This document shows, in pieces, positions 1 to 64,000 of a stretch of DNA of 64,000 nt (the first letter of the stretch is position 1; the number at the start of each line of letters is the position of its first letter). A program made the translations under genes and the position numbers. The DNA lies in assembly GCA_963663315.1 (NCBI GenBank), contig OY760176.1, forward strand, positions 69,822-133,821, read 5' to 3'. The notes under the pieces were generated by a model that did no database searches, was not told the DNA's origin, and saw only the letters and a list, made by a program, of their open reading frames with translations. Origin of the DNA: Arenicellales bacterium (GTDB lineage: Bacteria > Pseudomonadota > Gammaproteobacteria > Arenicellales > Poriferihabitantaceae).

Positions 1-184
1 CATGAGGATCCTCGCAAATAGAATTAATGACGTGTCGTAATCTGAATTGCAGACTGGTGATCTTGCGAGAAAAATTATATACCAGATTATTTGGAAAAAT
101 AGTCCAAATAAATTCAATCATCCGATCCATATTGGGACATAGTTCCAATATTACAGATATATATAGATGTGAAAGGAAACAGCT

Positions 185-1147
185 TTAGCCGGGGTCACGC
201 CTCAATGCCTGACACATGCAATGAACTCCCCCGCCTCCCGGGGTAATCATCGACACATCAGGGTCATACACTTCAAGGCCATGGGCGCGGGCCTTTTCTT
301 TCAGTACGCTGCTTTTTTCGGGCAACAGGATTCGGTCATTGCCCAAAGCCACTACGTTGCATCCGAGATCCAGCGTATCCTGAAATGGTACGGAGATAAT
401 TTCAATGTTTTTCGATTTCAACCAGTTCACCACATCAGGGTCGGTCGATTCCAGGCAGACTGCCGCCAGTTTGGGCGCCAGCATCACGACCATCAGGTCG
501 ATATGTACGTAAAAAGGATCGATATCGGTAAGCATGACTTCCCATCCTTCCGCAGTAAACCATTGCTGCAATTGCAGCGCAGCTTCCTGCTGGCTTCGGC
601 CTTCGTAGCCTTCCCACCCAATCAGCACGGCGCCGGGCTCAATCACGTTGAAGTCTCCGCCTTCGAATGTTCCCGCAGTCACATAATCATAGACAGGGAT
701 ACCGAGCCGCGCATAGGTTTCTATGGCACGGAAATTTTCACCTCGACGCCACCAGTTCGCCATGTTGGTGATGATCGCGCCATAGGGGGTCATCACTGAA
801 GAATCCCTTGCGAAAATCTGATAAGGCAGTACCGGGTCCGGTTCATGCAGATGCACCGTCACCCCGGCAGACCGATAGGCCGCAATCATTTCCCGGTGTT
901 GCCTGTTGGCGGTTTCCGGGTCGAACTGATAATTACGACGAATACTTTTTTTCGAAACAGAACTGGTTTCCCGCCATTTGTAGAAGTCGGCTGGCCCAAG
1001 TAATACGTCCCGCAGTACGCCGTAGTCACAATCAGCGCCCCAGCTTTGCAGGGTAGGGGTGCCACCGCCCTGTTTTCGGCAACGTAATGAAAATTCTGGA
1101 TTCATCCACACAGGTCCAAATCTTGACGGAAATGGCAGATTAGCCAA
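185..1147 (-). CDS. Guanidino-group-modifying enzyme (amidinotransferase / arginine deiminase / DDAH fold)
   Basis: 320-aa ORF. C-terminal GGGGVHCMCQ gives a His-Cys nucleophile region. FARDSS and HIDLMV motifs match the pentein-fold amidinotransferase superfamily. Motif reading only. Confidence 0.55.
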   Translation of the reverse strand: MANLPFPSRFGPVWMNPEFSLRCRKQGGGTPTLQSWGADCDYGVLRDVLLGPADFYKWRETSSVSKKSIRRNYQFDPETANRQHREMIAAYRSAGVTVHLHEPDPVLPYQIFARDSSVMTPYGAIITNMANWWRRGENFRAIETYARLGIPVYDYVTAGTFEGGDFNVIEPGAVLIGWEGYEGRSQQEAALQLQQWFTAEGWEVMLTDIDPFYVHIDLMVVMLAPKLAAVCLESTDPDVVNWLKSKNIEIISVPFQDTLDLGCNVVALGNDRILLPEKSSVLKEKARAHGLEVYDPDVSMITPGGGGVHCMCQALRRDPG

Positions 1148-1374
1148 TTTAAATGGTAAAGTAAAATCAAATATCAGGCTTAAGTCCCGAAATGTTGCGG
1201 ATTGGACGATGTTTGTCTGAATTTCTTGTGAAATATTCTGCTTAAGGTGTTATGGTTCGCCGGTTGTTATCTTGACGGTACAGATCATCGTCACGTTTTT
1301 CCTTTCCTACTTCGAAACGGTGAATTTGAATGCGGAAATTTTATGATTATTCACCATTAATTTAGAGAATTTAA

Positions 1375-1584
1375 ATGAGTAAAGGTAAGGTCAAGTGGTT
1401 CAGTGCAGCCAAGGGTTTCGGATTTATCACGCCACAGGAGGGAGGAAAAGATCTTTTTGTCCACTTTTCTGAAATTCAAAGTGGTGGAGGGTATGCAACT
1501 CTCAATGAGGGTCAGGAAGTTGAGTTCGATGTGGGTCAGGGTCAGAAAGGACCCTGCGCCAATAATGTTGTGCCTGTCCAGTAA
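1375..1584 (+). CDS. cspA: Cold-shock protein, CspA family
   Basis: 69-aa ORF with cold-shock-domain RNP1 (KGFGFI) and RNP2 (DLFVHFS) motifs. AGAGAA-type RBS region. The roughly 225-nt upstream gap fits the long 5' leader usual for csp genes. Confidence 0.93.
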
Positions 1585-1604
1585 CTTTTAGGGACAGAGC
1601 AAAT

Positions 1605-1649
1605 GCAGACAGGCTTGTCTGAAACCAGGCTTGTCTGCAGCCCGTTTTA
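1605..1649. terminator. Stem-loop region between convergent cspA and ADH genes (possible bidirectional terminator)
   Basis: Outer stem GCAGACA...TGTCTGC encloses a nested CAGACA-GGCT-TGTCTG hairpin. CAGGCTTGTCTG is duplicated, followed by CCCGTTTTA. The T-tract is weak. Confidence 0.35.
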
Positions 1650-1687
1650 AGGGTTCCCCTGCCGGATTACCAGCGGTGTGTCCGGCG

Positions 1688-2689
1688 CTAAATCTGCAAT
1701 ACCACCTTGGGTGCGGCACAATGTCCCTTGAGGATTTCGTCAAATGCGCTTCCCCCATCGCCGAGCGGGCGGGATTCGATCCAGTCCAGCGTTCCGAGCG
1801 CCCCACTGTGCAACTTTTGTAGTGTGACGCGCAAATCCAGCGGAGAGTAGGTATAACATCCTATCAGTGTAATTTCCTGCAGGGTCATGCGCCTCACATC
1901 AACGCTGCCCTCGTTGTCCATCAGTCCGATATGTACAATGATTGATCCCGGGCGTGCGCAGGCTACGCTGATATTCCGTGTTTTTGCATTTCCCACGGCA
2001 TCGAAGACCAGATCATAGTGATTTTCCCGGGGAGAGGTTTCAATCGGGTCAAATACATTGCAATCGGTTTGGTCAATGACCGTTTGCCGTCTCAATGGAT
2101 TGGTTTCGGCCAGATCGACCTGTGCCACCCCCTTGTCCAGCAGAATCAATGCAGTCAGCAGGCCAACCGAACCGGCGCCGATTACCAGTGCACTGGCTTC
2201 ACTGACCGGGCGTGCGCTGGATTTTTCGGCAAGCAAGATCGCATGTAACGCGGTAGCGCCTGGTTCGGTTAATGCTGCCTTGGCGGTATCCATGCTGTCT
2301 GGCGCTTCAATCAGATTACGTTCCGGGATGGCAATCTGTTCGGCGAAGGCTCCTGCCCGAACCATGCCGATCAAATCCCTGTGTGCACAGAGATTCTGAC
2401 GGCCGCCTGAACAGTCATCGCATTTTCCACAGGTAATGAGGGGATTGAGCACCACTCTTTTACCCGGTTTGCTGCCTTGCAATACCACTCCAACGGCTTC
2501 ATGTCCGAGAATCAGTGGCGGCGCCCTGCGTGGATCGTGACCCAGCCAGGCATGCATGTCAGATCCGCAAATACCGACGGATTGAACGGCAACCAATGCT
2601 TCATCGTGACCGGGGTTCGGGTCCGGTTCGTCACGGTAGGTCATTTGTTGATTGGCTGTATATACCAGGGCTTTCATTTCAGGATCCAA
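1688..2689 (-). CDS. Zinc-dependent alcohol dehydrogenase (MDR family); candidate HpsP-like dehydrogenase
   Basis: 333 aa. Catalytic-zinc region CGSDMH and GHEAVGVV, structural-zinc CGKCDDC...C, Rossmann GAGSVG. Lies 3 bp downstream of the SDR gene. Confidence 0.85.
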   Translation of the reverse strand: MDPEMKALVYTANQQMTYRDEPDPNPGHDEALVAVQSVGICGSDMHAWLGHDPRRAPPLILGHEAVGVVLQGSKPGKRVVLNPLITCGKCDDCSGGRQNLCAHRDLIGMVRAGAFAEQIAIPERNLIEAPDSMDTAKAALTEPGATALHAILLAEKSSARPVSEASALVIGAGSVGLLTALILLDKGVAQVDLAETNPLRRQTVIDQTDCNVFDPIETSPRENHYDLVFDAVGNAKTRNISVACARPGSIIVHIGLMDNEGSVDVRRMTLQEITLIGCYTYSPLDLRVTLQKLHSGALGTLDWIESRPLGDGGSAFDEILKGHCAAPKVVLQI

Positions 2690-2692
2690 GTA

Positions 2693-3484
2693 TTATCGTG
2701 CAGTGAAACCGCCATCGATGTAAAGTGTCTGCCCGGTGATATAGGCGGAAGCGGCAGATGCGAAGAAAATGGCAATGCCGGACAGATCGCTCAATTTCCC
2801 GTTTCGTCCCAACATGGTTTGGCTGGCAGCCCAATGTTCGTTTTCGGGATTGTCGAATATGGGGGCGGTCAGCTCGGTTGGGAAAAACCCCGGTGCAATC
2901 GCGTTACAGGTGATACCCTGAGGAGACCACGCTTGCGCCATCGCCCTGGTCAGTTGGCAGATTCCGCCTTTTGAGGCGCCATAGGCCATGCTATTGGCAA
3001 ATGCGCGAAATGATTGTAACGATGCAATGTTGATAATGCGTCCAAATCTGTTTTCAACCATACCCGGAATAAATTCCCGGCTGAAAAAAAATGGTACGCA
3101 AAGATTCAGATTGAGAGTTGCGTCCCAACCTTCGATTGTGACCTCATCCACACTCTGACGAAGGTTGATTCCGGCTGCATTGACAACGCCATCGACATGC
3201 CCGAATGCGTCCTTGCACTGTGCAGCGACATCGCCAATTCCCGGTCGGTCGGCAAGATCGGCACATACTGACCTTGCCCGTCCTCCGCTTTCAGTAATTT
3301 GCTCAATAACGTGATCAAGTTTATCCTGGCGTCGGGCAATGCCGACGACGGCGGCTCCCGCTCCGGCCAGAAACCGGGTTATCTCACGACCAATGCCTGA
3401 ACTGGCGCCGGTGATCACAAATACCCGGCCACTCAGGGAGAACTGGTCGAGTGGGTTATCCTGGATCGGTGACGGGTCTGGCAT
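2693..3484 (-). CDS. Short-chain dehydrogenase/reductase (SDR); candidate HpsO-like
   Basis: 263 aa. TGASSGIG cofactor motif, NAAG, and catalytic YGASKGG (YxxxK). Confidence 0.88.
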   Translation of the reverse strand: MPDPSPIQDNPLDQFSLSGRVFVITGASSGIGREITRFLAGAGAAVVGIARRQDKLDHVIEQITESGGRARSVCADLADRPGIGDVAAQCKDAFGHVDGVVNAAGINLRQSVDEVTIEGWDATLNLNLCVPFFFSREFIPGMVENRFGRIINIASLQSFRAFANSMAYGASKGGICQLTRAMAQAWSPQGITCNAIAPGFFPTELTAPIFDNPENEHWAASQTMLGRNGKLSDLSGIAIFFASAASAYITGQTLYIDGGFTAR

Positions 3485-3501
3485 GTCCGGGCAGACTTGT
3501 C

Positions 3502-4818
3502 CTAAAGCGTCCGCTGATCAATCCCCAGATCGAATTCTTCGCCCGGAAAATACTTGTAGAGACGGTCATCTCCACTGCGGGCATGACCTTCCATGCCTTC
3601 TGCACGGGAAATTCTTGCAGTCACCGCGCCGACATCCCGATTGGCCTGTTGATTCATGCGCTGGTAGGTCAGCACTTTTATAAACTTGGCTACACTTAAC
3701 CCCCCGGTATAACGCGCTGCGCCCTTGGTTGGCAGAATATGATTGGTCCCTGAACACTTGTCGCCATAGGAAACCGTCGTTTCTTCACCGAGAAACAGCG
3801 AGCCGTAGTTGTTCAGATTTTCAAGCCACCAGTCGAGGTCCTGACAGTGAACTTCAAGATGTTCACTGGCATACCGGTCGCTGACCTGAACGGCTTCTTC
3901 CCGGGAGTCGACCACCACGACCTCACCATAGTCACGCCAGGCGCTTTGTGCAGTCGAACGATTGGGTTCGGCCAGTCTCTCGATATATTCAGGCATCAAC
4001 TCAATGACTTTATCTGCCTGCGATGCTGAAGTACTGATCAGCCACGCAGGAGAATCAGGACCATGTTCTGCCTGGCTTGTCAGATCACAGGCGATAATTT
4101 CAGGGTCGGCCGTCTCATCAGCGATGATCAATACTTCGGTGGGGCCAGCGAACATGTCGATACCCACTCGCCCGAACAGGATTCGTTTGGCTTCTGCTAC
4201 AAATCGATTTCCCGGACCCACGAGTATGTCAGCGGCATTGCCGGTGAACAGTCCGAAGGCAAGGGCGGCCACTCCCTGAACGCCGCCGAGATGGAGTATG
4301 GTATCTGCTCCGGCATAATTCGCCGCATACAGAATCGCAGGATGAACACCCCGCTCACCGTGGGTCGGAGAGCAGGCAATGATATTGCTGACGCCAGCGA
4401 CTCTGGCTGTGGTGACGCTCATGATTGCAGAGGCGATGTGTGCGTAGCGTCCGCCCGGTATGTAACAACCCGCAGTCTGCACCGGAACCAGGCGTTGTCC
4501 ACAAAAGAAGCCGGGAGATAATTCGGTTTCAAACTCCCTCATACTTGCTAACTGCGCTTCTGCGAATGTCTTCACACGTGCATGGGAGAACCGGATATCC
4601 TGCTTGATCTGTTCAGGCAGTGAAGTGGTCGCCTGCTCGATTTCCTGTTGGCTGACGACTACTTCCTTCTCCCAGCCATCCAGTTTCTGCGCATACTCCA
4701 GTGCTTTTCCCTGGCCGCCCTTTTCGATTTCCCGGAGCATGGTGCGAACGGTTTCATGGGTGTCGTCCTGTCCGGTGGCCGAGGTTTTCGGCGCTTTCCT
4801 GATATAGTGAACCGCCAT
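3502..4818 (-). CDS. Histidinol-dehydrogenase-family NAD-dependent dehydrogenase; HpsN-like (sulfopropanediol 3-dehydrogenase) candidate, not biosynthetic HisD
   Basis: 438 aa with HisD-family blocks (SQAEHGPDS, GDKCSGTNHILPT, GGVQGVAALAFG). It sits in a TRAP/SDR/ADH catabolic operon rather than a his operon. The HpsN assignment rests on my recollection of that subfamily. Confidence 0.7.
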   Translation of the reverse strand: MAVHYIRKAPKTSATGQDDTHETVRTMLREIEKGGQGKALEYAQKLDGWEKEVVVSQQEIEQATTSLPEQIKQDIRFSHARVKTFAEAQLASMREFETELSPGFFCGQRLVPVQTAGCYIPGGRYAHIASAIMSVTTARVAGVSNIIACSPTHGERGVHPAILYAANYAGADTILHLGGVQGVAALAFGLFTGNAADILVGPGNRFVAEAKRILFGRVGIDMFAGPTEVLIIADETADPEIIACDLTSQAEHGPDSPAWLISTSASQADKVIELMPEYIERLAEPNRSTAQSAWRDYGEVVVVDSREEAVQVSDRYASEHLEVHCQDLDWWLENLNNYGSLFLGEETTVSYGDKCSGTNHILPTKGAARYTGGLSVAKFIKVLTYQRMNQQANRDVGAVTARISRAEGMEGHARSGDDRLYKYFPGEEFDLGIDQRTL

Positions 4819-4854
4819 TGTTAATGCAGAAAATTCCTGAATTGTGTTAGTTTG

Positions 4855-6201
4855 TTAGTTTGCGGAGGAGCTCAGATATTCCGGCAGCCATAGTGCGATT
4901 TGCGGGAACATGACGATCAATATCAATCCGAAAAGCTGGATGACCATGAACTGCATCATTCCTCCATAGATATCCTTCAAATCCCATTCGGGTACCACGC
5001 CCTTGAGGAAATAGGCCGATAGAGCGACCGGCGGCGATAGCCAGGCGGTTTGCAGGTTTACTGCAACCAGAATTCCGAACCAGGTCAGATTGAATCCAAG
5101 TTTATCGATCAAGGGCAACAGGATCGGCACGATGATCAGGACAATCGGTACCCACTCCAACGGCCAGCCCAGCAAAAATATCAGCGCCATCACCATTGCG
5201 AGGATCGCGTAAGGCGACACATCCAGTGACAACAGAACCTCGGTAAGCATGGTCGGCGTGCCAAGTCTTGCGAACACGGATCCAAAGAAATTCGAGGCGG
5301 CGACGAGTATCAGTATCAGGACCGAAATTTCCAGAGTTTTGATCAGCGCATCCTTGAACCCCTGCCAGGACAGTTTTCTATAGGCTGCCGCGAGCAGGAA
5401 CGAGCCGAAGGCGCCCATGCCGGCGGCTTCTGTCGGGGTGGCAAATCCGAGCAGAATGCTGCCCAGTGCAAAACCGACCAGCGCCGCAGGCGGCACCAGC
5501 CCAAGGAAAAACTCCTTCCAGACATAGGACATTGAAGTCGGTTGCAGATCTTCTGGTAAAATCGGTCCCAGGGATGGATTGATCTGGCAGCGGATAAGCG
5601 CATAGCCGGTATACAGGAAGGCCAGCATAAACCCTGGAATTACGGCGGCGGCGAAAAGATCGGTGACCGGCACTTCCAGAATCGGCCCCATGACCACCAG
5701 CATGATACTGGGCGGGATCAGAATTCCCAACGTACCACCTGCGGTAATCGCTCCGGCCGAAAGTTGCACGTCGTAACCGGCGCGATTCATGGTTTTGGCC
5801 GCCATGATGCCGAGAATGGTCACCGAAGCGCCCACAATACCGGTGGCGGCGGCAAAAATGGTAGAGACAAAAAGCACTGCGATATAGAGGGAGCCACGGG
5901 TTCGGGACAGGGTTAACTGCACTGCGCGAAACAGCCGTTCCATAAGACCGGCCTGTTCCATCAGGATGCCCATAAAAATGAACAACGGCACCGCGGCCAG
6001 TGTCTGTTCCAGCATGACTCCGGAAAACTGGAATGTCATCAGATAAAAAACCAGTTCACCAAATCCCCACAGACCAAACGACATACCGAGGAAAATCAAT
6101 GTGAACGAAATCGGGAAGCCGATAAAAATGGCAAACAGCATGCAGGCGATCATGACCAACCCGATATACTCGGGGCGAAGGTTAGCAAGTAAATCTATCA
6201 T
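4855..6201 (-). CDS. dctM: TRAP transporter large permease (DctM family)
   Basis: Polytopic membrane protein. I prefer the ATG at 6201 (MIDLLANL...), which overlaps the dctQ stop in an ATGA junction. The track ORF begins 13 codons upstream at 6240. Confidence 0.9.
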   Translation of the reverse strand: MIDLLANLRPEYIGLVMIACMLFAIFIGFPISFTLIFLGMSFGLWGFGELVFYLMTFQFSGVMLEQTLAAVPLFIFMGILMEQAGLMERLFRAVQLTLSRTRGSLYIAVLFVSTIFAAATGIVGASVTILGIMAAKTMNRAGYDVQLSAGAITAGGTLGILIPPSIMLVVMGPILEVPVTDLFAAAVIPGFMLAFLYTGYALIRCQINPSLGPILPEDLQPTSMSYVWKEFFLGLVPPAALVGFALGSILLGFATPTEAAGMGAFGSFLLAAAYRKLSWQGFKDALIKTLEISVLILILVAASNFFGSVFARLGTPTMLTEVLLSLDVSPYAILAMVMALIFLLGWPLEWVPIVLIIVPILLPLIDKLGFNLTWFGILVAVNLQTAWLSPPVALSAYFLKGVVPEWDLKDIYGGMMQFMVIQLFGLILIVMFPQIALWLPEYLSSSAN

Positions 6202-6815
6202 CAGACTGGCCACCTGCCACGGGTGATTGCATACCAGCATTTAAGCAATTCGGATATACCCTGCATCAACAGCAGCACAATCCCGATCGGGATAGCGCTT
6301 TTTATCGGCCCCATGTAGGGCATCCAGGCCGTGTCCATGCCGCGTTCTCCCCGATAAATCGCGGTCCAGGCATAGTCAAACGACATCCACAGAAAAACCA
6401 GCAACCCGGGGAAATAAAAAATTACGTACAACGTACCATCCACGATTCCCTGGGTTCGTTGCGACCAGTTGCGGTAGATGAAATCGGCACGGATGTGTAC
6501 CCCGCGCGATAACGCATAACCAGCGCCCAGCATGAACATCGAGCCGTACAGCATGCGGCTGACATCGTACGCCCACATCGTCGGTGCAATAAAGAACTTG
6601 CGGGCGAGGACCTCATACACCATCGTCAGGCACATTGGCACCAGAAACCAGCAAATCAGTTTCCCCACCCACATACTCGTGCGGTCTATCCAGCTTATCA
6701 GACAGGCTACCCAGGGTGGCATATCGTCCGGCAGATTACCCGGATCCGCAGAACGGCGTTCCGCTATCAATTCGTCAGCGATCTCGAGTTCGTCTGGAAT
6801 GATTTCTTCAGCCAT
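6201..6815 (-). CDS. dctQ: TRAP transporter small permease (DctQ family)
   Basis: 204 aa with four predicted TM segments, immediately upstream of and overlapping dctM. Confidence 0.85.
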   Translation of the reverse strand: MAEEIIPDELEIADELIAERRSADPGNLPDDMPPWVACLISWIDRTSMWVGKLICWFLVPMCLTMVYEVLARKFFIAPTMWAYDVSRMLYGSMFMLGAGYALSRGVHIRADFIYRNWSQRTQGIVDGTLYVIFYFPGLLVFLWMSFDYAWTAIYRGERGMDTAWMPYMGPIKSAIPIGIVLLLMQGISELLKCWYAITRGRWPV

Positions 6816-6892
6816 GGCTGTCGTGACTTGAATGACGGGATGGCAGTATAACCCGCATTTAAGCAGAGTCGTGATTATTTATTAAGATAGCG

Positions 6893-6952
6893 CCAATACG
6901 GGCCCGAAAGCCCGTATTGGAAAATCTTGAACTGTGCCCTCGATTCGGGCAC
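6893..6952 (-). promoter_or_regulatory. Two intercistronic stem-loops between the binding-protein gene and dctQ (mRNA stabiliser or attenuating terminator)
   Basis: An 11-bp perfect stem CCAATACGGGC/GCCCGTATTGG (6893-6920) and a 6-bp stem GTGCCC/GGGCAC (6934-6952). Both lie just downstream of the dctP stop on the minus strand. Confidence 0.45.
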
Positions 6953-6963
6953 ATGACGCAGAA

Positions 6964-8073
6964 TTATTGTGCCATCTGCAATTGTTTGGCGTACGCCTGC
7001 CCGAGGGCCGCGTTTGACGTTTGTGCACCCGCCCAGAAAGGAACAGCGATGTCAGCAAATGCTTTTTGGGAATCCCAGACTTCGGCAAAGAACGCATTCT
7101 CGGCAGCATTTTTCTCAAGACTTGCCCTCGCCGCATTCATGTACGCCGGAAAATAATCTGCAGGTGTATCATGAAGAATGACGCCGTGATTTTCCGTCAG
7201 GTCTTTCAGCGCCTTGCCGTTTTCAAAGATCCGATAGCTAATGGACCTGATCAACGACGCATCGGCAGCAATATTGATCGCGTTTCGCTGGTATTCGGTC
7301 AAGCTGTTCCAGACATCGCCGTTGAAATAGATGTCAGCGTTGACCACGACCTGGTGAAGCCCTTGCAAGTAGTAGTGTTTCAGTACTTTGTGGAAGCCGA
7401 ATACACTATCCGGTTTTGGACAACACCATTCTGCGGCGTCAATGATGCCTTTTTCCAGGGCAGGAAGAATGTCACCCCCGGCCATCGCCACGCTCGCGAC
7501 GCCAATGTCTTTATAGGTCTGGCCGGGAATACCCGGAGGGGTACGGAAACGGTATTTTCGGAAATCTTCCATACTGTTGATCGGTTCCTTGAACCAGCCC
7601 AGCGCTTCAGGGCCAACAGGCTGGAGCATGACGCCATGGATATTCATACCCATTTCATCCCACAAGCGGTCATACAACTCGCGCCCTCCTGCATTCATGA
7701 ACCACGAGAGGAAGGCGATGTTATCGATACCCACGCCAGCGCCTGCAACCGGGGAACCGAACAGCATGGCGGCAGGGTGTTTGCCGGACCAGTAATGCGT
7801 CCAGGCGAATCCGGCTTCAACCAGACCTTTGTCTACCGCATCGAGAATATTTGAAACACTTACGATCGCCCCAGCAGGCAGCATCTCAAGTTGCACTTCG
7901 CCGTTGGTCAAGGAAGCGACATTTGCGGCAAAATCCTTCAGCATGACAGTTTCATCCGCTTTGGTTGTCACCGCAGTCTGGACCCGGATTTTTACCTCCG
8001 CGATTGCGCTGGCGCCGATAAGCATGGACAGTCCGATCAGCGTGGCTGCCACTCGTTTAAAAGTTTGTATCAT
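6964..8073 (-). CDS. dctP: TRAP transporter substrate-binding protein (DctP family)
   Basis: 369 aa. N-terminal signal peptide (LIGLSMLIGASAIA). First gene of the dctP-Q-M arrangement. Confidence 0.85.
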   Translation of the reverse strand: MIQTFKRVAATLIGLSMLIGASAIAEVKIRVQTAVTTKADETVMLKDFAANVASLTNGEVQLEMLPAGAIVSVSNILDAVDKGLVEAGFAWTHYWSGKHPAAMLFGSPVAGAGVGIDNIAFLSWFMNAGGRELYDRLWDEMGMNIHGVMLQPVGPEALGWFKEPINSMEDFRKYRFRTPPGIPGQTYKDIGVASVAMAGGDILPALEKGIIDAAEWCCPKPDSVFGFHKVLKHYYLQGLHQVVVNADIYFNGDVWNSLTEYQRNAINIAADASLIRSISYRIFENGKALKDLTENHGVILHDTPADYFPAYMNAARASLEKNAAENAFFAEVWDSQKAFADIAVPFWAGAQTSNAALGQAYAKQLQMAQ

Positions 8074-8251
8074 TGTGTATCCTCTTTACTAATTGATGTT
8101 TAATTTGATCACTTCAGGTTGGTTTCCCGAAAAAATCTCAGGAGAATATTAAAAAAGAACCCGCCCAATCAAAGAACAGATTCTTTCAAAAATGCAATTA
8201 ACCATTAAACTCTGGCTATAGCGGGCCGTATCTTGACATATTAAGCCAGTG

Positions 8252-8911
8252 TTAGCAATGGATTTCCCCGGATCTGATTCTGATTACATTTACATCGTCC
8301 ATTATTTTCATGGCTGTTGCTAATGAGCCTTCCATATTAATTGCGCGACAGGCATCTTCAATCAGGAACACATCGAAACCTTCTGATCTGGCATCAAGGG
8401 CTGACCAGGCAACACAAAAATCCGTCGCCAGGCCAACCATGAAAATTCGCTCGAACCCCCGGCTTCGAAGATAACCGGTTAGTCCGGTTGGTGTTGATTT
8501 GTCATTTTCAAAAAATGCAGAATAAGAATCTATTTCTGTCCGAAATCCCTTGCGGATAATCAATTCTGTATTTTTAACATCAAGCCGGGAATGAAATGCC
8601 GCTCCTGGAGAACCCTGGGTACAATGATCCGGCCATAGAACCTGATCTCCATAGGGCATACTGATCTGATCAAACGGGGAATGTCCGGGGTGGCTTGACG
8701 CAAACGAGCTGTGGTTTTCGGGGTGCCAGTCCTGGGTCAGCATCCGGTGCTGAAATTTTTCCGAAATCGTATTGATAATCGGAACAACTGCATCACCATC
8801 AGGGACTTCCAGCGCTCCCCCGGCACAAAAATCGTTTTGCACATCAATAATTAACAGACAATCTGTATTGTTTTGTATCATTTTGATTTCCGGTATTCTG
8901 AACTGTGCCAT
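8252..8911 (-). CDS. pncA: Nicotinamidase/pyrazinamidase (isochorismatase fold)
   Basis: LLIIDVQNDFCAGGAL N-terminal block, HP...H metal site, and catalytic Cys in ATDFCV. The start may be the internal MIQNN. Confidence 0.85.
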   Translation of the reverse strand: MAQFRIPEIKMIQNNTDCLLIIDVQNDFCAGGALEVPDGDAVVPIINTISEKFQHRMLTQDWHPENHSSFASSHPGHSPFDQISMPYGDQVLWPDHCTQGSPGAAFHSRLDVKNTELIIRKGFRTEIDSYSAFFENDKSTPTGLTGYLRSRGFERIFMVGLATDFCVAWSALDARSEGFDVFLIEDACRAINMEGSLATAMKIMDDVNVIRIRSGEIHC

Positions 8912-8948
8912 AATAATATATCAGTAATTATCTTCAACAACCACAGAC

Positions 8949-9776
8949 GTGATTGATGACATAAAAGCCATGAAGCTCTACCACCAGGTAAACAGGGTAT
9001 TTAACGAGCTGAACTCCCTTGGGATCAAGGACAAGGACCCGGTTGATGTATCTGTGTTGAGCGCATTTGATCAATACCATTATCTCGGCACCGATGCCGT
9101 GGATGAAGCAATAAAAAAGCTGGATATGAATTCGAGCATGGAAATCATGGAAATCGGCGCTGGAATCGGTGGCCCCGCCCGCTACCTTGCGCATACTTCA
9201 GGATGTAAGGTGACTGCTCTGGAACTGCAACCGGACTTGAATTCCACGGCAATGAAACTGACTGCCCGCTGTCGTCTCCAGGACAAGGTGACCCATCTGT
9301 GTGGCGACATACTGGATGGTCTTCCGGAGAACAAACAATATGATGCGCTGGTCAGTTGGCTGACATTTTTGCATATTCCTGACCGTCCCACTCTCTACAG
9401 TAACTGCTTTGCTGCCCTGAAGCCCGGGACAGGTATTTATGTTGAAGATTATTTTGAGCGTAATCCCCTGAGCGATCAGGATAAGCTGGTGTTGCGTCGG
9501 GAAGTTTACTGCGACTGTGTTCCGACCATGTCTGAGTATTTTAATGAACTTTCAGAAGCGGGATTCACCCGGATTGAGCTTGTAGACAAATCAGCCCAAT
9601 GGACAGAGTTTGTTGTCGAGCGGCAATCTGCCTTCGAAAACGCCAGGGAGCGCAACGAAAACCTGCACGGGAGGAAAATCGTTAATAGCCTGTCGGAGTT
9701 TTACAGCGCCATTGTTAACCTGTTTACAGCAGGGAATCTCGGCGGAGTCTGCTTCACGGCCTGGAAACCTGGATAA
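8949..9776 (+). CDS. Class I SAM-dependent methyltransferase
   Basis: 275 aa. Motif I EIGAGIGGPARYLA and post-I acidic residue (LELQ). LKPGTGIYVEDY. Substrate unknown. Confidence 0.8.
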   Translation: MIDDIKAMKLYHQVNRVFNELNSLGIKDKDPVDVSVLSAFDQYHYLGTDAVDEAIKKLDMNSSMEIMEIGAGIGGPARYLAHTSGCKVTALELQPDLNSTAMKLTARCRLQDKVTHLCGDILDGLPENKQYDALVSWLTFLHIPDRPTLYSNCFAALKPGTGIYVEDYFERNPLSDQDKLVLRREVYCDCVPTMSEYFNELSEAGFTRIELVDKSAQWTEFVVERQSAFENARERNENLHGRKIVNSLSEFYSAIVNLFTAGNLGGVCFTAWKPG

Positions 9777-9872
9777 TAAATATGACAGGACAACCACAAC
9801 AGGACAACCACGGGGGTTGTCCCTACGAGTATTCTAATCAAACTAATCCCTGTATGACAGGAGGAGATAAAG

Positions 9873-11177
9873 ATGAAAACGAAAAACAGATGTATTGATC
9901 CTGCAAAAAGAGCGACCCTGAAGAAAGCGGGAACGGTAGCAGCGCTCGTTGCCACGGCCCAGTTCAACCCCGCAACGACAGCCTGGGTATCCGGCTCTGA
10001 TTTACCCATCAAGGTTGGAATGCAATTACACAGAACCGGGATTGGCGCCTCCTATGGCAGGTGGTATGAGCGAGCTGCATCGGCTGCAGCCGGGATCATA
10101 AACGACGAAGGCGGGATTAACGGCCGTCCGCTTGAACTGGTGATCGAGGATGATGGCACGGACCCCAGGCGTGGCGCTGAAGTGATTGAAAAATTTGCTA
10201 CCCTGCATAAAGTGGACGTCGCATACGGCACCCTGTTTTCCCATGTTGTCATCGGTTCCTCCCCTCGGGCCGGGGAACTGAAACTACCCTATTTTGTGGT
10301 ATCCGAAGGTCATCACGTTGCATCGGGCAGTCTGAATCGTTATGTATTCCAGCCCGGAATAACCGATGTCAAATCCCAGGTTATTTCCATGGCGCCCTGG
10401 GTGTCAGAAAATCTGGGCAAGAAGGTCACTATGATCTTCCCGGACTTTGCCTTCGGTCATGACCATCGGGACTATTTTTCTGCCGCTATCAGGGAACAGG
10501 GTGGCGAAGTGCTTGAACTGATTGCGATTCCTCCCACCGAATCCTCGTTTACCCGGTATCTGCCCAGAATACCCTCCAGCACCGAAGTGCTTTATCACGT
10601 CATGGTCGGGCCGGGTGTGCTCACTTTCGTCAAGGAAATGGGCCAACATTTCGGTAGTAATCGTCCGCAAATTTTTGGTTTTATTGACTCTCTGGAGGCG
10701 GTTGATCTGGCCACACCCCAGCTTGAGTTTCTGGAAGGGACTCACTTCTGGGAAGCGAACCCCCGTTATGCCCAGACCGGGCAAAGTGAGTATGATCGTT
10801 TTTATCGTCAGGCTGTAGGGGTGGATCAGAATGGCGCCAGCGTGAACGACGCCCGGGATGTATCGACCTATTCCCACATGTTCGGTTGTTGGGAAACCCT
10901 GTTCATTATCAAACAGGCCATGGAAATGAGCGGTTATTCGGATCAAAGTGCAACGCACAAAAAAGCGCTGATTGAAGCTACGGAATCATTGCAGAAATTT
11001 GCCGAAGGCAGGAATCATCCTCAGGGGGACAAGGTTTTCAATGGCAGGATTCACCAGAGCTTCGGCCATCAGAATATCTCCCGGGTTGAAGGCGGCCGCC
11101 TCAATGTGGTCCATAGAACATCCATCGAAGATGGCCTGTACGAACCCGAGGGCGACTACACTCTGATGGCGCTTTAG
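9873..11177 (+). CDS. ABC transporter substrate-binding protein (HAAT / Leu-Ile-Val-urea-amide binding family)
   Basis: 434 aa. N-terminal export signal-like segment (KRATLKKAGTVAALVATAQ). Followed by LivH/M/G/F-type genes. Confidence 0.8.
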   Translation: MKTKNRCIDPAKRATLKKAGTVAALVATAQFNPATTAWVSGSDLPIKVGMQLHRTGIGASYGRWYERAASAAAGIINDEGGINGRPLELVIEDDGTDPRRGAEVIEKFATLHKVDVAYGTLFSHVVIGSSPRAGELKLPYFVVSEGHHVASGSLNRYVFQPGITDVKSQVISMAPWVSENLGKKVTMIFPDFAFGHDHRDYFSAAIREQGGEVLELIAIPPTESSFTRYLPRIPSSTEVLYHVMVGPGVLTFVKEMGQHFGSNRPQIFGFIDSLEAVDLATPQLEFLEGTHFWEANPRYAQTGQSEYDRFYRQAVGVDQNGASVNDARDVSTYSHMFGCWETLFIIKQAMEMSGYSDQSATHKKALIEATESLQKFAEGRNHPQGDKVFNGRIHQSFGHQNISRVEGGRLNVVHRTSIEDGLYEPEGDYTLMAL

Positions 11178-11194
11178 ATATTCTGCGCCCGGAC

Positions 11195-11220
11195 GGCCCA
11201 CCCCGGAAACGGGGTGGGCC
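11195..11220 (+). promoter_or_regulatory. Intercistronic GNRA-capped hairpin after the binding-protein gene
   Basis: GGCCCACCCCG-GAAA-CGGGGTGGGCC: an 11-bp perfect stem with a GAAA tetraloop, 18 nt after the stop codon. No T-tract. Confidence 0.55.
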
Positions 11221-11275
11221 AGCGCGGATGGATGCATCCCGTATTCGAACAAGCTGAAAAACCCCCAGGCTCTCT

Positions 11276-12157
11276 GTGGATTTCGGACCATTCCTGATTC
11301 TCGCTTCCCTGGAAGGGCTGGTGCAGTCGGCGGTACTAAGCCTGACGGCACTGGGATTGTGCCTGGTGTTCGGAGTCATGCGCGTTGTCAATGTCGCCCA
11401 TGGGGAGTTCTACATGCTGGGCGCCGTTCTGGCCTGGTGGATTACCAGTTTGTCGCCGATTCATCCTGCTCTGGGATTTTTAGCTGCTCTGTTAATCGGC
11501 CCGGCTCTGGTTGGAATCATTGCCTATTGCACCGAAAGACTGGTTCTTAAAAAGCTCAACTACAACCCTGAAGCCACTATCGTTGCCACGATAGGAGTTT
11601 TGTATATTTTGCAGCAATCTGCCTTGCTACTGTTCGGCCCCGATGCCAGACCAGTGCAGCCGCCATTGTATTTCCGGGTTGAATTTCCCTGGTTCGGCTA
11701 CTCCGGTTACAAGCTCCTGGTCGTTGCCATGGCCATTGTTATCCTGCTGGGCAGTTGGTATGTGCTCAGCCGCACCCGAGCAGGTCTGATCATGCGAGCC
11801 ACACAGATCGATGGTGAAATGGCACAGGCCTTTGGTATTCCCGTGAACCGTGTCTATGGCTGGGTTTTCGCTGTGGGAGCCATGTTTGCGGCGCTGGCTG
11901 CGGTTCTCATTGTTCCCATTCGCCAAGCCCACTATCTCATGGGTCTCGATCCGTTGTTGATGTCATTTATCGTTGTCATTACAGGCGGGCTTGGGAGCAT
12001 CCGTGGAACCATAATTGCGGCGATTGTCATCGGCATGAGCGATGGCATCATTTCCATGTTCTTTTCCCCCACTCTGGCCAAGATGGTCGCGACATTTCTG
12101 GTTGCCATGGTGCTGGTATTCAAGCCCGAAGGGCTATTCGGGATTAAAGAACGATGA
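11276..12157 (+). CDS. ABC transporter permease (LivH-like)
   Basis: 293-aa polytopic protein of HAAT permease type. Overlaps the next gene by 4 nt. Confidence 0.85.
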   Translation: MDFGPFLILASLEGLVQSAVLSLTALGLCLVFGVMRVVNVAHGEFYMLGAVLAWWITSLSPIHPALGFLAALLIGPALVGIIAYCTERLVLKKLNYNPEATIVATIGVLYILQQSALLLFGPDARPVQPPLYFRVEFPWFGYSGYKLLVVAMAIVILLGSWYVLSRTRAGLIMRATQIDGEMAQAFGIPVNRVYGWVFAVGAMFAALAAVLIVPIRQAHYLMGLDPLLMSFIVVITGGLGSIRGTIIAAIVIGMSDGIISMFFSPTLAKMVATFLVAMVLVFKPEGLFGIKER

Positions 12158-13116
12158 AAGCGATTACAGGAAAGAAATCCCTCCTGCTCCATGCCATGGT
12201 CATTGTGGTTCTTTTTTGTCTACAGTTCGTCCTGCCGGAATACTATCATCTCACCGCTACCCGGATAATGGTCCTGGCGGTTTTTGCCATGGGATTCAAT
12301 GTCCTTTTCGGCTATACCGGATTGCTTAGCCTCGGCCATGCCATGTTTTTCGCCACCGGGCTCTATGCCGCAGGCCTGACCGTCTATCATCTGGGATGGG
12401 GTGTGCTCCCCGCATTCGTTTTCGCCATATTCACAGGCGCCCTCGTCTCTGCATTGATCGGCGCCATCGCATTGCGTACCCGTGGTGTGGCATTCATGAT
12501 TGTCACGTTGATGTTTGCCCAGGTGGCTTACCTGGCCACTTTGTATTTCACGACTTATACCCGGGGTGATGAAGGACTGGTCCTTCCAGAGTCGGCACGA
12601 AGCATGGAATTTATGGGGTTGCAGTTAAACCTGACAGACCCTGCCACCCGCTATTTTATCGCGTTGACCCTGCTGACAGTCTGCCTGGTCATTGTTTATC
12701 GCCTGGTCAATGGTCCTACCGGCAGGGCATTGATCGCAATCCGCGAAAACGAAGATAGAACCCGTATGCTTGGCTACAATACCTTTGCCATAAAGCTCAA
12801 GGCTGTGGTCATCTCGGGAACACTGTCCGCTGCCGCAGGCGCCACCTATGCCCTGTTATTTGCCTATATCGGATCAACTTTCGCGAGCTTCCAGTATTCA
12901 ATCGATGCCCTGTTGTTCACCCTTGTGGGGGGCGCCGGTACTATCCTGGGCCCATTGCTGGGCAGTTTCGTGATGTTTTACCTGATTGATACCGCCAGTA
13001 ACTATACCTCTGCCTGGCTGCTTGTCACCGGGATAGTACTCATATTGCTCATCCTTTATTTTCCAAAAGGTATTCTCGGCACGGTGCGGGAACGGTGGAT
13101 AACCTGGTTGCCGTAA
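12154..13116 (+). CDS. ABC transporter permease (LivM-like)
   Basis: 320-aa polytopic protein. Second permease of the HAAT system. Confidence 0.85.
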   Translation: MKAITGKKSLLLHAMVIVVLFCLQFVLPEYYHLTATRIMVLAVFAMGFNVLFGYTGLLSLGHAMFFATGLYAAGLTVYHLGWGVLPAFVFAIFTGALVSALIGAIALRTRGVAFMIVTLMFAQVAYLATLYFTTYTRGDEGLVLPESARSMEFMGLQLNLTDPATRYFIALTLLTVCLVIVYRLVNGPTGRALIAIRENEDRTRMLGYNTFAIKLKAVVISGTLSAAAGATYALLFAYIGSTFASFQYSIDALLFTLVGGAGTILGPLLGSFVMFYLIDTASNYTSAWLLVTGIVLILLILYFPKGILGTVRERWITWLP

Positions 13117-13850
13117 TGCTTGTCGAAACCCGTAACCTGTCTCGGTCGTTTGGTGGATTACAGGCCGTCCGGAGTGTGGACTTCTCGGTTAGCGCTGGCG
13201 AGGTGAGGTCAATCATCGGTCCCAATGGCGCAGGAAAGACCACCCTGGCCAGCCTCATATCCGGAAGATTGTCACCGGACAATGGTTCAATCCGGTTTTC
13301 CGGAAAAGAAGTCACGTCTTTACCGACATGGCGGAGAGTGCGGCTCGGCATTGCTTATACATTTCAAATTACCAGCATCTACCCGGCTCTGTCGGTTTTT
13401 GAGAATGTCGCCATCGCCGCGCAACTTCGGATGCAACTCCGGCAATCCTCTGATGCTGTGAGCACGACCCGGTCTATAAAGGATATCGTGGCCGAGTGTC
13501 TGGGGAGGGCAGGATTAAACATTGACCCACGGCAAAAAGCGGGAGAAACAGCCTACGGTCACCAACGGCTGCTGGAAATAGCCATGGGGCTGGCGTTACG
13601 CCCATTACTTCTGATACTGGATGAGCCCACCCAAGGATTATCTGACGGAGAAACGGAAGAGTTTAAATCCCTGATCCGGGACATCAGACAATCCACCACA
13701 ATCCTGCTGATTGAACATAATGTCCCGGTGGTCATTTCTCTATCGGACCGGATTACGGTAATGAATCAGGGCGCCATACTTGCCGAAGGCACACCCGATG
13801 AAATCCAGCACAACGAGGCGGTTCAGACTGCCTATCTGGGACGTGTGTGA
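13116..13850 (+). CDS. ABC transporter ATP-binding protein (LivG-like)
   Basis: Walker A GPNGAGKTT, signature-like YGHQRLLEIA, Walker B LLILDEP. I prefer the ATG at 13116, which overlaps the LivM-like stop (TAATG). The track start is 13095. Confidence 0.9.
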   Translation: MLVETRNLSRSFGGLQAVRSVDFSVSAGEVRSIIGPNGAGKTTLASLISGRLSPDNGSIRFSGKEVTSLPTWRRVRLGIAYTFQITSIYPALSVFENVAIAAQLRMQLRQSSDAVSTTRSIKDIVAECLGRAGLNIDPRQKAGETAYGHQRLLEIAMGLALRPLLLILDEPTQGLSDGETEEFKSLIRDIRQSTTILLIEHNVPVVISLSDRITVMNQGAILAEGTPDEIQHNEAVQTAYLGRV

Positions 13851-14566
13851 GCGCCATGTTTTCAGCAAGCCATGTCAGCGCTGGTTATACCTCTGGCAGT
13901 AACGTGATCAGGGGTGTTTCACTTGAACTGGAAAGAGGAAAAGTGCTTTGCCTGCTGGGCCGAAACGGCGCCGGAAAAACATCATTGTTAAAAACGATCA
14001 TGGGTCTGATACCATTCAGCTCGGGGGAAATTTTACTGAATGGGCTCGAGTTGACAGCCATGAAGGCTCACCAGATTCCCGCTAACGGGGTGGGCTATGT
14101 TCCCCAGGGAAGACGGCTGTTTGCTGAACTGACCGTGGCAGAGAATCTTGAAATTGGCTTGTTGCTGAAAAAACAGGATAAGCGCCTTCTGGATCAGGCG
14201 CTGGACCTGTTCCCTGCCCTTGGAACGCGGCTCAAACAGATTTCAGGCACGCTGAGTGGAGGGGAACAACAAATGCTGGCCATGGCAAGGGCATTGTGTC
14301 TTCACCCTTCTCTGCTGCTGCTGGATGAACCCACCGAAGGGTTAATGCCCTCAATGATTTCAACTATCCGCAACGTCATCAGCCGACTCGCCGGGGAAGG
14401 GGTTGCCATACTTCTCGTGGAACAACGAATCGATGCTGTACTGGGAGTCGCTGACCGCATCGCATTTATGGAGAATGGGGTTCTGCATAAACCCCTTGAT
14501 GTGGCGGAAGTGGAACACGATGAAGAGCTGGTCAGGCGATATATCGGTATTGGACGGGCTGATTGA
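13847..14566 (+). CDS. ABC transporter ATP-binding protein (LivF-like)
   Basis: Walker A GRNGAGKTS, signature LSGGEQQML, Walker B LLLLDEP. Confidence 0.9.
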   Translation: MSAMFSASHVSAGYTSGSNVIRGVSLELERGKVLCLLGRNGAGKTSLLKTIMGLIPFSSGEILLNGLELTAMKAHQIPANGVGYVPQGRRLFAELTVAENLEIGLLLKKQDKRLLDQALDLFPALGTRLKQISGTLSGGEQQMLAMARALCLHPSLLLLDEPTEGLMPSMISTIRNVISRLAGEGVAILLVEQRIDAVLGVADRIAFMENGVLHKPLDVAEVEHDEELVRRYIGIGRAD

Positions 14567-15978
14567 AATCTGAATTTCCAAAACTGTTATTACTTGCTGG
14601 CTGGAGCTTTTGCCCGGCTGATGTTTTGGCCCACAGCGCCGAACGCGGGCTGATTCTGCTGCTTCCGACGGAACTTTATATAATCGGCGGGGCACTGGCC
14701 GTTTTGCTGTCTTTTTTTGTGTTAGCCGTCATCCCCCATGGTTTTATCAAACGCTTGTCCGGTTTCAGCCAGCCAATAAAAGGATTTTCAGGGCTGCCCG
14801 TTATTCCCTTTAGCCTGGGGTCTTTTCTGGTACTCGCCTTTTTGATCATCACGGGATTCTTCGGGTCAAGGGACCCATTGCTTAATCCCCTGCCCATCAC
14901 AACCTGGACATTGTTTTGGGTCTTGTTTACTCTCCTTCAATGTATTACGGGCAATCTCTGGACCCACGTCAACCCCTGGAGTGGTATAGCCTGGAGTATC
15001 CGGCGAATTTTTTGTCTCAAGTCCCGATATGCTTCACTACCGGAAGGCCTCGGATATTTCCCGGGGATCATCCTGTTTGCTGGATTTGCCTGGTTTGAAC
15101 TGGTCGACCCTGCTCCTGAAGACCCCCACCGACTTGCCTGGATGATTTTGGTCTATTGGCTGATTAACCTGATTGCGGTACTGATATACGGCGAGGACAA
15201 ATGGTTTGAGCGTGGCGAGCCCTTTTCCATTTTCTTTCGCTTAATCGGGAATCTTTCTCCATTGCAACCCTCCGGCAATGGCGCCAGCAGCAAAATCAGG
15301 ATAGCTGTTCCCGGGTTAACCATGGGCGCCCTGCCTGCCCTGCCTCTTTCCGGCACACTTTTCGTACTGTTAACCCTGAGTACTGTTTCCTTTGATGGCC
15401 TTTCAGGAACATTCTTCTGGTTGGGCATGATTGGAGTCAACCCGCTGGAGTTCCCTGGCAGAAGTGCAGTGATTCCCGACAATTCCCTGGGGTTGCTGGG
15501 TGGATTCGGGTTGCTGGTTTTTCTGTACCTGGTGTGCGTGTATGCGGGCTGGAAAATGGCGGGGGCAAAAGTCGGCTTTGTGGATGTCGCCGGGAGATTG
15601 GTGTACTCCATTATCCCCATATCCCTGGTTTTTCATTGCGCTCACTACCTGCCCCAGGTTCTGGTGAACGTTCAGTATGCTTTTCTTGCCTATAATGATC
15701 CGTTATCCCAGGGATCGAACATACTCGGCGCCAGTAACTTTTACGTTACCACTTCATTTTTCAATCATCTGGATGCGGTGGCCTTGATCTGGGGTTTGCA
15801 GACGACGATCATCGTCCTCGGGCATGTGACAGGTGTTTTCATCGCCCACGTTATCGCACTGGATATTTACCAAACCCCACGGGTCGCGGTAAAGAGTCAG
15901 GTGTTCCCGGCCATACTGATGGTGGGTTACACGGTGTTTGGATTGTGGCTATTGTCTACACCCGCTGCCGCACTATGA
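14563..15978 (+). CDS. Polytopic membrane protein of unknown function, translationally coupled to the ABC ATPase gene
   Basis: 471 aa with a signal-like N-terminus and about 10 or more hydrophobic segments. Its start overlaps the LivF-like stop by 4 nt. I recognise no family. Confidence 0.6.
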   Translation: MKSEFPKLLLLAGWSFCPADVLAHSAERGLILLLPTELYIIGGALAVLLSFFVLAVIPHGFIKRLSGFSQPIKGFSGLPVIPFSLGSFLVLAFLIITGFFGSRDPLLNPLPITTWTLFWVLFTLLQCITGNLWTHVNPWSGIAWSIRRIFCLKSRYASLPEGLGYFPGIILFAGFAWFELVDPAPEDPHRLAWMILVYWLINLIAVLIYGEDKWFERGEPFSIFFRLIGNLSPLQPSGNGASSKIRIAVPGLTMGALPALPLSGTLFVLLTLSTVSFDGLSGTFFWLGMIGVNPLEFPGRSAVIPDNSLGLLGGFGLLVFLYLVCVYAGWKMAGAKVGFVDVAGRLVYSIIPISLVFHCAHYLPQVLVNVQYAFLAYNDPLSQGSNILGASNFYVTTSFFNHLDAVALIWGLQTTIIVLGHVTGVFIAHVIALDIYQTPRVAVKSQVFPAILMVGYTVFGLWLLSTPAAAL

Positions 15979-16086
15979 AGTGCTAACTGATTGATTATAT
16001 TACTGTTTTTCTCTCATAATTTTATTGCCCCGTAGCAGAAACGCCCGTTTCTGTTCCCGCGGTGCTACGAAAACCGGGAGAAAATC

Positions 16087-17217
16087 ATGTCCAATACCCG
16101 TCTTACCCAGCGTCTGATCGACGCCCTCAAACCCCGCAAGAAAACCTTCGATCTCCGCGACACGGAACTCAAGGGTTTCGGTGTCCGCGTGCGCAGCTCC
16201 GGAATCAAACGCTATTTCGTGCAAAGCCAGCATGAGGGGACCCGTACCTGGCGCATCATCGGCAATGCCGCCGCAATGACCCTTGAGGAAGCGCGCTGCC
16301 GCGCACGGTCGGTCCTCGCGTCCCTACACAACGGTGAGGAGATCATTGCCGCCACGAACGAGGAGACGCGGTTCGGGGTGGTCGCGGAGAAGCTGTTCGA
16401 GGCTTGCGAGAGGCACTGGAAGGTCAGCACCAGAAAGGCCAACCGTTTTTATCTCAAGAACCAGATACTGCCCTGGTTCCGGAACATGCAGGTCGCCGGG
16501 ATCACCGAGCGGGACGTCAAGCAATGGCACGCCTCGCTCCATGCGACTCCCTTCGCCGCCGACCGCGCGGCGCCCGTGCTCAGCGTTATCCTCAGGCAGG
16601 CTGAGGTTTATGGCTATCGCCCGGAGGGTTCCAACCCCTGTGTCGGTATCAGGCGATACCGGCGGCGTGGCCGGGAACGCTTTCTCTCGCCGGAAGAAAT
16701 GCAAAGGCTCGGCGCCGTACTGAGTCGGCATGAACCGGATCATCCGCTTGAGGCCGCAACGATCCGGCTGCTACTCCTGACCGGGTGCCGCCGCAACGAA
16801 ATCCTGACACTCAAATGGTCCGACTACCGCGAGGGGCACCTGTATCTGCGCGACTCCAAGACCGGGCCGAGGACGGTCTGGCTGTCGTCCCCGGCCCGCG
16901 GGATACTGGATGGGCTTCCCCGGCGTGGCGCGTGGATATTCCCTGCACGGCGAAGGCGGGGTTTCTTTTGCCGGACCATGATCCAATATTACTGGTCGAA
17001 GGTTCGGGGCGAGGCCGGACTTGGCGATGTCCGGTTGCATGACCTCCGGCACAGCTACGCCTCGGTGGCCCTCCTGAATGGTGCGACGGTCCCCACGATT
17101 GCCAAGCTCCTCGGCCACAACGATACGGCCACGACGCTGAAATACACGCATCTCAACCAAACTGCGGTCCGCGCGGCGGTCGAGACTGTTGCTCCGATCC
17201 TCGCCGGGGAGGCGTGA
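16087..17217 (+). CDS. Tyrosine recombinase/integrase (P4-like, DUF4102-type arm-binding N-terminus), type 1 of a doublet
   Basis: 376 aa. N-terminus LKPRKKTFDLRDTELKGFGVRV. Catalytic Arg in LLLLTGCRRNE, HDLRHSYAS, and Tyr in LKYTH. Confidence 0.92.
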   Translation: MSNTRLTQRLIDALKPRKKTFDLRDTELKGFGVRVRSSGIKRYFVQSQHEGTRTWRIIGNAAAMTLEEARCRARSVLASLHNGEEIIAATNEETRFGVVAEKLFEACERHWKVSTRKANRFYLKNQILPWFRNMQVAGITERDVKQWHASLHATPFAADRAAPVLSVILRQAEVYGYRPEGSNPCVGIRRYRRRGRERFLSPEEMQRLGAVLSRHEPDHPLEAATIRLLLLTGCRRNEILTLKWSDYREGHLYLRDSKTGPRTVWLSSPARGILDGLPRRGAWIFPARRRRGFFCRTMIQYYWSKVRGEAGLGDVRLHDLRHSYASVALLNGATVPTIAKLLGHNDTATTLKYTHLNQTAVRAAVETVAPILAGEA

Positions 17218-17220
17218 ACG

Positions 17221-18105
17221 ATGCCAGAAAATACTACGAGAAGAACGACGAGAAGAATACGACTGACCGACTCCAATGCGGGCAGGTTCAGACCGGGCGA
17301 GTCCGAGTACACGGTCCGGGACACGAAGACACCCGGCCTCGGTGTCCGGATCAAGCCATCAGGTTATCGGACCTGGGTGTATCACGGCAACGCCGCCGGC
17401 AGTCCCAGGCGCCACAGTCTTGGCCCCGTCAGCCTGAAAACAGTAGAGGATGCGCGGCTCGAATGTCTTGAAATCGGCTTGAAGGAACAGATCAGTGGCG
17501 CTCCGGATGAAACCGTGAAATTGGCCGTGCCCAAATTCCGTGACTTCGTCGAGGGAGAATGGAAGACGGCGCGTTACGACCATTTTAAACCCTCTACCAG
17601 GAAAGGCGTGGACAACGCTCTGAAAACCCAACTTCTGCCGAATTTCGGGACACTGCCGCTCGACCGGCTCACGCGCTCCCGTGTCAACCGGTGGTTTGAT
17701 CAATACAGCCGCAGTGCGCCGGGCGGCGCCAATCATGCCCTCGTTATCCTGTCAGGGATCCTGAATCATGCGATAGTCTGCGGGCACATCACGATGAATC
17801 CAGCCCGGGGTGTAAGGCGGAACCCGAGACGGAAGATGACCCGGTTTCTTTCTCGGGAGGAAATCCGCCGCCTTCACGCGGTGCTTGACGCCTGCGTGGC
17901 TGAACGTCCGGTGAACGCTCCAGCGGCGGATATCATCCGTCTCCTTCTGCTCACCGGATGCCGGCGCGGCGAGATCGTGAACCTGCAATGGCGCGAGGTG
18001 GGCGAGGACATCCTGGAACTTATGGACAGCAAGACCGGTCCCCGGACAGTGTTTCTCAGCCCGAAAGCAAAAGCCGTCATAGAACGACAGCCCCGACCGG
18101 ACTGA
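17221..18105 (+). pseudogene. Tyrosine integrase, type 2 of the doublet, 3'-truncated by an IS3-family insertion
   Basis: Collinear with the intact 34918..36093 protein up to ...IERQPRP. The frame then runs into the IS terminal TGA (18103-18105). The HxxR and Tyr catalytic blocks are missing. Confidence 0.85.
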
Positions 18106-18152
18106 ATCGCCCCGGGTTTGTCGGAGGCTCCATTTCTTGAGAGGATGGAGTA

Positions 18153-19372
<1,220 letters not shown>

Positions 19373-19411
19373 CTCAAACAACCGAGTCTCCGGAATTCCC
19401 GGGGCGATTCA

Positions 19412-19660
19412 TTGGAGCCGTTTGAGCGGTTCGCGGAATCGAACGCCACTATCGACGAATACGCCGCCATCATCGCGGAAGCCGATGAAGACGGTATTCT
19501 CCGGGCTCGAGTTCTCTTACCCAATAACGAAGCAATCACGTTGACCGTCGAGCCGTCCCGGCTCCTGTTTGGCGTCGACCGTGAGGCCTACAAACTGGCG
19601 TTGAACACATGTCGGGGTGCGGCAGCCTCAAAACTTTCGGTTGATGAGGAGGCTGCCTGA
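19412..19660 (+). pseudogene. 5'-truncated ORF remnant upstream of hsdR
   Basis: The frame is open from the first base after the IS end and has no ATG (the track uses TTG). Its stop overlaps the hsdR ATG (TGATG). Probably the tail of a type I R-M operon gene cut by the IS. Confidence 0.5.
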
Positions 19661-22600
19661 TGGCGTTCATCTCAGAAGCCGGTGTCGAGGCCGCACTACT
19701 CGATCAGCTCGAAGGCCTCGGTTATACCCGTCTTCCGGACGGCATCGCGGGACCCGACGGCTCCGCGCCCGAGCGCGCGTCCTATTCCGACGTGGTGCTG
19801 GTGGACCGCCTGAAACGGGCCGTGGATCGTCTCAACCCGGATATCCCGTCCGAGGCACGCCAAGATGCGTTGAAGAAGGTCATTGCCGACGAGACCCCGT
19901 CTCTGATCGAAGAGAACCGGCGTATTCACCGTGCCCTGGTCGAAGGCATCGATGTGGAGTTCTACGTCGAGGACGGCACCATACGCGGCGACAAGGTCCG
20001 TCTGATCGATTTCGGCGATCCGTCGGCGAACGACTGGCTGGCAGTGGACCAGTTCACGGTCATCCAACACGGCAACAACCGCCGTCCGGACGTGGTGGTG
20101 TTCGTCAACGGCCTGCCGCTGGGAGTGATCGAAATCAAGAACCCCGGCACCGAGAGTGCCACGCTAACCGGCGCCTACAACCAGTTGCAGACCTACAAGT
20201 CACAGATTCCGTCCCTGTTTCGAACCAATGCCGCGTTGGTGACTTCTGACGGCCTGATGGCGCGGATCGGCTCTCTGACAGCTAATGAAGAACGGTTCAT
20301 GCCATGGCGAACGACGGATGGCACCGATGTCGCGGCCAAGGGCAGTCCCGAGATGTCCGTGCTGATCGAGGGCGTGTTCGAACAGCGGCGGTTCCTCGAT
20401 CTAATCCGCGATTTCACGGTCTTCGGCGATACCGGATCGGGTATTTCCAAGATCATCGCGGGCTATCATCAGTATCACGCCGTGCGACACGCCGTGGAAA
20501 GCACGGTGGGTGCTACCTCGCCCGAAGGCAACCGCAAGGTGGGCGTGATCTGGCACACCCAGGGTTCCGGCAAGAGCCTTCTCATGGCGTTCTACGCGGG
20601 CCAACTGGTTCGACGACCGGAACTGCAAAACCCGACCATCGTTGTCATGACCGACCGCAACGACCTGGACGATCAGTTGTTCGGCACCTTCTCCATGTAC
20701 CGCGACCTGATCCGTCAAACGCCAATCCAGGCGGAAAACCGTGAGGATCTGCAAAAGGCGCTGAACCGGGCTTCGGGCGGGGTCATATTCACCACCATCC
20801 AGAAGTTTGCTCCCGCCAGGAGCGGGGCGGACTATCCTGCGCTGACGGACCGGCGCAACGTGGTGGTCATCGCCGATGAAGCGCACCGCAGCCAATATGG
20901 CTTCAAGGCAAGGGTTGAACAGAAGACCGGCGAGATCGCCTATGGCTTCGCCAAGTACCTGCGCGATGCGCTGCCCAACGCCTCTTTTATCGGGTTTACC
21001 GGAACGCCGATTGAGAAGGACGACGCCAACACGCCCGCCGTGTTCGGCCAGTACATCGACGTTTACGACATCAGCCGGGCGGTCGAGGACGGCGCAACGG
21101 TGCCGATTTATTACGAAAGCCGGTTGGCGCGCATCGAACTGCCCGATGAGGAAAAACCCAGAATCGACGCCGAGATCGAGGAATTGACCGAGGACGAGGC
21201 GATAACGGAGCAGGAGCGTCTGAAGCGTAAATGGTCGACCGTCGAAGCACTCGTCGGCGCGGAGAAGCGCCTCAAGATGGTGGCGGAAGATCTGGTGCGG
21301 CATTTCGAGGACCGAGTCGAGGCGATGGAAGGCAAGGCCATGGTGGTCTGCATGAGCCGCCGCATTTGCGTCGCTTTGTACAAAGAGATCATCGCCCTTC
21401 GCCCCGATTGGCATTCCGACGACGATAAGGGCGGCGCGATCAAAATCGTCATGACCGGCTCGGCAGCCGATCCTGAAGCCTGGCAGCCCTATGTGGGCAA
21501 CAAGACCCGCCGGGACCTGCTTGCCAAACGGGCGAAGGACCCGAGCGACCCGCTCATGCTGGTTATCGTCTGCGACATGTGGTTGACCGGCTTCGATGCC
21601 CCCTCCATGCACACCATGTACATCGACAAGCCCATGCGGGGTCATGGGCTGATGCAGGCCATCGCGCGGGTCAATAGGGTGTTCCAGGACAAGCCTGCCG
21701 GATTGGTGGTCGACTACATCGGCGTCGCTCAGAACCTGAAGAATGCGCTGGGCCAGTATTCGGCGGCGGACCAGAAGAACGCGGGGATCGACGAGGCCGA
21801 TGCCGTCGCAATGATGCTCGAAAAGTACGACGTGGTGCGCACCATGTACCACGGCTTCGATTACATGCGGGGCCTGGCCGGCACGCCTCAAGAGCGGCTT
21901 ATCGCCATGGCGGAGGCGATTGAGTGGATTCTTGAACGCCAGCACAAGGCCGCCGAGAGGGAAACGACGGAGGAGGCCAGGAAGAAGGCTCATCGTCGCT
22001 ACCAGGACGAAGTGCTCGCCTTGTCCAAGGCCTTTGCCTTTGCCGCCGCCAGTGACGACGCCCGCCAGATCCGCGACGAAGTCGGATTCTTCCAGACGGT
22101 CCGTGCCGCACTGGTCAAGTCGGCCCAAGGAACCGGCAAATCAGTCGCCGATCAGCAATTGGCGGTTCAACAGATCATCGACCGCGCCGTCGTCTCGACG
22201 GAGATCGTAGATATTTTGGCGGCAGCCGGCTTGGGAACGCCTGACATTTCAATCCTGTCGGAGGAGTTTCTGGCCGAAGTCCAGCAGATGGAGAAAAAGA
22301 ACCTTGCACTGGAAGCCTTGAAAAAGCTGCTCAATGACGAGATCACCTCCCGCAGCCGCTCGAACGTGGTGGAGACCAAACGGTTCTCAGACCGCCTGGA
22401 GCAGGCCGTGGCCCGTTACCACACCAATGCCATCAGCACGGTCGAGGTCCTCCAGGAACTGATCAATCTTGCCCGGGAAATTAGGGAAGCCCGGAAGCGC
22501 GGTGAAGACGAGGGCTTGTCCACGGACGAGGTGGCTTTCTACGACGCCCTGGCGGAGAACGAAAGTGCCATTGAGGTGATGGGTAATGACTCCCTCAAGC

Positions 22601-22803
22601 TCATCGCCCATGAACTGCTGAGTAGCCTCAAGTCCAACATCACGGTTGATTGGTCACACAGGGAGAGCGCTCGGGCGCGAATGCGGGTTCTGGTCAAACG
22701 TATCCTGCGCCACCATGGATATCCGCCAGACCTGCAAGATGCTGCCGTGCAGACGGTTCTGCAACAGGCCGAAGCCTTGTCCGCGCAATGGGCTACATCA
22801 TAA
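19660..22803 (+). CDS. hsdR: Type I restriction endonuclease subunit R
   Basis: 1047 aa. Typical N-terminus [24 protein letters not shown]2 helicase motifs ([22 protein letters not shown]) and a long helical C-terminal domain. No hsdM or hsdS in the window. Confidence 0.93.
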
Positions 22804-23004
22804 CACTGCTAATTTTGGGAATTTTATCGTTAACTATGTGTAGTCGGGCCGCGCCGACACCCTCAGTCCTTCACCCTGACATACCCTGGGAGGTTAGATA
22901 TCCCATTGGGAACATTGAGCTTTTGGCCCAGATGTAACTGTGAGTAATTCTCGTAGGTTTCCTGCGTCTAAAAAAGCACATACCCGTGAGCATCAAACAG
23001 AGCG

Positions 23005-23375
23005 GAGCTATGGCCAAATGTTGGTGACGCGTTGATCAGGCAGTGTCGTGGATGTGCTTGATGCCGTCCTTGTACGTCACTCCCTGGATGACTTCGACGA
23101 GATAGTCCGATCCATCGAGCGGACAGTGCCCCCGACGGCGCGAAACACCATTGGAGGATGGTAGTGGTGGGCCAGAACCGATTGCACGGGAGATGTGAGA
23201 GTGGACCGGAGCCCAGAGTTTCCCGCAGGACTGTGGGGAGGGGGGCACTTCGAATTCTTGACACTCCACGGCGAAGAGAGTAAGGTGCAACTGCAAGGGG
23301 ACAATCTCTACTCTTCTTGCCACAACGGTGTTCGGGGCACGACTCCCCGAGCGGACCGCATGGTCCAGCACGCAT
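23005..23375 (-). pseudogene. Decayed IS256-family element end with a frameshifted transposase C-terminus
   Basis: The terminal sequence GAGCTATGGCCAAATGTTGG... aligns at about 28 of 39 positions with the left end of the intact IS256-family element at 28820. The stop codon sits at the same offset (23036). PLDGSDYLVEVIQGVTYKDG matches KLDGSNHLAEIIRGVKFVDG. Upstream homology is scattered over three frames. Confidence 0.55.
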
Positions 23376-23614
23376 CGACCGAGTGAAAGCGTGTCTACGG
23401 GTTCCGGTCGCCGAAAGAATCGTCCGAGAGGGCGATCCCTGGAGAGGCTGCCTTCACCCGTCTTCGCGACATATACCGGTGTACTTTCAAGAAAGCCGCG
23501 GCCGCTCCAGCGCGTTTGTGCGAACTACGCCGGGTGCGTCGCTGCGTAACGGCTGCGATCCCGGCACGAGACGGGTTTGCGGCTCATAACAATGTTAGGG
23601 AGGATGTGTCTTCG

Positions 23615-24739
23615 ATGAAAAAAATCAGGGTGGCCATCGCTGGTGTCGGCAACTGCGCGAGTTCCTTGGTACAAGGGTTGGAATACTACCGGGGCCGCAA
23701 CGAGGCGTCATTCAGCGGTCTAATGAACGCAAAGATCGGCGATTGGGGGCCCAGCGATATCGAGATCGTGGCCGCCTTTGATGTCGACCGCCGTAAGGTC
23801 GGCAAGCGGGTGGAAAAAGCGATTTTCGCCAGACCCAACTGCACCAAAATATTCCAGAGCGCTCTGCCCGTATCCGAGGTCGTGGTGCGGATGGGACCGG
23901 TTCTCGATGGCGTCGCGCCTCACATGGCCGACTACCCGGATGACGAGGCTTTCCGCCCCTCTGACGAAGAACCGGTCGACGTCGTCCAAGTCCTCAAGGA
24001 CGCTCGGGCCGAAGTTCTGGTCTGCTACATGCCGGTTGGCTCGGAACAGGCGGTTCGGCACTATGCCAGGGCTTGCCTGGAGGCCAGCGTGGCCATGGTC
24101 AACTGCGTTCCGGTGTTTATGGCTTCCGACCCCGAATGGGCTGGGAAATTTCGCGATGCCGGCCTGCCCATCGTCGGCGACGACATCAAAAGCCAGGTCG
24201 GCGCCACCATCGTGCACCGGACCCTCGCTCGCCTGTTCGGAGACCGCGGCGTACCGCTTGATCGAACCTACCAGTTGAACACGGGCGGCAACACGGATTT
24301 TCTCAACATGAAGGCGCTCGACCGCTTGAAGTCCAAGAAAGTTTCCAAGACGGAATCCGTGCAGTCCCAGTTGGACGAACGGCTGGATTCCCGGAACATT
24401 CATATCGGGCCGTCCGATTACGTGCCGTGGCAGGACGACAACAAGGTTGCCTTCATCCGTATGGAAGGCCGCGGTTTCGGGGATGTGCCGTTGGAGTTGG
24501 AGCTCAGGCTGTCGGTCCAGGATTCACCCAACAGCGCGGGCGTGGTCATCGATGCGATTCGGTGCGCCAAGCTGGGGTTGGAGCGCGGCATCGGCGGTCC
24601 TTTGGAGGCGGCCTCCGCCTACTACATGAAGAGCCCGCCCAATCAGATGCGCGATTCGCTGGCCTATGAATTGACGGGTTCGTTTATCCAAGACAGAAAG
24701 GCCGGCGAGGGGACATCTCAAGCGGTCGCCGATGAATAG
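23615..24739 (+). CDS. ino1: myo-Inositol-1-phosphate synthase (short prokaryotic type)
   Basis: 374 aa counted from the ATG at 23615, which has GGGAGGA 10 nt upstream. MKKIRVAIAGVGNCASSLVQG Rossmann start, GDDIKSQVGAT, NTGGNTDF and SKKVSKTES blocks. Confidence 0.85.
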   Translation: MKKIRVAIAGVGNCASSLVQGLEYYRGRNEASFSGLMNAKIGDWGPSDIEIVAAFDVDRRKVGKRVEKAIFARPNCTKIFQSALPVSEVVVRMGPVLDGVAPHMADYPDDEAFRPSDEEPVDVVQVLKDARAEVLVCYMPVGSEQAVRHYARACLEASVAMVNCVPVFMASDPEWAGKFRDAGLPIVGDDIKSQVGATIVHRTLARLFGDRGVPLDRTYQLNTGGNTDFLNMKALDRLKSKKVSKTESVQSQLDERLDSRNIHIGPSDYVPWQDDNKVAFIRMEGRGFGDVPLELELRLSVQDSPNSAGVVIDAIRCAKLGLERGIGGPLEAASAYYMKSPPNQMRDSLAYELTGSFIQDRKAGEGTSQAVADE

Positions 24740-25604
24740 TCTCGCCGGTCAGGCCGCCAACAACGGTCCGGGCGGTGGCAACACAATCCGGACCGTGGAC
24801 TCGCCCTGGGTGGAACGGCTGCTCACGCTCCACCGCCAAGTGCGGAGCGCGGTCGCGAAAGCCGGCCTCGAAGCAATCGGGTCCAAGAACCCGAAGGGTG
24901 ACGACGTTAAACGGTTCGACCTTGCCGCCAATGACGCGGCATTGGCCGTTCTAAGGCGACTCCAAGTGCCGGTTGTCGTCGATTCCGAGGAGAGCGGGCG
25001 CCAGGAAATCGGCTCCGGCACACCGCGGCATCGCCTCGTCCTCGATCCGGTGGACGGGTCCGACAACTGGGCGCGGGGAATGCCGTTATCGGCCTTGTCC
25101 TGTGCCGTGCTGCCAATCGACGCCCCTCTCCAGCCCGATTGGGTCGAGGCGGCCCTGGTCGGGCCGCTCGAACAGGAAACGCCCCTGATCGCGTTCAAGG
25201 GCTCCGGGGCCTGGCGCGGGAACGAGCGTCTCGCAACATCGCAGCTTGGCACCATTGCCAGGGCCACGATTTCGGTCGAACTCAACCATCATTCTCCGTC
25301 GCCGGGGCTTGTCCACCTAATCGCGGCCGCCAGGGGAGTGCGGTGCTATGGCTGCGCTTCGCGCGCCATCTCCCTGGTCGCCGAGGGCGCGACCGACGCC
25401 CATGTGGACGTGCGTGGCCGTCTGACGGTGGAAAGCTACCTCGCCGCTGCGCGGTTGGTGATCGAGGCGGGAGGCTGGATTGTTGGCCTCGATGGCGCGC
25501 CCCTGGCGGCGCCGGAAGGCTTGACCGACCGCGTCGGCCTGATTGCGGCGGCGAGCCGGGAGCTCTGTGAGGAAATCGTGGAACTCCTGGGCGATGCAGG
25601 ATAG
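24732..25604 (+). CDS. Inositol-monophosphatase-family phosphatase
   Basis: 290 aa. Metal-binding DSEESG and LDPVDGSDNW motifs. C-terminal AAARLVIEAGG. Overlaps ino1 by 8 nt. Confidence 0.8.
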   Translation: MNSLAGQAANNGPGGGNTIRTVDSPWVERLLTLHRQVRSAVAKAGLEAIGSKNPKGDDVKRFDLAANDAALAVLRRLQVPVVVDSEESGRQEIGSGTPRHRLVLDPVDGSDNWARGMPLSALSCAVLPIDAPLQPDWVEAALVGPLEQETPLIAFKGSGAWRGNERLATSQLGTIARATISVELNHHSPSPGLVHLIAAARGVRCYGCASRAISLVAEGATDAHVDVRGRLTVESYLAAARLVIEAGGWIVGLDGAPLAAPEGLTDRVGLIAAASRELCEEIVELLGDAG

Positions 25605-25741
25605 TGGCTTGGCAAACCCGGCGCCGGAGGGGGCGCTGATTATGGCAGCCGGGCTGGGATCGCGGTTTCGACCGGGAACCAAGACACCGAAGCCCCTGAC
25701 CAGGGTGCTCGGACTGAGCCTCGCCGAACGGGTCGTCTGCA
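25594..25741 (+). pseudogene. 5' fragment of a second nucleotidyltransferase (IPCT-domain) gene
   Basis: ATG at 25594 overlaps the IMPase stop. Encodes ...ALIMAAGLGSRFRPGTKTPKPLTRVLGLSLAERVVC, paralogous to residues 15-52 of the 26819 protein. Homology stops abruptly at 25741. Confidence 0.7.
25683..25741 (+). repeat. 59-bp direct repeat, copy 1 (57/59 identical to 26911..26969)
   Basis: GACACCGAAGCCCCTGA(C)CA(G)GGTGCTCGGACTGAGCCTCGCCGAACGGGTCGTCTGCA, read directly from the sequence. Confidence 0.9.
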
Positions 25742-25847
25742 TGTTCGGGCCGCCAACGACAAGCTCGGCCGTGGCTCGTGTCGTTTCCCCGGCAACGAAG
25801 TGTCTGAGAATTTACACCAACCGACCTCGGTCTGGGCTCAATATCAT

Positions 25848-26759
25848 ATGTACGATGTCTGCATAATTGGCCACGTCACAAGGGATATTGGCGCATTTAA
25901 CCGACGGCCCGGGAGCGAGATGCCGGGCGGAGTTGTCAACTACGCGGGGATCGCGCTTCAGAGCCTAGGCCTCAAGACCGCGGTCATCACCAAAGCGGCA
26001 AATGTCGATGCCGACGAGATCCTGGGACAGCTGCGGAAAATTGGCGTCAAGGTCCATTGGCTTGCTAGCCGGTCGACCACGGTCTTTGAGAATAATTACT
26101 CGGGAAACGGACTCGAATTCAGGAATCAGAAAGTCCGGTCGATCGCTAATACTTTCGACCCCCGCTGTCTGCCACCGGTTTGGGCCAAGACGTTTTATCT
26201 CGGTCCGCTCACGAATGGCGAAATGTCCGCCGAATTTGTGAAAGCGGTGTCCGAGCGGGACGGTCGCGTGTTTTTGGACGTTCAAGGCTTTCTCAGAGAG
26301 GTCGAGAACGGAAAGGTCCGCTTGGTCGACTGGCCCGAGAAGCGGGAGGTGCTCGCTCATGTCCACGTCTTGAAGGCGAACCTCGCCGAGGCCCGATTCC
26401 TGTCGGGAGAGAAAGAACCCGAGCGCGCGGCGCGAAAGCTTGTCGAACTCGGGCCGGAGGAGGTCATCTTGACGTTCGGCGGCAACGGTTCTCTTATCCT
26501 TGCAGGGGGGCGCCTCTACGACATTCCAGCCTATCCGCCGCGGGTTGTCGCCGACCCTACCGGCTGCGGCGACACCTACAGCGCCGGTTACATCTTTCAC
26601 CGGCTGCAATCGGATGACATCGGAGCCGCCGGCCGGTTCGCGGCTGCCCTGGCGGCGCTCAAACTGGAACGTCATGGACCGTTCACGGGCGACGCGCAAG
26701 AGGTCCAAGCTCGCCTGAGAGAAGCCGAGGCCATGGCGGAGTCGGACCGCCAAGAATGA
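25848..26759 (+). CDS. PfkB/ribokinase-family carbohydrate kinase (candidate inositol kinase)
   Basis: N-terminal GG region MPGGVVNYAG and C-terminal DPTGCGDTYSAGYI (DTxGAGD-type). I prefer the ATG at 25848. The track uses GTG at 25800. Confidence 0.8.
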   Translation: MYDVCIIGHVTRDIGAFNRRPGSEMPGGVVNYAGIALQSLGLKTAVITKAANVDADEILGQLRKIGVKVHWLASRSTTVFENNYSGNGLEFRNQKVRSIANTFDPRCLPPVWAKTFYLGPLTNGEMSAEFVKAVSERDGRVFLDVQGFLREVENGKVRLVDWPEKREVLAHVHVLKANLAEARFLSGEKEPERAARKLVELGPEEVILTFGGNGSLILAGGRLYDIPAYPPRVVADPTGCGDTYSAGYIFHRLQSDDIGAAGRFAAALAALKLERHGPFTGDAQEVQARLREAEAMAESDRQE

Positions 26760-26818
26760 TGCCAAATCTGACGGCCCGGCCAACCGCGCGTCGTGCGATA
26801 AAATCATCGGAAGTCTGA

Positions 26819-28183
26819 GTGATGGTGGGAACTAACGACCAGATAGCGACCCCGGAGGTTGCGGTGATGCTTGCTGCTGGACTTGGGTCACGCCTATTTC
26901 CGCAAACCACGACACCGAAGCCCCTGATCAAGGTGCTCGGACTGAGCCTCGCCGAACGGGTCGTCTGCACGTTGCTGGACGCAGGCGTCCGGCGGGTCCT
27001 CGTCACTCTGGGTCATGAGGCCGAATCAGTGAAGGAGCATTTTTCCGGCATCGCCCGGCGTCGCGGCGTCACGATCGACTTCATCGAAGCCGAGGGCTGG
27101 GAGCAGGGCAACGGCGCCAGCGCCCTGGCGGCCAAGGGTCGCACCGGCGAGGCGCCCTTCTTCCTGGTCATGATCGATCATCTGTTCAATCCCGCAATCG
27201 CACGGGCCCTGGCCAACGACCCGCCGGCAGTGGGCGAACTTCGCCTCGCCGTGGACCGCGACAAAGGCGCCATCTTCGATCTCGACGATGTCACCCGGGT
27301 CAAGATCGACGACGGACGCATTAAGGAAATCGAGAAGAACCTCGACGATTGGGATGCCGGCGACACCGGGGTCATGCTTTGCACGACCGGCCTGTTCGAA
27401 GGTCTCGAGCGCGCGGCGGCAAGCAACAAGCACGGGCTTTCCGACGGGCTCAGGGAACTGGCGCGCGAGGGGCGGGCGAGAACCGTCGACGTGACTGGAA
27501 TGCGGTGGCTCGACGTGGACACGCCCGACGCCTTGCGTGAAGCCGAACGACGTCTGATGCGCGACCAGGGCCGCAAGACCCGGGACGGGCCGGTGTCGCG
27601 CCATCTCAACCGCCCGGTTTCCCGATGGCTCAGCCGCTATCTGGTACGCACGGCGGTAACGCCCAACCAAGTCTCCCTGGCCTCGTGGATACTGTCCTGC
27701 AGTGCTGCGGGGTTGATGGCATTGGGCGGCTATCCCGCCCTGGCCGCCGGTGGCGTGCTGGCGCAACTGGCCTCGATCATCGACGGTTGCGATGGCGAGA
27801 TCGCCCGGCTGAAGCATTCCCAGAGCGAGTTCGGCGGCTGGTTCGACGCGGTCCTCGATCGGTATGCCGACGCCGCCCTGTTGTTCGGCCTGATGTGGCA
27901 CGAATTCGCTGCGACCGGCACAACCCTGTCCGTCGTGCTGGGGTTCGCGGCAATTGTCGGGTCGTTCCTAAACAGCTATACGGCGGACAAGTACGACGGG
28001 CTGATGGCTCAAAGGTTGCGAGGCGTCTCATACGTCCGGCTGGGCCGTGACGTTCGGGTGTTCGTCATCTTCCTTGGCGCCATCCTGAACCAGCCATTAT
28101 TCACCCTGGGTGTCGTTGCATTGGTGATGAATTTGGAAGTAGTTCGAAGGATCGTGATGTACAGGCGCGCTGCAGCGTCATAG
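26819..28183 (+). CDS. Bifunctional nucleotidyltransferase / CDP-alcohol phosphatidyltransferase (IPCT/DIPPS-like)
   Basis: 454 aa. N-terminal AAGLGSRL...KPL sugar-phosphate nucleotidyltransferase motif. The C-terminal membrane domain has an exact DG-x2-AR-x8-G-x3-D-x3-D signature (DGEIAR LKHSQSEF G GWF D AVL D). Confidence 0.85.
   Translation: MMVGTNDQIATPEVAVMLAAGLGSRLFPQTTTPKPLIKVLGLSLAERVVCTLLDAGVRRVLVTLGHEAESVKEHFSGIARRRGVTIDFIEAEGWEQGNGASALAAKGRTGEAPFFLVMIDHLFNPAIARALANDPPAVGELRLAVDRDKGAIFDLDDVTRVKIDDGRIKEIEKNLDDWDAGDTGVMLCTTGLFEGLERAAASNKHGLSDGLRELAREGRARTVDVTGMRWLDVDTPDALREAERRLMRDQGRKTRDGPVSRHLNRPVSRWLSRYLVRTAVTPNQVSLASWILSCSAAGLMALGGYPALAAGGVLAQLASIIDGCDGEIARLKHSQSEFGGWFDAVLDRYADAALLFGLMWHEFAATGTTLSVVLGFAAIVGSFLNSYTADKYDGLMAQRLRGVSYVRLGRDVRVFVIFLGAILNQPLFTLGVVALVMNLEVVRRIVMYRRAAAS
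26911..26969 (+). repeat. 59-bp direct repeat, copy 2
   Basis: Lies within the 5' part of the IPCT/DIPPS-like gene. Has two mismatches to copy 1. Confidence 0.9.
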
Positions 28184-28819
28184 CGGGCGAATGGGCTAAC
28201 TGAGAACGGCAGAGCAATAATCCCCCACTGAAGCGGCCGGTCGATCCGGCTGCGGCGGACCAAAATGGGACCGCGTATAGCCTTCTGTCAGGGTTGCTCT
28301 GACTGGAAGGCGGGGGGGATGTATCGGGTGGAGTTGTACGCACGGGTTCGGCGGGCGTGTCATGTCGAGGGGATGAGCACCCGCGAGGCCTCGCGGGTGT
28401 TTGGTGTAGACCGCAAGACAGTCCGTAAGATGCTGTCGTTCTCGGTGCCGCCAGGGTATCGCCGAAGCGCGCCGCCGAGGCGGCCAAAGCTGGGTCCGTT
28501 CACGGGAATCATCGATCGGATCTTGGAAGACGATCGGACCAGCCACCGCAAGCAACGGCACACTGCGAAGCGCATCTTCGACCGCCTCCGGGACGAGTAC
28601 GGTTTCACGGGCGGCTACACCATCGTGAAGGACTACGTTCGTGAGCAGGGGCTTCGGTCGCGTGAGGTGTTCGTGCCACTCTCCCATTCCCCCGGTCACG
28701 CCCAGGCGGACTTCGGCGAAGCGATGGCGGTGATCGGCGGCGCGTTACGGAAGATCCACTTCCTTGCCTTCGACCTTCCCCACAGTGATGGTTGCTTTGT
28801 TGCGGCCTATCCGGCGGAG

Positions 28820-30194
28820 GAGCTATTGTCAAAAGTTGTGTATGGGCTGATCATGCGGCGGCGCGATCCTGGCGTTCTCCATCTACGAATTTGACGCCGC
28901 GAATGATCTCGGCGAGATGGTTCGATCCATCGAGTTTTCTCCATTTTCTCTGAGCGCACTGGCATAGTTTGAAGACCATGGCCATCGCCGTCTTGCGCGA
29001 CAGGCAGCCCTTGGTCCGGTAGGTGCGCAGACGAACCGTGGCGAACGTGCTCTCGATGGGGTTGGTCGTGCGTACATGCTTCCAGTGCTCGGCGGGGAAG
29101 TCGTAGAACGTCAGCAGGACGTCGCGGTCCTTGGCCAGGCAGGCCGCGGCCTTGTCGTACTTCGGCCCGTAGGCTTCCAGGAAGAAGTCGAAGGCGCTCT
29201 CGGCATCCTTCCTGGTTTCGGCCATCCAGATGTCTTGCAGGCGCCCCTTGGCTTTCTTTTGCAGACCCTTGGGCAGCTTGTTCAAGACGTTGCCCGTCTT
29301 GTGAACCCAGCAGCGTTGCTCGCGGGCGCCTGGGTAGACTTGGCGGAGCGCCTTCCAGAAGCCGAGCGCGCCGTCGCCGAGCGCCAGTTGCGGACCCATT
29401 TCAAGGCCGCGCCGCTTGAGATCGAGCAGAACTTCGAGCCAGGACTGCTCACTTTCGCGATAGCCGTCGGCGATGGCGATCAGTTCCTTCTGTCCCTTGT
29501 CCGTGGCCCCGACGATCACCAGGATGCACTGCTTCTCTTCCTCCATGCGGGCGCTGAAATAGATGCCGTCCACCCAGAAATAGACGTAGCGCTTGGCCGT
29601 GAGGTCGCGCCGTTGCCAGCGCTCCGCCTCAACCCCCCAGACCTCTTTCAGCCGGGTGATCGTGGAGGCCGAAAGCCCCGGCGCGGAGCTCCCCAGGAGC
29701 GCCGCCAAGGCTTCCCCGAAGTCGCCGGTGGAAATGCCCTTCAGATACAGCCATGGCAAAAGGTCTTCCAGGCTCTTGGCGCGGCGCAGATAGCGCGGCA
29801 GGATCGCCGACGTGAAGCGGATGGCGCCGTCCCCCCGGTCCCGCACACGGGGTTGGCGCACGCTCACCGGGCCGATCCCGGTCTGGATGAAGCGTTCCGG
29901 CAGATATCCATTGCGGACAACCCGGCGGCGGCCGGCGGCGTCAACAAGCGCCGCATGGCTACCCAAAAACACGGAGACCTCGGCCTCAACGGCTTGGGCC
30001 AACAACTCGCGAGCTCCAGCTTGTAGGACTTCCGTCAACGTATCTTTCTGAAAATCAGATGGGTTTTGAAAAGCAACAACGGTATTCTCTTTCATGGCGT
30101 ATCCTTCCTTGGCTTAGCTCAAGTGGTGACATCAACAATCACCAGGATACGCCGCCTTCATTTCAACGCCGTACACAAGATTCGGTTATAGCTC
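28820..30194 (-). mobile_element. IS256-family insertion sequence with a 9-bp target-site duplication
   Basis: 1375 bp. Imperfect terminal IRs GAGCTAT.... Flanked by CCGGCGGAG at 28811-28819 and at 30195-30203. Confidence 0.9.
28851..30095 (-). CDS. IS256-family (mutator-type) transposase
   Basis: 414 aa. YVYFWVDGIY, GDGALGF and QRCWVHKTGNVLNK blocks typical of IS256 transposases. Confidence 0.9.
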   Translation of the reverse strand: MKENTVVAFQNPSDFQKDTLTEVLQAGARELLAQAVEAEVSVFLGSHAALVDAAGRRRVVRNGYLPERFIQTGIGPVSVRQPRVRDRGDGAIRFTSAILPRYLRRAKSLEDLLPWLYLKGISTGDFGEALAALLGSSAPGLSASTITRLKEVWGVEAERWQRRDLTAKRYVYFWVDGIYFSARMEEEKQCILVIVGATDKGQKELIAIADGYRESEQSWLEVLLDLKRRGLEMGPQLALGDGALGFWKALRQVYPGAREQRCWVHKTGNVLNKLPKGLQKKAKGRLQDIWMAETRKDAESAFDFFLEAYGPKYDKAAACLAKDRDVLLTFYDFPAEHWKHVRTTNPIESTFATVRLRTYRTKGCLSRKTAMAMVFKLCQCAQRKWRKLDGSNHLAEIIRGVKFVDGERQDRAAA

Positions 30195-31198
30195 CCGGCG
30201 GAGACGACCGAAGCATTCTGCGATGGCCACAACGCGGCGTTTGCCTTCTTCGGCGGCGTCCCCCGATCCATCCTGTACGACAACACCAAGCTGGCGGTTG
30301 CCCGGATCCTGGGCGATGGGAAGCGGCAGCGAACGCGCGTCTTCACGGAGCTTCAGTCCCACTATCTGTTCGAGGACAGGTTCGGCCGGCCGGGCAAGGG
30401 CAACGACAAGGGCAAGGTCGAGGGACTGGTCGGCTTCATCCGGCGGAACTTCCTGGTCCCCGTCCCGCGTGCCGAGAGCTTCGCGGCCCTCAACGATGCT
30501 CTCGCCGAACAGTGCCGCCGGCGCCAGGCGGCGCGGCTGCGGGGCCACAAGGAGACCATCGGCGAGCGTCTCGAGCGGGATCGTCAAGTTCTCTTGCCAT
30601 TGCCGCCTGCTCCCTATGATGCCTGCGATAAGCGCCCTGGACGGGCGAGTTCGCTGTCGCTGGTGCGTTACCGCAGCAACGACTATTCCGTGCCCGTGGC
30701 CTACGGCCACCGTGAGGTGCTCATCCGGGGCTACGTCGATGAGGTGGTGATCAGCTGCGGGGCCGAGGTGATCGCCCGGCACCGCCGGTCCTACGACAGC
30801 GAGGACCTGATCTTCGACCCGCTGCATTACCTGCCCTTGATCGAGCAGAAGATCGGCGCCCTCGACCAGGCCGCGCCATTGGCGGGCTGGGACCTGCCCG
30901 AGGCCTTCATCACTCTGCGGCGGCTCCTCGAAGCTCGTATGGGCAAGGCAGGCAAGCGCGAGTACGTCCAGGTGCTCCGTCTACTGGAGACCTTCCGGCT
31001 CGAGGAGGTCGAGGGTGCGGTCGGCGACGCCCTGCGGCTCGGCGCAATCGGCTTTGATGCGGTGAAGCACCTGGTACTGTGCCGCATCGAGCGGCGGCCG
31101 CCCAGGCTCAACCTCGACGTCTATCCGTATCTGCCGCGCGCCCGGGTCGCGATGACGTCCGCCAAGTCGTACATGAGCCTGCTGTCGGGGCTCGGCGC

Positions 31199-31963
31199 AT
31201 GACCGACACACCGCAAGTGCTGCTCGCCCACCACCTCAAGACGCTGAAGCTGCCGACCTTCCTGCGCGAGTACGACAAGATCGCCCGGCAGTGCGCCTCG
31301 GAAGGCGTCGATCACGTCCGCTACCTGTTGAGACTCGCCGAGCTCGAGCTGATCGACCGCGAGCGCCGCATGGTCGAGCGGCGCATCAAGGCGGCGCGCT
31401 TCCCCGTGGTCAAGAGCCTCGACAGCTTCGACTTCAAGGTCATCCCCTCGCTCAACAAGGCGCTGGTCCTGGAGCTGGCCCGCTGCGAGTACATCGAGCG
31501 CCGCGAGAACCTCATCGCGCTCGGCAACAGTGGGACCGGCAAGACCCACATCGCCCTCGGTCTCGGCCTGGCGGCCTGCCAGAAGGGCCTCTCGGTCGGC
31601 TTCATCACCGCCGCCGCGCTGGTCCACGAACTCATCGAGGCCCGCGATGACAAGCAGCTGCTGAGGTTCCAGAAGAAGCTCGCCACCTACAAGCTTCTGA
31701 TCGTCGACGAACTCGGCTTCGTGCCGCTGTCGAAGACCGGCGCCGAGCTGTTGTTCGAGGTGTTCAGCCAACGCTACGAGCGGGGCTCGACCCTGGTCAC
31801 CACCAATCTGCCCTTCGACGAATGGACCGAGGTGTTCGGCTCCGAGCGCCTCACCGGCGCGCTCCTCGATCGCCTCACCCACCACGTCAACATCCTCGAG
31901 ATGAACGGTGACAGCTACAGGCTCAACCAGAGCCGCAGGCGTCAAACCCCGACTGCTAACTGA
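31199..31963 (+). CDS. istB: IS21-family helper ATPase IstB
   Basis: 254 aa from the ATG that overlaps the istA stop. Walker A GNSGTGKTH and Walker B LLIVDELG. Confidence 0.92.
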   Translation: MTDTPQVLLAHHLKTLKLPTFLREYDKIARQCASEGVDHVRYLLRLAELELIDRERRMVERRIKAARFPVVKSLDSFDFKVIPSLNKALVLELARCEYIERRENLIALGNSGTGKTHIALGLGLAACQKGLSVGFITAAALVHELIEARDDKQLLRFQKKLATYKLLIVDELGFVPLSKTGAELLFEVFSQRYERGSTLVTTNLPFDEWTEVFGSERLTGALLDRLTHHVNILEMNGDSYRLNQSRRRQTPTAN

Positions 31964-32004
31964 ACTGAATCGCCCCGGGAATTCCGGAGACTCGGTTGTT
32001 TGAG

Positions 32005-33224
<1,220 letters not shown>

Positions 33225-33281
33225 TACTCCATCCTCTCAAGAAATGGAGCCTCCGACAAACCCGGGCGATTCACCATCGAT

Positions 33282-34163
33282 ATGCGGGAACTGAAAGGCG
33301 TTCGCAAGGATTTCGAGGAAGTACACCACATGACGTTCGGCGGCAATCCACCACCGCCGCACTCCGACGACAGGAAGAAGCCGGTCGAGTTGTCCGTCGC
33401 CGAGGCGGAACTCGCGCATGACATCATAGTGGATTGGGTGTGGCGTCTGGCTCCCAGGAAGTCACGTCGTCTCAACGTCCTTCTCTGGCATATGAAAAGA
33501 CTTCGCAGGGCAACGCTTCGTGCGTTTCCCGCATACGCTGATGCGCTGGAGACGGCAGCTACGGTAAGCGGAGCCTCCAACGCCAAGGACGTCGGAAATT
33601 GGCTTCACAACCTCCCCAATCGCGTCGTGAAAGCCATGGCGGCGTGCATGACGGACATGGAGAGGAACTTCGCCGCCAGGGGCGTCTTCGCATGTATCGA
33701 AGCGCGCATCGAAAGGCCGCACGACATAACCGCAGTGTTCGACTGGAGCTTTCAGAATCGGTGGGAATCCGACGATCGCGAGCCGCAGCATCCGGCCCCG
33801 GCCTACGCGCGGACTCTCGGCAGCCGCAGCTTCCGGAGGAAGATGGAAGTTATCCTCGGACAGGACATCGCGATGGAGGTCATTTCCGTATACGACGACG
33901 CTATCTCCGCCCGAAGGCTGCGGTCGCGCGTTGCCGCCGCCTGCCGCGAGCATGGAGCGGCTCTGCCTGAATCGGCAGAGGACATGGCGGCTGTCGTGGA
34001 GAACCACCCCTATTTCACGTCCCTCGGATCTCCCCGAATCCCAAAGTATCGGAAGATGGACAAGCACGAGATGTTCCGGCAGGCGGTCGAGGACGCAGTT
34101 GCCAGCGTCCTATGTCAGGAGATTGAACCCCAAACCGAGGGGGATGCCTCGACCCCCGGATAG
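33282..34163 (+). CDS. Hypothetical protein
   Basis: 293 aa counted from the first ATG after the IS end. The track ORF start at 33156 lies inside the IS. I recognise no motif. It may itself be 5'-truncated. Confidence 0.4.
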   Translation: MRELKGVRKDFEEVHHMTFGGNPPPPHSDDRKKPVELSVAEAELAHDIIVDWVWRLAPRKSRRLNVLLWHMKRLRRATLRAFPAYADALETAATVSGASNAKDVGNWLHNLPNRVVKAMAACMTDMERNFAARGVFACIEARIERPHDITAVFDWSFQNRWESDDREPQHPAPAYARTLGSRSFRRKMEVILGQDIAMEVISVYDDAISARRLRSRVAAACREHGAALPESAEDMAAVVENHPYFTSLGSPRIPKYRKMDKHEMFRQAVEDAVASVLCQEIEPQTEGDASTPG

Positions 34164-34281
34164 CGCCTGGTGCTAGGTTCGACAGACAAGGGGAGACAAC
34201 ATGTGCTACTTCGGGTGCGGGCGAAACGCACGCACGCCCCCGACGCCTGACCAGAACGAAGTAGGGGGTGACAACGGGGGC

Positions 34282-34407
34282 TTAATTGTTCTCCAGGCCA
34301 ATGATGGATGCGATGAACGGCCCGACCCTCTCGGAGGCGGCCTCGATGTCGTGGTCTGCGAGATTGTCGTTCAGCGCCCAACCTTGACCCCACTCGATCC
34401 AGTCAAA
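34282..34407 (-). pseudogene. C-terminal relic of a type-2-like tyrosine integrase
   Basis: My own translation gives ...NDNLADHDIEAASERVGPFIASIIGLENN*. This aligns with YAHVSDRDVEAAAERIGGVMAGIMD at the end of 34918..36093. Confidence 0.4.
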
Positions 34408-34450
34408 TCAATAAGTTACGGTGCCGATCGGCGCGCAATCTACGCGCCAA

Positions 34451-34774
34451 TCAACAGTCTCTGTCGACGAAGAGCCGTAGCTGCTGGTCTTTGATGCGGT
34501 TCTCCATCTCGCCGCGGGCGCAGTACAGACGTTCGTGGAGTACGGCCTCTCCTGGCGTCTGGTGCTAACCCAGCGGGGCGCCAATGCAGTTGATCTCGGC
34601 ATCGAGGCGACGGCGCTCGAGCGCGCAATCGACGACGCAGCGCCCGGGCACGCCCTCGGCTCTCGGGTGGCCGCGCGCTTGTGAGGTCCCCGGGAACGGC
34701 ACCTTCCACCATGACGTTGTGGCGCTCCGCGCTTCGCCGATGCCTTGCGGCCGCTCCCGTAAGCCGACGACCAC
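34451..34774 (-). pseudogene. DDE transposase relic (IS1380-family-like)
   Basis: My own translation gives HQTPGEAVLHERLYCARGEMENRIKDQQLRLFVDRDC*, preceded by an in-frame TAG. I associate the LYCARGEMENRIK motif with IS1380-family transposases, from memory. Confidence 0.4.
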
Positions 34775-34917
34775 GAATTCCCCCCTGCCGCGACGCCCGG
34801 CCGTGCAATGTCGGCAATCCGGCCTTCGCCGATCCGGCGGTCAGCGCACAAGGCATTGCACCGGTCCCTCCAAGGTCCAAAGACCCTGATAATGCCGTCG
34901 ATTTCAGACGGCAGTTT

Positions 34918-36093
34918 TCATGGCGTGGGCTCCGGCCGAAAGCACGGTCTGTCCATGATTCCCGCCATTACCCCGCCGATGCGCTCGGCGGCGGCCTCGA
35001 CGTCCCGGTCGCTGACGTGCGCGTAGCGCAGCGTCATTTGCACCTGGGCGTGGCCGAGCAGACGCGCCACCACCGGCAGCGGAATGCCCTGCATCGCTGC
35101 TTGGCTGGCAAATGTATGCCTGAGGTCGTGAAGGCGCACATCTTCGATACCGGCCAGCTTCCGCACCCTTTTCCACAAGCTGAGATCCGTGCGCGCCCGC
35201 GCCGGATTCATCGGTGAGGGAAACACCCAGGGGCTCCCCGGCCGCGGCTGCCGTTCGATAATGGCGCGCGCCTCGGGGCTCAACAGCACCTGTCTCGGGC
35301 CGGTCTTGCTGTCCTCTAGCTCGAGGGTGTCGCCATCCACTTCCCGCCACCGCAGCTTCACCATTTCGCCCACGCGGCAACCCGTCAGCAACAACAGCCG
35401 AATGATGTCCGCCTGTGCCTTGCCTGAAGGCTGCCTGGGTTCGTACCCGTCCAGCACCTCATGGAGACGGCCGATTTCCTCGCGCGATAGGAAGCGGGTG
35501 AGCTTGGGGCGCGGATTCCTCTTTAGGCCCCGGGTCGGGTTGGTTTCGATGTGGCCCCGGGCAATCGCGTGATTCATGATCTGCCGGAATACGAGCAGCG
35601 CCGAGTTCGCCCCCCCGGGTGCTGTCGCGCTGTACCCCTCGAACCATCGGATGACACCTGGCCTGTCGATCTTGTCAAGCGGCAAGTCGCCAAAAAGGGG
35701 TAGAAGCTGATTGTTCAAAGCCCAGTCTTTTGATGTCTTTGTCGATGGTTTACAGGGCTCATAACACGCCGCTCTCCACGACCCCGCGACAAAGTCCCGG
35801 AACAGTGGAGCCTGCGCGTCGTCGGCGCCTTCCGCCCGCCCACCCGACTGCATTATTCCCCAGACCTCCATGCAGTCGCGCCGGGCCTCGTCGACGCTCC
35901 CGAGCGCTACCTGCCCAAGCGTGAACCTCCGGGATTGGCCTTCGGCATAACGATGATACACGTAGCTCTTGTGCCCCGTCGGCCTGATCCGGACCCCGAA
36001 CCCCAAGATACGGGTGTCCCAAACCGTGTATTCGACATCCCCGGCTCTGAGCTTGCCGATCCTCGCATCGGTCAGCTTGATCCTCCTTGCCAT
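34918..36093 (-). CDS. Tyrosine recombinase/integrase, type 2 (intact)
   Basis: 391 aa. N-terminus KLTDARIGKLRAGDVEYTVWDTRILGFGVRI. Catalytic LLLLTGCRVGE, HDLRHTFAS and RYAH. Confidence 0.92.
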   Translation of the reverse strand: MARRIKLTDARIGKLRAGDVEYTVWDTRILGFGVRIRPTGHKSYVYHRYAEGQSRRFTLGQVALGSVDEARRDCMEVWGIMQSGGRAEGADDAQAPLFRDFVAGSWRAACYEPCKPSTKTSKDWALNNQLLPLFGDLPLDKIDRPGVIRWFEGYSATAPGGANSALLVFRQIMNHAIARGHIETNPTRGLKRNPRPKLTRFLSREEIGRLHEVLDGYEPRQPSGKAQADIIRLLLLTGCRVGEMVKLRWREVDGDTLELEDSKTGPRQVLLSPEARAIIERQPRPGSPWVFPSPMNPARARTDLSLWKRVRKLAGIEDVRLHDLRHTFASQAAMQGIPLPVVARLLGHAQVQMTLRYAHVSDRDVEAAAERIGGVMAGIMDRPCFRPEPTP

Positions 36094-36096
36094 GGC

Positions 36097-37221
36097 TCAT
36101 GCCCTCCGCAGGACCGACGAGACGGCATCGACCGCCTCACGGGCCGCCGCATCGGCGAAGTTGGTGTATTTGAGCGTGGTTCCCGGATGGTCGTGCCCCA
36201 GCAACCGGCCTATGGTCAGCACAGTTTCGCCATGCATGAGGGCAATGCTGGCGTAGGTGTGCCGCAGATCGTGCGGCCGGACATCCCGAAGGCCGGCTTC
36301 CGTCCGCACGTCCTGCCAGAAATCGGTGATTCCCGAGAGATGGTCCAAGTTCCGCCAATGCGAGGGAAAGACCCATGCGCTTTTCCTCGGCAGCCGGTCC
36401 AGGACCTCCCGCGCGGCAGACGACAGCCAGACCGTGCGTGGCCCGCTCTTGCTATCCCGAAGGAAGAGCTTGCCTTCCCGGTAATCCCGCCATTTAAGGG
36501 TCAGAAGTTCGCCCTTGCGGCACCCCGTCAGTAACAGCAGCCGGATAACGGCCGCCTGGAACGGACGCGCTTCGTCATACCGGTTCAGAACCTCGACGAC
36601 GCGGCGGATATCCTCCGGCGACAGGAAGCGTTCCCGCGCGCGGCGGCGGTAACGCTTGATACCTTTGCAAGGGTTACTGTCCTCCGGTCGGTATCCGTAT
36701 ACCTCGGCCTGCCGCAGAATGACCGATAGCACCGGCAGCGAACGGTTAGCCGAGGCCGGCTTCGCGTGAAGGGACTCGAACCATTCCAGCACCTCCCGCC
36801 GCGAAATACCGGCGACCGGCCGACCCGCGAACGATGGCAGAATATTATTCTGGTAGTAGTTCAGGTTGACGGCAAGCGTGCGCGGTTTCCAGTGCCTCCG
36901 GTAATAGGAGAACACCTCGTCGGCGACAGCCTCGAAAGCGATATCCGCCGGTAGATCGGGGACACTCTCCCGCCCTTTCTTGATGCCTGCCAACAACGAC
37001 CGTGCTTGCAACCGGGCCTCGGCCTCGGACATGGCATCGGCATCGCCGATCTTTGTCCAGCGGCGTTGTCCTTCGTGTTGCGTTTGCAGGAAGTAGCTTT
37101 TCTTGCCCGAAGGCAGGGTCCTGATCCCGAAGCCTTTAAGGTCGGTATCGCGGATGTCGTAGGCTGAGTTTCGCGGCTTTAGTCGGTCGACACGTGACTG
37201 GTTTAGGGGAAGATTCCGCAT
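36097..37221 (-). CDS. Tyrosine recombinase/integrase, type 1 (intact)
   Basis: 374 aa from MRNLPLNQSRVDRLKPRNSAYDIRDTDLKGFGIRT. The start was chosen by homology to 16087 and by the conserved GGAGAAAAGACC leader. The track start at 37248 adds 9 codons. Catalytic LLLLTGCRKGE, HDLRHTYAS and LKYT. Confidence 0.9.
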   Translation of the reverse strand: MRNLPLNQSRVDRLKPRNSAYDIRDTDLKGFGIRTLPSGKKSYFLQTQHEGQRRWTKIGDADAMSEAEARLQARSLLAGIKKGRESVPDLPADIAFEAVADEVFSYYRRHWKPRTLAVNLNYYQNNILPSFAGRPVAGISRREVLEWFESLHAKPASANRSLPVLSVILRQAEVYGYRPEDSNPCKGIKRYRRRARERFLSPEDIRRVVEVLNRYDEARPFQAAVIRLLLLTGCRKGELLTLKWRDYREGKLFLRDSKSGPRTVWLSSAAREVLDRLPRKSAWVFPSHWRNLDHLSGITDFWQDVRTEAGLRDVRPHDLRHTYASIALMHGETVLTIGRLLGHDHPGTTLKYTNFADAAAREAVDAVSSVLRRA

Positions 37222-37552
37222 GGTCTTTTCTCCGGTTTCGAGTTGCAACCGGGGCAGGTTTTGGGTGCATGCCCCGAGAAGAACCAGAGAAAAAACGGTG
37301 TTTAATGGTTAGTTTTGCTTGGATTTTACTGTGCACATTCTGTGCAGAGGTGTGAGAAGGTTATTATTACTTGATACGTTTCGCGAGAGGATATAGACTG
37401 CATAATCGGAGATCAAGGGGAATTTGGCCCTGCCTTGGAACGGGGCGGGACATTTGTAATTGACCGGTCGAAGGGTGGAATTGATCGGCTGTCGGGCCAA
37501 TGGCAGAATTCGGGCCTGATTGCGAATTCTGGAAACAGCGGGGAGATGGACG

Positions 37553-37855
37553 ATGCCGGCGAAACGCTTCAACGAAGCGGATATCGACTTCGATGCCATA
37601 GACGGTGAGTTGGCGAAACTTGTGCCGCCTAAGCTGAGCCTGACGGATGTGCTGGACCGTTTGCGGAAGCGATTGGTCGAGCAACAGGCGAAGGGCGTTA
37701 CGGTGGCTCAGATGCATGAAGTGTTGAAATCGGGCGGCATCGATATCACGGAGCGCAGTCTGCGGACGTTTCTGACCAAGGGCGTGTTGCCGGGAAGGAA
37801 AGTTGCCGAGGCTGCGAGGGCCATGGTGTCGGAAGAAGGCAGTGATCCGTTCTGA
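37553..37855 (+). CDS. Small hypothetical protein (100 aa)
   Basis: ATG at 37553 with GGGGAGA 7 nt upstream, preceded by a perfect 9-bp inverted repeat. I recognise no family. Confidence 0.45.
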   Translation: MPAKRFNEADIDFDAIDGELAKLVPPKLSLTDVLDRLRKRLVEQQAKGVTVAQMHEVLKSGGIDITERSLRTFLTKGVLPGRKVAEAARAMVSEEGSDPF

Positions 37856-38138
37856 GCCGAACGAGGGTGCATGTGGGTTCGCAAAGCAAGGAAGCAGCGT
37901 TCGAAGAACGGCGGTCCGTCATCGTGGTTTAAGGGGTGCGGATAATGAAGTTGCAATGGGGGATGGCCGGGCTCTAGCGTGGCGCGTCAGCGCCCGCGTA
38001 CGGCGATGGCGCGAAGCGCCGAGCCGATAGGCGGCGATGCATCGTTCGAAGAACGAGGAGCCGCCAGCGAGCGTAAGCTCGCACAGTTGGCGATGGCGCG
38101 AAGCGCCCCGCCATGGACTTCGTCTTTAGCAAACCGGC

Positions 38139-38183
38139 AAAAAAAGGGACCGGTCCCGCGCCGAGTAGTGGCGGGGACCGGCC
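38139..38183 (-). terminator. Rho-independent terminator of the DUF2493 gene
   Basis: On the minus strand, a GC-rich stem (GGTCCCCGCC...GGCGCGGGACC) is followed by TTTTTTT (the A7 run at 38139-38145 on plus). It lies 14 nt after the stop. Confidence 0.7.
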
Positions 38184-38196
38184 CTGAAGGGTATCG

Positions 38197-39126
38197 CTAC
38201 GCGGCGGCAAGCAGGACGGGGATTCCGATCTTGCGTGCCTTATCGACTAGATTGTTGGTGATGCCAGAACCGGGAAAGGCGAGGACGCCCTTCGGCAGGA
38301 AGTTCAGCAGTACGTCGTTGCGCCGGAAGGGCGCGGCCTTGCCGTCTCTATCCCAGTTCGGCTTGCAGACGACCTGGTGGACGCCGTTCTTCTCCGCCCA
38401 GCTTGCCGCGATCTTCTCCGCACCAGGTCCGCCGCCGTGCAGCAGGACCATATCGTCGTACTTAATCTTGATGCTGTCCAGCGAGCGCCAGATGGCGGTG
38501 ACGTCGGCAAAGTCCTTGCCGCCGGTGAAGGCGACCAGGGTGCCTTCGGGCAGATGCGCGGTGGTTTCGCGGTCTTTGCGGGCGCGCAGGTAGTCGCGGG
38601 CGTCGATGGCGGCCGAGGTGAGTTTGCCGGTCTGGCTGCTGTGCGACCCGTTGCGCGGGCGCCAGGTATCGCCGGTCTCGGTGCGGTATCCCTCGGCGGC
38701 GAGGTCGCGCATGGCCTCGAAGGCATCGCGGCGGTCGCCGAGGTTCTGGACCCGGTCGGTCAGGAGTTCCAGTTCGCGCGACTTGATCTCGGAGCCGTCC
38801 TGCTCTTGGCCGAGGTCTTTCATCTCGGGCGCGATCTTGTCGATGCCGCGGTCGAGGCGCTGGACCTGGGCGTGCAGCGTATTCACGAAGCCCCAGAGCA
38901 GGCTCTCCCGTTCGTCGGCGAGTTGCGTGCCGTCCGGTGCGACGGCGCCGGCCAGGATGTGGATCGCTTCCTCGATCCCGGCAAGCGTCTCTTCCTCGTT
39001 CCAGATCTCGCGATTGTCGAACTCGTCGGGACCAGGGGTCGCGCCGAACAGGGCGGCCTGCTCGCAAGCCATTGCGGTCTGTGACGACGTTTCGGTGCTG
39101 ATGAGGTTCTGCATGATTCTCTCCAT
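38197..39126 (-). CDS. DUF2493 / SLOG-domain protein with a long helical N-terminal region (ICE/plasmid-type)
   Basis: The C-terminal block VAFTGGKDF...VLLHGGGPGAEKIAASWAEKNGV...KPNWDRDGKAAPFRRND...AFPGSGIT matches my memory of DUF2493. I prefer the start MERIMQ at 39126, which has GGAGGA upstream. Confidence 0.7.
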   Translation of the reverse strand: MERIMQNLISTETSSQTAMACEQAALFGATPGPDEFDNREIWNEEETLAGIEEAIHILAGAVAPDGTQLADERESLLWGFVNTLHAQVQRLDRGIDKIAPEMKDLGQEQDGSEIKSRELELLTDRVQNLGDRRDAFEAMRDLAAEGYRTETGDTWRPRNGSHSSQTGKLTSAAIDARDYLRARKDRETTAHLPEGTLVAFTGGKDFADVTAIWRSLDSIKIKYDDMVLLHGGGPGAEKIAASWAEKNGVHQVVCKPNWDRDGKAAPFRRNDVLLNFLPKGVLAFPGSGITNNLVDKARKIGIPVLLAAA

Positions 39127-39402
39127 TGCTATGTTGCTATCCTCCGAGGCGTGCTGCCCCGTCGTGATGACTCTTTGTTTCACGCGCTCGCAGCGGAGCC
39201 ACGATGGCCGGAATGCCTGCGCCGGGGGGATGCGCGAGTGGTGCGGGCGCAGGGAGCGGAGCGACTGAGCCACGGTCGCGTATTCAACCGGCGCTAGCCG
39301 CGCAGCGGCGTGGCATTGCGCGCTATCGCCGTAACGGAGCGCGAGCGGAGTGGAGGACCCCGCAGGGGTTGGCGCAGTGAGAACGTGTGGGACAAAGAGT
39401 CA

Positions 39403-40031
39403 TCATGACGGGGTGATTATTCTCCCACTCCCACCCCTCTCTTCTCCAGTTGCCGCGGACTTGGAGCTTGCAATAAGGGGCGAGAGTCGAGCCGCGAGGG
39501 TGTCGGCGCCGACGGCAACGAGGTCGTCATTAAAATCGGAGCGTTCGGGAACAATCACGATTGAGGGAATGCTGCGTTCCGAGCAGCGGCGCTGAAGACG
39601 GTTGGCGGCGTTCCCGCCCTCCACGTCTTTATCGCGGGCGATGACCAACAGGGCGAGATCTTGGGGTGGTTCGAAGGCGCCCAGGCTGCCCGCCGATAGA
39701 GCCGCTGCAGCATGAATGACGGGAACGGCGGTAACCAGCGATAGAACGGTTTCGATGCCCTCGCCGGCAAGCAGGGTCGCGCCGGAGGCGGTTCCGCCGA
39801 AGCGAACGGCGCGGCCGTGGACCCGCCCAAGCGCTTTGCGCGGGCGGGCGAGGTTGGCTTTTTCGGGTCGCTTGGGGTCAAGCCAGGTGCGCTGCACACC
39901 CTCGACGGCGCCATCATCGCCGGTGACGGCGGCGACCAGCGCCGGCATTCGGTGGATGCCGTCATCTCCACGATAGATGAGATCGGGATGAAACCGCAGG
40001 GCCGGGAAGCGGCTGTTCCCCGTCAGCCCAA
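39403..40031 (-). pseudogene. Toprim-domain (primase-like, ICE-type) protein, 5'-truncated by an IS
   Basis: The frame is open up to the IS boundary (...LRFHPDLIYRGDDGIHRMPALVAAVTGDDGAVEGVQRTWL...). AGEGIETVLS and ARDKD Toprim acidic motifs are present. The N-terminal zinc-finger part is missing. Confidence 0.7.
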
Positions 40032-40097
40032 TGTGGACCGCTAGCCTGATTTACTAAGAGACAGTTTTAGTTCATCGTTCACCTTGATGAGGAAACG

Positions 40098-40460
40098 ATG
40101 ATGAGCAAGAAAAGAAGTGCAGAGAAAACGGTTCGGGATATTCGCCGGGCCACCCGCCGGAAGTATTCCGCAGAAGAAAAAATCCGTATTGTCATAGAAG
40201 GTCTTCGTGGTGAAGACAGTATTGCCGAGTTGTGCCGTCGAGAAGGTATTAACGCCAATGTCTATTACCGTTGGTCCAAGGAGTTTATGGAAGCGGGCAA
40301 GAAACGTCTGGCAGGGGATGTTGTCCGTGAAGCAACCACAGATGAAGTCAAAGAGTTACGGGCTGAGTCAGCTGCCTTGAAAGAGGCCCTGGCCGAACAA
40401 TGGATGGAAAACCGCCTGCTTAAAAAAAGCGTGATTGCGGATGGGGAGGACGATACATGA
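40098..40460 (+). CDS. IS3-family transposase OrfA
   Basis: 120 aa. HTH region YSAEEKIRIVIEGLRGEDSIAELCRREGINANVYYRWSKEF plus a coiled-coil tail. Confidence 0.9.
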   Translation: MMSKKRSAEKTVRDIRRATRRKYSAEEKIRIVIEGLRGEDSIAELCRREGINANVYYRWSKEFMEAGKKRLAGDVVREATTDEVKELRAESAALKEALAEQWMENRLLKKSVIADGEDDT

Positions 40461-41458
40461 GGTATTCGGCCTCTGAGAAGTACGAGATCATTCGTCTGGT
40501 GGAAGCATCCAGCTTACCTATCCGACAGACACTCCGGCAGCTGGATATAGGCAAATCGGCCTTCTATAGTTGGCTAAAACGCTATCAGGACAACGGCATC
40601 GATGGGCTTGAAGATAACAAACCGTCAGCGGTTGCCGCCTGGAACAAGGTGCCCCAAGACCATCGGGATTCAGTGATCGAACTGGCCCTGGATAAGACCG
40701 AGCTGTCACCACGAGAGATCGCGATATCCTATACCGACCAACAGCAATACTTCGTCTCAGAGTCCACGGTATACCGCATCCTGAAAGCTGAAGACTTGAT
40801 TACCAGTCCAGCCTATATCCTGATGCAGGCCGGTGATCAGTTCCAGAATCCCAGTACCCGAGTGAATGAACTGTGGCAGACCGACTTTACCTACTTCAAG
40901 ATTATCGGCTGGGGCTGGTATTACCTATCGACCATACTGGATGATGACTCGCGCTATATCATCGCCTGGCGACTCTGTAGTGGCATGGCAGCAACTGATG
41001 TCCAGGATACGTTGGATGATGCACTGGCCTTTACCGGGTTGGATCAGGTTGAGGTCAATCATAAACCCCGACTGCTCAGCGATAATGGACCGTGTTATGT
41101 ATCGGGTGAGCTATCTGATTATCTGGAGCAGCAGGGCATGACGCATACTCGTGGAGCACCCTATCATCCACAGACTCAAGGAAAAATTGAACGCTGGCGC
41201 CGGTCGATGAAAAATCAGATCCTGCTCAACCACTATTATTTACCCAGTGAATTACAGGAACATCTGCAACGGTTTATCAGCTATTACAACCATGAGCGCT
41301 ATCATGAGTCGTTAGACAACCTGACTCCTGCTGATGTGTTTTATGGGCGTGATCAGGACATCCTGGAACAGAGACAACAGATCAAACACAATACGATGTC
41401 GATGAGGCGAAAAATGGTTTACGATAACCGAAATAATTTAACCAACCTGATGAGCTGA
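40457..41458 (+). CDS. IS3-family transposase OrfB (DDE/rve)
   Basis: 333 aa. WQTDFTY, LLSDNGPCY and QGKIERWRRSMK catalytic blocks. Confidence 0.9.
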   Translation: MRYSASEKYEIIRLVEASSLPIRQTLRQLDIGKSAFYSWLKRYQDNGIDGLEDNKPSAVAAWNKVPQDHRDSVIELALDKTELSPREIAISYTDQQQYFVSESTVYRILKAEDLITSPAYILMQAGDQFQNPSTRVNELWQTDFTYFKIIGWGWYYLSTILDDDSRYIIAWRLCSGMAATDVQDTLDDALAFTGLDQVEVNHKPRLLSDNGPCYVSGELSDYLEQQGMTHTRGAPYHPQTQGKIERWRRSMKNQILLNHYYLPSELQEHLQRFISYYNHERYHESLDNLTPADVFYGRDQDILEQRQQIKHNTMSMRRKMVYDNRNNLTNLMS

Positions 41459-41616
41459 AATGTCTCTTATCTTCAGGCTGCCATCTGTCCACATTCTTTG
41501 ACGACATACAATTCATCGGCTATCACTAAAGCGGACAGACTCTGTGTTAATTATCAGGACAGTTCTATTTACTCCTGCAAGGTGACCTGGAATTCGTTGT
41601 CGCACAGATTGTTTGA

Positions 41617-42255
41617 TTAAAGGAAATCGTAGCCAATGTCTTTGCAAGCATTACGGATGGGTTCAATAAGCAGAGCGTCCCTCAGCGCGCGATGGAATTG
41701 CGGTGTCAAAGGGAACGGGTTTAACAACGCTGCCCGTTCGTACACCGCCACCACAGGTCGATTGGTTAACGAAGAGGGATAGTAAATACCCTGTATTTCA
41801 GGGTAACAATCGTAGAAACTGCGTGCCCAATTCTGTGCATACAAAGTTGGGCCACTCACGAGTTTCATGGATCCACCGGCTTTGACCGGAAAGGTATCAG
41901 AGAGGTCGAGCAAGTTCAGTTCTGTCGTGAGCACATATGAAACCAGCCAGGGCTGCTTATACGTGCGATTTACGGTACGTTTGTTCTGGAATACTTCAGC
42001 AATGACGGTGATGATATCCGTAGCGGCGTAGAAAACGCCCCGAGCCTGCACCTGTGGTTGTCCAGCATCGTCTTTAAGGTGATGATCGAACCGGGCCGCG
42101 GTTGGGCCGTAGTGTCGAAACGTATTCCAAACCGTGGGATGTTCACCACCGCGTCGGTAAACGCGATGCAGAGTAGTTCCGACAGGGACAGAAATGATGA
42201 CTGGTGAGAGACCTCGGAGACGTTCGAGGTCTGGCTCGATTGGGAGCTTGACCAT
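41617..42255 (-). CDS. RES-domain toxin
   Basis: 212 aa. The Arg (TAARFDHH), Glu (VIAEVF) and Ser (IYYPSSLTN) triad has RES-domain spacing. Lies 5 bp downstream of an HTH antitoxin gene. Confidence 0.8.
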   Translation of the reverse strand: MVKLPIEPDLERLRGLSPVIISVPVGTTLHRVYRRGGEHPTVWNTFRHYGPTAARFDHHLKDDAGQPQVQARGVFYAATDIITVIAEVFQNKRTVNRTYKQPWLVSYVLTTELNLLDLSDTFPVKAGGSMKLVSGPTLYAQNWARSFYDCYPEIQGIYYPSSLTNRPVVAVYERAALLNPFPLTPQFHRALRDALLIEPIRNACKDIGYDFL

Positions 42256-42260
42256 GTTTA

Positions 42261-42845
42261 TTACAGATGAGTCGTCAACTGTAACAATAGATCAATGTCT
42301 CGGCCGATATTGAGCCAGTCCAACGGGCTGACGGTCGCTTCCATATTGTCGTCCAGATACAGGTCGACATTTGGTAAGTGAAACCAGTTGTATACCTCAA
42401 CCGGGTGCATCCGGGGATTCAGCGCCTTGTTGACGCGGGCAATGTTAGGAATTAATTTATCTTTTGGTCCAAACTGAAAATCCGGGATGTAACGCTTTCC
42501 ATCAATCAGGAAGCTATAGAGCGAACAATTTGCAATCATCTGACGTACTCGACTCGCGGAAATCCCGAGTCGTTGTCGAGCGTCCTCGGCGGATAGGCTG
42601 CGCGTCACGATTGCAGCGTATTTCACGGCCGTATCCGCCAGTGGATCATCCCCCGGGGTGGGTTCCAGGGTCATCCCACCTGCGCGCAAAACTGCCTGTT
42701 CGCCGGTCGTCAACCCGCTGTTGGAATCACCATAGGCCAAGGGCTTCATGCTCTCGAGTACGACTCTGAGTGATTCATTCAGAGCCTCAGGGGATGTATC
42801 TTTAAACCCCCTGAAAGCCAGATAATTCATGGATTGTGATGCCAC
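42261..42845 (-). CDS. Xre/HTH-type antitoxin partner of the RES toxin
   Basis: 194 aa. HTH region LSAEDARQRLGISASRVRQMI and a C-terminal DUF2384-like SPLDWL segment. Confidence 0.7.
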   Translation of the reverse strand: MASQSMNYLAFRGFKDTSPEALNESLRVVLESMKPLAYGDSNSGLTTGEQAVLRAGGMTLEPTPGDDPLADTAVKYAAIVTRSLSAEDARQRLGISASRVRQMIANCSLYSFLIDGKRYIPDFQFGPKDKLIPNIARVNKALNPRMHPVEVYNWFHLPNVDLYLDDNMEATVSPLDWLNIGRDIDLLLQLTTHL

Positions 42846-42939
42846 AATGTTTCCTGATACAAGCGGATATGAGCAGTGTTAATATATGTTAGTATATACC
42901 TGTTTCGTGGTTTTGCAATATTTGTTATACATTTGATGC

Positions 42940-43104
42940 TCAAGCAAATAAAGACCGGGCATGTAATTGTCCACGATGCTGTTCTGCCTGCCATAAGTCA
43001 TATTGACCTTGCTGATTGATCCAGCTTTCTGCTGATGTATTGAAAGCGATGGATAGCCGAACCGCCATTTCCGGGCTGATGCCTGCACGCTTCCAATTAC
43101 TCAT
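42940..43104 (-). pseudogene. higA: higA antitoxin relic (C-terminal half only)
   Basis: The last 54 codons of ORF 42940..43284 read MSNWKRAGISPEMAVRLSIAFNTSAESWINQQGQYDLWQAE, matching the HigA HTH helix 3 plus tail. The upstream part of the ORF is unrelated and overlaps the Cmx6-like gene. Confidence 0.6.
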
Positions 43105-43783
43105 CTTCGGATTTTGTTGCCCCGATGCTTTTATGGGGTATGAAGATACCGCAACCGAACAATCTGCCGGGACCCAATCCGTTTTGCTGCAAACGGATGG
43201 ATTCGTCGAATTCAAGGTCTGCCAGCATGACACTTCTGACCGATAGTCTGTTTGCATGTCTTTGCAGATACTTGTGTCGGCCACACAGGATTTTCTGCGG
43301 TGTTATGCCCATCTGATCGAGTTCAATGACGACTCGCTCGATAAAATCGGATTCGCTTTCCTGTTCTTCAAAAATAACCCGTCGTGCAAAAAGGGTGGAT
43401 GATCTGACCAAAAGCAGCGTGTTTGTCTGGCCTATGGTTATCGTATGACCGTCGAGATCCAGTTTCTGGCCGATCAATGTTTTTGCCTGCTCAAGACACT
43501 GTTTCGGTAAACGCAATCTCAGGCGAAGCCGTTTTGATGCGAAGAACCATTGTCGGGGACTATCGGGCTGGCGCGTCCAGCCACTTCCCGATTCCGGGTA
43601 GTTGATCAAATGTATTCCGGCTTGTGGTTCATCTTTCAACCAGGGTAACCGGTTCAGCACCGCATCGGACAGTGCGCTTGCATGATCCAGCGGTAGTGTT
43701 TTCGCTTCGATACGGAACGTTATATCCTGTATCAGGTCGGGCACAACTGATTGCGCCCGGCCCTGGGTTTCGTGCCAGATCAT
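43097..43783 (-). CDS. Cas6/Cmx6-like RAMP-superfamily protein, stand-alone
   Basis: 228 aa. DITFRIEAKTLPLDHASALSDAVLNRLPWL, RLRLRLRLP, KLDLDGHTITIG, and the C-terminal glycine-rich loop LQQNGLGPGRLFGCGIFIPHK. These fit my recollection of the subtype I-MYXAN Cas6/Cmx6 family. Confidence 0.65.
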   Translation of the reverse strand: MIWHETQGRAQSVVPDLIQDITFRIEAKTLPLDHASALSDAVLNRLPWLKDEPQAGIHLINYPESGSGWTRQPDSPRQWFFASKRLRLRLRLPKQCLEQAKTLIGQKLDLDGHTITIGQTNTLLLVRSSTLFARRVIFEEQESESDFIERVVIELDQMGITPQKILCGRHKYLQRHANRLSVRSVMLADLEFDESIRLQQNGLGPGRLFGCGIFIPHKSIGATKSEDE

Positions 43784-43797
43784 AATTCTGACCTCCG

Positions 43798-44508
43798 TCA
43801 GCCGTCGTCCGGCAGCCCGGCCTGCACTTGGTTCCGGTCAAACCACCACTGGTCCTGTACCAGCACGTCGATCACATTACGCAGTCTACCTAAGAACTTT
43901 TCCGGGTCGTCCAGTTCCATCCTCTCAATCCATTGATCGAAGGTGGCCTGATTATGGGCATCGGCATGGCGGCGGCCAACGGTGGTCAGCATCTGCATGG
44001 CATCGACATACAACCCGGCATCTTCGATCTGTTCCTTACGCAAATCATGGACATAGACTGCGGTAGCCGCCGCCACGGCGGCGCCATCGGCATCGTCAGC
44101 GGTTTCATCGATAACATGCTGCAGCATGTCGATAGTGATTTTCGGGTTGACCGGAAAAGTGACCGCGAGCCAGACCCCCTGGCCCAGCGCGGCCAGACTG
44201 TCAGCAAGATTACACTGGAACAGGAGATCACATAAATCGATCACTGCCGGCCAGTCGCGGGCAGCGAAAAGCGGGTCGAATTGTGCCCTTGCCCTTTGCC
44301 ATGCCCGATTGTGCTGTCCCAGTTCGAGCAACAGCCAGGCGGCATCCTTGTCGAGCTGCGCAATCATTACAGGGTCCGGTTCAGCCGTTGATCGTTGTTC
44401 GTTCAGGCGGGTTTCGAGCAGAGTCAGCCGGGACTGGATAGCAGCGATTGAGACGACCGTATCTGCGCCGGTTTCAGCGCCGAAGTCAAATCTGGTTTTT
44501 GGAGGCAT
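43798..44508 (-). CDS. Hypothetical helical protein (operon partner of the Cmx6-like gene)
   Basis: 236 aa with an all-alpha-looking composition. Overlaps the upstream dioxygenase gene by 23 nt. Unrecognised. Confidence 0.55.
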   Translation of the reverse strand: MPPKTRFDFGAETGADTVVSIAAIQSRLTLLETRLNEQRSTAEPDPVMIAQLDKDAAWLLLELGQHNRAWQRARAQFDPLFAARDWPAVIDLCDLLFQCNLADSLAALGQGVWLAVTFPVNPKITIDMLQHVIDETADDADGAAVAAATAVYVHDLRKEQIEDAGLYVDAMQMLTTVGRRHADAHNQATFDQWIERMELDDPEKFLGRLRNVIDVLVQDQWWFDRNQVQAGLPDDG

Positions 44509-45439
44509 TGTTGTGGTTATCGGAATGAACAGGGGTTATCGGGATATGCGTGTCGACCTGATCAAGATAGCGAACGCGATAAAGCAACCGGTTTTGTTGT
44601 CCGCACTGTTTGAATGACGTTCTGTTGTGCAGAACATTATTACAGATCAGTCCCTGGCCGGGGGACAGGGTATGTTTGATGACATATTCGGAATTCTCCA
44701 GTAAATCGGTTAACGCCGCCCGTGCCTTACTGAGAACCGGATCAGGGCGCCACAGGACAGACCGGGTACGGGCAGTATACCGCATCCACAGTTGGCCACT
44801 GATCGTGACCGCAAAAACCGGGCCGGTGACGCTTTCCCGAATGCTCCGGTTGTCGATTCGATTGGCCGGAATGGTCATCGCTTCGGGGTTCATCAGCGCC
44901 GCAATATAAGCCGGATTTTGATCCCGGAGCAGGATATAGGCGATTTCGTGATCCAGTAATTGATTCTCTCCGCCGCTGGGCGCTGATTCGACGCAATGCA
45001 GAATAAATGACTGAATCATGTCGCCCGTGTTATCGCCGTCTCCAGCAGACTGGTAATAGCCATCCGTGTGCCAGTTCAATGACCTGTCGGTATAGGGAAT
45101 AAATTTTTGTTGCCTGTGATCCCGGCTCACCCGGACTTCACTGATGCCCTGATCATCCGCATAGAGATTGGAGACGACATGCTTCAACCCCATGCACGCG
45201 CCAAGCTCCAATACGCAGCTTCGGGTCATTTCGGCATCACTGTGGTAAAAGCAGAAATTATTGCTGTCACAGGACGCTTGCAATGACTGTCGTTCGCTGG
45301 CTGAAATACTCCCGGGGTCTGCGATCCGGGTCATCAGCGCCGGCACATCGGTCACATGGCGGGCAAGTTTCCGGTCCCGCCAGCGCCGGTAAGCCGCGTG
45401 GTTGCCGAGGTCAAATGGATTGCATTGCTGCGACAGCAT
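44486..45439 (-). CDS. TauD/TfdA-family Fe(II)/2-oxoglutarate dioxygenase-like protein
   Basis: 317 aa. The HxD motif WHTDGYY and the distal His in NVLHNRTSF resemble TauD/TfdA-type enzymes. Confidence 0.65.
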   Translation of the reverse strand: MLSQQCNPFDLGNHAAYRRWRDRKLARHVTDVPALMTRIADPGSISASERQSLQASCDSNNFCFYHSDAEMTRSCVLELGACMGLKHVVSNLYADDQGISEVRVSRDHRQQKFIPYTDRSLNWHTDGYYQSAGDGDNTGDMIQSFILHCVESAPSGGENQLLDHEIAYILLRDQNPAYIAALMNPEAMTIPANRIDNRSIRESVTGPVFAVTISGQLWMRYTARTRSVLWRPDPVLSKARAALTDLLENSEYVIKHTLSPGQGLICNNVLHNRTSFKQCGQQNRLLYRVRYLDQVDTHIPITPVHSDNHNNASKNQI

Positions 45440-45455
45440 GTCCGGTCCTGAACCA

Positions 45456-46055
45456 TCAAAAAGAAGACCCGGGCTGGCTCAGGAAAGCCAGTTCTTCGGC
45501 GGTGGATTCCCGGCCCAGGACCTGATTGCGATGCGGATAACGTCCGAACCGGTCGATAATCTCGAAATGCTGGTAGGCGAATTGATAATATTCATTGAAC
45601 ATTTCCCGCTCGTCCTGTTCCACCGAATTGCGCAGATTGTCGTACAGCATCAATGATTTATGCTGCATGGCGATTTCCTCGCTATGCTCGAATGGCAACC
45701 AGGCAAACACCCGATAGACAGGCAGCAGCGTCTGGTCCCAGGCTTTGTCGACCATTTCAATCGCGAAACCGAGCGCGGCTGGATCACAGGCAAAGGATTT
45801 GGCGGTACCCCGGTACATGTTTCTCGGAAACTGGTCGAGGCAGATAATCGAGGCCAGAAGTCCACGGGTAGAGTGCTGCATTTCTGCCAGTTCACCTCGA
45901 TATACCGCAGTCGAAATACTTTCAAATCGCTCCGTGATCTGCTGGTCTGTCTGATCGTTTTTCGACCACCATATTGATTTTTTCTGGTTATTGATTTCCC
46001 GGTTTGAAGTATGGCTGCCAAACCAGAACTCAATAATGCTGTCTATTGATTGCAT
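45456..46055 (-). CDS. DUF924-family protein
   Basis: 199 aa. FWFG...W, LDQFPRNMYRG, LPFEHSE and IIDRFGRYPHRNQVLGRESTAEE blocks characteristic of DUF924. Confidence 0.8.
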   Translation of the reverse strand: MQSIDSIIEFWFGSHTSNREINNQKKSIWWSKNDQTDQQITERFESISTAVYRGELAEMQHSTRGLLASIICLDQFPRNMYRGTAKSFACDPAALGFAIEMVDKAWDQTLLPVYRVFAWLPFEHSEEIAMQHKSLMLYDNLRNSVEQDEREMFNEYYQFAYQHFEIIDRFGRYPHRNQVLGRESTAEELAFLSQPGSSF

Positions 46056-46540
46056 GTAAGTATGATACGCTGATTCAAGGGATTATATCTTTTATAATAT
46101 GGATCAGTTTATAGTACGACAAATATTACACAATATGAGCGCCCGTCAGTTAAGAATCGAATATCCGGGTACGTTTTATTGTGTTTTCGAAGGGCGGGTC
46201 ATCCCCTGGACCGGCGCCGAGACAGTCAATCCGTGGATGGAGCCGCCGTTATGATGTGGATTTATTTCAAGGTTGTCAGTATAACTTTTCTGGTTTCCGG
46301 TTTTGGTCATGTTACGCCTGCTTCGTTCGATTTCTCATCAGTAATCAGGATCTACATGGTCGCGGCGTTGAGTCTGGGTCTTGGCTTCGTCATCGCCTGG
46401 ACGATCAAACTGCTTAAAATCGGGTTCGGTTTTTATCTCGCATTTACGATGTAATTCCAGCCTCTGCTGTGCGCTCCTGCCTGCCTTTTATATCCCGGAA
46501 GGGGTACTGTATCAAGAACAATCAGGCAGTGTTTTATTTT

Positions 46541-46570
46541 TTGATACTATCATAGAATAGTCTTTATTAA
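46541..46570 (+). promoter_or_regulatory. Candidate sigma70-type promoter of the dsr operon
   Basis: TTGATA (46541-46546), a 17-18 nt spacer, then TTATTA/TATTAA (46564-46570). About 60 nt upstream of the dsrA ATG, which has a GAGGTG RBS. Confidence 0.35.
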
Positions 46571-46627
46571 TGGCGAGATTGCTAAAAATCCTGCATTGCA
46601 ACCGAACTGCTGAGACGAGGTGCGAAA

Positions 46628-47962
46628 ATGACTGACGAAATCGATCAATCCGTGACCAATGAATCCGTGGAAGAATCTGTCGAAGATACTGCCGTAGAAG
46701 TTTCTTTCCATGATACTCCAATGCTCGATGAACTGGAGAATGGCCCCTGGCCGAGTTTTATATCCGGCATCAAAAAACTTCGTAACGATCATGAGGATGA
46801 GCGCGTCAACGGCGTAGCCAATGATCTGTTGGGGCAACTCGAACATTCCTACGAGACCAGAAAGGGTTACTGGAAAGGTGGCACCGTCAGTGTCTATGGT
46901 TATGGCAGTGGAATTATTCCAAGGTTCTCTGAAGTCGGCGATCAATTCCCGAAATCCAGAGAGTTTCACACACTTCGGGTGCAGCCGCCGGCCGGCAATC
47001 ATTACACGACCGATATTCTGCGCGAGCTTGCGGACAGTTGGGAAAAATGGGGTTCCGGCCTGGTGACTTTCCATGGTCAAACCGGAAACATCATGTTCAT
47101 CGGGGCTTCGACTAAAAATACGCAACATTTCTTCGATGAAATAAACGAATACGGATTCGATCTCGGTGGTGCGGGTCCTTGTGTTCGAACCGCGATGTCC
47201 TGTGTCGGCGCCGCGCGATGCGAACAGTCGTGCGCCAATGAGCAGAAGTTGCACAGAACCCTGGTCAACAACTTTACCGATGATGTGCACCGACCGGCAC
47301 TGCCCTATAAATTCAAATTCAAGATTTCCGGTTGTCCGAATGATTGCACCAATTCGATTGAACGCGCTGACTTTGCGGTGATCGGAACGTGGCGGGATGA
47401 CATCAGGGTCGACATGCCGGAATGGAAGAAATATGTCGAAGAGAAGGGTCGCAAGCATGTGATCGACAACATAATTACCCGATGCCCGACCTCGTGCCTT
47501 TCCCTGAAGGATGATGACACACTGGAAATCGAAAATGCGGATTGTGTCAAATGCATGCATTGTCTGAATGTGGTGCCCAAGGCACTCAGCCCCGGCGTAG
47601 ATAAAGGGGTTACCGTCCTGATTGGTGGCAAACGGACGCTTAAGATCGGCGATCTGATGGGAACCGTCATTGTTCCATTTATGGAAATGAAAAGTGATGA
47701 AGATTATGAGCGGATTGTTGAACTGGCGGAAGAAACCATCGAGTTCTGGGCGGAGAATGGTCTGGAACATGAGCGCTGCGGTGAAATGATTGAGCGGATC
47801 GGACTGGTCAATTTTCTCGAGGGTATCGGTGTTGATGTCGATCCGAACATGATTGCCCATCCAAGGGAGAGTTCCTACGTCAGAACCGATGGCTGGGATG
47901 ATGAAGCGAAAGCATGGTTCAGGAAGCGTGCGGAGAAACGTGCGGCTGCTCAGACAAACTAG
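46628..47962 (+). CDS. dsrA: Dissimilatory sulfite reductase alpha subunit (oxidative-type operon context)
   Basis: 444 aa. LDELENGPWPSF, siroheme/FeS Cys clusters CVRTAMSCVGAARCEQSC, ferredoxin-domain CPTSC...CVKCMHC. Has an acidic extension of about 28 aa at the N-terminus. Confidence 0.95.
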   Translation: MTDEIDQSVTNESVEESVEDTAVEVSFHDTPMLDELENGPWPSFISGIKKLRNDHEDERVNGVANDLLGQLEHSYETRKGYWKGGTVSVYGYGSGIIPRFSEVGDQFPKSREFHTLRVQPPAGNHYTTDILRELADSWEKWGSGLVTFHGQTGNIMFIGASTKNTQHFFDEINEYGFDLGGAGPCVRTAMSCVGAARCEQSCANEQKLHRTLVNNFTDDVHRPALPYKFKFKISGCPNDCTNSIERADFAVIGTWRDDIRVDMPEWKKYVEEKGRKHVIDNIITRCPTSCLSLKDDDTLEIENADCVKCMHCLNVVPKALSPGVDKGVTVLIGGKRTLKIGDLMGTVIVPFMEMKSDEDYERIVELAEETIEFWAENGLEHERCGEMIERIGLVNFLEGIGVDVDPNMIAHPRESSYVRTDGWDDEAKAWFRKRAEKRAAAQTN

Positions 47963-47980
47963 ATACCGGGAGACAGAACA

Positions 47981-49054
47981 ATGGCCAGACAAATGAGAAT
48001 GCCCATCGAATCGGGTTGTCCCGACGGGTTTCAGTATATGCATCCTGTGATGATACGCAACTTCGGACAATGGCAATGGCATGACCATCCACGACCTGGC
48101 GTGCTCAGACATGCAGCGGAGAGTGGTGAGCAGGTATGGACGGTTAAAGCGGGTACCCAGCGAATACTGGATGTCTATACGCTGCGCAAGCTTTGTGACA
48201 TCGGTGACGCGTTTGCCGATGGGCATCTGCGATTTACCATCCGCTCCAACATTGAATATTTCGTCGAAGACGAAGCGAAGGTTGAACCGCTGATCGAAGC
48301 GCTGGAAAAAGCAGGCTTTGTCGTCGGCGGAACCGCAAACTCCCTGGCTATGATCTCGCATACCCAGGGCTGGCTGCATTGCGATATTCCGGGCACCGAT
48401 GCCTCGGGTGTGGTGAAAGCGATGATGGATGAATTGATCGACGAGTTCAAGAATTGCGAAATGCCGAATCGGGTACACATGACCACCTCCTGCTGCCAGG
48501 TAAACTGTGGAGGTCAGGGTGACATAGCAATCAATATCCAACATACCAAGCCACCGCGAATCAATCACGATCTGGTATCCAATGTCTGCGAGCGCCCTTC
48601 GGTAGTGGCCCGCTGTCCGGTGGCGGCGATCCGCCCGGCGGTGGTGAATGGGAAACCGACCCTCGAAGTCGATGAGAAAAAATGTATCTGCTGTGGCGCG
48701 TGTTATCCGCCTTGTCCGCCGATGCAGATCAATGACCCTGAACATACCAAACTTGCGGTCTGGGTCGGCGGCAACCATTCGAATGCCAGATCAAAACCGA
48801 GTTTCCAGAAACTGGTGGCCGCCGGTATTCCGAACAATCCGCCGCGTTGGCCGGAAGCGACAGCAATCGTGAAACAGATTTTACGGACTTACAAGGAAGA
48901 TGCGAAAGACTGGGAGCGGATGAACGACTGGATTGATCGAATCGGCTGGCCACGGTTTTTCGAGCGTACCGGCCTGCCGTTCACCAAATACCACATCGAT
49001 CACTGGCGTGGATCGCGCAGGAGTCTGAATTCATCTACGCATATTCGGCTGTAG
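47981..49054 (+). CDS. dsrB: Dissimilatory sulfite reductase beta subunit
   Basis: 357 aa. HTQGWLHCDIP, TSCCQVNCGG, and the CICCGACYPPCP ferredoxin insert. Confidence 0.95.
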   Translation: MARQMRMPIESGCPDGFQYMHPVMIRNFGQWQWHDHPRPGVLRHAAESGEQVWTVKAGTQRILDVYTLRKLCDIGDAFADGHLRFTIRSNIEYFVEDEAKVEPLIEALEKAGFVVGGTANSLAMISHTQGWLHCDIPGTDASGVVKAMMDELIDEFKNCEMPNRVHMTTSCCQVNCGGQGDIAINIQHTKPPRINHDLVSNVCERPSVVARCPVAAIRPAVVNGKPTLEVDEKKCICCGACYPPCPPMQINDPEHTKLAVWVGGNHSNARSKPSFQKLVAAGIPNNPPRWPEATAIVKQILRTYKEDAKDWERMNDWIDRIGWPRFFERTGLPFTKYHIDHWRGSRRSLNSSTHIRL

Positions 49055-49100
49055 TGTATCAACTATAATATCTGATTTAATATTTGACCGGAAAAATAAA

Positions 49101-49433
49101 ATGGGTATAGAACTTGGTGGGCGCAGTTATGACACTGATGAGGAGGGCTACCTCGCAAATCTGTCTGACTGGAGTCCTGAGATAGCGGGCCTGATGGCCA
49201 AACTGGATGATTGCGACCTGGGTGAACATCACTGGGAGGTGATCAATTTTCTGCGTAATTATTACGAAGAATATCAAATCGCTCCTGCAGTCCGGGTGTT
49301 GACCAAGTCGATTGGCAGAACACTGGGAAAAGATAAGGGTAACAGCAAATATCTTTATCAACTGTTCCCTTATGGGCCGGCCAAACAGGCCTGTAAATAT
49401 GCCGGACTGCCAAAGCCAACAGGCTGCGTCTAG
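49101..49433 (+). CDS. dsrC: DsrC sulfur-carrier protein
   Basis: 110 aa. The C-terminal arm QACKYAGLPKPTGCV carries both conserved cysteines. HWEVINFLRNYY is also present. Confidence 0.93.
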   Translation: MGIELGGRSYDTDEEGYLANLSDWSPEIAGLMAKLDDCDLGEHHWEVINFLRNYYEEYQIAPAVRVLTKSIGRTLGKDKGNSKYLYQLFPYGPAKQACKYAGLPKPTGCV

Positions 49434-49447
49434 TCAGTTTCCTGCGC

Positions 49448-50185
49448 GTGACAATGTCGGCAATAACGATCATCTATGCAGTGATGTTCTATATCGCCAC
49501 TGCGGTGCTGGTGATTGGTACAAGTCGCAAGATAATTCAGTATTCACGCACTCCGGCGCCGCTTAAAATTCCGACAACCCCGGCACCGATCACCAAAACA
49601 GGTGTGGTTGCGCGCCTGATTCGTGAAATCGTTTTCTTCGAGAGTCTGTTCAAGGGCAGCAAGTGGAGCTGGTTATTCGGGTGGTTGTTTCATTTTGGTC
49701 TGCTGGTCGTGGCTATCCGCCATCTGCGGTATTTCACCGAACCGGTCTGGGGGGTGGCTGTGCTGACTGCGGATATCGGCGTTTATATGGGCTGGGTCAT
49801 GATTTTCGGGTTACTGGGATTGCTGATTCGCCGGATCGGGGTGGACCGTATTCGTTATATTTCTGCTCCATCCGATTATCTGATGCTGCTGCTGATTATC
49901 GCCATGGGTGTCAGTGGACTATTGGTGAAACATGTTTTTCACAGTGACATTGTCCAGTTGAAAGCCTTTATCTCCGGCTTGATCGTATTCAACTGGCAGC
50001 CATTGCCAGCCGACTTAGGCTTGCTGATTCATCTGGCGCTGGTCATCATCCTGATGTTGATTTTCCCGATCAGTAAATTGCTGCATGCGCCAGGTCTGTT
50101 TTTCAGCCCGACCCGCAACCAGGTCGACAATCCAAGAGAACGGCGCCATGTTGCAAAGTGGGCAGACTCTTCGCCCGGGAATTGA
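49448..50185 (+). CDS. dsrM: DsrM, NarI-like dihaem membrane subunit
   Basis: 245 aa. YSRTPAPLKIPTTPAP N-terminal motif and multiple TM helices. Position is between dsrC and dsrK. Confidence 0.88.
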   Translation: MTMSAITIIYAVMFYIATAVLVIGTSRKIIQYSRTPAPLKIPTTPAPITKTGVVARLIREIVFFESLFKGSKWSWLFGWLFHFGLLVVAIRHLRYFTEPVWGVAVLTADIGVYMGWVMIFGLLGLLIRRIGVDRIRYISAPSDYLMLLLIIAMGVSGLLVKHVFHSDIVQLKAFISGLIVFNWQPLPADLGLLIHLALVIILMLIFPISKLLHAPGLFFSPTRNQVDNPRERRHVAKWADSSPGN

Positions 50186-50238
50186 TGTGTGCGACCGATA
50201 TATGAAGATCAGGGCGATCATGACATGAGAAGCAGAGC

Positions 50239-51732
50239 ATGAAAGTAGATTTCCAGATTCCGGAACTGAAGGAATATCCGGAGATTCCAGTGCTGGTTAA
50301 TGGCGCGATGAAACACAGCCAGCCTTTTGTGGCTAAACCGGAATATCAGGAGCCGCTTGGTTATCCGGGTGAACTGGTTCCCGACTGGCACGATAAGGCG
50401 ATCGAAAAAATGGGGGAATTACTCGACAAGTTCCGTTCCCTGAGGGTATTCATGGATACCTGTGTCAAGTGTGGAGCCTGCACCGATAAATGCCATTACT
50501 ACCTTGGCACCGCAGACCCGAAGAATATGCCGGTGGCCCGTCAGGATCTGATGCGGGCGGTGTACCGGCGTTATTTTACCTTTGCCGGCAGGTATTTCCC
50601 GAAGTTGGTAGGGGCAGTAGATTTGACCGAAGAAGTGATCAGGGACTGGTATCGCTATTTCTATCAGTGTTCGGAATGTCGGCGCTGTTCCGGGTTTTGT
50701 CCGATCGGTATCGATACCGCTGAAGTGACGATGGCGGCGAGGGAAATCCTTGCCCATATCGGGGTAGGACAAAAATACAGTAATGAAATCATCGCCAAAG
50801 TCCACAGGATTGGTAACAACCTGGGACTGCCCGAACCGGCATTGGTGAATACACTGGAAGGACTGGAAGAAGACATTGAAGAGGAAACCGGGATTGCAGT
50901 CAGATTGCCGGTAGACCAGGAAGGCGCAGAGGTATTGCTGGTTACGCCGAGCGCCGATTTTGTCGCCGAGCCGCATATTGACGGGCTGATCGGCTACGCC
51001 AAGGTTTTCCACCGGGCCGGAATTAGCTGGACAGTCAGTTCCTATGCATCCGAAGCGGCCAACTTCGGGGTCTTTACCGGCTCCTATGAACACATGCAAA
51101 AAGTGGCAAACCGGGTGCGTACTGCGGCCCTGGAACTCGGTGTAAAGCGCATTGTGGTGGGTGAATGCGGTCATGCCTGGCGCGTGGCCTACAGTTTCTG
51201 GAACACCCTGATCGGACCTTTTGATTTTCTCGATCAGAACTATCCTGTGCCGCAACATATCTGTGAGCTTACCCATGATCTGATTCAACAGGGCGCTTTG
51301 AAGTTTGATCCTGAAGTGCATGATGACAAGGTGATCACATTCCATGACTCCTGCAATGTTTCGCGGGGATCACGTATGGGTAACATGCCGGGTGGGCAGT
51401 TCATTATCCCGCGGCAGATTATCAAGGCATGCAGTCGCCATTTTGTCGAAATGGCGCCGGATACGATTCGTGAGAATACCTTTTGTTGTGGTGGAGGGGG
51501 CGGGCTGCTGACCGATGATCTGCTGGAACTCAGGGTAAAGGGCGCGATGCCAAGGGCACAGGCGCTGCAACATGTGATTGAAGATCACGGTGTCACCCAC
51601 ATGGCCGCGATTTGTGCCATTTGCAAAAGCCAGTTCACAAAGGTTCTGCCGATGTACGGCATGGACATGGATATGGTGGTCAGTGTGCACCAACTGGTCG
51701 GTGATGCGCTGATCATGCAGACCGAGCACTAG
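50239..51732 (+). CDS. dsrK: DsrK, HdrD-like FeS/CCG-domain subunit
   Basis: 497 aa. CVKCGACTDKC and CSECRRCSGFCP ferredoxin motifs. CCG-type Cys (FCCGGGGG, CxxC). Confidence 0.9.
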   Translation: MKVDFQIPELKEYPEIPVLVNGAMKHSQPFVAKPEYQEPLGYPGELVPDWHDKAIEKMGELLDKFRSLRVFMDTCVKCGACTDKCHYYLGTADPKNMPVARQDLMRAVYRRYFTFAGRYFPKLVGAVDLTEEVIRDWYRYFYQCSECRRCSGFCPIGIDTAEVTMAAREILAHIGVGQKYSNEIIAKVHRIGNNLGLPEPALVNTLEGLEEDIEEETGIAVRLPVDQEGAEVLLVTPSADFVAEPHIDGLIGYAKVFHRAGISWTVSSYASEAANFGVFTGSYEHMQKVANRVRTAALELGVKRIVVGECGHAWRVAYSFWNTLIGPFDFLDQNYPVPQHICELTHDLIQQGALKFDPEVHDDKVITFHDSCNVSRGSRMGNMPGGQFIIPRQIIKACSRHFVEMAPDTIRENTFCCGGGGGLLTDDLLELRVKGAMPRAQALQHVIEDHGVTHMAAICAICKSQFTKVLPMYGMDMDMVVSVHQLVGDALIMQTEH

Positions 51733-51765
51733 AGATGATGACATTATATAAGTCCGGAAGCTGAA

Positions 51766-53718
51766 ATGTCAAAAGCAACAGAGCAGGAAAAAAAGCCTAC
51801 CTTCAGGAAATTCAGGGAGGGTGCGTTCAAGTGGGCAAACTATCAGGACGATATCTTTAATGAAGACACCTCCCACAAATGCCCCACTTATGTTAATCGC
51901 ACGCCGCCGTGCCAGGGCAGTTGCCCTTCAGGCGAAGATATTCGGGGGTGGTTGCAGATTATCCGTGGTATTGAAAAGCCGCCAGTCGACATGAGTTGGC
52001 AAGAGTATGCATTTCGTCGCTCGACCGATGCCAATCCATTCCCCTCGATGATGGGTCGGGTATGTCCCGCCCCTTGTGAAGCGGGCTGTAACCGCAATGA
52101 CGTGGATGACTTTGTCGGCATCAATGCAGTCGAACAATTCATTGGTGATACCGCTGTTGAGGAAAACTTCAGGTATGAGACTGCGCCACCTCTCAATCAA
52201 CAGCGTGTTGCCGTCATTGGCGGCGGGCCGGCCGGGCTGGCAGCGGCTTATCAGTTAAGGCGGAAAGGCTATGGCTCGGTGATTATCGAGAGGCAGGCGG
52301 AGCTTGGTGGTATGTTCCGTTACGGGATTCCGGGATATCGAACGCCAAGGAGTGTACTTGATCACGAGATCCAGCGGATACTGGATCTCGACGGTATTGA
52401 GGTCAGATTGAATACGCGAGTGGGTACCGACATCACTGTGCAGCAACTCGAAAATGACTATGATGCAATCATCTGGGCGATTGGCTGCCAAAGCGGCAAC
52501 GGTTTGCCTCTTAAAGGCTGGGATGACGCACCGAATTGTGTCAGTGGCGTTGCCTTCCTGGAAGCTTTCAATAAGGGCCACATGAAGATCACGGCTGAAA
52601 AGGTGGTTTGTGTCGGCGGCGGCGATACTTCGATCGACGTGGTTTCGGTGGCTCGTAGATTGGGCAAGATAGTGAATATCAATCAGAAGGATCGTCCAGA
52701 GGAAGTCATTGGCGGGTACACGGCCCATGATGCGGCGATGGTTGCACGCAGGCAGGGTTGCGATGTGACCCTGACCGCGTTGTTCAAGCGCCAGAATATG
52801 ACGGCATCGGAAATCGAGGTGGAGGACGCCACCACGGAAGGTGTCAATATCATTGATGGCGTGATGCCGGTTGAAATATTGATTGGTGACACTGGCAGAG
52901 CGGTCGGACTGAAGATGACGCAGTGTGAAATGGATAATAAAGGTGCGCCTGTGGCTGTCGAGGGTACGGAATTCGAGTTGGAAGCGGATTTGATCGTCTC
53001 TGCAATCGGACAGGGCGGTGATCTTGAAGGTATCGAGGATCTGGGTAACCAGCGAAACCTGATCAATGCCGATCCCGGTTTCCGGGTGCCTGACCGGCCA
53101 GGACATTTTGTTGCAGGAGATATTGTTCGTCCCCATTTGTTGACCACTGCGATCGGTCAAGCCTCCATCGCTGCGGCTAGCGCAATCGGTTATATGGCAG
53201 GGAACGACCCATCGAAACGCCCCAGGGTGGATGTGCATCACTTCAATTTGCTGAACAAATTGAACGAGCAGGGCCTGGAGGTGAGTGAATACGACAAAAG
53301 CCAGGTGCATGGTACCGATAGCGCCGGATTTGCGGTACATAATTACGAGGATCGTTCCGCCAATGAAATCATTTCATCAGACGATTTGTTTCTTGCCCAC
53401 TTTAAACCTTCAGCCCGAAATAAACGGACCTCGGTGGTGCCCGATGCGGATCAGGTTCTAGGGCACTTCGAGGAACGTCACATGATCCTCAGCGAAGAAC
53501 AGGCAGTGGCGGAGTCGAAGCGATGTATGAGTTGCGGCATGTGTTTTGAGTGCAATAATTGTGTGATCTACTGCCCGCAAATAGCGGTTTTCCGCGTCAA
53601 GAAAGACAAAGCCACGCTCGGTCGTTATGTCGATACCGACTACAGCAAATGCATTGGCTGTCATATCTGTGCCGATGTCTGCCCCTCTGGATATATTGAC
53701 ATGGGTCTCGGAAAATAA
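51766..53718 (+). CDS. dsrL: DsrL, GltD-like NAD(P)H:acceptor oxidoreductase with a C-terminal ferredoxin domain
   Basis: 650 aa. VAVIGGGPAGLAAA and VVCVGGGDTSID dinucleotide folds. CMSCGMCFECNNCVIYCP and CIGCHICADVCP clusters. Confidence 0.9.
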   Translation: MSKATEQEKKPTFRKFREGAFKWANYQDDIFNEDTSHKCPTYVNRTPPCQGSCPSGEDIRGWLQIIRGIEKPPVDMSWQEYAFRRSTDANPFPSMMGRVCPAPCEAGCNRNDVDDFVGINAVEQFIGDTAVEENFRYETAPPLNQQRVAVIGGGPAGLAAAYQLRRKGYGSVIIERQAELGGMFRYGIPGYRTPRSVLDHEIQRILDLDGIEVRLNTRVGTDITVQQLENDYDAIIWAIGCQSGNGLPLKGWDDAPNCVSGVAFLEAFNKGHMKITAEKVVCVGGGDTSIDVVSVARRLGKIVNINQKDRPEEVIGGYTAHDAAMVARRQGCDVTLTALFKRQNMTASEIEVEDATTEGVNIIDGVMPVEILIGDTGRAVGLKMTQCEMDNKGAPVAVEGTEFELEADLIVSAIGQGGDLEGIEDLGNQRNLINADPGFRVPDRPGHFVAGDIVRPHLLTTAIGQASIAAASAIGYMAGNDPSKRPRVDVHHFNLLNKLNEQGLEVSEYDKSQVHGTDSAGFAVHNYEDRSANEIISSDDLFLAHFKPSARNKRTSVVPDADQVLGHFEERHMILSEEQAVAESKRCMSCGMCFECNNCVIYCPQIAVFRVKKDKATLGRYVDTDYSKCIGCHICADVCPSGYIDMGLGK

Positions 53719-53739
53719 GATCAGGGCAGTGGACTGATC

Positions 53740-54141
53740 ATGATATTTTTCTTTCGAATGGCAGGACTGGTTGTGATATCTGGTATGATCGGCCTGTCTC
53801 ACTCATCCCGGTCTTATGATCAACCGCCGCAGTCAGTTCTGGATATCCCGAAGGCGGCCAAGGGTGAAAGCTGTGTTGCACCGGTTGAAGAGATGCGACG
53901 GAACCACATGGAGATGCTTTTCCACCAGCGTGATCAAACCATGTATTTTGGTGTGCGTGATGCCAAAAACAGCCTGATCGGGTGTCTATCCTGTCATACC
54001 CGGAAAGATGCCGGGGGGAAATACATTCCGATCAATGCCCCCGGCCAGTTCTGTCAGGAATGCCATTCCTATACGGCAGTAAAGATGGACTGTTTTCAAT
54101 GCCATGCCACCACTCCTGTGCGGACGACTTCCAATAAATGA
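53740..54141 (+). CDS. dsrJ: DsrJ, trihaem cytochrome c
   Basis: 133 aa with a signal peptide and three CxxCH motifs (CLSCH, CQECH, CFQCH). Confidence 0.9.
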   Translation: MIFFFRMAGLVVISGMIGLSHSSRSYDQPPQSVLDIPKAAKGESCVAPVEEMRRNHMEMLFHQRDQTMYFGVRDAKNSLIGCLSCHTRKDAGGKYIPINAPGQFCQECHSYTAVKMDCFQCHATTPVRTTSNK

Positions 54142-54878
54142 GTACTTTGAGCAAGCCCACCCACTCGCGCAGGACAGTCCTGAAAAAGTCCGGTATCTTA
54201 CTTGCCGGTCTGGTATCAGGGATAAAGCTGGTTGACCTTGCGATGGCGGCCACAAAGACCGAAGCAAGCGACCAGCTTGTCCGATGGGGCATGCTGGTAG
54301 ATGCAACCCGGTGCGCGGACGGTTGTACCGACTGTGTCGATGCCTGCAATACGGAACACGGACTGACCGGCAAAGGCCGCCCTCAGACCGATGCACAGTA
54401 TATTCGTATCGTTGATCTGAAGGATAAATCCACCGGGCATACATCTTCACTGCCGTTGATGTGCCAGCATTGTGAAACAGCGCCGTGTGTCGATGTCTGC
54501 CCGACCGGGGCATCTTTTCGAAGAGAGGATGGGGTTGTACTGGTGGATAAACACACTTGCATTGGCTGTCGCTATTGCATGTTGGCCTGTCCCTACAAAG
54601 CGCGTTCGTTCATTCACGAAAATCTCACCGATCAGGTACCAACCACCCCCCGTGGCAAGGGCACGGTGGAGTCCTGCAATTTTTGCACTCAACGGGTTGA
54701 TCGTGGCGGAACCCCTGCCTGTGTTGAAGCCTGTGATGCCAACGGTCACAAGGCCCTGGTGTTTGGTGATATGAATGACCCGGATAGCGAGTTGTCCAGA
54801 CAGCTACGGGAAAAATCCTCTGTGCAAATTCGTGCAGACCTCAACCTCAATACCGGGGTGCGTTACCATGGTGTTTGA
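54138..54878 (+). CDS. dsrO: DsrO, periplasmic FeS protein
   Basis: 246 aa. Tat signal SRRTVLKK and several CxxCxxCxxxCP ferredoxin motifs. Confidence 0.9.
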   Translation: MSTLSKPTHSRRTVLKKSGILLAGLVSGIKLVDLAMAATKTEASDQLVRWGMLVDATRCADGCTDCVDACNTEHGLTGKGRPQTDAQYIRIVDLKDKSTGHTSSLPLMCQHCETAPCVDVCPTGASFRREDGVVLVDKHTCIGCRYCMLACPYKARSFIHENLTDQVPTTPRGKGTVESCNFCTQRVDRGGTPACVEACDANGHKALVFGDMNDPDSELSRQLREKSSVQIRADLNLNTGVRYHGV

Positions 54879-54905
54879 CCTGAACCCCTGAGCCACCACC
54901 TGAGC

Positions 54906-56090
54906 TTGATGAAGCGGATCACTTATACCCCTCTGGCATATAATTGCAGGCTGTACTGGATGTTGCTGGCCGGTTTTGCGATCCTGACCTTGAACGGTTT
55001 GTATTTTGCATGGTTCATGGAACATCATGGTCATTGGGTGACCGGTATGAACAATCAGATTGTCTGGGGGTTGCCGCATGTTTTTGCGATTTTTCTGATC
55101 GTCACCGCATCGGGTGTCCTGAACATTGCATCGCTCTCATCCGTGTTTGGAAAACCCGCATACAAGGTATGGGCAAGATTGTCAGGATTGCTTGCGATTA
55201 CCTTGCTGGCTGGAGGTCTGATGGTGCTGGTACTCGACCTCGGTCGACCTGATCGCCTGATCATAGCCATGACCCACTACAACTTCAAATCAATTTTTGC
55301 CTGGAACATTTTTCTCTATACTGGGTTTGTGCTGATTGTCGTGGTCTATCTGTGGATGATGTTCGAGCCGAGGATGGCGCATAAAGTAAACCCGGTGGGC
55401 CGGGTTGCCTTTGTCTGGCGAATCATTCTGACCACCGGGACAGGATCAATCTTCGGGGTGATCGTCGCCCGTCAAGCCTATGATACCGTCATCCTGGTCC
55501 CCTTGTTCATTGCCATGTCATTGAGTCTCGGCGCCGCATTTTTCGTAACTTACCTGTTTGCCTTGAGGCAACCGGCTTTTACCGGTGATTCAGACTTGCT
55601 CCTGAAATTACGGAAGCTGCTGATAATTTTTATCTGTGCGGTTTTGCTGATCACAATGATTTTTCACATTACAAAAGTCTGGGACACGGCGACCCGGGAT
55701 TACGAGCGGTTCATTTTGCTTGACGGCGGTCTGTTGACTGCATTGTTCTGGGCAGGGTCTCTTGTGCTCGGTATGCTGGCGCCGCTTTTGCTGCTTTCGG
55801 GTACGGGCGGCGGCGCTTCGAGCCGAATCCTGTCCGCTTGTGTTCTGCACATTCCGGGCAGCCTGGCTCATCTTTATGTGATCATTATCGGTGGGCAGGC
55901 GTATCCTCTTGTGCTTTTTCAGAACAAGGAGATTTCAAGCAGTTTTTATGATGGCGCTATTGCAGGTTATTGCCCTACATTTGCTGAACTGTCGCTTGGC
56001 CTCGGCGGAATGTCGCTTGCCATTGTTGCAAGTTTGCTGGTGATCAGGGTTTTGCCCTTTTTGCCTGAAAACATCCCATCTCCCGATTAG
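54906..56090 (+). CDS. dsrP: DsrP, NrfD/PsrC-like membrane subunit
   Basis: 394 aa with about 10 TM helices. Position is after dsrO. Confidence 0.88.
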   Translation: MMKRITYTPLAYNCRLYWMLLAGFAILTLNGLYFAWFMEHHGHWVTGMNNQIVWGLPHVFAIFLIVTASGVLNIASLSSVFGKPAYKVWARLSGLLAITLLAGGLMVLVLDLGRPDRLIIAMTHYNFKSIFAWNIFLYTGFVLIVVVYLWMMFEPRMAHKVNPVGRVAFVWRIILTTGTGSIFGVIVARQAYDTVILVPLFIAMSLSLGAAFFVTYLFALRQPAFTGDSDLLLKLRKLLIIFICAVLLITMIFHITKVWDTATRDYERFILLDGGLLTALFWAGSLVLGMLAPLLLLSGTGGGASSRILSACVLHIPGSLAHLYVIIIGGQAYPLVLFQNKEISSSFYDGAIAGYCPTFAELSLGLGGMSLAIVASLLVIRVLPFLPENIPSPD

Positions 56091-56096
56091 CGCCTG

Positions 56097-57500
56097 ATGG
56101 CAACGCCAGATCAACTCATGCCTGGCTTCTATCTTTCCGCTTCCCGAAAGTCTTCCGGCAAAACGATTGTGTCAATCGGCATTTGCGCTGCTCTTGGTGC
56201 GCGCAGCAGAAAGGTTCAGCCATTCAAGAAAGGGCCTGATTACATAGACCCGCTGTGGTTGAGCCAGGCTGCCGGAACCCACTGCTATAACCTGGATTTC
56301 AATACGCAGAGTCCCGAGCAGATCGTCCGGTTTTTTTCGCGTCGATCCAGTGGTTCAGACATGGTTATCGTTGAGGGCAACAAGGGTCTGTATGATGGTG
56401 TTTCGATTGACGGGCATGACAGCAACGCTGCGCTGGCGAAACTGTTGGCGCTGCCTGTAATACTGGCGCTTGATACCCGGGGAATCACCCGCGGCGTTGC
56501 GCCGTTGCTCCTCGGATACCAGCAGTTTGATCCGGATATCCACTTCAAGGGCATTATTTTGAACAGGGTTGCTGGCCCCAGGCACGAACAAAAATTGAGG
56601 GCGAACATCGAGACGTATACCGATTTTGAAGTAATCGGCTCAATACCGAACGATGACCGCTTGTCGATCAATGAAAGGCATCTCGGGCTTACACCCAGTA
56701 ACGAGGTTGACCGGATAGAGGCCAGGATTGAGGCGATCAGGGATGTTATTGAAGACAGTGTGGATGTTGACCTCCTTGTTCCGGACAAATCAGGACCTCG
56801 ACAGGCAGAGTATGAAAGGGCAGCCAAAAGAGTGACGTCCGGGCACAAGGTAACCGATGTGTGCATCGGCGTGCCGAAAGATGCTGCATTCGGTTTTTAC
56901 TATGCGGATGATCTTCAGGCATTTTCAGACAATGGCGCCGAAATCGTCCATTTCAGTACAATAGAAGATGACGGCATACCCGAGGGACTTGATGGCTTGT
57001 TTATTGGCGGTGGTTTCCCGGAAGTTTATCTGGATGAACTCGGTAATAATTCAGCCATGCGGCAATCAGTACTCGAATTCATCAATGCCGATGGCCCGGT
57101 CTATGCTGAATGCGGCGGGCTGATGTATCTGGCAAATTCAATACGATGGAATGGCAGGCAGGTGGAAATGGTCGGCGCGTTGCCAGTTAATGTGGTGATG
57201 GAGGACAAGCCTGTGGGCCGTGGATATGTCAAATTGCGTGAAACCGGCGATTCGATCTGGGGCGAACTGGTGGCAGCGAATGAGACCATTCATGCCCATG
57301 AGTTTCACTATTCCAGAGTTGAAATAACCGGAGACATCGATCATTTTGCTTTTGAGGTCAAGCGCGGATGGGGGCTGGATGGGAAGCGTGACGGCATGGT
57401 CTGCAAAAACGTTCTGGCCGGTTATTCCCATTTGCGGTCGGCGGGTGGTGTAGACTGGGTATCGAGATTTGTTGATTTTGTAAGACAATGCAAAACCTGA
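56097..57500 (+). CDS. dsrN: DsrN, cobyrinate a,c-diamide synthase-like siro(haem)amide synthase
   Basis: 467 aa. N-terminal P-loop SSGKT and a C-terminal glutamine amidotransferase region (YAECGGLMYL, H...E). Last gene of the dsr unit. Confidence 0.85.
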   Translation: MATPDQLMPGFYLSASRKSSGKTIVSIGICAALGARSRKVQPFKKGPDYIDPLWLSQAAGTHCYNLDFNTQSPEQIVRFFSRRSSGSDMVIVEGNKGLYDGVSIDGHDSNAALAKLLALPVILALDTRGITRGVAPLLLGYQQFDPDIHFKGIILNRVAGPRHEQKLRANIETYTDFEVIGSIPNDDRLSINERHLGLTPSNEVDRIEARIEAIRDVIEDSVDVDLLVPDKSGPRQAEYERAAKRVTSGHKVTDVCIGVPKDAAFGFYYADDLQAFSDNGAEIVHFSTIEDDGIPEGLDGLFIGGGFPEVYLDELGNNSAMRQSVLEFINADGPVYAECGGLMYLANSIRWNGRQVEMVGALPVNVVMEDKPVGRGYVKLRETGDSIWGELVAANETIHAHEFHYSRVEITGDIDHFAFEVKRGWGLDGKRDGMVCKNVLAGYSHLRSAGGVDWVSRFVDFVRQCKT

Positions 57501-57539
57501 TGCTGTCGTTATCAATCATCAAATCACAGTATAATTCCC

Positions 57540-58232
57540 TTGAACCCAGAGGTTGACCAGCGATCATTAATCATGCTTTCGGATCAGGAACAATCAATTC
57601 AACAGTCCCGTATGCTGGAAAGGACTGATCTTGCCCATGAGTTGCATGATTCCCTGGCCCAGACACTGGCCAGCGTTCGTTACTACATTCGTAATCTCGA
57701 TCATGCGATTCAGGGCGGGGATGAGTGTGAAATTTACGAACTGCTGGAAGTGGTGGAAGATAACGTGGAGATCGCGAATACCGAGCTGCGTGCGCTGATC
57801 AGCCGATTTCGTGCGCCTATGGAGGAAGACAGTTTCATCCCGGCCATAGAAGGCATCATTCGCAAATACCGGGATGAGACAGGCTTGAATGCGGTTTTTC
57901 AGAACCGGCTGGGAGAGTCTGATTTTCCACCCGTCGTGGTCACCCAGGTGGTCAGGATCGTCCAGGAAGCAATGGCGAATATTCGCAAGCATGCTAAAGC
58001 GAACATGATTCGCGTGATGCTGTATTTCGAATCGGAATGCTACCATCTGCTGATCGAAGATGATGGCATCGGCTTTGATCAGGAAATGTTGCCGGACGGC
58101 AGGAATGAGCATTTTGGTTTGAAGGTAATGCGTGAACGAGCTGCCCGGATTGATGGCGAACTCGGCATTGACAGTGTTCCCGGCGAAGGCACCCGAATTT
58201 GCCTTGTATTTCCTGAACAGGGACAATTCTGA
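57540..58232 (+). CDS. Sensor-less HisKA_3-type histidine kinase (NarX/DegS class)
   Basis: H-box LAHELHDSLAQTLA, then the N-box (EAMANIRKHA) and G-boxes (EDDGIGF, GEGT). No TM or recognisable input domain. The start may be M12 at 57573. Confidence 0.8.
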   Translation: MNPEVDQRSLIMLSDQEQSIQQSRMLERTDLAHELHDSLAQTLASVRYYIRNLDHAIQGGDECEIYELLEVVEDNVEIANTELRALISRFRAPMEEDSFIPAIEGIIRKYRDETGLNAVFQNRLGESDFPPVVVTQVVRIVQEAMANIRKHAKANMIRVMLYFESECYHLLIEDDGIGFDQEMLPDGRNEHFGLKVMRERAARIDGELGIDSVPGEGTRICLVFPEQGQF

Positions 58233-58873
58233 TGAAATTGCTTGTAATTGATGATCACACATTATTCCGGGCCGGACTGAAAAGTCTGCTGGAGCGAAGA
58301 AAAATTGATGTGGTTGAGGCCGGCGATGGAGGGGCAGGGATAGCATTGCTGGCCAGGGAAGAGTTTGAAATCATTCTGCTTGACTTGAGAATGCCGGATA
58401 TGAGCGGGCTCGATGTTCTGCAGTGGCTACGACAGGCGCGGATCAAAACCCCTGTTGTCATGTTGTCGACCTCCAGCGAAGAAAAGGACCTGATTGAATC
58501 CCTGCGACTCGGTGCACAGGGTTATCTGCTGAAGGATATGGACCCGGATGATCTGGTCAAATCATTGAGAAATGTACTGGATGGAGAAACCGTTGTTGCT
58601 CCTGACCTGACCGGGGTATTGGCCAGTGCAGTCCAAAAAGAGGTGACCACCAGTAATTCGTCCACCTTTCAGTCGGTCCGTGATGTATTGACTTCAAGAG
58701 AGATGGATGTACTGAAGGATATAACAAAAGGGTGGAGCAACAAAATTATTGCCAGAGACCTCGGCATTACTGATGGCACGGTCAAGTTGCACGTCAAATC
58801 CATTCTCAGAAAACTCAATGTCCATTCCAGGGTCGAAGCCGCCGTGATTGCAGTAGAAGAAGGACTGGGTTGA
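58232..58873 (+). CDS. NarL/FixJ-family response regulator
   Basis: Receiver domain (LVIDDH, ILLDLRMPDMSG) and a LuxR-type HTH (LTSREMDVLKDITKGWSNKIIARDLGITDGTVKLHV). ATGA overlap with the kinase gene. Confidence 0.9.
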   Translation: MKLLVIDDHTLFRAGLKSLLERRKIDVVEAGDGGAGIALLAREEFEIILLDLRMPDMSGLDVLQWLRQARIKTPVVMLSTSSEEKDLIESLRLGAQGYLLKDMDPDDLVKSLRNVLDGETVVAPDLTGVLASAVQKEVTTSNSSTFQSVRDVLTSREMDVLKDITKGWSNKIIARDLGITDGTVKLHVKSILRKLNVHSRVEAAVIAVEEGLG

Positions 58874-59559
58874 GCGCAATCGTGCGCGTGTGCAGTTCTT
58901 CACTGGCATTTAGAACCATGTCGTCCATGTCCATCAAGCGTTACCTTGGTCGATTCGAAGGTGAAAAACCATTAACCCTGGTCGGGCCATTTTGTAATCC
59001 ATCTGCGCCATTGGAGGAGCCGGTCATATTTGTCGATCGCGGTACCCGTTGCCGGAAATCCAGTCATGGTATTGCCGTCGGTGATGGTGATTCTTTCGAT
59101 GGTGAACTGGATATATTATTGAACCCCGACAAGGATTTTTCTGATCTGGCTTTTGCCCTGGTCAATATCCCGCAAGGATTTTCAGAGATTCATCTGCTTG
59201 GGTTTCTGGGCGGGCGACGGGATCATGAATTATTCAATTTCGGCGAGGTGCACCAGTTTTTGACAACAGCCGCACCAGTGCGGGTGCGGTTCGATGACAA
59301 GGTGGTTGTCTATTCCGCCGGACGATGGAGTTTCTGCCGTCATGGCGGATTCAGTCTCGGTGTGCTGGAAGAAACCCGGGTCAGGGTTGATGGTGATTGT
59401 CTGTATCGATGTACCGACCCGACGCTGTTCAAACCGTTCACTTCGCTGGGTTTGAGTAATATCGGAAGTGGTACAATACGGCTGGAGTGTTCTCAGCCGG
59501 TTTTTGTCTTTTTTGAGGATCTGGAATACTCGACAAACCGTCTGGATCACCCGCGCTGA
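58870..59559 (+). CDS. Thiamine pyrophosphokinase-like protein
   Basis: GDGDSFDG, NPDKDFSDLAFAL and LGGRRDHELFNF resemble the TPK motifs GDxDS / KDxTD / GGRxDH. The start is uncertain. Confidence 0.5.
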   Translation: MSAIVRVCSSSLAFRTMSSMSIKRYLGRFEGEKPLTLVGPFCNPSAPLEEPVIFVDRGTRCRKSSHGIAVGDGDSFDGELDILLNPDKDFSDLAFALVNIPQGFSEIHLLGFLGGRRDHELFNFGEVHQFLTTAAPVRVRFDDKVVVYSAGRWSFCRHGGFSLGVLEETRVRVDGDCLYRCTDPTLFKPFTSLGLSNIGSGTIRLECSQPVFVFFEDLEYSTNRLDHPR

Positions 59560-59567
59560 TCTTTGCC

Positions 59568-60440
59568 ATGACTGACCTGTTCGACTTCCAACCGGAATCT
59601 TCTGCCTTTGCAGTGATAGGAAATCCGGTCGCACACAGCCTGTCGCCGCTGATACACGGTCTGTTCGCCCGGCAATTCGGGATATTGCTCAGCTATGACC
59701 GAATCCAGGTGGATACTGGTGGCTTTGAGCAGGCAGTGAGCCATTTCTGCGCCCACGGTGGCGCGGGACTTAATATTACCATCCCTTACAAGGTTGAAGC
59801 CTGGAAAATGTGTGGTCAGGGGAAGCATAGTCTGTCAACAAGAGCGGACCTCGCCCGAGCCGTGAATACCCTGAGCATCGAAAAGTCAGGAAAAATCCAT
59901 GGTGACAATACCGATGGGGCAGGGCTGGTGACCGATCTTCAGAAAAATCTCGGTGTCTCCCTGCACAATAAAAACCTGCTGGTAATTGGCGCCGGCGGCG
60001 CTGTCCGCGGCGTTCTCGGTCCGCTTCTTGAATGCCGCCCTGCTTCAATCTCGGTCGTTAATCGTACATTTACCAAAGCCTACGATCTGGTAGAAGCATT
60101 TTCCACAACTGTGGACAGTAGTCGTACACTGCTTGCGAGCAGCCGTATTGAGGATTGCGTCAGGCAACGTTATGATCTGATTATCAACGGCACCGCAGCC
60201 AGCCTGGCCGGAATGTTGCCGGGAATCAGCGGGGCCTGCATCGATTCGAGTACGGTCGTCTATGATATGGTGTATGGCTCCTGTTCGACGGTTTTCATGA
60301 AATGGGCATTGTCCGAGGGTGCGGACCAGGCCCATGATGGATTGGGAATGCTGGTTGAACAGGCTGCGGAATCATTTTTTGCATGGCATCACAAAGCCCC
60401 GGATACGGAACCTGTTATCCAGGCAATTCGAAAACATTAG
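59568..60440 (+). CDS. aroE: Shikimate dehydrogenase
   Basis: 290 aa. AVIGNPVAHSLSPLIHG, NITIPYK, NTDG and GAGGAVRG motifs. Confidence 0.92.
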   Translation: MTDLFDFQPESSAFAVIGNPVAHSLSPLIHGLFARQFGILLSYDRIQVDTGGFEQAVSHFCAHGGAGLNITIPYKVEAWKMCGQGKHSLSTRADLARAVNTLSIEKSGKIHGDNTDGAGLVTDLQKNLGVSLHNKNLLVIGAGGAVRGVLGPLLECRPASISVVNRTFTKAYDLVEAFSTTVDSSRTLLASSRIEDCVRQRYDLIINGTAASLAGMLPGISGACIDSSTVVYDMVYGSCSTVFMKWALSEGADQAHDGLGMLVEQAAESFFAWHHKAPDTEPVIQAIRKH

Positions 60441-60455
60441 CCGGTAGGACGAGAC

Positions 60456-61364
60456 ATGGCACAGACATTTGGAAAAACCCTGGTGATTGCGATTTCTTCA
60501 AGGACACTGTTTGATCTGTCCGAGAGCCATCAGGTCTTTGAAAATGAAGGCATTGACGCTTATTGCAAATACCAGATCCGTCATGAGACAGAAAAGCTGG
60601 CGCCGGGCATCGCTTTCCCGATGGTCAGGAAATTTCTTTCTCTGAACCGAAACACCGATAAGAATGCCCCGCATGTGGAAATTGTTCTGGTGTCGAGAAA
60701 CAGTGCGGATACGGGTTTGCGCATATTCAATTCGATTCAACATTATGGGCTCGATATCACCCGTGCCGCTTTTACCGGGGGCAGTATAGCTTATCCTTAT
60801 GTCGAGGCATTCGGCGCCGATTTATTCCTGTCGGCTGACCAGGAAGCTGTAAGAAAGGCACTCGATGCAGGTCATGCGGCAGCCACCATTTTACCGTCCC
60901 GGGCCGATCACTATGAGAATAATTCCGATGGCGATCAACTGAAAATCGCTTTTGATGGCGATGCCGTCATTTTCTCTGATGAGGCAGAACAGGTTTTTCA
61001 GGAAAAAGGGTTGGCCGCTTTCGCTGAAAATGAGAAGCAGGCCGCCAATAATCCGTTGCCTGGCGGTCCTTTCAAGAAATTTCTTTCTGCCCTGCACCAG
61101 ATTCAACAAAACCATGATGAGTCGCCGATACGGACTGCCTTGATAACTGCGCGGGCGGCCCCTGCCCATGAGCGCGTGATCAAAACCCTGCGTGCGTGGG
61201 ATGTACGTATCGATGAGAGCTATTTTCTTGGCGGTATGGATAAGGCAGTGTTTCTGAAATCCTTCAGAGCGGATATATTTTTCGACGACCAGTACAGCAA
61301 TTGTGAATCAGCAGGACAACACGTTCCGACAGGACATGTACCGAGCGGTATTGCCAACCGCTGA
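60456..61364 (+). CDS. 5'-Nucleotidase-family protein (cN-I-like, PF06189-type)
   Basis: 302 aa. LVIAISSRTLFDL...VFENEGIDAYCKYQ...VEIVLVSRNSADTGLRIFNSIQHYGLDI matches my memory of this bacterial family. Confidence 0.65.
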   Translation: MAQTFGKTLVIAISSRTLFDLSESHQVFENEGIDAYCKYQIRHETEKLAPGIAFPMVRKFLSLNRNTDKNAPHVEIVLVSRNSADTGLRIFNSIQHYGLDITRAAFTGGSIAYPYVEAFGADLFLSADQEAVRKALDAGHAAATILPSRADHYENNSDGDQLKIAFDGDAVIFSDEAEQVFQEKGLAAFAENEKQAANNPLPGGPFKKFLSALHQIQQNHDESPIRTALITARAAPAHERVIKTLRAWDVRIDESYFLGGMDKAVFLKSFRADIFFDDQYSNCESAGQHVPTGHVPSGIANR

Positions 61365-61377
61365 ACAAATGGACGGA

Positions 61378-62631
61378 TCAAGGCAGCAGGCGTTCCCCTG
61401 CGTATAGCGATGCCAACTCTTCTCTTGGTTTAATGATGTGGTATTGATCGCCGTCGACCATGACTTCCGCCGAGCGGGGACGTGAATTGTAATTTGAGCT
61501 CATCACCGAACAATAGGCTCCGCAGGTCCTGACCGCGAGCAGGTCATTTTCCCTGACTTGCAGGGTATGGCCCTTGCCGAGAAAATCACTGCTTTCACAG
61601 ACCGGACCCACTACATCATAAACTTCAGATTGCGTATTGGGATTCTGCTCTACTTCAATGATCTCCTGCCAGGCCTGATACAGGGAAGGTCGGATCAGGT
61701 CATTCATTCCCGCATCGACCACACAAAAATTCGAGGCCTCTCCCTTTTTCAGATAATGCACCCGGGTCAGCAAGATGCCGGCATTCGCCATGATCGCCCG
61801 CCCCGGTTCGATTGCAATCTGAATCTTATCCTGACGGTGGCGTAATTGATCATACATCATTTGCCAGTACTGATTCGGGTCGGGTGGTTGCTCATCGAAG
61901 TAGCGCACTCCGAGACCGCCGCCGAAATCAATCTGCGTCAGCGTGATGCCGTGGTCGGACAACTGGTCAACGAAATGCAATACCCGTTTCAAGGCATCGC
62001 GATACGGCGACAGTTCGGTGATTTGGGAGCCAATGTGGCAGGCCACACCGTGAATCTTGAGATTCCGGTCTTTTGCCGCGGTTAAATAGATTGGCAGAGC
62101 CTTGTCAGGCGATAGCCCGAATTTGTTGTTGCGAAGACCGGTCGAGATATAGGGGTGGGTTTTTGAATCGACATCGGGATTAATCCGTACTGAGATCTCC
62201 GCAACCGTACCGAGTTCACAGGCAATACTGCTGATGTGATCGACTTCGCCCTGGGATTCGATATTGAAGCGGCTGACTCCGGATTCGAGTGCCAGACGGA
62301 TTTCCCAATCCTGTTTGCATACACCGGAAAAAATGACCTTGGCCGGGTCACCTCCCGCCTTGATCACTTTCAACAATTCACCACCCGATACGATGTCAAA
62401 GCCCGACCCAAGGCGGGCCAGCAGGTTGAGAACTGCCAGATTATCGTTCGCTTTTACTGAGTAGCAAATCTGGTGGGGATAGTTCCCGAATGCGTCGTTG
62501 AAGGCATGCCAGTGTCTTTCCATGGTTGCGCGGGAATAGATATAGCACGGTGTGCCGATTTCTTCGGCAATCTTCGCCACAACCACATTCTCGGCGCACA
62601 ATGCGCCATTGCGATACTCAAAGTGATCCAT
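61378..62631 (-). CDS. lysA: Diaminopimelate decarboxylase
   Basis: 417 aa. PLP-lysine block CYSVKAN, FGGGLGVRY and GPVCESSDFL. Confidence 0.93.
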   Translation of the reverse strand: MDHFEYRNGALCAENVVVAKIAEEIGTPCYIYSRATMERHWHAFNDAFGNYPHQICYSVKANDNLAVLNLLARLGSGFDIVSGGELLKVIKAGGDPAKVIFSGVCKQDWEIRLALESGVSRFNIESQGEVDHISSIACELGTVAEISVRINPDVDSKTHPYISTGLRNNKFGLSPDKALPIYLTAAKDRNLKIHGVACHIGSQITELSPYRDALKRVLHFVDQLSDHGITLTQIDFGGGLGVRYFDEQPPDPNQYWQMMYDQLRHRQDKIQIAIEPGRAIMANAGILLTRVHYLKKGEASNFCVVDAGMNDLIRPSLYQAWQEIIEVEQNPNTQSEVYDVVGPVCESSDFLGKGHTLQVRENDLLAVRTCGAYCSVMSSNYNSRPRSAEVMVDGDQYHIIKPREELASLYAGERLLP

Positions 62632-62639
62632 ATTGCAGG

Positions 62640-62810
62640 TCAGGACAGATCAACTGACGTTGCAACAGACCCTTCAATCGATGACACTTCAACCGACTGG
62701 TCAACCTGTTCCTGTTCGGCTTCGTCCGGGGGCAGGTATAACGGGCCTTTCTGGCCACAGGCGGTCATCCACAAACAAATGAGCAGACTCACAATCAGTG
62801 TTTTTATCAT
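62640..62810 (-). CDS. lptM: Small lipoprotein LptM/YifL family
   Basis: Not in the ORF track (56 aa). My own translation gives MIKTLIVSLLICLWMTACGQKGPLYLPPDE.... It has a lipobox (MTAC) followed by the GQKGPLYLP signature, in the classic position just upstream of lysA. Confidence 0.8.
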   Translation of the reverse strand: MIKTLIVSLLICLWMTACGQKGPLYLPPDEAEQEQVDQSVEVSSIEGSVATSVDLS

Positions 62811-62856
62811 TTGATATAAATCGGGTTCTGGAGTGGAATATGGGCAAACTTCGATT

Positions 62857-64000
62857 CTATACCGGATCGACCCCTCTTGTATCGAGTAATTCCCGCGCTT
62901 TTACAACCTGTTCGCTGACCCTTTCAGGAGCGGTGCCACCAAAATGATTGCGCGCATTGACCGACCCCTCAAGGGTCAGTATCTGATAAACATCCTCCTC
63001 TATGAGATTACAGAATGACTTCAATTTGTCGAGTTTTATGGCTGACAGCGGCTGGTCGCTGTGCAGAGCATGACTGACGATCTTTCCCACGATCTCATGC
63101 GCGTCGCGAAACGGTATGTTCCTGCTGACCAGATAGTCGGCAAGATCAGTTGCCGTGGCATGTCCGCGTGACGCCGCACGCCGCATCGCATCGCGATTTA
63201 TTTTCATCTGAGGAACCATCGCGGCAAAAACCTGAAGGCACAAAAGCAGGGTATCGACAGTATCAAACAAGGGTTCCTTGTCTTCCTGATTATCGCGATT
63301 GTATGCAAGCGGTTGTCCTTTCATCAAAACCAGTAATGCCACCAGGTTTCCAATCACCCTGCCATTCTTGCCCCGGGTCAACTCCGCGACATCGGGATTT
63401 TTCTTTTGTGGCATGATGCTTGATCCGGTACAGAACTGATCACCCAGATCGACAAAGCCGAAGGCATCCGAAGACCATAACACCAGTTCTTCGGATATAC
63501 GGGACAGATGTACCATCAAAAGGGCGCCATGGCCCAGAAATTCAACAATGAAATCCCGGTCTGAAACCGCATCAAGCGAGTTACCCGAAACTTCGTCAAA
63601 GCCAAGTTCCCGGGCGGTCATTTCCCGGTCAATCGGAAATCCGGTTCCGGCCAGCGCTGCGCTGCCGAGCGGACAGACATTGATCCGGCGCCTGCACTCG
63701 CGCAATCGCTCAAAATCCCGCTGGAACATTTCGTTCCAGGCCAGAACATGATGCCCAAAAGTAACGGGTTGAGCGGATTGCATGTGAGTATAGCCTGGCA
63801 TGATTGTCCCGACCTCCGTGTCTGCAAGTTCAACCAGCGTGTACTGGAGCCGGGTCAGATGGTAGCAGATCCGGTCAACTTCCTGTCGCAGATACAGTCG
63901 CATGTCAGTCGCAATCTGATCATTTCTGCTGCGCCCGGTATGGAGTTTTTTGCCTGCTTCGCCTATTCGTGCAGTCAGCGCCGATTCGATATTCATATGG
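62857..64000 (-). CDS. argH: Argininosuccinate lyase (5' end beyond the window)
   Basis: [14 protein letters not shown] and [12 protein letters not shown] fumarate-lyase signatures. The ORF runs to the window edge, so the N-terminus is missing. Confidence 0.93.

Follow-up and report, generated by a model that had tools for sequence, protein, structure and literature searches.

The window examined here, the whole 64,000-nt stretch of DNA that was analysed, carries two copies of a two-gene unit encoding paralogous tyrosine recombinases. In copy A, the type 1 gene A1 (16087-17217, + strand; 376 aa, intact) precedes the type 2 gene A2' (17221-18105, + strand; 294 aa). The unit recurs in inverted orientation as copy B (37221-34918, - strand), in which B1 (37221-36097; 374 aa) is followed by B2 (36093-34918; 391 aa). 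The order of the genes and a 3-nt spacer are kept in both copies, with TGA-ACG-ATG as the junction of copy A and TGA-GCC-ATG as that of copy B. An earlier note on this DNA had described the same arrangement; its coordinates for the four genes match ours exactly, and B1 and B2 are, as it had stated, intact, being full-length with a complete catalytic set. It had also called the partners homologous but diverged, and indeed A1/B1 and A2/B2 each share 56% amino-acid identity, with ~37% between types; as DNA, the two units are only ~64% identical.

All four proteins have an Arm-DNA-bind_3 (DUF4102) domain, a SAM-like/central domain and a Phage_integrase domain by Pfam, the arm domain of A2 scoring below the cut-off. 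Matches to PF13356 were E = 1e-10 for A1, 6e-10 for B1 and 1e-6 for B2, and A2 reached 24.6 bits, just under the 27-bit cut-off; the arm-binding domain is weaker in type 2 than in type 1. The catalytic residues R-K-H-R-H-Y are complete in A1, B1, B2 and 24 of the 25 other aligned doublet proteins. The exception is the second gene of P. versutus, in which Gly replaces the second Arg. Because it is truncated, A2 retains only the R and the K, and its catalytic H-R-H-Y region is gone; the intact A2 orthologue in a sister genome (L034) has 392 aa. Relatives of A1 with 88-100% identity occur on Mb-scale contigs, and the metagenome protein clusters that are 80-95% identical to B2 number more than 100.

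A2 is cut at codon 294 by an IS3-family element, IS3 copy A (18103-19411, + strand; OrfA 18153-18476, OrfB 18473-19372). This element begins at 18103 with TGAATCGCC, and its first three bases therefore supply the A2 stop codon; the earlier report of a TGA contributed by the insertion sequence was thus correct. The lost 3' part of A2 lies nowhere else in the window. Because the catalytic part of A2 was removed by the IS3 element, copy A is, to judge from its sequence, now disabled. A second, inverted IS3-family element, IS3 copy B (31966-33273, - strand), is identical to IS3 copy A over 1301 nt and has one base fewer in the outer inverted repeat. No target-site duplication was found in any pairing of the two. 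IS3-mediated inversion was considered as the origin of the mirrored doublets and rejected: the triplets that flank the elements, GAC/TTG and AAC/CCA, are not what a simple insertion, or an inversion through homologous recombination, would leave.

Copy B is of a different lineage and comes with a backbone (Toprim-YAcAr-orf111) and cargo (HsdR and others) of its own. By Pfam, the backbone (37520-40013) holds orf111 (37520-37855, + strand; no family), a YAcAr/SLOG gene (38197-39273, - strand) and an N-terminally truncated DUF7146-Toprim gene (39403-39948, - strand). It ends at 40013, the point to which homology runs, and adjoins another IS3-family insertion sequence (40098-41458). The gene order SSB-Toprim-YAcAr-orf100-type 1-type 2 recurs in three other loci (L016, L020 and L023). 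The candidacy of orf111 as an excisionase was dropped, since neither Pfam nor PHROG gave a match. Among the cargo that goes with copy B is an orphan type I restriction gene, HsdR (19660-22803, + strand; 1047 aa; Pfam), the 3' end of which is 96% identical to an HsdR ~9 kb downstream of type 2 in L023. The donor of copy B would have been a high-GC alphaproteobacterium. No relaxase is left in the window itself. An unrelated second doublet and a RIT trio adjoin B-type copies elsewhere; the latter is a true RIT trio with SAM_1/SAM_4 domains (L023, 1-3158).

Four nucleotides after the B2 stop lies the palindrome TGCCGTC-TGAAATC-GACGGCA (34893-34913), at or after which homology among B-lineage loci breaks. 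It is terminator-like on the + strand, with a T-run, and most likely terminates convergent transcription of the cargo. It was rejected as a recombination site: it is present only there, is absent from L020-L023, lacks a counterpart in most lineages and has the score of a terminator.

The ordered pair is not peculiar to this window. It was found in many alphaproteobacterial metagenome genomes and on plasmids of Alpha- and Gammaproteobacteria (L001, L003, L004, L005, L007, L016-L023 and L034-L038; plasmids L024-L033), and the search for adjacent type 1/type 2 genes that the earlier note had proposed thus revealed a pairing conserved across many genomes and plasmids. In every doublet locus the two genes are separated by a 3-nt gap or overlap by 4 bp, and the proteins have 375-500 aa with DUF4102. 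The first genes and the second genes are orthologous sets that form two separate clades (bootstrap 97/100 each) of parallel topology, and the clades co-diverge (Mantel r = 0.90, p = 2e-4). The unit is therefore a conserved module and not a recent duplication, as had been claimed. Related single integrases exist, with one match only in 20 of 48 plasmid records. Enterobacterales plasmid matches to B2 are single integrases (~30% identity), not doublets, and could not be used as SE comparators. A tandem pair occurs in only 1 of 79 viral loci, leaving a phage origin unsupported.

Closely related copies occupy different places. A-type copies that are 88-98% identical reside at at least five different targets, one identical protein is present at two sites, and some genomes have several doublet copies. 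Homology between related copies breaks repeatedly at the 3' end of type 2, and the cargo differs beyond that point. The gene after type 2 varies by locus (TA, RM, IS or hypothetical), and the loci have neither a third nor a fourth gene in common. Element-type DNA flanks copy B and every plasmid copy on both sides.

The left end of the copy A element could be placed at base resolution. Copy A had been assigned, correctly, to the left edge of an island; GC content climbs there from ~0.51 to ~0.61, and homology (93%) to a genome with an empty site, L040, stops at 15965. Comparison of two empty sites (L040 and L041) with the occupied sites of the window and L034 puts the junction at 15965/15966; the host DNA thus stops 4 nt short of a small hairpin that lies ~115 nt upstream of A1. 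The target-side half of the junction (15958-15969, + strand) is ACACC plus 7 nt (ACACCCGCTGCC) and belongs to the final codons (T-P-A...) of a membrane-protein gene of the host (14563-15978), where ACA CCC GCT differs from L040 by synonymous changes only. Homology between the window and L035 begins at 15969. There follows the left end of the element and candidate att core (15970-16003, + strand), the hairpin GCACT-ATGA-AGTGC and then TAACTGATTGATTATATTAC. The join of all seven A-type copies, which come from five unrelated contexts, reads ACACC-N5-7 / GCACY-loop-RGTGC-TAACTGATTGAT, with N7 in the window; in its short form, this A-lineage consensus is ACACC-N5-7 / GCACY-loop-RGTGC-TAAC. Across these copies the hairpin stems show compensatory changes and the loops are variable. 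The GCACY hairpin motif occurs once per locus, upstream of type 1 only, and is missing from the empty sites of L040 and L041. Further, ACACC with a hairpin is found at -129 to -165 in at least six independent lineages, against a chance expectation of ~1% per lineage. With a 5-bp stem and a 3-4-nt loop, the hairpin is shorter than usual core sites. Both the N7 and the loop differ between the window and L034 despite their common host site; a classical homology-dependent overlap does not explain this variation.

The A-lineage copies sit in at least five targets that have in common only ACACC-N7, three of them at the 3' ends of host ORFs; the host ORFs stop at the hairpin in the window/L034, L035 and L037. 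In L004 an amidohydrolase gene is broken, the Pfam match covering profile positions 1-167 of 345. Another target lies within the doublet itself. An ACACC-N7 pseudo-target in A2 (17362-17385, - strand; codons for TWVYH) is occupied in L036 and L038 by another element. This nested insertion provides an uninterrupted target and an occupied site at base resolution, and there ACACC is demonstrably target DNA. The window contains no tRNA.

The doublet leader (15991-16086, + strand) includes a promoter-like match, with -35 TTGATT and -10 CATAAT inside GTTTTTCTCTCATAAT, followed on the same strand by a second hairpin (16036-16053), CCCGCGGTGCTAC (16056-16068) and the RBS GGAGAAAA. These leader motifs are common to copy A, copy B, L004 and Shewanella plasmids, despite only ~40% protein identity. 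In copy B, the leader and candidate core (37242-37353, - strand) comprise ACACCTC-TGCACA-GAA-TGTGCA (37332-37353), CGTTTTTTCTCTG (37285-37297), a hairpin (37251-37275) and CCCGGTTGCAAC (37242-37253); homology to L003 starts exactly at ACACCTC. Arm-type repeats were not found upstream of B1 at k = 8, nor were terminal inverted repeats.

The right end was sought by several routes. Neither attR nor a second core copy was found in any locus examined; there were no k-mers in common with the left junction, and strict and relaxed motif scans returned nothing. A candidate in L004 (20739) was rejected, as the rest of the amidohydrolase gene does not come after it. In L038, the DNA that precedes the second of the tandem copies had no match elsewhere. 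A search for the empty site by exact DNA in metagenome contigs found none, and a protein-based scan gave a cut contig only; the empty sites were then found via protein homologues. Beyond the island in the window, ~7 kb of host genes are missing.

What kind of element uses this module is suggested by its neighbours. At the very site occupied in the window, the sister genome L034 holds an intact element with restriction systems, pAgo and a TrwC relaxase, the last ~7 kb after type 2; hence we read the doublet as a left-end integration module. Relaxase or transfer genes, a trait of ICEs and IMEs, lie inside other elements as well (DUF3991-Toprim in L004, SSB-Toprim-YAcAr in copy B), and plasmid copies adjoin SSB, antirestriction and relaxase genes. 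Of the second such trait, integration between att sites, the left junction was seen, as were empty sites in relatives; the right junction was not found. On our best reading, then, the doublet serves integrative mobilizable or conjugative elements as their integration module and lies at their left end. We give a probability of roughly 0.6 to the fuller proposal that the two proteins of this element family act together on a hairpin att site.

In outline, such a system might work as follows. One tightly coupled operon would yield two P4/SXT-type (DUF4102) tyrosine recombinases, which would act jointly on the att site. The att core would be the short hairpin ~115-165 nt upstream of the first gene, beside the operon promoter, and integration would join an ACACC-N7 target to the end of the element that bears the hairpin. 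The two genes would then lie on the left and point into the element, and accessory cargo, for the most part defence genes, would follow directly after the second of them. Copy A would be a resident module of this kind that entered the host membrane-protein gene at its 3' end. Under this model, an attR is expected in which the other arm of the element is joined to host sequence near GGGTGAGGGCC. Both proteins would be required and would form a heteromer; it is their co-inheritance and coupling that suggest so. The hairpin is the presumed crossover site, and the elements would excise and transfer.

The two recombinases could instead divide the labour, one acting as integrase at the att site that precedes type 1 and the other serving multimer resolution, cargo exchange after type 2 or directionality control. 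The break in homology at the type 2 3' end, with different cargo beyond it, is consistent with this idea. So is a conserved 26-46-nt motif: it follows type 2 at a distance of 32-74 nt in L035, L037 and L038a, and in L034 6 kb of cargo stand between the two. Many copies reside on plasmids, where a resolution function would make sense, and type 2 has the weaker arm-binding domain. However, no second site is conserved across lineages; the palindrome after B2 is terminator-like and missing in L020-L023; and tight co-divergence and translational coupling suit physical partners better. We therefore consider a division of labour unlikely, albeit with an appreciable chance of being right.

Another idea is that the elements are reduced relatives of SE/GMT or of Tn916/CTnDOT-like elements, that is, transposon-like and heterology-tolerant, with a variable coupling sequence, many targets and possibly copy-out. 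The spread of 88-98% identical A-type copies over at least five targets, the identical protein at two sites, the variable N7 and loop, the element inserted in another's integrase gene and the several copies per genome would all fit. The SE (strand-biased circularizing integrative elements, Tn6283) and GMT systems resemble the doublet in having two catalytic tyrosine recombinases encoded next to attL, at the left end, by an operon with translational coupling, as the SE literature describes, and also in their defence- or resistance-rich cargo and several target sites. However, SE needs intA-tfp-intB plus srap, whereas the doublet genes abut in all loci with no large non-catalytic Tfp between them, and the gene directly downstream is locus-specific and not srap. 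GInt, likewise a multi-recombinase module at the left end of genomic islands, consists of ginA-ginB-ginC-ginD with non-catalytic GinC and GinD; the doublet has two recombinase genes only, and neither a Tfp/GinC-like protein nor Srap/GinD stands beside any copy. With the curated GMT model NF047926 (GmtZ, NCBIfam), B2 scored 21.8 bits against a cut-off of 600 and the other three proteins had no match. In a published survey SE was confined to Gammaproteobacteria and GInt to Gamma- and Betaproteobacteria, neither being found in Alphaproteobacteria. Given also that terminal inverted repeats were not found, such a kinship is improbable.

The mirrored layout could suggest that the inverted copies are the working ends of one composite or invertible 21-kb segment. 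The copies in the window do face each other, as do L001 and L002, which are 140 kb apart on one contig. On the other hand, A2 is without its catalytic half, the candidate cores are unlike (GCACT-ATGA-AGTGC versus TGCACA-GAA-TGTGCA), copy B has its own backbone, and in L034 copy A comes with other cargo and without an inverted partner in the adjoining 10 kb. Orientation also varies elsewhere: the doublet is single at one end in L034, L035 and L037, in direct tandem in L038 and nested in L036. These points make a composite segment very improbable. Of the mirrored doublet that the earlier note had reported, then, the inverted homologous copy stands, but the mirror as an architectural feature does not; it looks like the product of accretion and IS-linked rearrangement, not design. 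Finally, the notion that two unrelated integrases from two elements merely piled up at one hotspot is close to refuted: island accretion is common here, and an unrelated doublet and a RIT trio adjoin B-type copies, but the order and the 3-nt or 4-bp junction are constant across Alpha- and Gammaproteobacteria and the two clades are parallel and co-diverging.

A two-protein integration module thus remains our preferred reading, and its nearest relatives in architecture are the Int_SXT/P4-type integrases. Like these, the doublet proteins (A2 being truncated) have a DUF4102 arm-binding, a SAM-like core-binding and a catalytic domain; insertion is often at the extreme 3' end of a gene, and the integrase gene lies beside att at one end of the island. 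Described members have a single integrase, usually with a small excisionase. The doublet instead has two diverged paralogues that are linked, coupled and co-evolving, and its target seems to be a short motif shared by several genes rather than a single fixed gene. RIT elements share with it adjacent, overlapping tyrosine recombinase genes inherited as a unit. They consist of three simple recombinases without an arm-binding domain and carry little other cargo; the doublet has two genes, both with DUF4102. Tn554 has two adjacent tyrosine recombinases, TnpA and TnpB, both needed for transposition. By description, it is set apart by its Gram-positive hosts, its long TnpB, its third gene tnpC and its lack of DUF4102, whereas the doublet has no conserved third gene and its proteins are DUF4102-bearing. 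The bipartite module (BIM) of Cupriavidus was dropped as a comparator, since it is one recombinase plus an SMC-like protein and both proteins here are recombinases. Judged by defining gene content, the doublet therefore falls outside GInt, RIT and Tn554, as the earlier note had supposed, and outside SE as well. The note's author had known of no characterised element defined by a DUF4102-type doublet, and our full-text literature search likewise found no description of one in proteobacteria.

For an obligate pair, the best mechanistic analogy is XerC/XerD, also paralogous tyrosine recombinases, although it is an analogy only. XerC and XerD form a heterotetramer in which each cuts one strand pair; their genes are unlinked, and they act on dif and are without an arm-binding domain. 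NCBIfam Xer models gave the doublet proteins 50-70 bits against cut-offs of 280-335. More tentatively, and with the odds against it, we suggest that the pair may be an obligate heteromeric integrase that combines a XerC/XerD-like split of strand exchange with arm-binding enzymes of the P4/SXT type and a hairpin core with a variable coupling region. One element family could then insert at many ACACC-N7 targets on chromosomes and conjugative plasmids, and even within the integrase genes of rival copies, and would represent a so far unnamed class of integrative elements across Alpha- and Gammaproteobacteria that carries defence cargo.

For genomic islands and ICEs, the usual way into a genome with one enzyme is by an arm-binding P4/SXT-type integrase. 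A widespread, ancient form that always pairs two co-evolving catalytic paralogues would, if true, be a new architecture within this group. The base-resolution pairs of target and junction make one-gene versus both-gene tests of excision and integration easy to design. A two-paralogue form would also offer a simple signature for annotating island borders: a pair of abutting DUF4102 integrase genes with ACACC-N7 and a hairpin in front. If our reading is correct, these elements would be a vehicle that moves defence genes (RM, pAgo, SIR2-STAND, Abi and TA systems) between plasmids and chromosomes.

The two units in the window each comprise a type 1 tyrosine integrase gene followed by a type 2 gene. 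In copy A these are A1 (16087-17217, + strand, 376 aa) and A2 (17221-18105, + strand, 294 aa), and in the inverted copy B they are B1 (37221-36097, − strand, 374 aa) and B2 (36093-34918, − strand, 391 aa). Stop and start codons are separated by 3 nt in both units (TGA ACG ATG in copy A, TGA GCC ATG in copy B), and the A2 reading frame is closed by the first three bases of an IS3-family element that starts at 18103, reading TGAATCGCC. The four frames, their order, the spacer and the IS-supplied stop that the earlier note had described were all borne out in the sequence. The missing 3′ portion of A2 was sought across the window and not found. All four proteins have DUF4102 arm-binding, SAM-like/central and catalytic domains. 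A1 and B1 share 56% amino-acid identity, as do A2 and B2, with about 37% across types; at the DNA level, identity between the units reaches only about 64%.

The pairing is widely conserved. When genomes were scanned with B2, the abutting type 1-type 2 order appeared in several Alphaproteobacteria genomes and on one Bryobacterales contig. Protein searches returned more than 100 clusters 80-95% identical to B2 and dozens 88-100% identical to A1, all of metagenome assembly origin, and the partner gene was adjacent in every context retrieved, except where an IS or a frameshift had broken it. Searching complete plasmids (tblastn) added pairs from Shewanella, Vibrio, Aliivibrio, Photobacterium, Paracoccus, Tritonibacter, Leisingera and several sphingomonads, mostly linked by a 4-bp overlap; 28 of the 48 plasmid records matching A1 held two or more matches. 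Among viral loci with a related integrase, a tandem pair occurred in only one of 79. A tree built from 28 proteins (14 doublets) placed the first genes in one clade and the second genes in another (both window copies, comparison locus L004, and the Shewanella, Vibrio, Photobacterium and Aliivibrio pairs; bootstrap 97/100 each). The two clades had identical internal branching, and first-gene and second-gene distances were correlated (r = 0.90, 12 doublets, p = 2e-4). R-K-H-R-H-Y is kept in all intact members of both types save the second integrase of Paracoccus versutus pTAV1 (L030, 7260-8441), whose second catalytic Arg is replaced by Gly, the sole active-site change among 27 intact doublet proteins. 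This recurrence across genomes and plasmids, together with the co-divergence of the two clades, upholds the earlier proposal that the doublet is a conserved module and not a recent duplication.

Taken singly, each doublet protein fits the Int_SXT/P4 subgroup. As a pair, however, they do not fit the known multi-recombinase families. The doublet lacks GinC and GinD of GInt and tnpC of Tn554, and it has two recombinases where the RIT family has three simple ones, which places it outside these groups, as had been suspected. Nor does it have Tfp, Srap or a match to the GmtZ model, in contrast to SE/GMT, and the BIM module has one recombinase only. Full-text literature searches in several phrasings found no description of a proteobacterial doublet of this kind; the only mentions of two tyrosine integrases were in genome notes on some actinophages.

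Some B-type copies stand back to back with a different, unrelated doublet (432 aa plus 417/419 aa, genes overlapping by 4 bp), which is always on the − strand (L017 5135-7683; L018 1053-3601; L021 5064-7618; L022 5123-7677; L001 ~5277-7603). Within it, the two genes are sister to one another (bootstrap 100/100), and pairing therefore arose more than once, independently. The junction of this doublet is internal to YAcAr, at the gene's 3′ end, a position corresponding to 38246-38259 in the window. Two other neighbours were observed beside B-type doublets. A true, classical RIT trio (416, 316 and 331 aa; SAM_1/SAM_4 and catalytic domains) occurs separately at 1-3158 of the B-type locus L023, a few kb upstream of the doublet, and is useful as an internal contrast to it. 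In L016, two group II intron reverse transcriptase genes (1688-3202 and 6110-7624) lie within the SSB-Toprim-YAcAr backbone.

The left end of the element could be placed precisely. In the sister genome L034, whose host flank is 97% and A1 98% identical to the window, the element occupies the same site. Elsewhere in the A lineage, the element lies after a DEAD helicase gene in L035, after a DAO oxidoreductase gene in L037 and after the preceding copy's cargo in L038b; those of L036 and L038a lie inside another copy. All seven aligned A-lineage copies read ACACC-N5-7-GCACY-(3-4 nt)-RGTGC-TAACTGATTGAT, with unrelated flanks to the left of this sequence. The hairpin has compensatory stem changes and loops of ATGA, TGGC, TTGC, AAGC, TTT or AAGA, and the motif occurs once per A-lineage locus, upstream of type 1 only. 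In the window, ACA CCC GCT still codes for the host T-P-A, with only synonymous differences from the empty-site relative L040, and the hairpin is absent from the empty sites of both L040 and L041. Therefore, ACACC-N7 is target DNA and the element starts at the hairpin. A nested insertion (L036 8842-9888; L038 437-1483; − strand; window equivalent 17362-17385) confirms this boundary at base resolution. The upstream “348-aa integrase” of L036 and L038a is an inverted, 5′-truncated type 2 gene (89-92% DNA identity), in which an inverted A-type element sits at an internal ACACC-N7 (codons TWVYH); gtgatACACCcaggtcc is followed by GATAACCTGATGG in the intact gene and by GCACCAAGCGGTGCTAACTGATTGAT in the occupied one. 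The junction is identical in two samples, and could reflect inter-element conflict or merely a target look-alike. In copy B, L004 and the Vibrio, Photobacterium and Aliivibrio pairs, too, an ACACC with a hairpin after it, whose sequence is specific to the lineage, is located 129-165 nt ahead of type 1 (chance expectation about 1% per lineage), and the homology of L003 to copy B begins exactly there.

Across the surrounding island, GC content rises from ~0.51 to ~0.61 at 16 kb and drops again at 40 kb, and the window has no tRNA genes. In L040 and L041, the host membrane-protein gene (92% and 85% identical, respectively) is followed directly by decarboxylase, GST and glyoxalase genes. Homology of L040 to the window stops at 15965 and restarts only at 43096, at the Cas6 gene, and so the inserted block is 15966-43095; about 7.2 kb of L040 host genes (decarboxylase to VapB) are absent from the window. 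Cas6 itself (43097-43783, Pfam E = 4e-56), also present in L040, has no further recognised cas genes nearby, and the whole window has no repeat array. Between the doublets lie IS3 copy A (18103-19411), an orphan type I restriction HsdR (19660-22803), an inositol-phosphate/CDP-alcohol transferase set (23516-28183), IS256 (28819-30194), IS21 remnants (30195-31968), IS3 copy B (31966-33273) and an uncharacterized gene fragment. The window has no hsdM or hsdS partner for HsdR; these were probably deleted, given that IS3 copy A sits 248 bp upstream of the HsdR start. The 23516-28183 set (myo-inositol-1-phosphate synthase, inositol monophosphatase-family protein, PfkB kinase and a fused nucleotidyltransferase/CDP-alcohol phosphatidyltransferase) is cargo of the island and looks like a pathway to a CDP-inositol-derived solute or lipid. 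The two IS3 copies, mutually inverted, are identical over 1301 nt, differing only in one base of the outer inverted repeat (CCCC vs CCC). Target-site duplications are absent, whether each copy is taken by itself or the flanks are paired as an inversion would predict; the IS3 elements must therefore have been linked to at least one deletion or rearrangement. Right of copy B are orf111, a YAcAr/SLOG gene and an N-terminally truncated DUF7146-Toprim gene ending at 40013 against another IS3-family element (40098-41458), beyond which a RES-domain gene with its upstream wHTH partner (41617-42845) precedes the resumed host homology.

Homology among related copies ends at or just past the type 2 end in the B lineage, Shewanella and the A lineage. 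The accessory genes past this break vary: hsdMS, TA pairs (RelE, BrnTA, HipA, MqsA), T6SS genes, bacteriocins, SIR2-STAND, AbiTii, KAP NTPase, DndB and GmrSD. In L034, an intact type 2 gene (392 aa) is followed by an RHH gene, restriction genes of the Eco57I, XhoI and DpnII types, a gene for a Piwi protein (pAgo) and one for a TrwC relaxase. A terminator is the simplest reading of the palindrome that follows B2. Both flanks of copy B have counterparts in L023: identity is 90% for the backbone up to 40013 and 96% for the HsdR 3′ end. Window 28198-31968 (segment 28198-28819, IS256 and the IS21 remnants) is 98.6-99.9% identical to copies in high-GC Alphaproteobacteria (L001, L002, L017, L018), or 99.7-99.9% for IS21 and IS256 alone, which, against host flanks of ~51% GC, points to recent cross-lineage transfer. 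Copy B, its backbone and its cargo were therefore imported recently, and they now occupy the place where copy A's own cargo would be expected. The mirrored layout of the two copies is incidental.

Some further observations concern the DNA past type 2. Downstream of type 2, each A-lineage locus has a single + strand occurrence of a conserved 26-46 nt sequence, CCAACTCTATCCACTGTTTGTAAACGATTTCAAGTAAA (L034 18343-18388; L035 12384-12428; L037 ~12370-12410; L038 ~3935-3975). In L034 it is separated from type 2 by 6 kb of RM and pAgo cargo, and in L038a a 23-bp inverted copy of the sequence follows. Beyond B2, a 530-bp stretch (34322-34851) is shared with L003 and absent from L016-L019, and a faint type 2 C-terminus trace at 34300-34365 (22 aa, E = 0.03) may be what is left of an older copy.

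The doublet is best interpreted as the module by which integrative mobilizable or conjugative elements insert. On this reading, the att core would lie at the hairpin, and both integrases would be expressed from one adjoining promoter; a promoter-like TTGATT-18-CATAAT, overlapping the conserved GTTTTTCTCTC motif, lies between hairpin and start codon in copy A. A right end was searched for across the loci and not found, and element DNA flanks copy B and the plasmid copies both left and right. N7 and the hairpin loop differ even at one host site, which by analogy suggests the tolerance of heterology that characterizes recombination of Tn916, CTnDOT and SE. Because the two types are co-inherited and coupled and both retain intact active sites, both would be needed and would probably act as a heteromer, much as XerC and XerD do. 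The doublet is real, and the analysis bears out the earlier reading of it. It represents an arm-binding island integrase in two-integrase form, and this can be tested directly.

Follow-up and report, generated by a model that had tools for sequence, protein, structure and literature searches.

Di-myo-inositol phosphate (DIP) is a protective solute known chiefly from heat-loving microbes. A cluster of four genes in the genome of an Arenicellales bacterium raises the question of whether this solute, or some other product of CDP-inositol, is encoded there and of how the genes were acquired. The window analysed is the whole stretch of 64,000 nucleotides (contig OY760176.1, positions 69,822 to 133,821), and all coordinates below refer to it. 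The gene content suggests, with a probability of about 0.62, that the cassette is a self-sufficient route to a soluble inositol phosphodiester, most probably DIP. The four genes all lie on the + strand within 23615-28183, and the cassette comprises the following features.

23233-23614, + strand: upstream non-coding leader, the left edge of >99% identity to other genomes
23615-24739, + strand: MIPS, myo-inositol-3-phosphate synthase (PF01658, TIGR03450, PDB 1gr0)
24732-25604, + strand: IMPase-family phosphatase of the archaeal FBPase/IMPase type (PF00459, NF009321)
25594-25749, + strand: 5' remnant of a second IPCT/DIPPS-like fusion gene, aligning with the fusion gene start in L002 and L025
25750-25847, no strand: recombination junction/spacer, with identity to L001 beginning at 25802
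25848-26759, + strand: PfkB (ribokinase-family) kinase (PF00294, 89 bits)
26819/26822-28183, + strand: IPCT/CDP-alcohol transferase fusion (PF00483/PF12804 N-terminal, PF01066 C-terminal)
28184-28200, no strand: 3' tail of the cassette, truncated by an IS21 insertion according to an 11-locus boundary comparison

The identities that an earlier note had assigned to the four genes were confirmed by profile and structure matches. MIPS matched PF01658 with 119 bits (Pfam cut-off 27) and TIGR03450 with 475 bits, and its structure match was PDB 1gr0 (E = 2e-127). The MIPS gene overlaps the IMPase gene by 8 nt. The IMPase-family product matched PF00459 with 52 bits (cut-off 27), the top NCBIfam model was the archaeal bifunctional FBPase/IMPase NF009321 (E = 5.5e-37), and the closest PDB matches were PH1897, MJ0109 and AF2372. 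The SEE and DPVDGSDN motifs, the latter within LDPVDGSDNW, are kept and the canonical Asp of the third motif is replaced by an invariant E-S; the enzyme is a putative phosphatase of DIPP and of inositol phosphate. The contig collection has the identical IMPase protein in 72 of its blocks. The cassette genes are under purifying selection with dN/dS of 0.07-0.36, the range for MIPS being 0.07-0.14.

The PfkB product aligned full-length, at low identity (97 bits), with the pyrophosphate-dependent 1-kinase TM0415 of Thermotoga maritima (E = 1e-26) and the 3-kinase TK2285 of Thermococcus kodakarensis (E = 3e-8). The inositol-contact residues of these kinases (PMC5931981), D11, N78, Q141 and R145, are kept together with K171 and the GxGD catalytic motif. 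The pyrophosphate signature given in the same source is gone (R229 to P, R232 to C and M266 to L); with two of the three pyrophosphate-binding arginines lost in addition to the methionine, NTP is predicted as the phosphate donor. Positions 76 and 89, which influence the hydroxyl that is phosphorylated, differ from those of TM0415 and TK2285 and are F and Q in the window kinase. Relatives of the kinase with 53-76% identity repeatedly adjoin MIPS. The alignments, the four contact residues and this adjacency back the earlier guess of an inositol kinase; the predicted role is salvage of free inositol through NTP-dependent phosphorylation of myo-inositol.

The fusion gene, for which the ATG at 26822 agrees with a 453-aa database protein, is central to the identity of the product. 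The protein is colinear over its full length with the IPCT/DIPPS family NF041135 (272 bits, E = 8.6e-81, below the curated cut-off of 580 bits) and with PDB 4mnd (E = 1e-49); further PDB matches were AF2299 (E = 2e-39), 2xme (E = 2.9e-20) and 4jd0 (E = 4.9e-11). The N-terminal domain scored 125 bits with the IPCT part of NF041135 and 69 bits with the next family, and the PDB IPCTs 2xme and 4jd0 outranked every other nucleotidyltransferase. The C-terminal domain, in which the motif DGCDGEIARLKHSQSEFGGWFDAVLD starts at residue 321, scored 131 bits with the DIPPS part, 89 bits with the archaetidylinositol-phosphate synthase model and 73 and 67 bits with those of PIP synthases. By these scores, both domains match the characterised IPCT and DIPPS best. 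The two-domain fusions AF0263 (PDB 4mnd) and Thermococcales NF041135 resemble the window protein in domain order, nucleotidyltransferase G-loop, KPL motif, D1xxD2GxxAR...G...D3xxxD4 motif, six-helix membrane domain and linkage to MIPS. However, the identity is only ~30%, and the hosts of AF0263 and NF041135 are hyperthermophiles whereas those of the window family are cold or mesophilic bacteria.

Orthology of the transferase domain with characterised DIPP synthases is not established by the sequence comparisons. The genuine A. fulgidus DIPPS domain scored 268 bits with the DIPPS model, twice the score of the window domain, and AF2299 scored 150 bits, which places the window domain and AF2299 equally distant from AfDIPPS. 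In direct comparison the C-terminal domain is closer to AF2299 (PDB 4o6m), its closest solved relative (139 bits over 195 residues, through the last helix), than to AfDIPPS (87 bits). AF2299 is a CDP-alcohol phosphotransferase to which no physiological reaction has been assigned (PMC8633023). Motifs SYTxDK, RDxR and LRR are common to AF2299 and the window protein, but the match covers only query residues 255-449; the N-terminal domain of AF2299 does not align with the full IPCT-like domain of the window protein. In a neighbour-joining tree, built from a set without the characterised bacterial DIPPS (Aquifex, Rubrobacter, Thermotoga) and the Rhodothermus lipid synthase, AF0263, AF2299 and the window family formed three branches whose order was not resolved.

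The AlphaFold2 model of the fusion contains a juxtamembrane helix and six transmembrane helices, with 4mnd as the top fold match, and the protein ends five residues past the last helix without extra C-terminal helices. The juxtamembrane plus six-helix architecture has been tied to soluble acceptors, and neither AF2299 nor AfDIPPS, the nearest solved relatives, processes lipids (PMC4634129); the model therefore points to an enzyme type with a soluble acceptor. The RxxR motif, which in PIP synthases binds the acceptor phosphate, is retained (RDVRV).

A survey of 79 related GTDB loci addressed the gene context. MIPS is linked in 58 loci. The IMPase type lies between MIPS and the fusion gene in 41, a DUF4202/HD-like gene overlaps the fusion stop codon in 25, and the two occur together in none. 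One or the other phosphatase gene is thus tightly coupled in 66/79 loci; coupling to the transferase across the family implies a phosphorylated product, and favours a phosphorylated soluble product (DIPP converted to DIP) over a lipid.

In the proposed pathway, MIPS would convert glucose-6-phosphate to L-myo-inositol-1-phosphate, and the kinase would form inositol phosphate with NTP, not pyrophosphate, from free myo-inositol that is imported or released by the phosphatase. The N-terminal domain of the fusion would join inositol-1-phosphate and CTP to CDP-inositol, and the membrane-embedded C-terminal domain would transfer the inositol-phosphoryl group to a second inositol-1-phosphate, the presumed acceptor, to yield DIPP. 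Dephosphorylation of DIPP, the putative substrate of the IMPase-family enzyme, would give DIP, which may then accumulate as a solute. Counting against DIP are the fusion score of 272 against the cut-off of 580, the absent third-motif Asp of the IMPase and the finding that some related cassettes (L092, L054, L062) have no phosphatase.

It is unlikely, though of the alternatives the one to be taken most seriously, that CDP-inositol instead feeds a membrane inositol phospholipid with diacyl- or dialkyl-glycerol or ceramide as acceptor. Such a route, IPCT plus BEPIS, is described for Rhodothermus marinus and proposed in some Bacteroidetes in PMC4587543 (citing Jorge 2015) and PMC9246714. The R. 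marinus MIPS-IPCT-BEPIS operon and the Bacteroides vulgatus-type cluster each combine MIPS with genes for an IPCT-like nucleotidyltransferase and for a CDP-alcohol transferase, and their intermediate is CDP-inositol, as proposed for the window. The route has reported homologues in Alphaproteobacteria, the group from which most genomes of the window family come; the transferase is membrane-integral, and true DIPPS orthology is not established. In the described lipid systems, however, separate genes encode the nucleotidyltransferase and the transferase, and a phosphatase is absent, whereas in the window the two are fused and accompanied by an IMPase, and the coupling of a phosphatase in the family survey also argues against a lipid. 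A lipid-type proxy on Sphingomonas parapaucimobilis plasmid NZ_CP155750.1 likewise lacks a phosphatase and, besides MIPS and a CDP-alcohol transferase, has its nucleotidyltransferase as a stand-alone gene; the 283-aa transferase is only 26% identical to the window domain (36 bits) and has AxxR in place of RxxR. The extra helices for a lipid acceptor (PMC4634129) are also missing from the six-helix window domain.

Ranked below the lipid, and also improbable, is another soluble phosphodiester, glycero-phospho-inositol or X-phospho-inositol, made from CDP-inositol and the phosphate of a non-inositol alcohol. The greater proximity of the C-terminal domain to AF2299 than to AfDIPPS would fit, AF2299 having been crystallised with CDP-glycerol (PMC4634129), and phosphatase coupling suits any phosphorylated product. 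Yet inositol phosphate has two independent sources within the cluster, where no gene would supply a different alcohol phosphate, the fused IPCT domain indicates CDP-inositol as donor, and characterised enzymes of the exact fusion architecture yield DIPP (4mnd; NF041135). It is very improbable that the genes have no function in their present host and are carried along, inert or decaying, on an island rich in junk. Insertion sequences and gene fragments crowd the island, which also has an orphan hsdR, a gene remnant lies inside the cassette, and other copies carry insertion sequences within it; but all four frames are intact in the window and in 10 other copies, the insertions in those copies are confined to the intergenic remnant region and spare the genes, catalytic motifs are kept and the low dN/dS speaks for function.

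The description of the gene set as unusual in the earlier note was overstated: homologues number in the thousands, and the three-gene operon (MIPS-IMPase-fusion) recurs across many phyla in metagenome-derived genomes from the deep sea, under purifying selection with synonymous sites unsaturated. IPCT/DIPPS had already been published for non-thermophiles, as a fused IPCT/DIPPS with adjacent IMPase on a small genomic island in Thaumarchaeota from hadal and deep-sediment settings (PMC7265257, PMC8397731) and as MIPS with IPCT/DIPPS in Atribacteria (bioRxiv 10.1101/536078). Those systems were read as serving a stress or pressure solute, and horizontal transfer was invoked, as here; the window differs in its bacterial host, the added kinase, the carriage among insertion sequences and the >99% identity among co-resident genomes.

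The surroundings of the cassette support the claim of foreign DNA bracketed by insertion sequences. GC content is 0.60-0.65 across ~16-40 kb of the window against ~0.50 in the flanks, four tyrosine-integrase genes are present, and the cassette is enclosed as follows.

18103-19411, + strand: IS3-family element, left copy of an inverted pair (rve and HTH_21 domains)
19660-22803, + strand: hsdR, type I restriction R subunit (TIGR00348, 616 bits)
28201-31965, + strand: IS21-family element, istA/istB (NF033546, E = 3e-36 at 28265-28894)
28820-30194, - strand: IS256-family element, transposase at 28851-30095 (NF033543, 320 bits)
31966-33274, - strand: IS3-family element, right copy

The IS3 copies form an inverted repeat of 1301 nt with 100% complementarity and enclose 12.55 kb, in which the cassette lies together with hsdR and IS21::IS256; the pair showed no matching target duplications. 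IS256 interrupts the IS21 element, which on its right side directly adjoins the IS3 copy; 30195-31965 matches the istA/istB region of L082 and L087 at 100% identity. The IS256 element has a 9-bp target duplication, CCGGCGGAG, and is 99.6% identical to the copy in L014; in L082, L087 and L088 it occupies another position in the cassette. The region of 19412-22828 containing hsdR is 98-99% identical to L082, L087, L088 and L089, and hsdR co-travels with the cassette in some genomes. The backbone carries dsrA, B, M, K, L, O, P and N, a gene set that fits the sulfur-oxidising host named in the earlier note.

Beyond this locus, the ~5-kb cassette recurs with 99.4-99.9% DNA identity in six or more genomic contexts, each time amid insertion sequences. 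Copies were found in differing contexts in L081-L090 and L001, one of the bearing genomes being alphaproteobacterial, and their host flanks have 57-68% GC against the ~50% of the backbone here. The common sequence starts at ~23238-23241 (compared with L083, L085, L086 and L089; >99% identity), and the 3' tail common to other copies runs ~100 bases further in the boundary comparison. No Rfam family or above-chance promoter was found in the leader. Because the same samples yielded several unrelated bacterial genomes with near-identical copies, the cassette looks like a stress trait that was traded recently. It is passenger DNA without a transposase of its own; on the favoured reading, recombination and the insertion sequences on its flanks have carried it from one co-resident genome to another, and it reached this sulfur oxidiser of ~50% GC from a high-GC donor.

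The earlier note had overlooked the remnant between the IMPase and kinase genes, which is the first 52 codons of a second fusion gene and overlaps the IMPase stop codon as the intact fusion gene does in relatives. Its protein is 71-76% identical to relatives, and it forms with the intact gene the direct repeat D1 (25619-25745 and 26847-26973, 80% identical). The remnant marks the cassette as recombinant, with a MIPS-IMPase-fusion operon as one parent and a kinase-fusion module as the other. The junction/spacer region is an insertion hot-spot in other copies, with IS1595 at 25841-25848 in L081 and IS256 at 25617-25624 in L082, L087 and L088.

The four same-strand genes of the cassette were found where the earlier note had placed them, as borne out by an open reading frame map and profile searches. 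They are listed with the principal features of the surrounding DNA.

Features of the cassette and its surroundings in the window
18103-19411 and 31966-33274, inverted pair of IS3-family elements, 100% identical over 1301 nt
19660-22803, hsdR (type I restriction R subunit), an orphan, hsdM and hsdS being absent from the window
23615-24739 (+), MIPS (inositol-3-phosphate synthase): PF01658, 119 bits; TIGR03450, 475 bits; structure 1gr0, E = 2e-127
24732-25604 (+), phosphatase: PF00459 (IMPase family); top NCBIfam match the archaeal bifunctional FBPase/IMPase model, E = 5.5e-37
25848-26759 (+), kinase, a PfkB protein
26819 or 26822 to 28183 (+), fusion gene: NTP_transferase domain joined to a CDP-alcohol phosphotransferase domain

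The structure matched by MIPS, 1gr0, is the inositol-3-phosphate synthase of Mycobacterium tuberculosis. The MIPS and phosphatase genes overlap by 8 nt, and the top structure matches of the phosphatase were PH1897, MJ0109 and AF2372. The set had been described as a complete route of the di-myo-inositol phosphate (DIP) type; the gene calls are confirmed and the interpretation is supported, the most likely function being to make DIP, or else a closely similar soluble phosphodiester of inositol, and to salvage inositol. The gene set belongs to an already known pathway type, and it owes its value to being mobile and shared within a community, and to three testable predictions of function, namely for the inositol-kinase clade, a divergent IMPase subfamily and DUF4202.

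The fusion protein is colinear over its entire length with NF041135, the Thermococcales model of inositol-phosphate cytidylyltransferase/DIPP synthase (IPCT/DIPPS; E = 8.6e-81), and also aligned with the A. fulgidus IPCT/DIPPS structure 4mnd (E = 1e-49), which was the top match in a fold search with the AlphaFold2 model of the fusion. The N-terminal domain has the NTP_transferase fold and is nearest to CTP:inositol-1-phosphate cytidylyltransferases, scoring 125 bits over NF041135 positions 3-220 versus 69 bits for the next family and matching the IPCT structures 2xme (E = 2.9e-20) and 4jd0 (E = 4.9e-11). It carries the sequence LAAGLGSRL...PKPL, which fits the loop motif GxG(T/S)R...KPL. The C-terminal class I CDP-alcohol phosphotransferase domain scored 38.9 bits with PF01066 (cut-off 22), and the eight-residue CDP-alcohol signature (D1xxD2G1xxAR...G2xxxD3xxxD4), DGCDGEIARLKHSQSEFGGWFDAVLD, starts at residue 321. 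Alignment with AF2299, an A. fulgidus CDP-alcohol phosphotransferase, reaches residue 449 of 454. Helices in the AlphaFold2 model (pLDDT 69) span residues 257-274, 281-300, 304-331, 339-365, 368-398, 409-421 and 425-452. The N-terminal domain is predicted to form CDP-inositol from CTP and Ins-1-P, and the C-terminal domain would join CDP-inositol to Ins-1-P to yield DIPP, the phosphorylated intermediate of DIP.

The gene neighbourhoods are the strongest discriminator between a solute and a lipid as the product. Over 79 related loci, MIPS was linked to the fusion gene in 58, and in 41 the IMPase type sat between the two. A gene for a DUF4202/HD-like protein of ~190 aa with a weak HD-domain match overlaps the fusion stop codon in 25 of the 79 (L048, L050, L053, L055-L057, L059-L061, L063-L067, L069-L076 and L078-L080; for example, 2620-3189 in L069). 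The IMPase type and DUF4202 occurred together in none (0/79), and most of the remaining loci are truncated contigs. Since two unrelated and mutually exclusive phosphohydrolase families are tied to the transferase, the product would carry a phosphate needing removal, the logic of the DIPP-to-DIP step. The DUF4202 protein is a candidate alternative DIPP phosphatase, which if true would assign DUF4202 a function. In the window phosphatase the Glu of (S/T)EE and the DPxDG(S/T) motif are present, and the Asp that archaeal IMPases carry in the third metal-binding motif, (W/x)DxAAG, is replaced by an invariant E-S-(Y/W)-L-A-A in 41 of 41 cluster-linked homologues (L002-L058). The protein scores under the NCBIfam equivalog cut-offs (127 vs 264) and over the Pfam cut-off. 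The cluster-linked subfamily is under purifying selection (dN/dS 0.15-0.36), and its predicted activity is plausible.

A real alternative to a soluble product is an inositol lipid made by a CDP-inositol-dependent route. Two reports (PMC4587543, PMC9246714) describe an ether inositol lipid made via CDP-inositol in Rhodothermus marinus from a MIPS-IPCT-BEPIS operon, BEPIS being the lipid-synthesis enzyme, and propose a similar route for some Bacteroidetes. Calibration of the scores also limits the soluble reading. The identification of the fusion as an IPCT/DIPPS stood in so far as DIPPS was the nearest family by model, but orthology to the characterised DIPP synthases was not borne out, the whole fusion scoring 272 bits against a curated cut-off of 580; NF041135 covers Thermococcales only, so that a score below its cut-off is compatible with the same function. 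On the DIPPS model the C-terminal domain scored 131 bits, whereas the genuine AfDIPPS domain scored 268 and AF2299, the physiological role of which is unsettled (PMC4634129; PMC8633023), scored 150. A pairwise search likewise placed the window domain nearer AF2299 (139 bits) than AfDIPPS (87 bits), and a neighbour-joining tree left the window family, AF0263 (the A. fulgidus IPCT/DIPPS) and AF2299 as a trichotomy, well separated from the PIP synthases.

The DIPPS score of the window domain is nonetheless ahead of those on the models for archaetidylinositol-phosphate synthase (89 bits) and PIP synthases (73 and 67 bits). The fusion shows a juxtamembrane helix and six transmembrane helices and no further helix at the C-terminus, an arrangement typical of enzymes with soluble acceptors, and its C-terminal domain retains the RxxR motif. 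A coupled phosphatase step is not needed by the route from CDP-inositol to lipid, and the BEPIS type pairs a stand-alone IPCT with a stand-alone lipid-accepting transferase and no phosphatase, whereas the window domains are fused and the phosphatase is coupled. As lipid-type comparator, a Sphingomonas proxy stood in for the Rhodothermus lipid synthase; its transferase is just 26% identical to the window domain. This locus, L097, lies on Sphingomonas parapaucimobilis plasmid NZ_CP155750.1 (301402-304069) and comprises overlapping genes for a CDP-alcohol phosphatidyltransferase, MIPS and an NTP transferase. The three-gene operon has the layout expected for CDP-inositol-dependent lipid synthesis, here in a cultured alphaproteobacterium; the three proteins are separate and a phosphatase is absent, in contrast to the fused, phosphatase-linked arrangement of the window. 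A further locus, L094, in which a kinase lies beside a short CDP-alcohol transferase and a HAD hydrolase, was rejected as a lipid-type comparator, the transferase being similar at motif level only.

The proposed role of the PfkB protein as an inositol kinase is backed by alignment with TM0415 and TK2285, by the inositol-contact residues and by the adjacency of MIPS to relatives. The closest solved relative is TM0415 (E = 1e-26, end-to-end alignment), a pyrophosphate-dependent myo-inositol 1-kinase, followed more weakly by TK2285, a myo-inositol 3-kinase (PMC5931981). That study defined the inositol contacts D11, N78, Q141 and R145 (TM0415 numbering) and a five-residue pyrophosphate signature, and tied positions 76 and 89 to regiospecificity. 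The window kinase keeps GxGD, K171 and all four contacts; GxGD and the contacts are kept in 9 of 10 family members examined, the exception being P0390 with H for N78. The pyrophosphate signature K171, F221, R229, R232, M266 reads K, Y, P, C, L in the window kinase, and its family shares the K as well as the P, C and L. A TM0415-type, pyrophosphate-dependent kinase was rejected, two of the three PPi-binding arginines being missing; the protein was therefore left out of the PPi-dependent subclass, and we infer from these residues a myo-inositol kinase that would use a nucleoside triphosphate. Positions 76 and 89 differ; of the two candidate products, Ins(1)P and Ins(3)P, just the latter, identical with L-Ins-1-P, would feed IPCT. 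Among remoter relatives, at 45-76% identity, five were examined; three stand directly after MIPS, one of these within a MIPS-kinase-fusion cassette. In L008 and L062 the cluster gained other PfkB kinases by independent events. An IS-flanked MIPS-kinase-fusion arrangement without a phosphatase occurs in L092 (4581-8360), which shares a sample with the window organism, whereas L093 (4659-6891) and L095 (4811-6888) have a MIPS-kinase pair alone, with no downstream enzyme.

Positions 25594-25749, not remarked on in the earlier note, hold the opening 52 codons of another fusion gene, a copy that breaks off at ~25750. This remnant overlaps the IMPase stop codon exactly as does the intact fusion gene of relatives, and close relatives have contiguous MIPS, IMPase and fusion genes and no kinase. 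From 25802 onward the kinase and intact fusion gene are 99.7% identical to L001, a locus of an alphaproteobacterial genome with no MIPS or IMPase inside its 8-kb flanks. Together these results indicate that the cassette is a recombinant in which a kinase-fusion module was joined into a MIPS-IMPase-fusion operon. L092 was rejected as the direct source of the module, being just 76% identical. L008 (6102-7119) offers a second case in which the start of a gene is left over next to a kinase insertion: a 42-codon 5' fragment of MIPS precedes a kinase, 38% identical, that lies between MIPS and IMPase. In L031 (162-2952) the fusion gene is present twice in tandem, at 70% and 74% identity to the window protein.

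At least 2935 members of the fusion family were detected. The labels of genomes with fusion proteins 80-87% identical to that of the window include Alphaproteobacteria, Nitrosomonadaceae, Thermodesulfobacteriota, Planctomycetota, Binatia and Pelagibacter; judged by isolate names rather than metadata, many of these genomes stem from projects on trenches, seeps, seamounts and deep water. Synonymous divergence between copies is 0.34-1.1, far below saturation for different phyla, which indicates comparatively recent transfers. The exact IMPase protein was found in 72 contig blocks, 10 of which contain contigs above 1 Mb. The whole cassette was present in ten sampled places (L081-L090) with 99.4-99.9% DNA identity and at least six different neighbourhoods, all IS-rich (IS3, IS21, IS256, IS1595, IS66, IS5-like and IS6-like), and in several samples on two different contigs; the window organism shares a sample with L085, L089 and L092. 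In four copies IS256 or IS1595 lies within the remnant or spacer, and no insertion was found in the genes. Flanks in the other hosts are 57-68% GC, so that the cassette, at about 62%, suits those hosts and not the window backbone. That different genomes from the same samples carry near-identical copies documents that a metabolic trait has spread very recently, under selection and by way of IS elements. No viral contig encoded a relative and no PLSDB plasmid carried the cassette or fusion gene, the plasmid matches being unrelated MIPS genes and separate-domain homologues.

DIP has long been regarded as a signature of hot marine life. The reading proposed here, to which we assign a probability of roughly 0.4, is that DIP may be a horizontally traded pressure, cold or osmotic stress solute of cold deep-sea, probably sponge-associated bacteria. 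Its genes would form a compact, IS-shuttled cassette more than 99% identical across distant members of one community, in which a recruited clade of NTP-dependent myo-inositol kinases would feed in inositol from the host or environment, and the part of dedicated DIPP phosphatase would be played alternatively by a divergent subfamily of IMPases or by the unrelated DUF4202/HD-like proteins. Should DIP be the product, its ecological meaning would widen from heat to deep, cold, possibly host-associated habitats and cover dozens of bacterial phyla, beyond Thaumarchaeota. Hadal Thaumarchaeota have a small island with IPCT/DIPPS and an adjacent extra IMPase, with transcripts at 2 °C (PMC7265257), and deep-sediment Thaumarchaeota likewise have IPCT/DIPPS with an adjacent extra IMPase (PMC8397731). 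Atribacteria are reported to carry MIPS together with IPCT/DIPPS (bioRxiv 10.1101/536078), and DIP synthesis genes are listed for SAR116 (PMC12262181). A literature search of incomplete coverage found no paper on the cassette in bacteria, on the kinase, on DUF4202 as an alternative or on the spread. The ~5-kb cassette with four intact genes is a ready test object for what a mesophilic IPCT/DIPPS-like enzyme makes.

The view of the surrounding DNA as foreign, GC-rich and IS-bracketed within the backbone of a sulfur oxidiser is upheld by the GC contrast, the inverted IS3 pair and the dsr genes. The GC content is 0.60-0.65 over about 16-40 kb of the window and roughly 0.50 in the backbone, which encodes dsrA, B, M, K, L, O, P and N, a urea transporter and housekeeping genes. 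Both island/backbone junction regions recur in a second assembly, from sample ERZ28669063, making a chimeric assembly unlikely. The IS3 pair encloses 12.55 kb containing hsdR, the cassette and IS21::IS256; the IS21 begins 17 nt past the fusion stop codon and is interrupted by IS256 with a 9-bp target duplication. Two IS copies around passenger DNA may form a composite transposon, for which a target-site duplication at the outer ends would be expected. Matching target duplications were not found at the outer or inner IS3 junctions, nor were terminal inverted repeats or target duplications that would mark either the cassette or the segment bracketed by IS3 as a transposon in its own right. The cassette edges differ by context, each set by different IS insertions. 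The window has no tRNA gene and no tRNA attachment site for the island. In the non-coding leader of 380 nt (23233-23614), a search for regulatory RNA gave only a chance-level Rfam match (E = 0.62), and promoter and terminator scans were at or under shuffled expectation.

The dsrAB-MKL-OP-N cluster, including DsrL, occupies 46628-57500 and is in keeping with a sulfur oxidiser of the reverse-Dsr type that is related to sponge-associated Gammaproteobacteria. The nearest matches of the backbone LysA came from Candidatus Spongiihabitans (69%), among named sequences, and from further Gammaproteobacteria. An IS3 copy adjoins 19412, the start of similarity to other loci. Restriction-modification genes accompany the cassette in L082, L087, L088 and L089, and in L087 a 98%-identical hsdR follows hsdM, hsdS and an Abi_C gene. 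Near the ends of the GC-rich island are four tyrosine-recombinase (integrase) genes, one partial, in two tandem pairs at 16087-18105 and 34918-37248. Also inside the island, at 38197-39273 (-), is a gene for a YspA/SLOG (PF10686) domain protein with a faint match to phage Pam3 gp59-like protein.

Follow-up and report, generated by a model that had tools for sequence, protein, structure and literature searches.

A likely recombination scar in a di-myo-inositol-phosphate operon of an Arenicellales bacterium

Why should the beginning of one biosynthetic gene occur twice in an operon, on either side of a kinase gene? The question is raised by a 64,000-nucleotide stretch of Arenicellales DNA (hereafter the window), which carries a cluster for di-myo-inositol-phosphate (DIP) biosynthesis. 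Clusters of this kind, combining myo-inositol-1-phosphate synthase (MIPS), a bifunctional IPCT/DIPPS and an IMPase-type DIPP phosphatase, are known in hyperthermophiles, and have reportedly also been found in deep-sea Thaumarchaeota and in Atribacteria from methane-hydrate sediments. The window cluster features the same three enzymes, and its IPCT/DIPPS has the same fused NTP-transferase and CDP-alcohol phosphatidyltransferase architecture, but it differs from the known clusters by an additional kinase gene and a gene stub. We consider it likely that this arrangement is a recombination scar, left when a kinase segment from a second type of cluster was joined into a resident one. As such it would be an ordinary scar of modest significance, and an unusually well documented one.

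The cluster and its direct repeat

Two types of cluster were distinguished among the relatives, namely A-type clusters with the order MIPS-IMPase-IPCT/DIPPS and B-type clusters with the order MIPS-kinase-IPCT, without IMPase. In these terms, the features of the window are the following.

23233-28203, + strand: cluster of about 5 kb recurring at >99% identity in other genomic contexts (L161, L001)
23612-24739, + strand: MIPS, first gene of the A-type cluster (Pfam PF01658, E=1e-34; TIGR03450, E=2e-142)
24732-25604, + strand: IMPase-family phosphatase, presumed DIPP phosphatase (Pfam PF00459, NF009321), whose last 11 nt overlap the ATG of the stub
25594-25745, + strand: putative relic 5' stub of the resident A-type IPCT/DIPPS, about 50 codons (75-83% identity to A-type 5' ends)
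25683-25741, + strand: 59-bp tract, upstream (relic) copy, 57/59 identical to 26911-26969
25741-25745, no strand: left junction, probably illegitimate, at the end of the IPCT homology; also in L081, L163, L164 and L169-171
25746-25847, + strand: spacer upstream of the kinase, with B-type homology from about 25805-25830 on
25848-26759, + strand: PfkB-family kinase, probably a myo-inositol kinase, B-type derived (Pfam PF00294; PDB matches)
26760-26821, + strand: kinase-IPCT intergenic spacer of B-type origin, in one continuous match with L082, L165 and L166
26819-28183, + strand: predicted functional bifunctional IPCT/DIPPS, mosaic with an A-type body (Pfam PF12804, PF00483, PF01066)
26819-26897, + strand: B-type 5' end of the functional IPCT/DIPPS (GTG at 26819, likely start ATG at 26822)
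26897-26931, no strand: interval of the B-to-A switch, the putative homologous crossover (offset 78 is B; offsets 84 and 89 are A)
26911-26969, + strand: 59-bp tract, downstream (functional) copy, encoding TPKPLIKVLGLSLAERVVC

The MIPS frame mechanically starts at TTG 23516, ATG 23612 being the likelier start, and its nucleotide identity is 85-88% to A-type relatives, 77.5% to B-type ones and 92.9% to L170. The order MIPS-IMPase-IPCT/DIPPS is standard in about 35 relatives. Where the kinase is missing, IPCT/DIPPS starts within the 3' end of IMPase in 29 of 29 relatives, at the start site of the stub, and in 20 of these 29 the overlap consists of the same 14 nt. This comparison recovers the order that the initial annotation had proposed as original, and it supports a predicted uninterrupted ancestor in which IMPase overlapped an intact IPCT/DIPPS.

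The near-perfect 59-bp direct repeat described in that annotation was reproduced by direct alignment, 25683-25741 and 26911-26969 being identical at 57 of 59 nt, with mismatches at 25700 and 25703 and a longest exact run of 38 nt (25704-25741). An ungapped pairing of 25619-25745 with 26847-26973 extends over 127 nt at 80% identity. On the 3' side of GTCGTCTGCA, three of the next four bases are identical and similarity is then lost (25741-25745), so that the homology ends as abruptly as had been claimed. None of 778 independent family gene pairs with <88% body identity reached 57/59, and pairs with 84-88% body identity shared on average 50.4 and at most 56 of the 59 positions, which places the tract identity above the family background. 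Conservation of the tract is not unusual within the gene, where its third-position diversity ranks 55 of 87 windows.

Two sources for one gene

The complete IPCT/DIPPS downstream of the kinase matches PF12804 and PF00483 over residues 15-134, with the GxGxR motif present as LAAGLGSR, and PF01066 over residues 281-407, with the DG..AR(x8)G(x3)D(x3)D motif present as DGEIARLKHSQSEFGGWFDAVLD. Its alignment to NF041135, the Thermococcales equivalog, is full length (protein 15-450, model 3-418 of 419) and scores 272 bits, below the cutoff of 580; the protein is a relative of this equivalog rather than a member, and its enzyme assignment is predicted.

The two ends of this gene have different affinities. 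Its first 92 nt are only 54-67% identical to all A-type genes, and over the first 100 nt identity amounts to 73-81% with the B-types L082, L165 and L166 against an A-type maximum of 69%; GC3 at this 5' end is 0.58, compared with 0.70-0.85 in neighbouring stretches. The body is 84-90% identical to A-types and 80-84% to B-types. At offsets 151-800, the closest A-types (L007, L025, L002) reach 89%, L082 and L165 81-82% and L166 73%, and identity to A-types equals or exceeds that to B-types across most of the gene past the 5' end. Diagnostic sites up to offset 78 comprise seven B and one A, and those at offsets 84-593 comprise 18 A and no B (Fisher p=1e-5). The crossover is thereby bracketed to offsets 78-113. 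Polymorphism among the A-type genes leaves no fully diagnostic site within the tract; at the two repeat mismatches, offsets 109 and 112, the states are those of L165. Judged by these affinities, the working IPCT/DIPPS is a mosaic, B-type over its first 80-110 nt or so and A-type over the remainder. The switch lies at the 5' edge of the tract or inside it, in line with the earlier proposal that the kinase and a diverged IPCT 5' end had entered by recombination at the tract.

Near the 3' end of the gene, three diagnostic sites (offsets 1201-1256) read B-type; a B-type 3' end finds no support in the windowed identities.

The inserted DNA thus differs in origin from its flanks, the kinase, the spacers and the IPCT 5' end being B-type and MIPS, IMPase, the stub and the IPCT body A-type. 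The kinase and its flanking spacers align with B-type clusters only, and the nearest B-type kinases share just 76-78% protein identity, the donor not being among the sampled genomes. For about 60 nt (25746-25804) no homologue was detectable, the only matches of a sensitive blastn search being L081 and L001, and the left junction is therefore not reconstructible.

The event may be pictured as follows. The resident cluster would have been an A-type MIPS-IMPase-IPCT/DIPPS, with the IPCT/DIPPS start codon inside the last codons of IMPase. The incoming B-type fragment would have carried about 100 nt of upstream spacer, the kinase, the intergenic spacer and the first 80-110 nt or so of IPCT/DIPPS. 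Its right end would have been resolved by a homologous crossover at or just within the locally conserved tract, and its left end by an illegitimate join directly past the tract of the resident gene (25741-25745). The first 152 nt of the resident gene would have been duplicated in the process, the upstream copy (25594-25745) becoming a dead stub and the downstream copy, in which a B-type 5' end continues into the resident A-type body, serving as the working gene. Three routes could have led to this outcome: homology at one end combined with illegitimate joining at the other, a circularised fragment that integrated, or a template switch during replication. Homology-facilitated illegitimate recombination, as well as insertion-duplication by single crossover or template switching, are known mechanisms. 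The window resembles the products of such mechanisms in that homology is confined to one end of the foreign segment, which joins within a stretch of common sequence, and in that direct copies of the target lie on either side of the insert. It differs in that the putative event is ancient and has since been modified.

Two other histories were weighed. A whole B-type module, consisting of the kinase and a full IPCT/DIPPS, might have replaced the resident gene from nt 152, in which case the 57/59 identity would stem from conservation of the tract or later conversion. Such an import would suit L001, where kinase and IPCT form a separate IS-flanked unit, the equal dS of kinase and IPCT body between lineages (0.134 and 0.135) and the B state of the three 3'-end diagnostic sites. 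However, in L001 an IS at 25802 has simply cut the cluster short, the diagnostic sites at offsets 84-593 are A in 18 of 18 cases, and the body at offsets 151-800 is 89% identical to the closest A-types versus 73-82% to B-types. Furthermore, the divergence of MIPS keeps pace with that of the kinase and of the body (92.9% identity between the window and L170), which indicates that the whole cluster was inherited as one; we thus find a whole-module import quite unlikely. The alternative of an in-place duplication of the IPCT 5' end, followed by fast divergence of the downstream 90 nt or so, would dispense with a second IPCT lineage, the driver being for example selection for a less structured, AT-richer start after the loss of coupling to IMPase. 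The low GC3 of the downstream 5' end (0.58 vs 0.70-0.85) and the restriction of divergence to about the first 30 codons are as expected under this scheme. It is nevertheless very unlikely, for the 5' end shares derived states with the B-types L082, L165 and L166, where it lies behind homologous kinases, its identity is 73-82% to B-types and at most 69% to A-types, and the kinase and both spacers are likewise B-type. Joining of a B-type kinase segment into an A-type cluster remains our preferred reading.

The stub and the kinase

The stub opens at ATG 25594, 11 nt within the IMPase ORF (24732-25604), in agreement with the reported overlap of the IMPase stop. It had been described as a 49-codon fragment paralogous to the start of IPCT/DIPPS. 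This length fits the homologous part, which aligns with IPCT codons 1-50 only, the remainder of the gene being absent, but not the ORF, which has 90 codons and runs over the kinase ATG at 25848 as far as TAA 25864-25866. The paralogy itself stands: the 5' 92 nt are 75-83% identical to ordinary (A-type) IPCT/DIPPS 5' ends, and codons 1-50 or so give a weak NTP-transferase profile match (Pfam PF12804, E=0.0012) covering about 36 of 160 domain-model positions.

The mode of evolution of this stub differs from that of its neighbours, with dN/dS of 0.60-0.83, versus 0.16-0.26 for IMPase and 0.32-0.37 for the kinase. All family motifs are retained in the window copy. In L081 and L163, invariant motifs are broken: GLGSR has become GRGSR, and VLGLSLAER reads VFGSTPAER in L081 and VFGLTPAER in L163. 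The stub of L169-171 has an in-frame internal deletion of 105 nt (35 codons, motifs included) at a GACT microhomology, and apart from this deletion no stub indels were found across the compared lineages. These changes support the reading of the upstream copy as a pseudogene stub of the original IPCT/DIPPS of the operon, evolving near-neutrally, whose open frame could be translated by coupling to IMPase.

Could the stub nonetheless be of use? It might act as a translational bridge, IMPase ribosomes restarting at 25594 and terminating at TAA 25864-25866, thereby coupling the kinase to IMPase. The frame is open in the window, L081/L163 and L169-171 lineages, the 105-nt deletion is in frame and the stub otherwise free of indels, the kinase ATG has no canonical Shine-Dalgarno upstream, and no promoter-like or terminator-like site was seen on the + strand between the genes. 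But the frame stays open in 44% of neutral simulations, the joint chance is about 0.1 once the 1-in-3 odds of an in-frame deletion are included, and B-type clusters with the same kinase and a similar upstream region have no read-in ORF; we consider a bridge rather unlikely. That the stub instead codes for a small protein in its own right, a peptide resembling a mini NTP-transferase, had been raised at the outset as the competing possibility. The open 90-codon ORF, its PF12804 match (E=0.0012) and the full set of motifs in the window copy agree with this idea, which is scarcely credible given the small part of the domain covered (just about 36/160 positions), the dN/dS of 0.60-0.83, the destroyed motifs of L081/L163 and the 35 codons, motifs included, lost in L169-171. 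A near-neutral pseudogene stub is the interpretation retained here.

The best full-length PDB matches of the kinase are TM0415 (E=1e-26) and the Thermococcus kodakarensis myo-inositol 3-kinase 3w4s/4xf7 (E=3e-8). Residues D13, N82, Q146, R150 and D242 of the window kinase align with D11, N78, Q141, R145 and D234 of TM0415, in which the first four bind inositol, D234 is catalytic, and R229 and R232 bind PPi (PMC5931981). The two PPi-binding arginines are replaced by P and C in the window kinase, and its phosphate donor is therefore probably a nucleotide. Both TM0415, a PPi-dependent 1-kinase, and the T. kodakarensis enzyme, an ATP-dependent 3-kinase, belong to the PfkB/ribokinase family like the window kinase; the gene cluster around the window kinase is biosynthetic, that around TM0415 catabolic. 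Relatives with >60% identity occur in DIP clusters only. Because of these structural relatives, and of the adjacency to IPCT/DIPPS in every close homologue, the protein is most likely a myo-inositol kinase adding inositol salvage, and would probably supply IPCT with salvaged inositol phosphate. The spacer upstream of it (25746-25847) gave no Rfam match and no unusual RNA fold.

Age of the junction and probable later exchange

At least eight further assemblies share the arrangement (L081, L161-L164, L169-L171), and so does L172, where an IS lies within the kinase; this recurrence indicates that it is not an assembly artefact. Between lineages, identity is 93-94% in the kinase and in the IPCT body, and 92.9% in MIPS (window and L170, the sole pair with MIPS). 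The relics share a derived T at offset 75, a site that is otherwise invariant. The data support a single, old insertion that predates three lineages now about 6-7% apart in kinase and IPCT. A junction common to three diverged lineages makes the event old and implies that 57/59 is no pristine footprint.

Indeed, the two tract copies of L163 are identical at only 48 of 59 positions. Three tract sites are informative, and at each of them both copies of a genome carry one state and the other lineage another. The relic tract has no private changes in the window against eight in L163 (binomial p=0.008), a difference that is not significant when relic changes are counted against the A-type consensus (3 vs 8). 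Later gene conversion, or recombination with A-type alleles that were still intact, probably kept or restored the 57/59 identity of the window. The argument for gene conversion is thin, consisting of three sites and one rate asymmetry, and recombination with external alleles would be an equally good source. The within-genome agreement at 3/3 sites fits concerted evolution of a pseudogene fragment with the working gene to which it is paralogous; the window tract, with its exact run of 38 nt, is very short for this.

A further exchange is suggested by IMPase, the 3' half of which has diverged to an unusual degree among the lineages with the kinase (dS 0.35, about 86% nucleotide identity). Taken with the relic, this half has a dS of 0.35 vs 0.13 (p=2e-4) and is non-sister among the three kinase-bearing lineages, which points to at least one further recombination in the region. 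Searches of genomes, metagenomes and proteins for a precise-deletion allele returned no kinase-less close A-type cluster (>90% identity in MIPS or the IPCT body), and the arrangement has persisted through about 6-7% divergence.

The cluster also recurs elsewhere. L161 is 99.4% identical to positions 23233-28198 of the window, with unrelated flanks, and L001 is 99.7% identical to 25802-28203, between IS elements, the right boundary of the cluster being common to all three contexts. Cluster copies 80-87% identical were found in MAGs labelled as many different phyla.

Gene layout and the origin of the stub

Reading of 24500-28500 together with an ORF listing gave four co-directional genes, all confirmed by Pfam and NCBIfam.

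Genes of the cluster (window coordinates)
23516-24739: MIPS (mechanical ORF; likely start 23612)
24732-25604: IMPase-family phosphatase
25848-26759: PfkB kinase (ATG at 25848)
26819-28183: fused IPCT/DIPPS, the working gene

A frame of 90 codons begins at an ATG (25594) located 11 nt within the IMPase ORF; its first ~50 codons are similar to the N-terminus of IPCT, and it runs to a TAA at 25864-25866, overlapping the kinase start. The IPCT-like part of this frame (the stub, 25594-25745) shares a 59-bp tract with the working gene (25683-25741 versus 26911-26969). The initial annotation had described a near-identical repeat beyond which homology stops abruptly, and exact alignment agrees on both points: the copies are identical at 57/59 positions, with an exact run of 38 nt (25704-25741), and similarity ends within 4 nt 3' of the tract. 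On its 5' side, the copies match at 52 of 92 positions.

The order MIPS-IMPase-IPCT/DIPPS (hereafter A-type) occurs in about 35 relatives, and at all 29 testable loci IPCT begins within the 3' end of IMPase, with an overlap of 14 nt in 20 of them, as expected from the proposal that the original layout was an IMPase overlapping IPCT/DIPPS. The stub starts exactly where the relatives' IPCT begins within IMPase, and over its first 92 nt it shows 75-83% identity to A-type genes. The corresponding 92 nt of the working gene reach 54-67% with any A-type gene, the body 82-88%, so that the anomaly sits in the 5' end of the working gene rather than in the stub.

The working IPCT/DIPPS gene and its recombination history

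Close relatives of the kinase were collected by scanning metagenomes with its protein, by a protein search and by looking up the context of the matches. A second cluster type, B, consists of MIPS-kinase-IPCT/DIPPS without IMPase (L082 and L165, loci in other assemblies); the short contig L166 matches the MIPS 3' end at its 5' end, and L167 carries kinase-IPCT only. The window aligns continuously to B-type clusters from 25805/25830 through the kinase and the intergenic spacer into the IPCT 5' end. The first 100 nt of the working gene are 73-81% identical to B-types versus at most 69% to A-types, while further along the values are 84-90% to A-types and 73-84% to B-types. Among 33 sites used to discriminate A from B, we counted seven B and one A states up to offset 78 in the gene, versus 18 A and no B states at offsets 84-593 (Fisher p=1e-5). 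The window MIPS is A-type (85-88% to A-types, 77.5% to B-types). The working IPCT/DIPPS, with its B-like 5' end and its A-like body and sites, is therefore a chimera, and should be annotated as a chimera of two cluster lineages. Judged from these sites, the B-to-A switch lies between 26897 and 26931, inside the tract or at its 5' edge, which matches the initial proposal that the kinase and a diverged IPCT 5' end entered by recombination in the tract. Three diagnostic sites also hinted at a B-type 3' end of the working gene; windowed identity gave no support.

Both the arrangement and its left junction (25741-25745, where the homology of the stub to IPCT ends) recur in L081/L163/L164, about 90.5% identical overall, and in L169-171, in a GroEL/malic-enzyme neighbourhood. 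Across these three lineages, window included, identity is 93-94% in the kinase and in the IPCT body, where the lineages are closest to each other; MIPS could be compared for the window and L170 only, at 92.9% identity. A derived T, at a site that does not otherwise vary, is common to the relics. The common junction, the mutual closeness and this derived T indicate a single event before the lineages split.

Several other origins were considered for the arrangement. An assembly artefact is ruled out, since at least eight other assemblies carry it. The A-type body contradicts an import of the complete B-type IPCT gene, and derived states common to this gene and B-type genes contradict duplication in place followed by fast 5' divergence. 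Independent integration of a circular cassette into several clusters, each time by a single crossover, is rejected on account of the co-divergence of the IPCT body and MIPS with the kinase and of the derived site common to the relics. Family-wide conservation deserved closer attention as the sole cause of the 57/59 identity. In a scan with one genome per species (80 loci encoding relatives), the tract proved locally conserved, because numerous unrelated genes match either window copy at 50-55 of 59 positions, and its synonymous conservation makes it no outlier within the gene. Nevertheless, 0/778 independent family gene pairs (body identity <88%) reached 57/59, and pairs at 84-88% body identity averaged 50.4 with a maximum of 56 of 59, which rules this cause out. 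The two copies therefore share recent ancestry or exchange.

The explanation we retain is recombination of a B-type kinase segment with its IPCT 5' end into an A-type operon, leaving the stub. The initial interpretation was essentially right, given three refinements: the event is old, the near-identity of the repeat is secondary, and a proneness of the kinase segment to deletion is only putative. The L163 copies are only 48/59 identical; the 57/59 of the window is therefore not a pristine footprint. The feature, a recombination scar that includes a gene stub, is of an ordinary kind and leaves current understanding of recombination or of di-myo-inositol phosphate (DIP) synthesis unchanged. It offers a clean, datable case of an accessory gene built into a biosynthetic operon, in which a short conserved stretch served as homologous anchor, the other end was joined illegitimately and a gene stub remained.

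Probable later homogenisation, and decay of the stub

Three lines of evidence suggest homogenisation after the event. At three informative tract sites, the copies agree within a genome and differ from the other lineage. Private changes in the relic tract number 0 in the window versus 8 in L163 (p=0.008); polarised against the A-type consensus, the counts are 3 versus 8, which is not significant. A divergent island spans the IMPase 3' half and the stub (dS 0.35 versus 0.13, p=2e-4; ~86% identical); it is not sister among the three kinase-bearing lineages and ends at the junction. Over IMPase as a whole (24732-25593), chiefly in its 3' half, synonymous divergence among these lineages is ~2.6x that of the flanking kinase/IPCT; MIPS, compared as nucleotide identity only, is also much less diverged than IMPase. 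A wholesale swap of the left half, suggested by the IMPase discordance, was withdrawn as MIPS is sister between the window and L170, and the anomaly is then confined to the IMPase 3' half and the stub. The IMPase divergence probably reflects localised recombination. These three observations would most simply be read as gene conversion from one copy to the other, as recombination with A-type alleles that are intact and homologous only up to the junction, or as both.

The stub itself decays almost neutrally, with dN/dS of 0.60-0.83, compared to which IMPase has 0.16-0.26 and the kinase 0.32-0.37. GLGSR has become GRGSR in the L081 and L163 stubs, VLGLSLAER reads VFGSTPAER in L081 and VFGLTPAER in L163, and the L169-171 stubs have lost 105 nt, in frame, at a GACT microhomology. 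The selection and deletion evidence speaks strongly against a real small gene and upholds the view of the fragment as a relic; the 90-codon ORF at 25594 should not be named a gene. In the spacer (25746-25850), a search for a further relic returned only chance 12-13-mers, one of them an 'AAND' similarity to IMPase. The region gave no hit in Rfam, and neither RNA folding nor promoter/terminator scans turned up a signal.

It seems rather improbable that the stub and tract form a portable left homology arm, with the stub frame kept so that translation is bridged between IMPase and the kinase. If they did, homologous recombination with ordinary MIPS-IMPase-IPCT clusters could swap or excise the kinase cassette, and clusters of this kind are spreading among deep-sea bacteria of many phyla; repeated exchange with its end point at the junction would account for the divergent island (IMPase 3' half and stub), the 'fresh' window stub and the concerted changes in the tract copies. 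A bridge is itself of low probability: the frame is open in all three lineages, even across the in-frame L169-171 deletion, but neutral simulation leaves it open 44% of the time, and B-type clusters have the same kinase and a similar upstream region with no read-in ORF.

The kinase and the mobility of the cluster

The closest solved structures to the kinase are the two known myo-inositol kinases of the family, TM0415 and the T. kodakarensis 3-kinase. In TM0415, D11, N78, Q141 and R145 bind inositol, D234 is catalytic, and R229 and R232 bind PPi (PMC5931981). The first five residues are conserved in the window kinase, whereas R229 and R232 are replaced by P and C. Its likely role, judged from homology and context, is inositol salvage into the CDP-inositol/DIP pathway: with an inositol kinase beside IPCT/DIPPS, these deep-sea bacteria may be able to draw on scavenged inositol, in addition to glucose-6-phosphate, for CDP-inositol and DIP. 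IPCT/DIPPS is reportedly treated in papers on deep-sea Thaumarchaeota and on methane-hydrate Atribacteria.

The ~5-kb cluster recurs at >99% identity in unrelated flanks, with various IS insertions.

Copies of the recurring DIP cluster
Window, 23233-28203: flanked by HsdR/IS21
L161, 2386-7351: flanked by ABC transporter/cyclase
L001, 4987-7385: IS elements on both sides
L172: 5.59-Mb contig, same locus as the window
L162: same locus at 99.45%

The copies share a right boundary about 15-20 nt past the IPCT stop, and no terminal repeats were seen at the cluster. Upstream, a 1047-aa ORF (19660-22803) resembles a type I restriction R subunit, judged by translation only. An IS21-like element (28204-31968, istA from 28265) begins directly after the cluster and is split by an IS256-like element (28820-30194); L162 lacks the IS256-family insertion, and a 9-nt alignment overlap suggests target duplication. 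L172 has an IS3-family element in the kinase gene (7211-8615; window equivalent 25909-25941) and another IS at the left cluster boundary (3328-4510; window equivalent 23238-23251); the cluster is repeatedly struck by IS elements in its population.

IPCT/DIPPS proteins 80-87% identical (L002-L040) occur in MAGs labelled Alphaproteobacteria, Nitrosomonadaceae, Thermodesulfobacteriota, Binatia, Planctomycetota and others, which implies extensive horizontal spread of the cluster. An exact look-up of the IPCT/DIPPS protein gave no match, and the plasmid database yielded distant MIPS homologues only. The GC content of the cluster is 60-67%, versus a window average of 55%.

In the independent cluster L008, the gene between MIPS and IMPase is a different PfkB kinase (38% identical). 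Its flanks are a MIPS 5' stub of 130 nt (85-88% identical to the start of the real MIPS) and a stub of the IMPase 5' end (2444-2570 versus 4101-4230; 3577-3717). Stub-leaving kinase insertions have therefore happened more than once in the cluster family. The degenerate L168 (3620-6200) comprises MIPS, an IMPase 5' stub (~135 nt), a kinase, an IPCT 5' stub (~200 nt) and unrelated genes, with no functional IPCT/DIPPS nearby. The B-type cluster of L165, from the same sample as L161 (ERZ28669063), adjoins an IS256-family element 88% identical to that of the window (L165 2111-3498 versus window 28812-30199).

Follow-up and report, generated by a model that had tools for sequence, protein, structure and literature searches.

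The 64-kb window, that is, the whole stretch of DNA analysed, contains ten dsr genes on the forward strand (46628-57500) in the order dsrA-B-C-M-K-L-J-O-P-N, with ORF coordinates exactly as first described. The operon begins with dsrA (46628..47962, 444 aa), encoding the alpha subunit of an oxidative-type dissimilatory sulfite reductase (TIGR02064, 613 bits, cut-off 393) that shares 72-94% identity with its counterparts in gammaproteobacterial relatives, and dsrB (47981..49054, 357 aa), encoding the beta subunit (TIGR02066, 535 bits, cut-off 342), which is 96% identical to DsrB of L001 and L002 and 93% identical to that of L003. A 46-nt spacer, read directly from the sequence (49055..49100), occupies the slot that holds dsrE-dsrF-dsrH, some 1.1-1.2 kb, in relatives and is followed by dsrC (49101..49433, 110 aa; PF04358, 147 bits; DsrC/TusE family TIGR03342, 158 bits, cut-off 53.5). 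The next genes encode a NarI-like membrane dihaem cytochrome b with a Pfam Nitrate_red_gam match (dsrM, 49448..50185; the ENA gene call starts instead at the ATG at 49481), an HdrD-like Fe-S protein whose CCG motif lies at residue 416 (dsrK, 50239..51732; NF045796, 597 bits, cut-off 400) and a protein matching an NAD(P)-binding GltD-like subfamily (dsrL, 51766..53718). They are followed by genes for a trihaem cytochrome c with three CxxCH motifs (dsrJ, 53740..54141), a periplasmic Fe-S protein (dsrO, 54138..54878; NF045797, 307 bits, cut-off 200), an NrfD-type membrane subunit (dsrP, 54906..56090; PF03916 NrfD, 168 bits) and, 3' of dsrP as in relatives, a CobB family homologue of sirohaem a,c-diamide (amidation) synthase (dsrN, 56097..57500; TIGR00379, 412 bits, cut-off 261). 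Curated NCBIfam cut-offs are exceeded by DsrA, DsrB, the DsrC/TusE family match, DsrK and DsrO; DsrM (NF038037), DsrJ (NF038038) and DsrP are the best NCBIfam matches of their respective proteins but fall below the cut-offs of DsrMKJOP models trained on sulfate reducers. The junctions measure 18 nt (A-B), 46 nt (B-C), 14 nt (C-M, or 47 nt counted to the ATG at 49481), 53 nt (M-K), 33 nt (K-L), 21 nt (L-J), a 4-nt overlap (J-O), 27 nt (O-P) and 6 nt (P-N), in agreement with the extremes given in the first-pass annotation (4-nt overlap, 53-nt gap). Its assignment of a dsrABCMKLJOPN operon is borne out by ORF positions and family models, and its dsrL and dsrN calls agree with the GltD-like subfamily and CobB family matches.

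A divergent block on the reverse strand (43097..46055) lies upstream of dsrA. Pfam and NCBIfam searches identified in it a Cas6/Cmx6-like gene (43097-43783), a TauD-like gene (44486-45439) called dsrQ (Lenk et al. 2012, as cited in PMC7596348) and a DUF924 gene (45456-46055), and left a 236-aa ORF (43798-44508) unannotated. Among 80 relatives, tblastn gave about 60 matches each for the Cas6-like and TauD-like genes and 19 for the 236-aa ORF. All three are divergent upstream of dsrA in many relatives, EFH-bearing or not. The DUF924 gene is restricted to the window population and L001. The window is adjoined by a gene cluster for an aa3 cytochrome oxidase. The host is an oxygen-respiring Arenicellales gammaproteobacterium whose nearest relatives are sponge-associated MAGs.

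The slot between dsrB and dsrC is, as originally claimed, too small for dsrEFH, and it is also too small for dsrD, which had been described as absent after dsrB; neither dsrD nor dsrT occurs in the operon. Searches with tblastn and HMMs based on proteins from 74-76 relatives gave no match to DsrE, DsrF or DsrH in the 64-kb window and no remnant of dsrE or dsrH in the spacer, and the junction is clean, lacking an insertion-sequence scar too. None of the three proteins was found in the approximately 99 kb of the source genome examined (about 4% of at least 2.5 Mb), and in about 15 clade contigs the 10 kb flanking the operon on each side contained no DsrE-family gene. Clade contigs were not among the best 120 matches of Arenicellales DsrH/DsrE profile searches, whose power was low in a leave-clade-out control. 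In all nine contigs reached via DsrE or DsrH matches dsrEFH sits inside the operon, and these contigs offered no precedent for an orphan dsrEFH in this group.

The operon also lacks dsrR. As claimed, no IscA-like dsrR lies within the 64-kb window, though the gene follows dsrN in 18 relatives, none of them in the window clade. Directly 3' of dsrN, where relatives have dsrR first, the window has a NarX/NarQ-like histidine kinase gene and a NarL-type response regulator gene (57540..58873, forward strand; Pfam HisKA_3 and HATPase_c, Response_reg and GerE). The kinase consists of the kinase core only; of the 467-aa kinase encoded after dsrR in L066 it matches residues 242-451 alone, and its dN/dS is 0.10-0.18. 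The operon thus shares ten genes (A, B, C, M, K, L, J, O, P and N) in identical relative order with dsrABEFHCMKLJOPNRS of Allochromatium vinosum, together with oxidative-type DsrAB, a DsrL of the DsrL-1A kind and a two-cysteine DsrC, but differs from it in lacking dsrEFH in the B-C slot and dsrR downstream of dsrN, and in having the kinase and regulator genes directly after dsrN. Likewise, the dsrABEFHCMKLJOPN(R) operons of other Arenicellales and of sulfur-oxidising marine Gammaproteobacteria (L004-L080, L087-L172) share the gene order outside the two missing modules, but keep dsrE, dsrF and dsrH in the B-C slot and, where the locus reaches far enough, dsrR.

The shortened arrangement recurs. 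The same order with the 46-nt B-C gap was found on 15 contigs from at least nine other ENA assemblies, both short-read and long-read, the spacer length being identical in nine other contigs of the window population. Three GTDB species representatives, L001, L002 and L003, also have the EFH-less order, with B-C spacers of 56, 60 and 247 nt, respectively. In total the clade arrangement is known from at least ten independent assemblies, among whose contigs is one of 2.82 Mb that is flagged as circular, and operon identity across at least ten assemblies is 97.5%. An assembly artefact is ruled out by recurrence across short-read and long-read assemblies and in L001-L003. A chance arrangement is ruled out as well, since 138 of 154 related loci hold dsrEFH in that slot. 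There the dsrB-dsrC gap is about 1.1-1.9 kb (2.8 kb in one locus), and the gap genes, which encode proteins of 130 aa (dsrE), about 135 aa (dsrF) and 100 aa (dsrH), exceed the curated TusD/DsrE, TusC/DsrF and TusB/DsrH cut-offs. The 16 loci without dsrEFH fall into three lineages, namely the Arenicellales clade of the window, L136 and L148, and dsrEFH was removed independently in L136 and L148 as well as in the window clade. The first-pass annotation had considered that DsrAB might group with a lineage in which the A-B-C order is standard. Instead, the monophyletic clade (L003,(WIN,(L001,L002))), in which WIN is the window, is nested among Arenicellales that all have the order A-B-E-F-H-C; therefore, the A-B-C order is a derived deviation. 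Both dsrEFH and dsrR appear to have been lost from the operon in the common ancestor of the species group, leaving no detectable remnant.

The oxidative type of the operon, proposed at the outset, is corroborated by the nearest DsrAB sequences, the DsrL-1A features, the absence of dsrD and a canonical DsrC. EFH-bearing gammaproteobacterial sulfur oxidisers, cultured Thioalkalivibrio among them, have DsrB proteins 81-88% identical to that of the window. The DsrC protein has, as claimed, both C-terminal cysteines (Cys98 and Cys109), a C-terminal arm identical to that of EFH-bearing relatives, and A. vinosum DsrC (1YX3, 184 bits) as its closest solved structure. Clade changes in DsrC are only conservative (K69R, A70S, K73R); the two changed lysines are conserved in reductive DsrC too, and organisms with reductive DsrC have no DsrEFH. 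By the criteria of PMC7596348, DsrL, whose type had been left between DsrL-1 and DsrL-2, has DsrL-1A features: it is 650 aa long, lacks the YRR motif of DsrL-2, keeps its N- and C-terminal Fe-S cysteines, and has an NCBIfam match split in two near residue 303, consistent with the DsrL-1A insertion. The combination of rDsrAB and DsrL-1 is a reliable marker of sulfur oxidisers (PMC7596348).

Within the clade, dN/dS is 0.02-0.23 for all ten operon genes (0.05 for dsrA, 0.04 for dsrB), with dS of 0.4-1.1 among WIN, L001 and L002 and saturation against L003. An inactive relic, decaying after the loss of an essential partner, might be suspected from the disappearance of two accessory modules and from the dN/dS of dsrJ, dsrO, dsrP and dsrN, which is somewhat above that of EFH-bearing pairs of similar divergence (0.09-0.23 versus 0.05-0.17). 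This is very improbable: the ten reading frames are intact in every clade member across saturated synonymous divergence, all cofactor motifs are intact and the operon is highly conserved across assemblies, and the dN/dS values, far below 1 for every gene, effectively refute it. Strong purifying selection on all ten genes and a canonical DsrC thus suggest that the reverse (oxidative) Dsr operon is complete and functional.

A functional operon might work in another physiological direction, with rDsrAB, DsrL, DsrC and DsrMKJOP reducing or disproportionating sulfite that DsrQ, for instance, would liberate from taurine or other organosulfonates. Such a route would need no DsrEFH, and in sulfate reducers DsrABC and DsrMKJOP operate in the absence of canonical DsrEFH. 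In sponge symbioses taurine is an important substrate (PMC10356861), a sulfite-release role has been speculated for the TauD-like DsrQ encoded divergently upstream, and A. vinosum rDsrAB-DsrL-1A reduces sulfite with NADH in vitro (PMC7596348). However, dsrQ lies upstream of dsrA in most EFH-bearing relatives and is therefore not tied to the loss of dsrEFH, and DsrL-1 enzymes are adapted to NAD(H), whereas NADPH has been argued to be necessary for reduction in vivo (PMC7596348). The lack of dsrD and dsrT also argues against this direction, as do clade-specific substitutions at conserved sites, which show an excess indicative of a functional shift in no gene apart from a mild one in DsrK. Because of its DsrL-1A and oxidative-type DsrAB, a change of direction is improbable and is the least supported of the three options first raised.

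The absence from the operon matters only if dsrEFH, thought essential for the pathway, is missing from the rest of the genome too. Gene content, the derived state, the recurrence of the arrangement, purifying selection and intact motifs are shown by the data; which way the pathway runs and what donates sulfur to DsrC are inferred. Cys109 of DsrC would receive sulfane sulfur, rDsrAB and DsrL-1A would oxidise the DsrC-bound sulfur to sulfite and pass the electrons to NAD+, DsrMKJOP would recycle DsrC, and DsrN would amidate sirohaem. There is about an even chance that this is a functional oxidative operon, stripped of dsrEFH and dsrR, in which a TusA-fed relay of the DsrE family, encoded at another site in the genome (at least 2.5 Mb), loads DsrC; candidates are a dsrEFH that has been relocated or replaced horizontally, one of type II, or TusBCD. 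The co-occurrence of rDsrA, DsrL-1 and DsrEFH has been described as strict (PMC7596348). Alternatively, dsrEFH may be truly lost, with no DsrE-family relay anywhere in the genome and with DsrC persulfurated directly by TusA or by a different persulfide carrier, for example a rhodanese or a cysteine desulfurase, in which case DsrEFH would be dispensable for rDsr-based sulfur oxidation in this lineage. This is possible but less probable. Transfer of sulfur from TusA to DsrC occurs in vitro with cable-bacterial and A. vinosum proteins (PMC13293266), and sulfide persulfurates DsrC chemically in vitro (PMC3397948), but A. vinosum cannot do without DsrE in vivo, its sulfur oxidation being abolished by deletion of dsrE or mutation of DsrE Cys78 (PMC3397948). 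Also consistent with true loss are the clean junction and the failure to find DsrE, DsrF or DsrH in the clade sequence examined, which, however, is only the small part of the genome given above. Calculated from the counts in PMC13293266, about 3% of genomes with oxidative dsrAB lack both types of DsrEFH, a fraction that fragmented MAGs can account for. The conservative changes in DsrC give no clear signature of a changed partner. Three independent removals and the loss of dsrR from the same operon are more simply explained by plain deletion than by repeated relocation. On balance, a DsrEFH-type relay elsewhere, relocated or divergent, is slightly favoured over TusA acting directly.

Known systems provide precedents for a relay encoded outside the operon. 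DsrD-encoding SAR324 belong to another phylum and differ in their mixed reductive and oxidative genes, including dsrD, and in operon order, but in some of them dsrEFH and dsrAB are at different loci, and dsrEFH seems to be readily transferred between genomes horizontally (PMC11406059). Cable bacteria and Desulfurivibrio alkaliphilus are likewise Dsr-based sulfur oxidisers with no canonical dsrEFH beside the dsr genes, although they have reductive-type DsrAB and no DsrL, in contrast to the oxidative DsrAB and DsrL-1A of the window; in cable bacteria DsrEFH had only seemed to be missing and proved to be a divergent type II form, and the relay later found in these organisms is a type II dsrEFH adjoining yeeE and tusA (PMC13293266). 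A TusBCD-type complex as in Escherichia coli is a further candidate stand-in donor for the window DsrC. The E. coli TusA-TusBCD-TusE relay serves tRNA 2-thiouridine formation, TusBCD being homologous to DsrEFH and TusE to DsrC. That relay is biosynthetic rather than energy-conserving, and the window DsrC falls below the TusE equivalog cut-off (121 versus 191 bits) and carries a second cysteine, as is typical of true DsrC.

The order dsrA-B-C-M-K-L-J-O-P-N described in the first-pass annotation is exact: ten ORFs lie on the plus strand between window positions 46628 and 57500, with junctions ranging from a 4-nt overlap (dsrJ/dsrO) to 53 nt (dsrM/dsrK). In the canonical proteobacterial operon, dsrABEFHCMKLJOPN[RS], the sulfurtransferase genes dsrEFH occupy the slot between dsrB and dsrC, whereas here that slot is a spacer of 46 nt. 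The same spacer bears out the lack of dsrD after dsrB, which was checked in the window only. The canonical operon also has dsrR, an IscA-like gene, after dsrN; here a histidine kinase gene comes 39 nt after dsrN, and a DsrR-like ORF is absent from the window, where the ORFs past dsrN are the kinase, a regulator and housekeeping genes. Searches of the 64-kb window by tblastn with relatives' proteins returned no match to DsrE, DsrF, DsrH or DsrR, and HMMs built from 74-76 relatives detected no DsrE, DsrF or DsrH in it.

DsrA (TIGR02064, 613 bits against a cut-off of 393), DsrB (TIGR02066, 535 bits against 342), DsrC, DsrK and DsrO exceed the cut-offs of their curated models. For DsrM, DsrJ and DsrP the matching models, trained on sulfate reducers, are the best hits but score under their cut-offs. 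All five DsrMKJOP subunits are present, with a NarI-like DsrM, three CxxCH motifs in DsrJ, an NrfD-type DsrP and a CCG motif in DsrK, and no cofactor motif is missing from the operon. The products of dsrL and dsrN, both reported earlier, match the GltD-like NAD(P)-binding Fe-S flavoprotein family and the CobB family, respectively. DsrC has both C-terminal cysteines, as claimed; these are Cys98 and Cys109, equivalent to Cys100 and Cys111 of Allochromatium vinosum, in an arm (PYGPAKQACKYAGLPKPTGCV) that is the same as in relatives. The protein is a bona fide DsrC, and scores under the cut-off of the TusE equivalog model.

The window was compared with loci around DsrB relatives (80 genome and 80 metagenome loci, plus further ones obtained via protein look-ups; numbered L001-L178), and gaps were counted in the 154 loci with dsrC downstream of dsrB. 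The dsrB-dsrC gap is about 1.1-1.9 kb (2.8 kb in one case) in 138 of these, and holds three genes of about 130, 135 and 100 aa whose products pass the curated TusD/DsrE, TusC/DsrF and TusB/DsrH cut-offs. The gap is shorter than 250 nt in 16 of the 154 loci, which represent three lineages. Clade A comprises the window, L001-L003 and nine contigs of the window's own population. The others are the unrelated metagenome contigs L136 (PYIL01029682.1), in which dsrC directly follows dsrB with a 13-nt gap (1444-1455), and L148 (Ga0310344_10061033), with a 220-nt gap (1347-1565) and the order A-B-C-M-K. The nearest DsrB relatives of L136 (about 92-93% identity) all retain dsrEFH (EFH-bearing), as does that of L148 (89%). 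In a neighbor-joining (NJ) tree of DsrAB, clade A forms a monophyletic group inside the EFH-bearing Arenicellales; thus A-B-C is not the standard order of this DsrAB lineage, and the nesting indicates a derived arrangement, which arose a single time in clade A and on at least two separate occasions in other lineages.

The closest DsrB proteins in one-genome-per-species GTDB data are those of L001 and L002 (96%) and L003 (93%), MAGs labelled Arenicellales or 'Candidatus Poriferihabitaceae'; the nearest relatives of the window's Arenicellales lineage are sponge-associated MAGs. One DsrL of the window's 90% cluster occurs on 15 contigs, including contigs of 2.64, 2.67, 2.82 and 3.28 Mb, and the 2.82-Mb contig bears the assembler suffix '_c', read as circular. 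The operon on these contigs is 97.5% identical to that of the window, and A-B-C-M-K-L-J-O-P-N is found at all ten listed places, followed by kinase and regulator wherever the contig is long enough. Because the same order recurs on contigs from at least nine assemblies, the absence of dsrEFH is not an assembly artefact. A reduced symbiont genome was considered on the basis of the first contigs (1.3-2.1 Mb) and dropped, as window proteins were found on a 2.52-Mb contig and clade contigs measure 2.6-3.5 Mb. No oxidative-type gammaproteobacterial dsr operon devoid of dsrEFH is described in the literature searched, which also offers no metabolic study of the window's lineage and mentions the Poriferihabitaceae in one sponge genome note only.

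The best 160 DsrB relatives (81-96% identity) all lie in gammaproteobacterial dsrAB(EFH)CMKLJOPN operons, including that of cultured Thioalkalivibrio, in agreement with the oxidative (reverse, rDsr) type assigned earlier; this placement rests on identity and gene context because the DsrAB tree was built without reductive reference sequences. A DsrL-1A prefers NAD(H), lacks a YRR motif, carries Fe-S cysteines at both termini and reaches about 650 aa through extended substrate-binding and linker domains, while the YRR motif marks the NADP(H)-dependent DsrL-2 (PMC7596348). Typing of DsrL, suggested in the first-pass annotation, revealed DsrL-1A features: the protein has 650 aa, N- and C-terminal Fe-S cysteine clusters and no YRR or Y[RKN][RK] motif, its NCBIfam match is split near residue 303, as expected of DsrL-1A, and it is 59-77% identical to the DsrL of EFH-bearing gammaproteobacterial relatives. 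Löffler et al. (2020) regard rDsrAB plus DsrL-1 as a reliable mark of sulfur oxidizers, with a strict link to DsrEFH (PMC7596348). The marks of a reductive Dsr system are lacking: the window has no dsrD, its DsrL has no YRR, and the nearest DsrAB come from sulfur oxidizers. These comparisons confirm and extend the first-pass observation: the operon is predicted to be an oxidative and functional rDsr system, and dsrEFH and dsrR were removed from it in its Arenicellales lineage.

Pairwise dN/dS is 0.02-0.23 across the ten dsr genes, with dS of 0.4-1.1 among the window locus, L001 and L002 and saturation against L003. Constraint on dsrA, dsrB, dsrC, dsrK and dsrL equals that of EFH-bearing pairs, and dsrJ, dsrO, dsrP and dsrN are slightly less constrained than in such pairs. 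The low dN/dS, together with dS values up to saturation, argues that the operon has been selectively maintained long after the departure of dsrEFH. Relative to control clades, no gene has an excess of clade-specific substitutions, save a mild one in DsrK. Scanning the operon for promoters and terminators gave fewer promoter-like sites than shuffled controls did, and none on the plus strand. A perfect sigma-70 consensus (TTGACA, 18 nt, TATAAT; 12/12) lies antisense at the dsrK-dsrL junction (51743-51772, minus strand), as a consensus match only.

DsrC of clade A carries the substitutions K69R, A70S and K73R (window 49305-49319), at three sites where 123 unique EFH-associated DsrC sequences show conservation of at least 98%. 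These were considered as a signature of a partner change specific to DsrEFH, a reading that was rejected because the changes are conservative and reductive DsrC, from organisms without DsrEFH, retains lysines 69 and 73 too. Clade A DsrC also has Q87 (window 49359-49361), a residue present in 4% of EFH-associated sequences and likewise in the dsrEFH-less L136; the coincidence with L136 has a chance probability of about 0.2 by rough estimate. The meaning of all four residues is uncertain.

An IscA-like ORF, the expected DsrR, follows dsrN in all 18 relatives whose loci reach past dsrN, including the Arenicellales L005, L007, L009, L033, L014 and L017. In the window population and L001-L003, the genes directly behind dsrN instead encode a short histidine kinase resembling NarX/NarQ and a regulator of the NarL type. 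The kinase (57540-58232, plus strand in the window) consists only of a dimerization and ATPase core of about 210-230 aa, lacks sensor and membrane segments, and is under purifying selection (dN/dS 0.10-0.18). It aligns only with residues 242-451, the kinase core, of a 467-aa homologue in L066, where the gene comes after dsrR. Judged against this distant relative, a single deletion may have taken dsrR and the sensor half of the kinase together.

As to how such an operon operates, it is unlikely that the system works in a different physiological direction, a possibility raised in the first-pass annotation: its DsrL is of the DsrL-1A kind and dsrD is absent. The TauD-like gene divergently upstream of dsrA, the 'dsrQ' of Lenk et al. 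2012 as cited in PMC7596348, does not argue for a special sulfite-reducing function in this operon, because it adjoins dsrA in most EFH-bearing relatives too. That the operon is a decaying relic is highly improbable, and the ten dsr genes are intact in every clade A member. The complete rDsr pathway, as defined in A. vinosum, includes DsrEFH, with TusA, Rhd and DsrE2 upstream, and DsrE is essential in vivo in that organism (PMC3397948). We infer, with about even confidence, that a DsrE-family relay encoded elsewhere in the genome would supply DsrC. In some SAR324, dsrEFH occupies a locus distinct from that of dsrAB, and the module seems to be readily transferred horizontally (PMC11406059). Cable bacteria, which seemed to lack DsrEFH, were later found to encode a divergent type II version beside yeeE and tusA, and about 97% of oxidative-dsrAB genomes have DsrEFH of either type, by our arithmetic on published counts (PMC13293266). 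No DsrE, DsrF or DsrH was found in the roughly 99 kb of genome read, which is about 4% of at least 2.52 Mb (the window, 8.6 kb to its right, 6.5 kb to its left and 19.6 kb around another insertion-sequence copy).

The alternative, held tentatively and with less than even confidence, is that there is no DsrE-family relay and that DsrC is loaded directly by TusA or another persulfide carrier. Clade A would then be a clade of sponge-associated Arenicellales without a type I, type II or TusBCD relay, yet using rDsrAB, DsrL-1A, DsrC and DsrMKJOP. Direct transfer of sulfur from TusA to DsrC has been demonstrated in vitro with A. vinosum and cable-bacterial proteins (PMC13293266). No DsrE, DsrF or DsrH was found within 10 kb on either side of the operon in about 15 clade contigs, and no second dsrEFH or tusBCD within 8-10 kb on either side of the dsr operon in 166 loci. 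Clade A contigs, recognized by their lengths, are absent from the protein-database matches listed for the DsrE of L005 and from the 120 best matches to Arenicellales DsrH and DsrE profiles. This negative result carries little weight because control copies mostly fall below the top 120: in a leave-clade-out simulation of vertical inheritance in a sister lineage missing from the sampling, that level was reached by 3 of 13 sequences for DsrH and by none for DsrE. The EFH-bearing chromosomes L014, L017 and L021 are present among the DsrE/DsrH matches listed. In a search for orphan dsrEFH, these matches led to nine mid-size ENA contigs, all nine with dsrEFH inside the operon. Near-complete long-read assemblies of clade A are public, and at least one 2.8-Mb chromosome from the clade appears to be closed.

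The combination of dsrEFH, oxidative-type dsrAB and dsrL is a widely used genomic marker for sulfur oxidation. An operon without dsrEFH under strong selection is either a case of relocation or a natural experiment on DsrC loading. Simple relocation would be a caution for marker- and synteny-based annotation of MAGs. If DsrC is loaded otherwise, the operon would bear on the debated sulfur-delivery steps of the reverse Dsr pathway, and on the interpretation of the direct TusA-to-DsrC transfer seen in vitro; were there no DsrE-family relay, reverse-Dsr sulfur oxidation would not always require DsrEFH, and there would be natural exceptions, of at least three separate origins, to the 'strict' link of rDsrAB, DsrL-1 and DsrEFH used for predicting oxidizers. 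That dsrR is gone from this operon as well, and that dsrEFH is missing from two further independent contigs, suggests that the dsr operon sheds accessory genes more readily than has been assumed.

The rest of the window contains transporter and housekeeping genes and a mosaic of mobile elements, with no sulfur-trafficking genes; an aa3 cytochrome oxidase cluster lies just to its right. The mosaic (16000-43000, 27 kb) has a G+C content of up to 0.65, against about 0.51 in its surroundings, and encodes four tyrosine integrases, IS3-type and Mutator transposases, a type I restriction enzyme R subunit, and a RES toxin with antitoxin, alongside Toprim and YAcAr genes. Its end abuts the conserved block upstream of dsr. 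The mosaic is absent from the closely related contigs L173-L178 and coincides with an assembly breakpoint in ERZ28669063, the ENA assembly that matches the window. Inside this high-G+C island, a gene cluster (23516-28183, plus strand) encodes a myo-inositol-1-phosphate synthase, an inositol monophosphatase family protein, a PfkB kinase and a fused nucleotidyltransferase/CDP-alcohol phosphatidyltransferase. The set resembles a pathway for solutes of the di-myo-inositol-phosphate type, compounds most familiar from thermophiles.

A 228-aa Cas6/Cmx6-like protein is encoded at 43097-43783 on the minus strand (TIGR02807, 105.7 bits against a cut-off of 98.85; PF09559, E=4e-56), and the window has no CRISPR array. 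Many of the loci L001-L080, L085, L086 and L167-L178 keep this gene in divergent orientation upstream of dsrA, accompanied by an unannotated 236-aa ORF and dsrQ, which ties a Cas6-family RNA-processing protein to a sulfur-oxidation operon. A DUF924 gene between dsrQ and dsrA (45456-46055, minus strand) is found in the window population and L001, and not in L003 or other relatives.

Among the relatives, one sub-group has a second DsrC/TusE-family gene about 4-5 kb upstream of dsrA, mostly on the opposite strand (L056, L101, L105, L108, L116, L142, L146 and L162), its product being 34-42% identical to the operon DsrC; the window has none. A Band_7/NfeD gene pair lies between dsrA and dsrB in L085 (2547-3991) and in L170 and L171 (1499-2886), and a large type ISP-like restriction-modification gene follows dsrM in L085 (from 7625 onward) and L167 (10328-14743). 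These four loci come from other ENA metagenome assemblies, on contigs of 69 kb to 1.09 Mb, and the dsr operon is structurally plastic in the lineages with either insertion.
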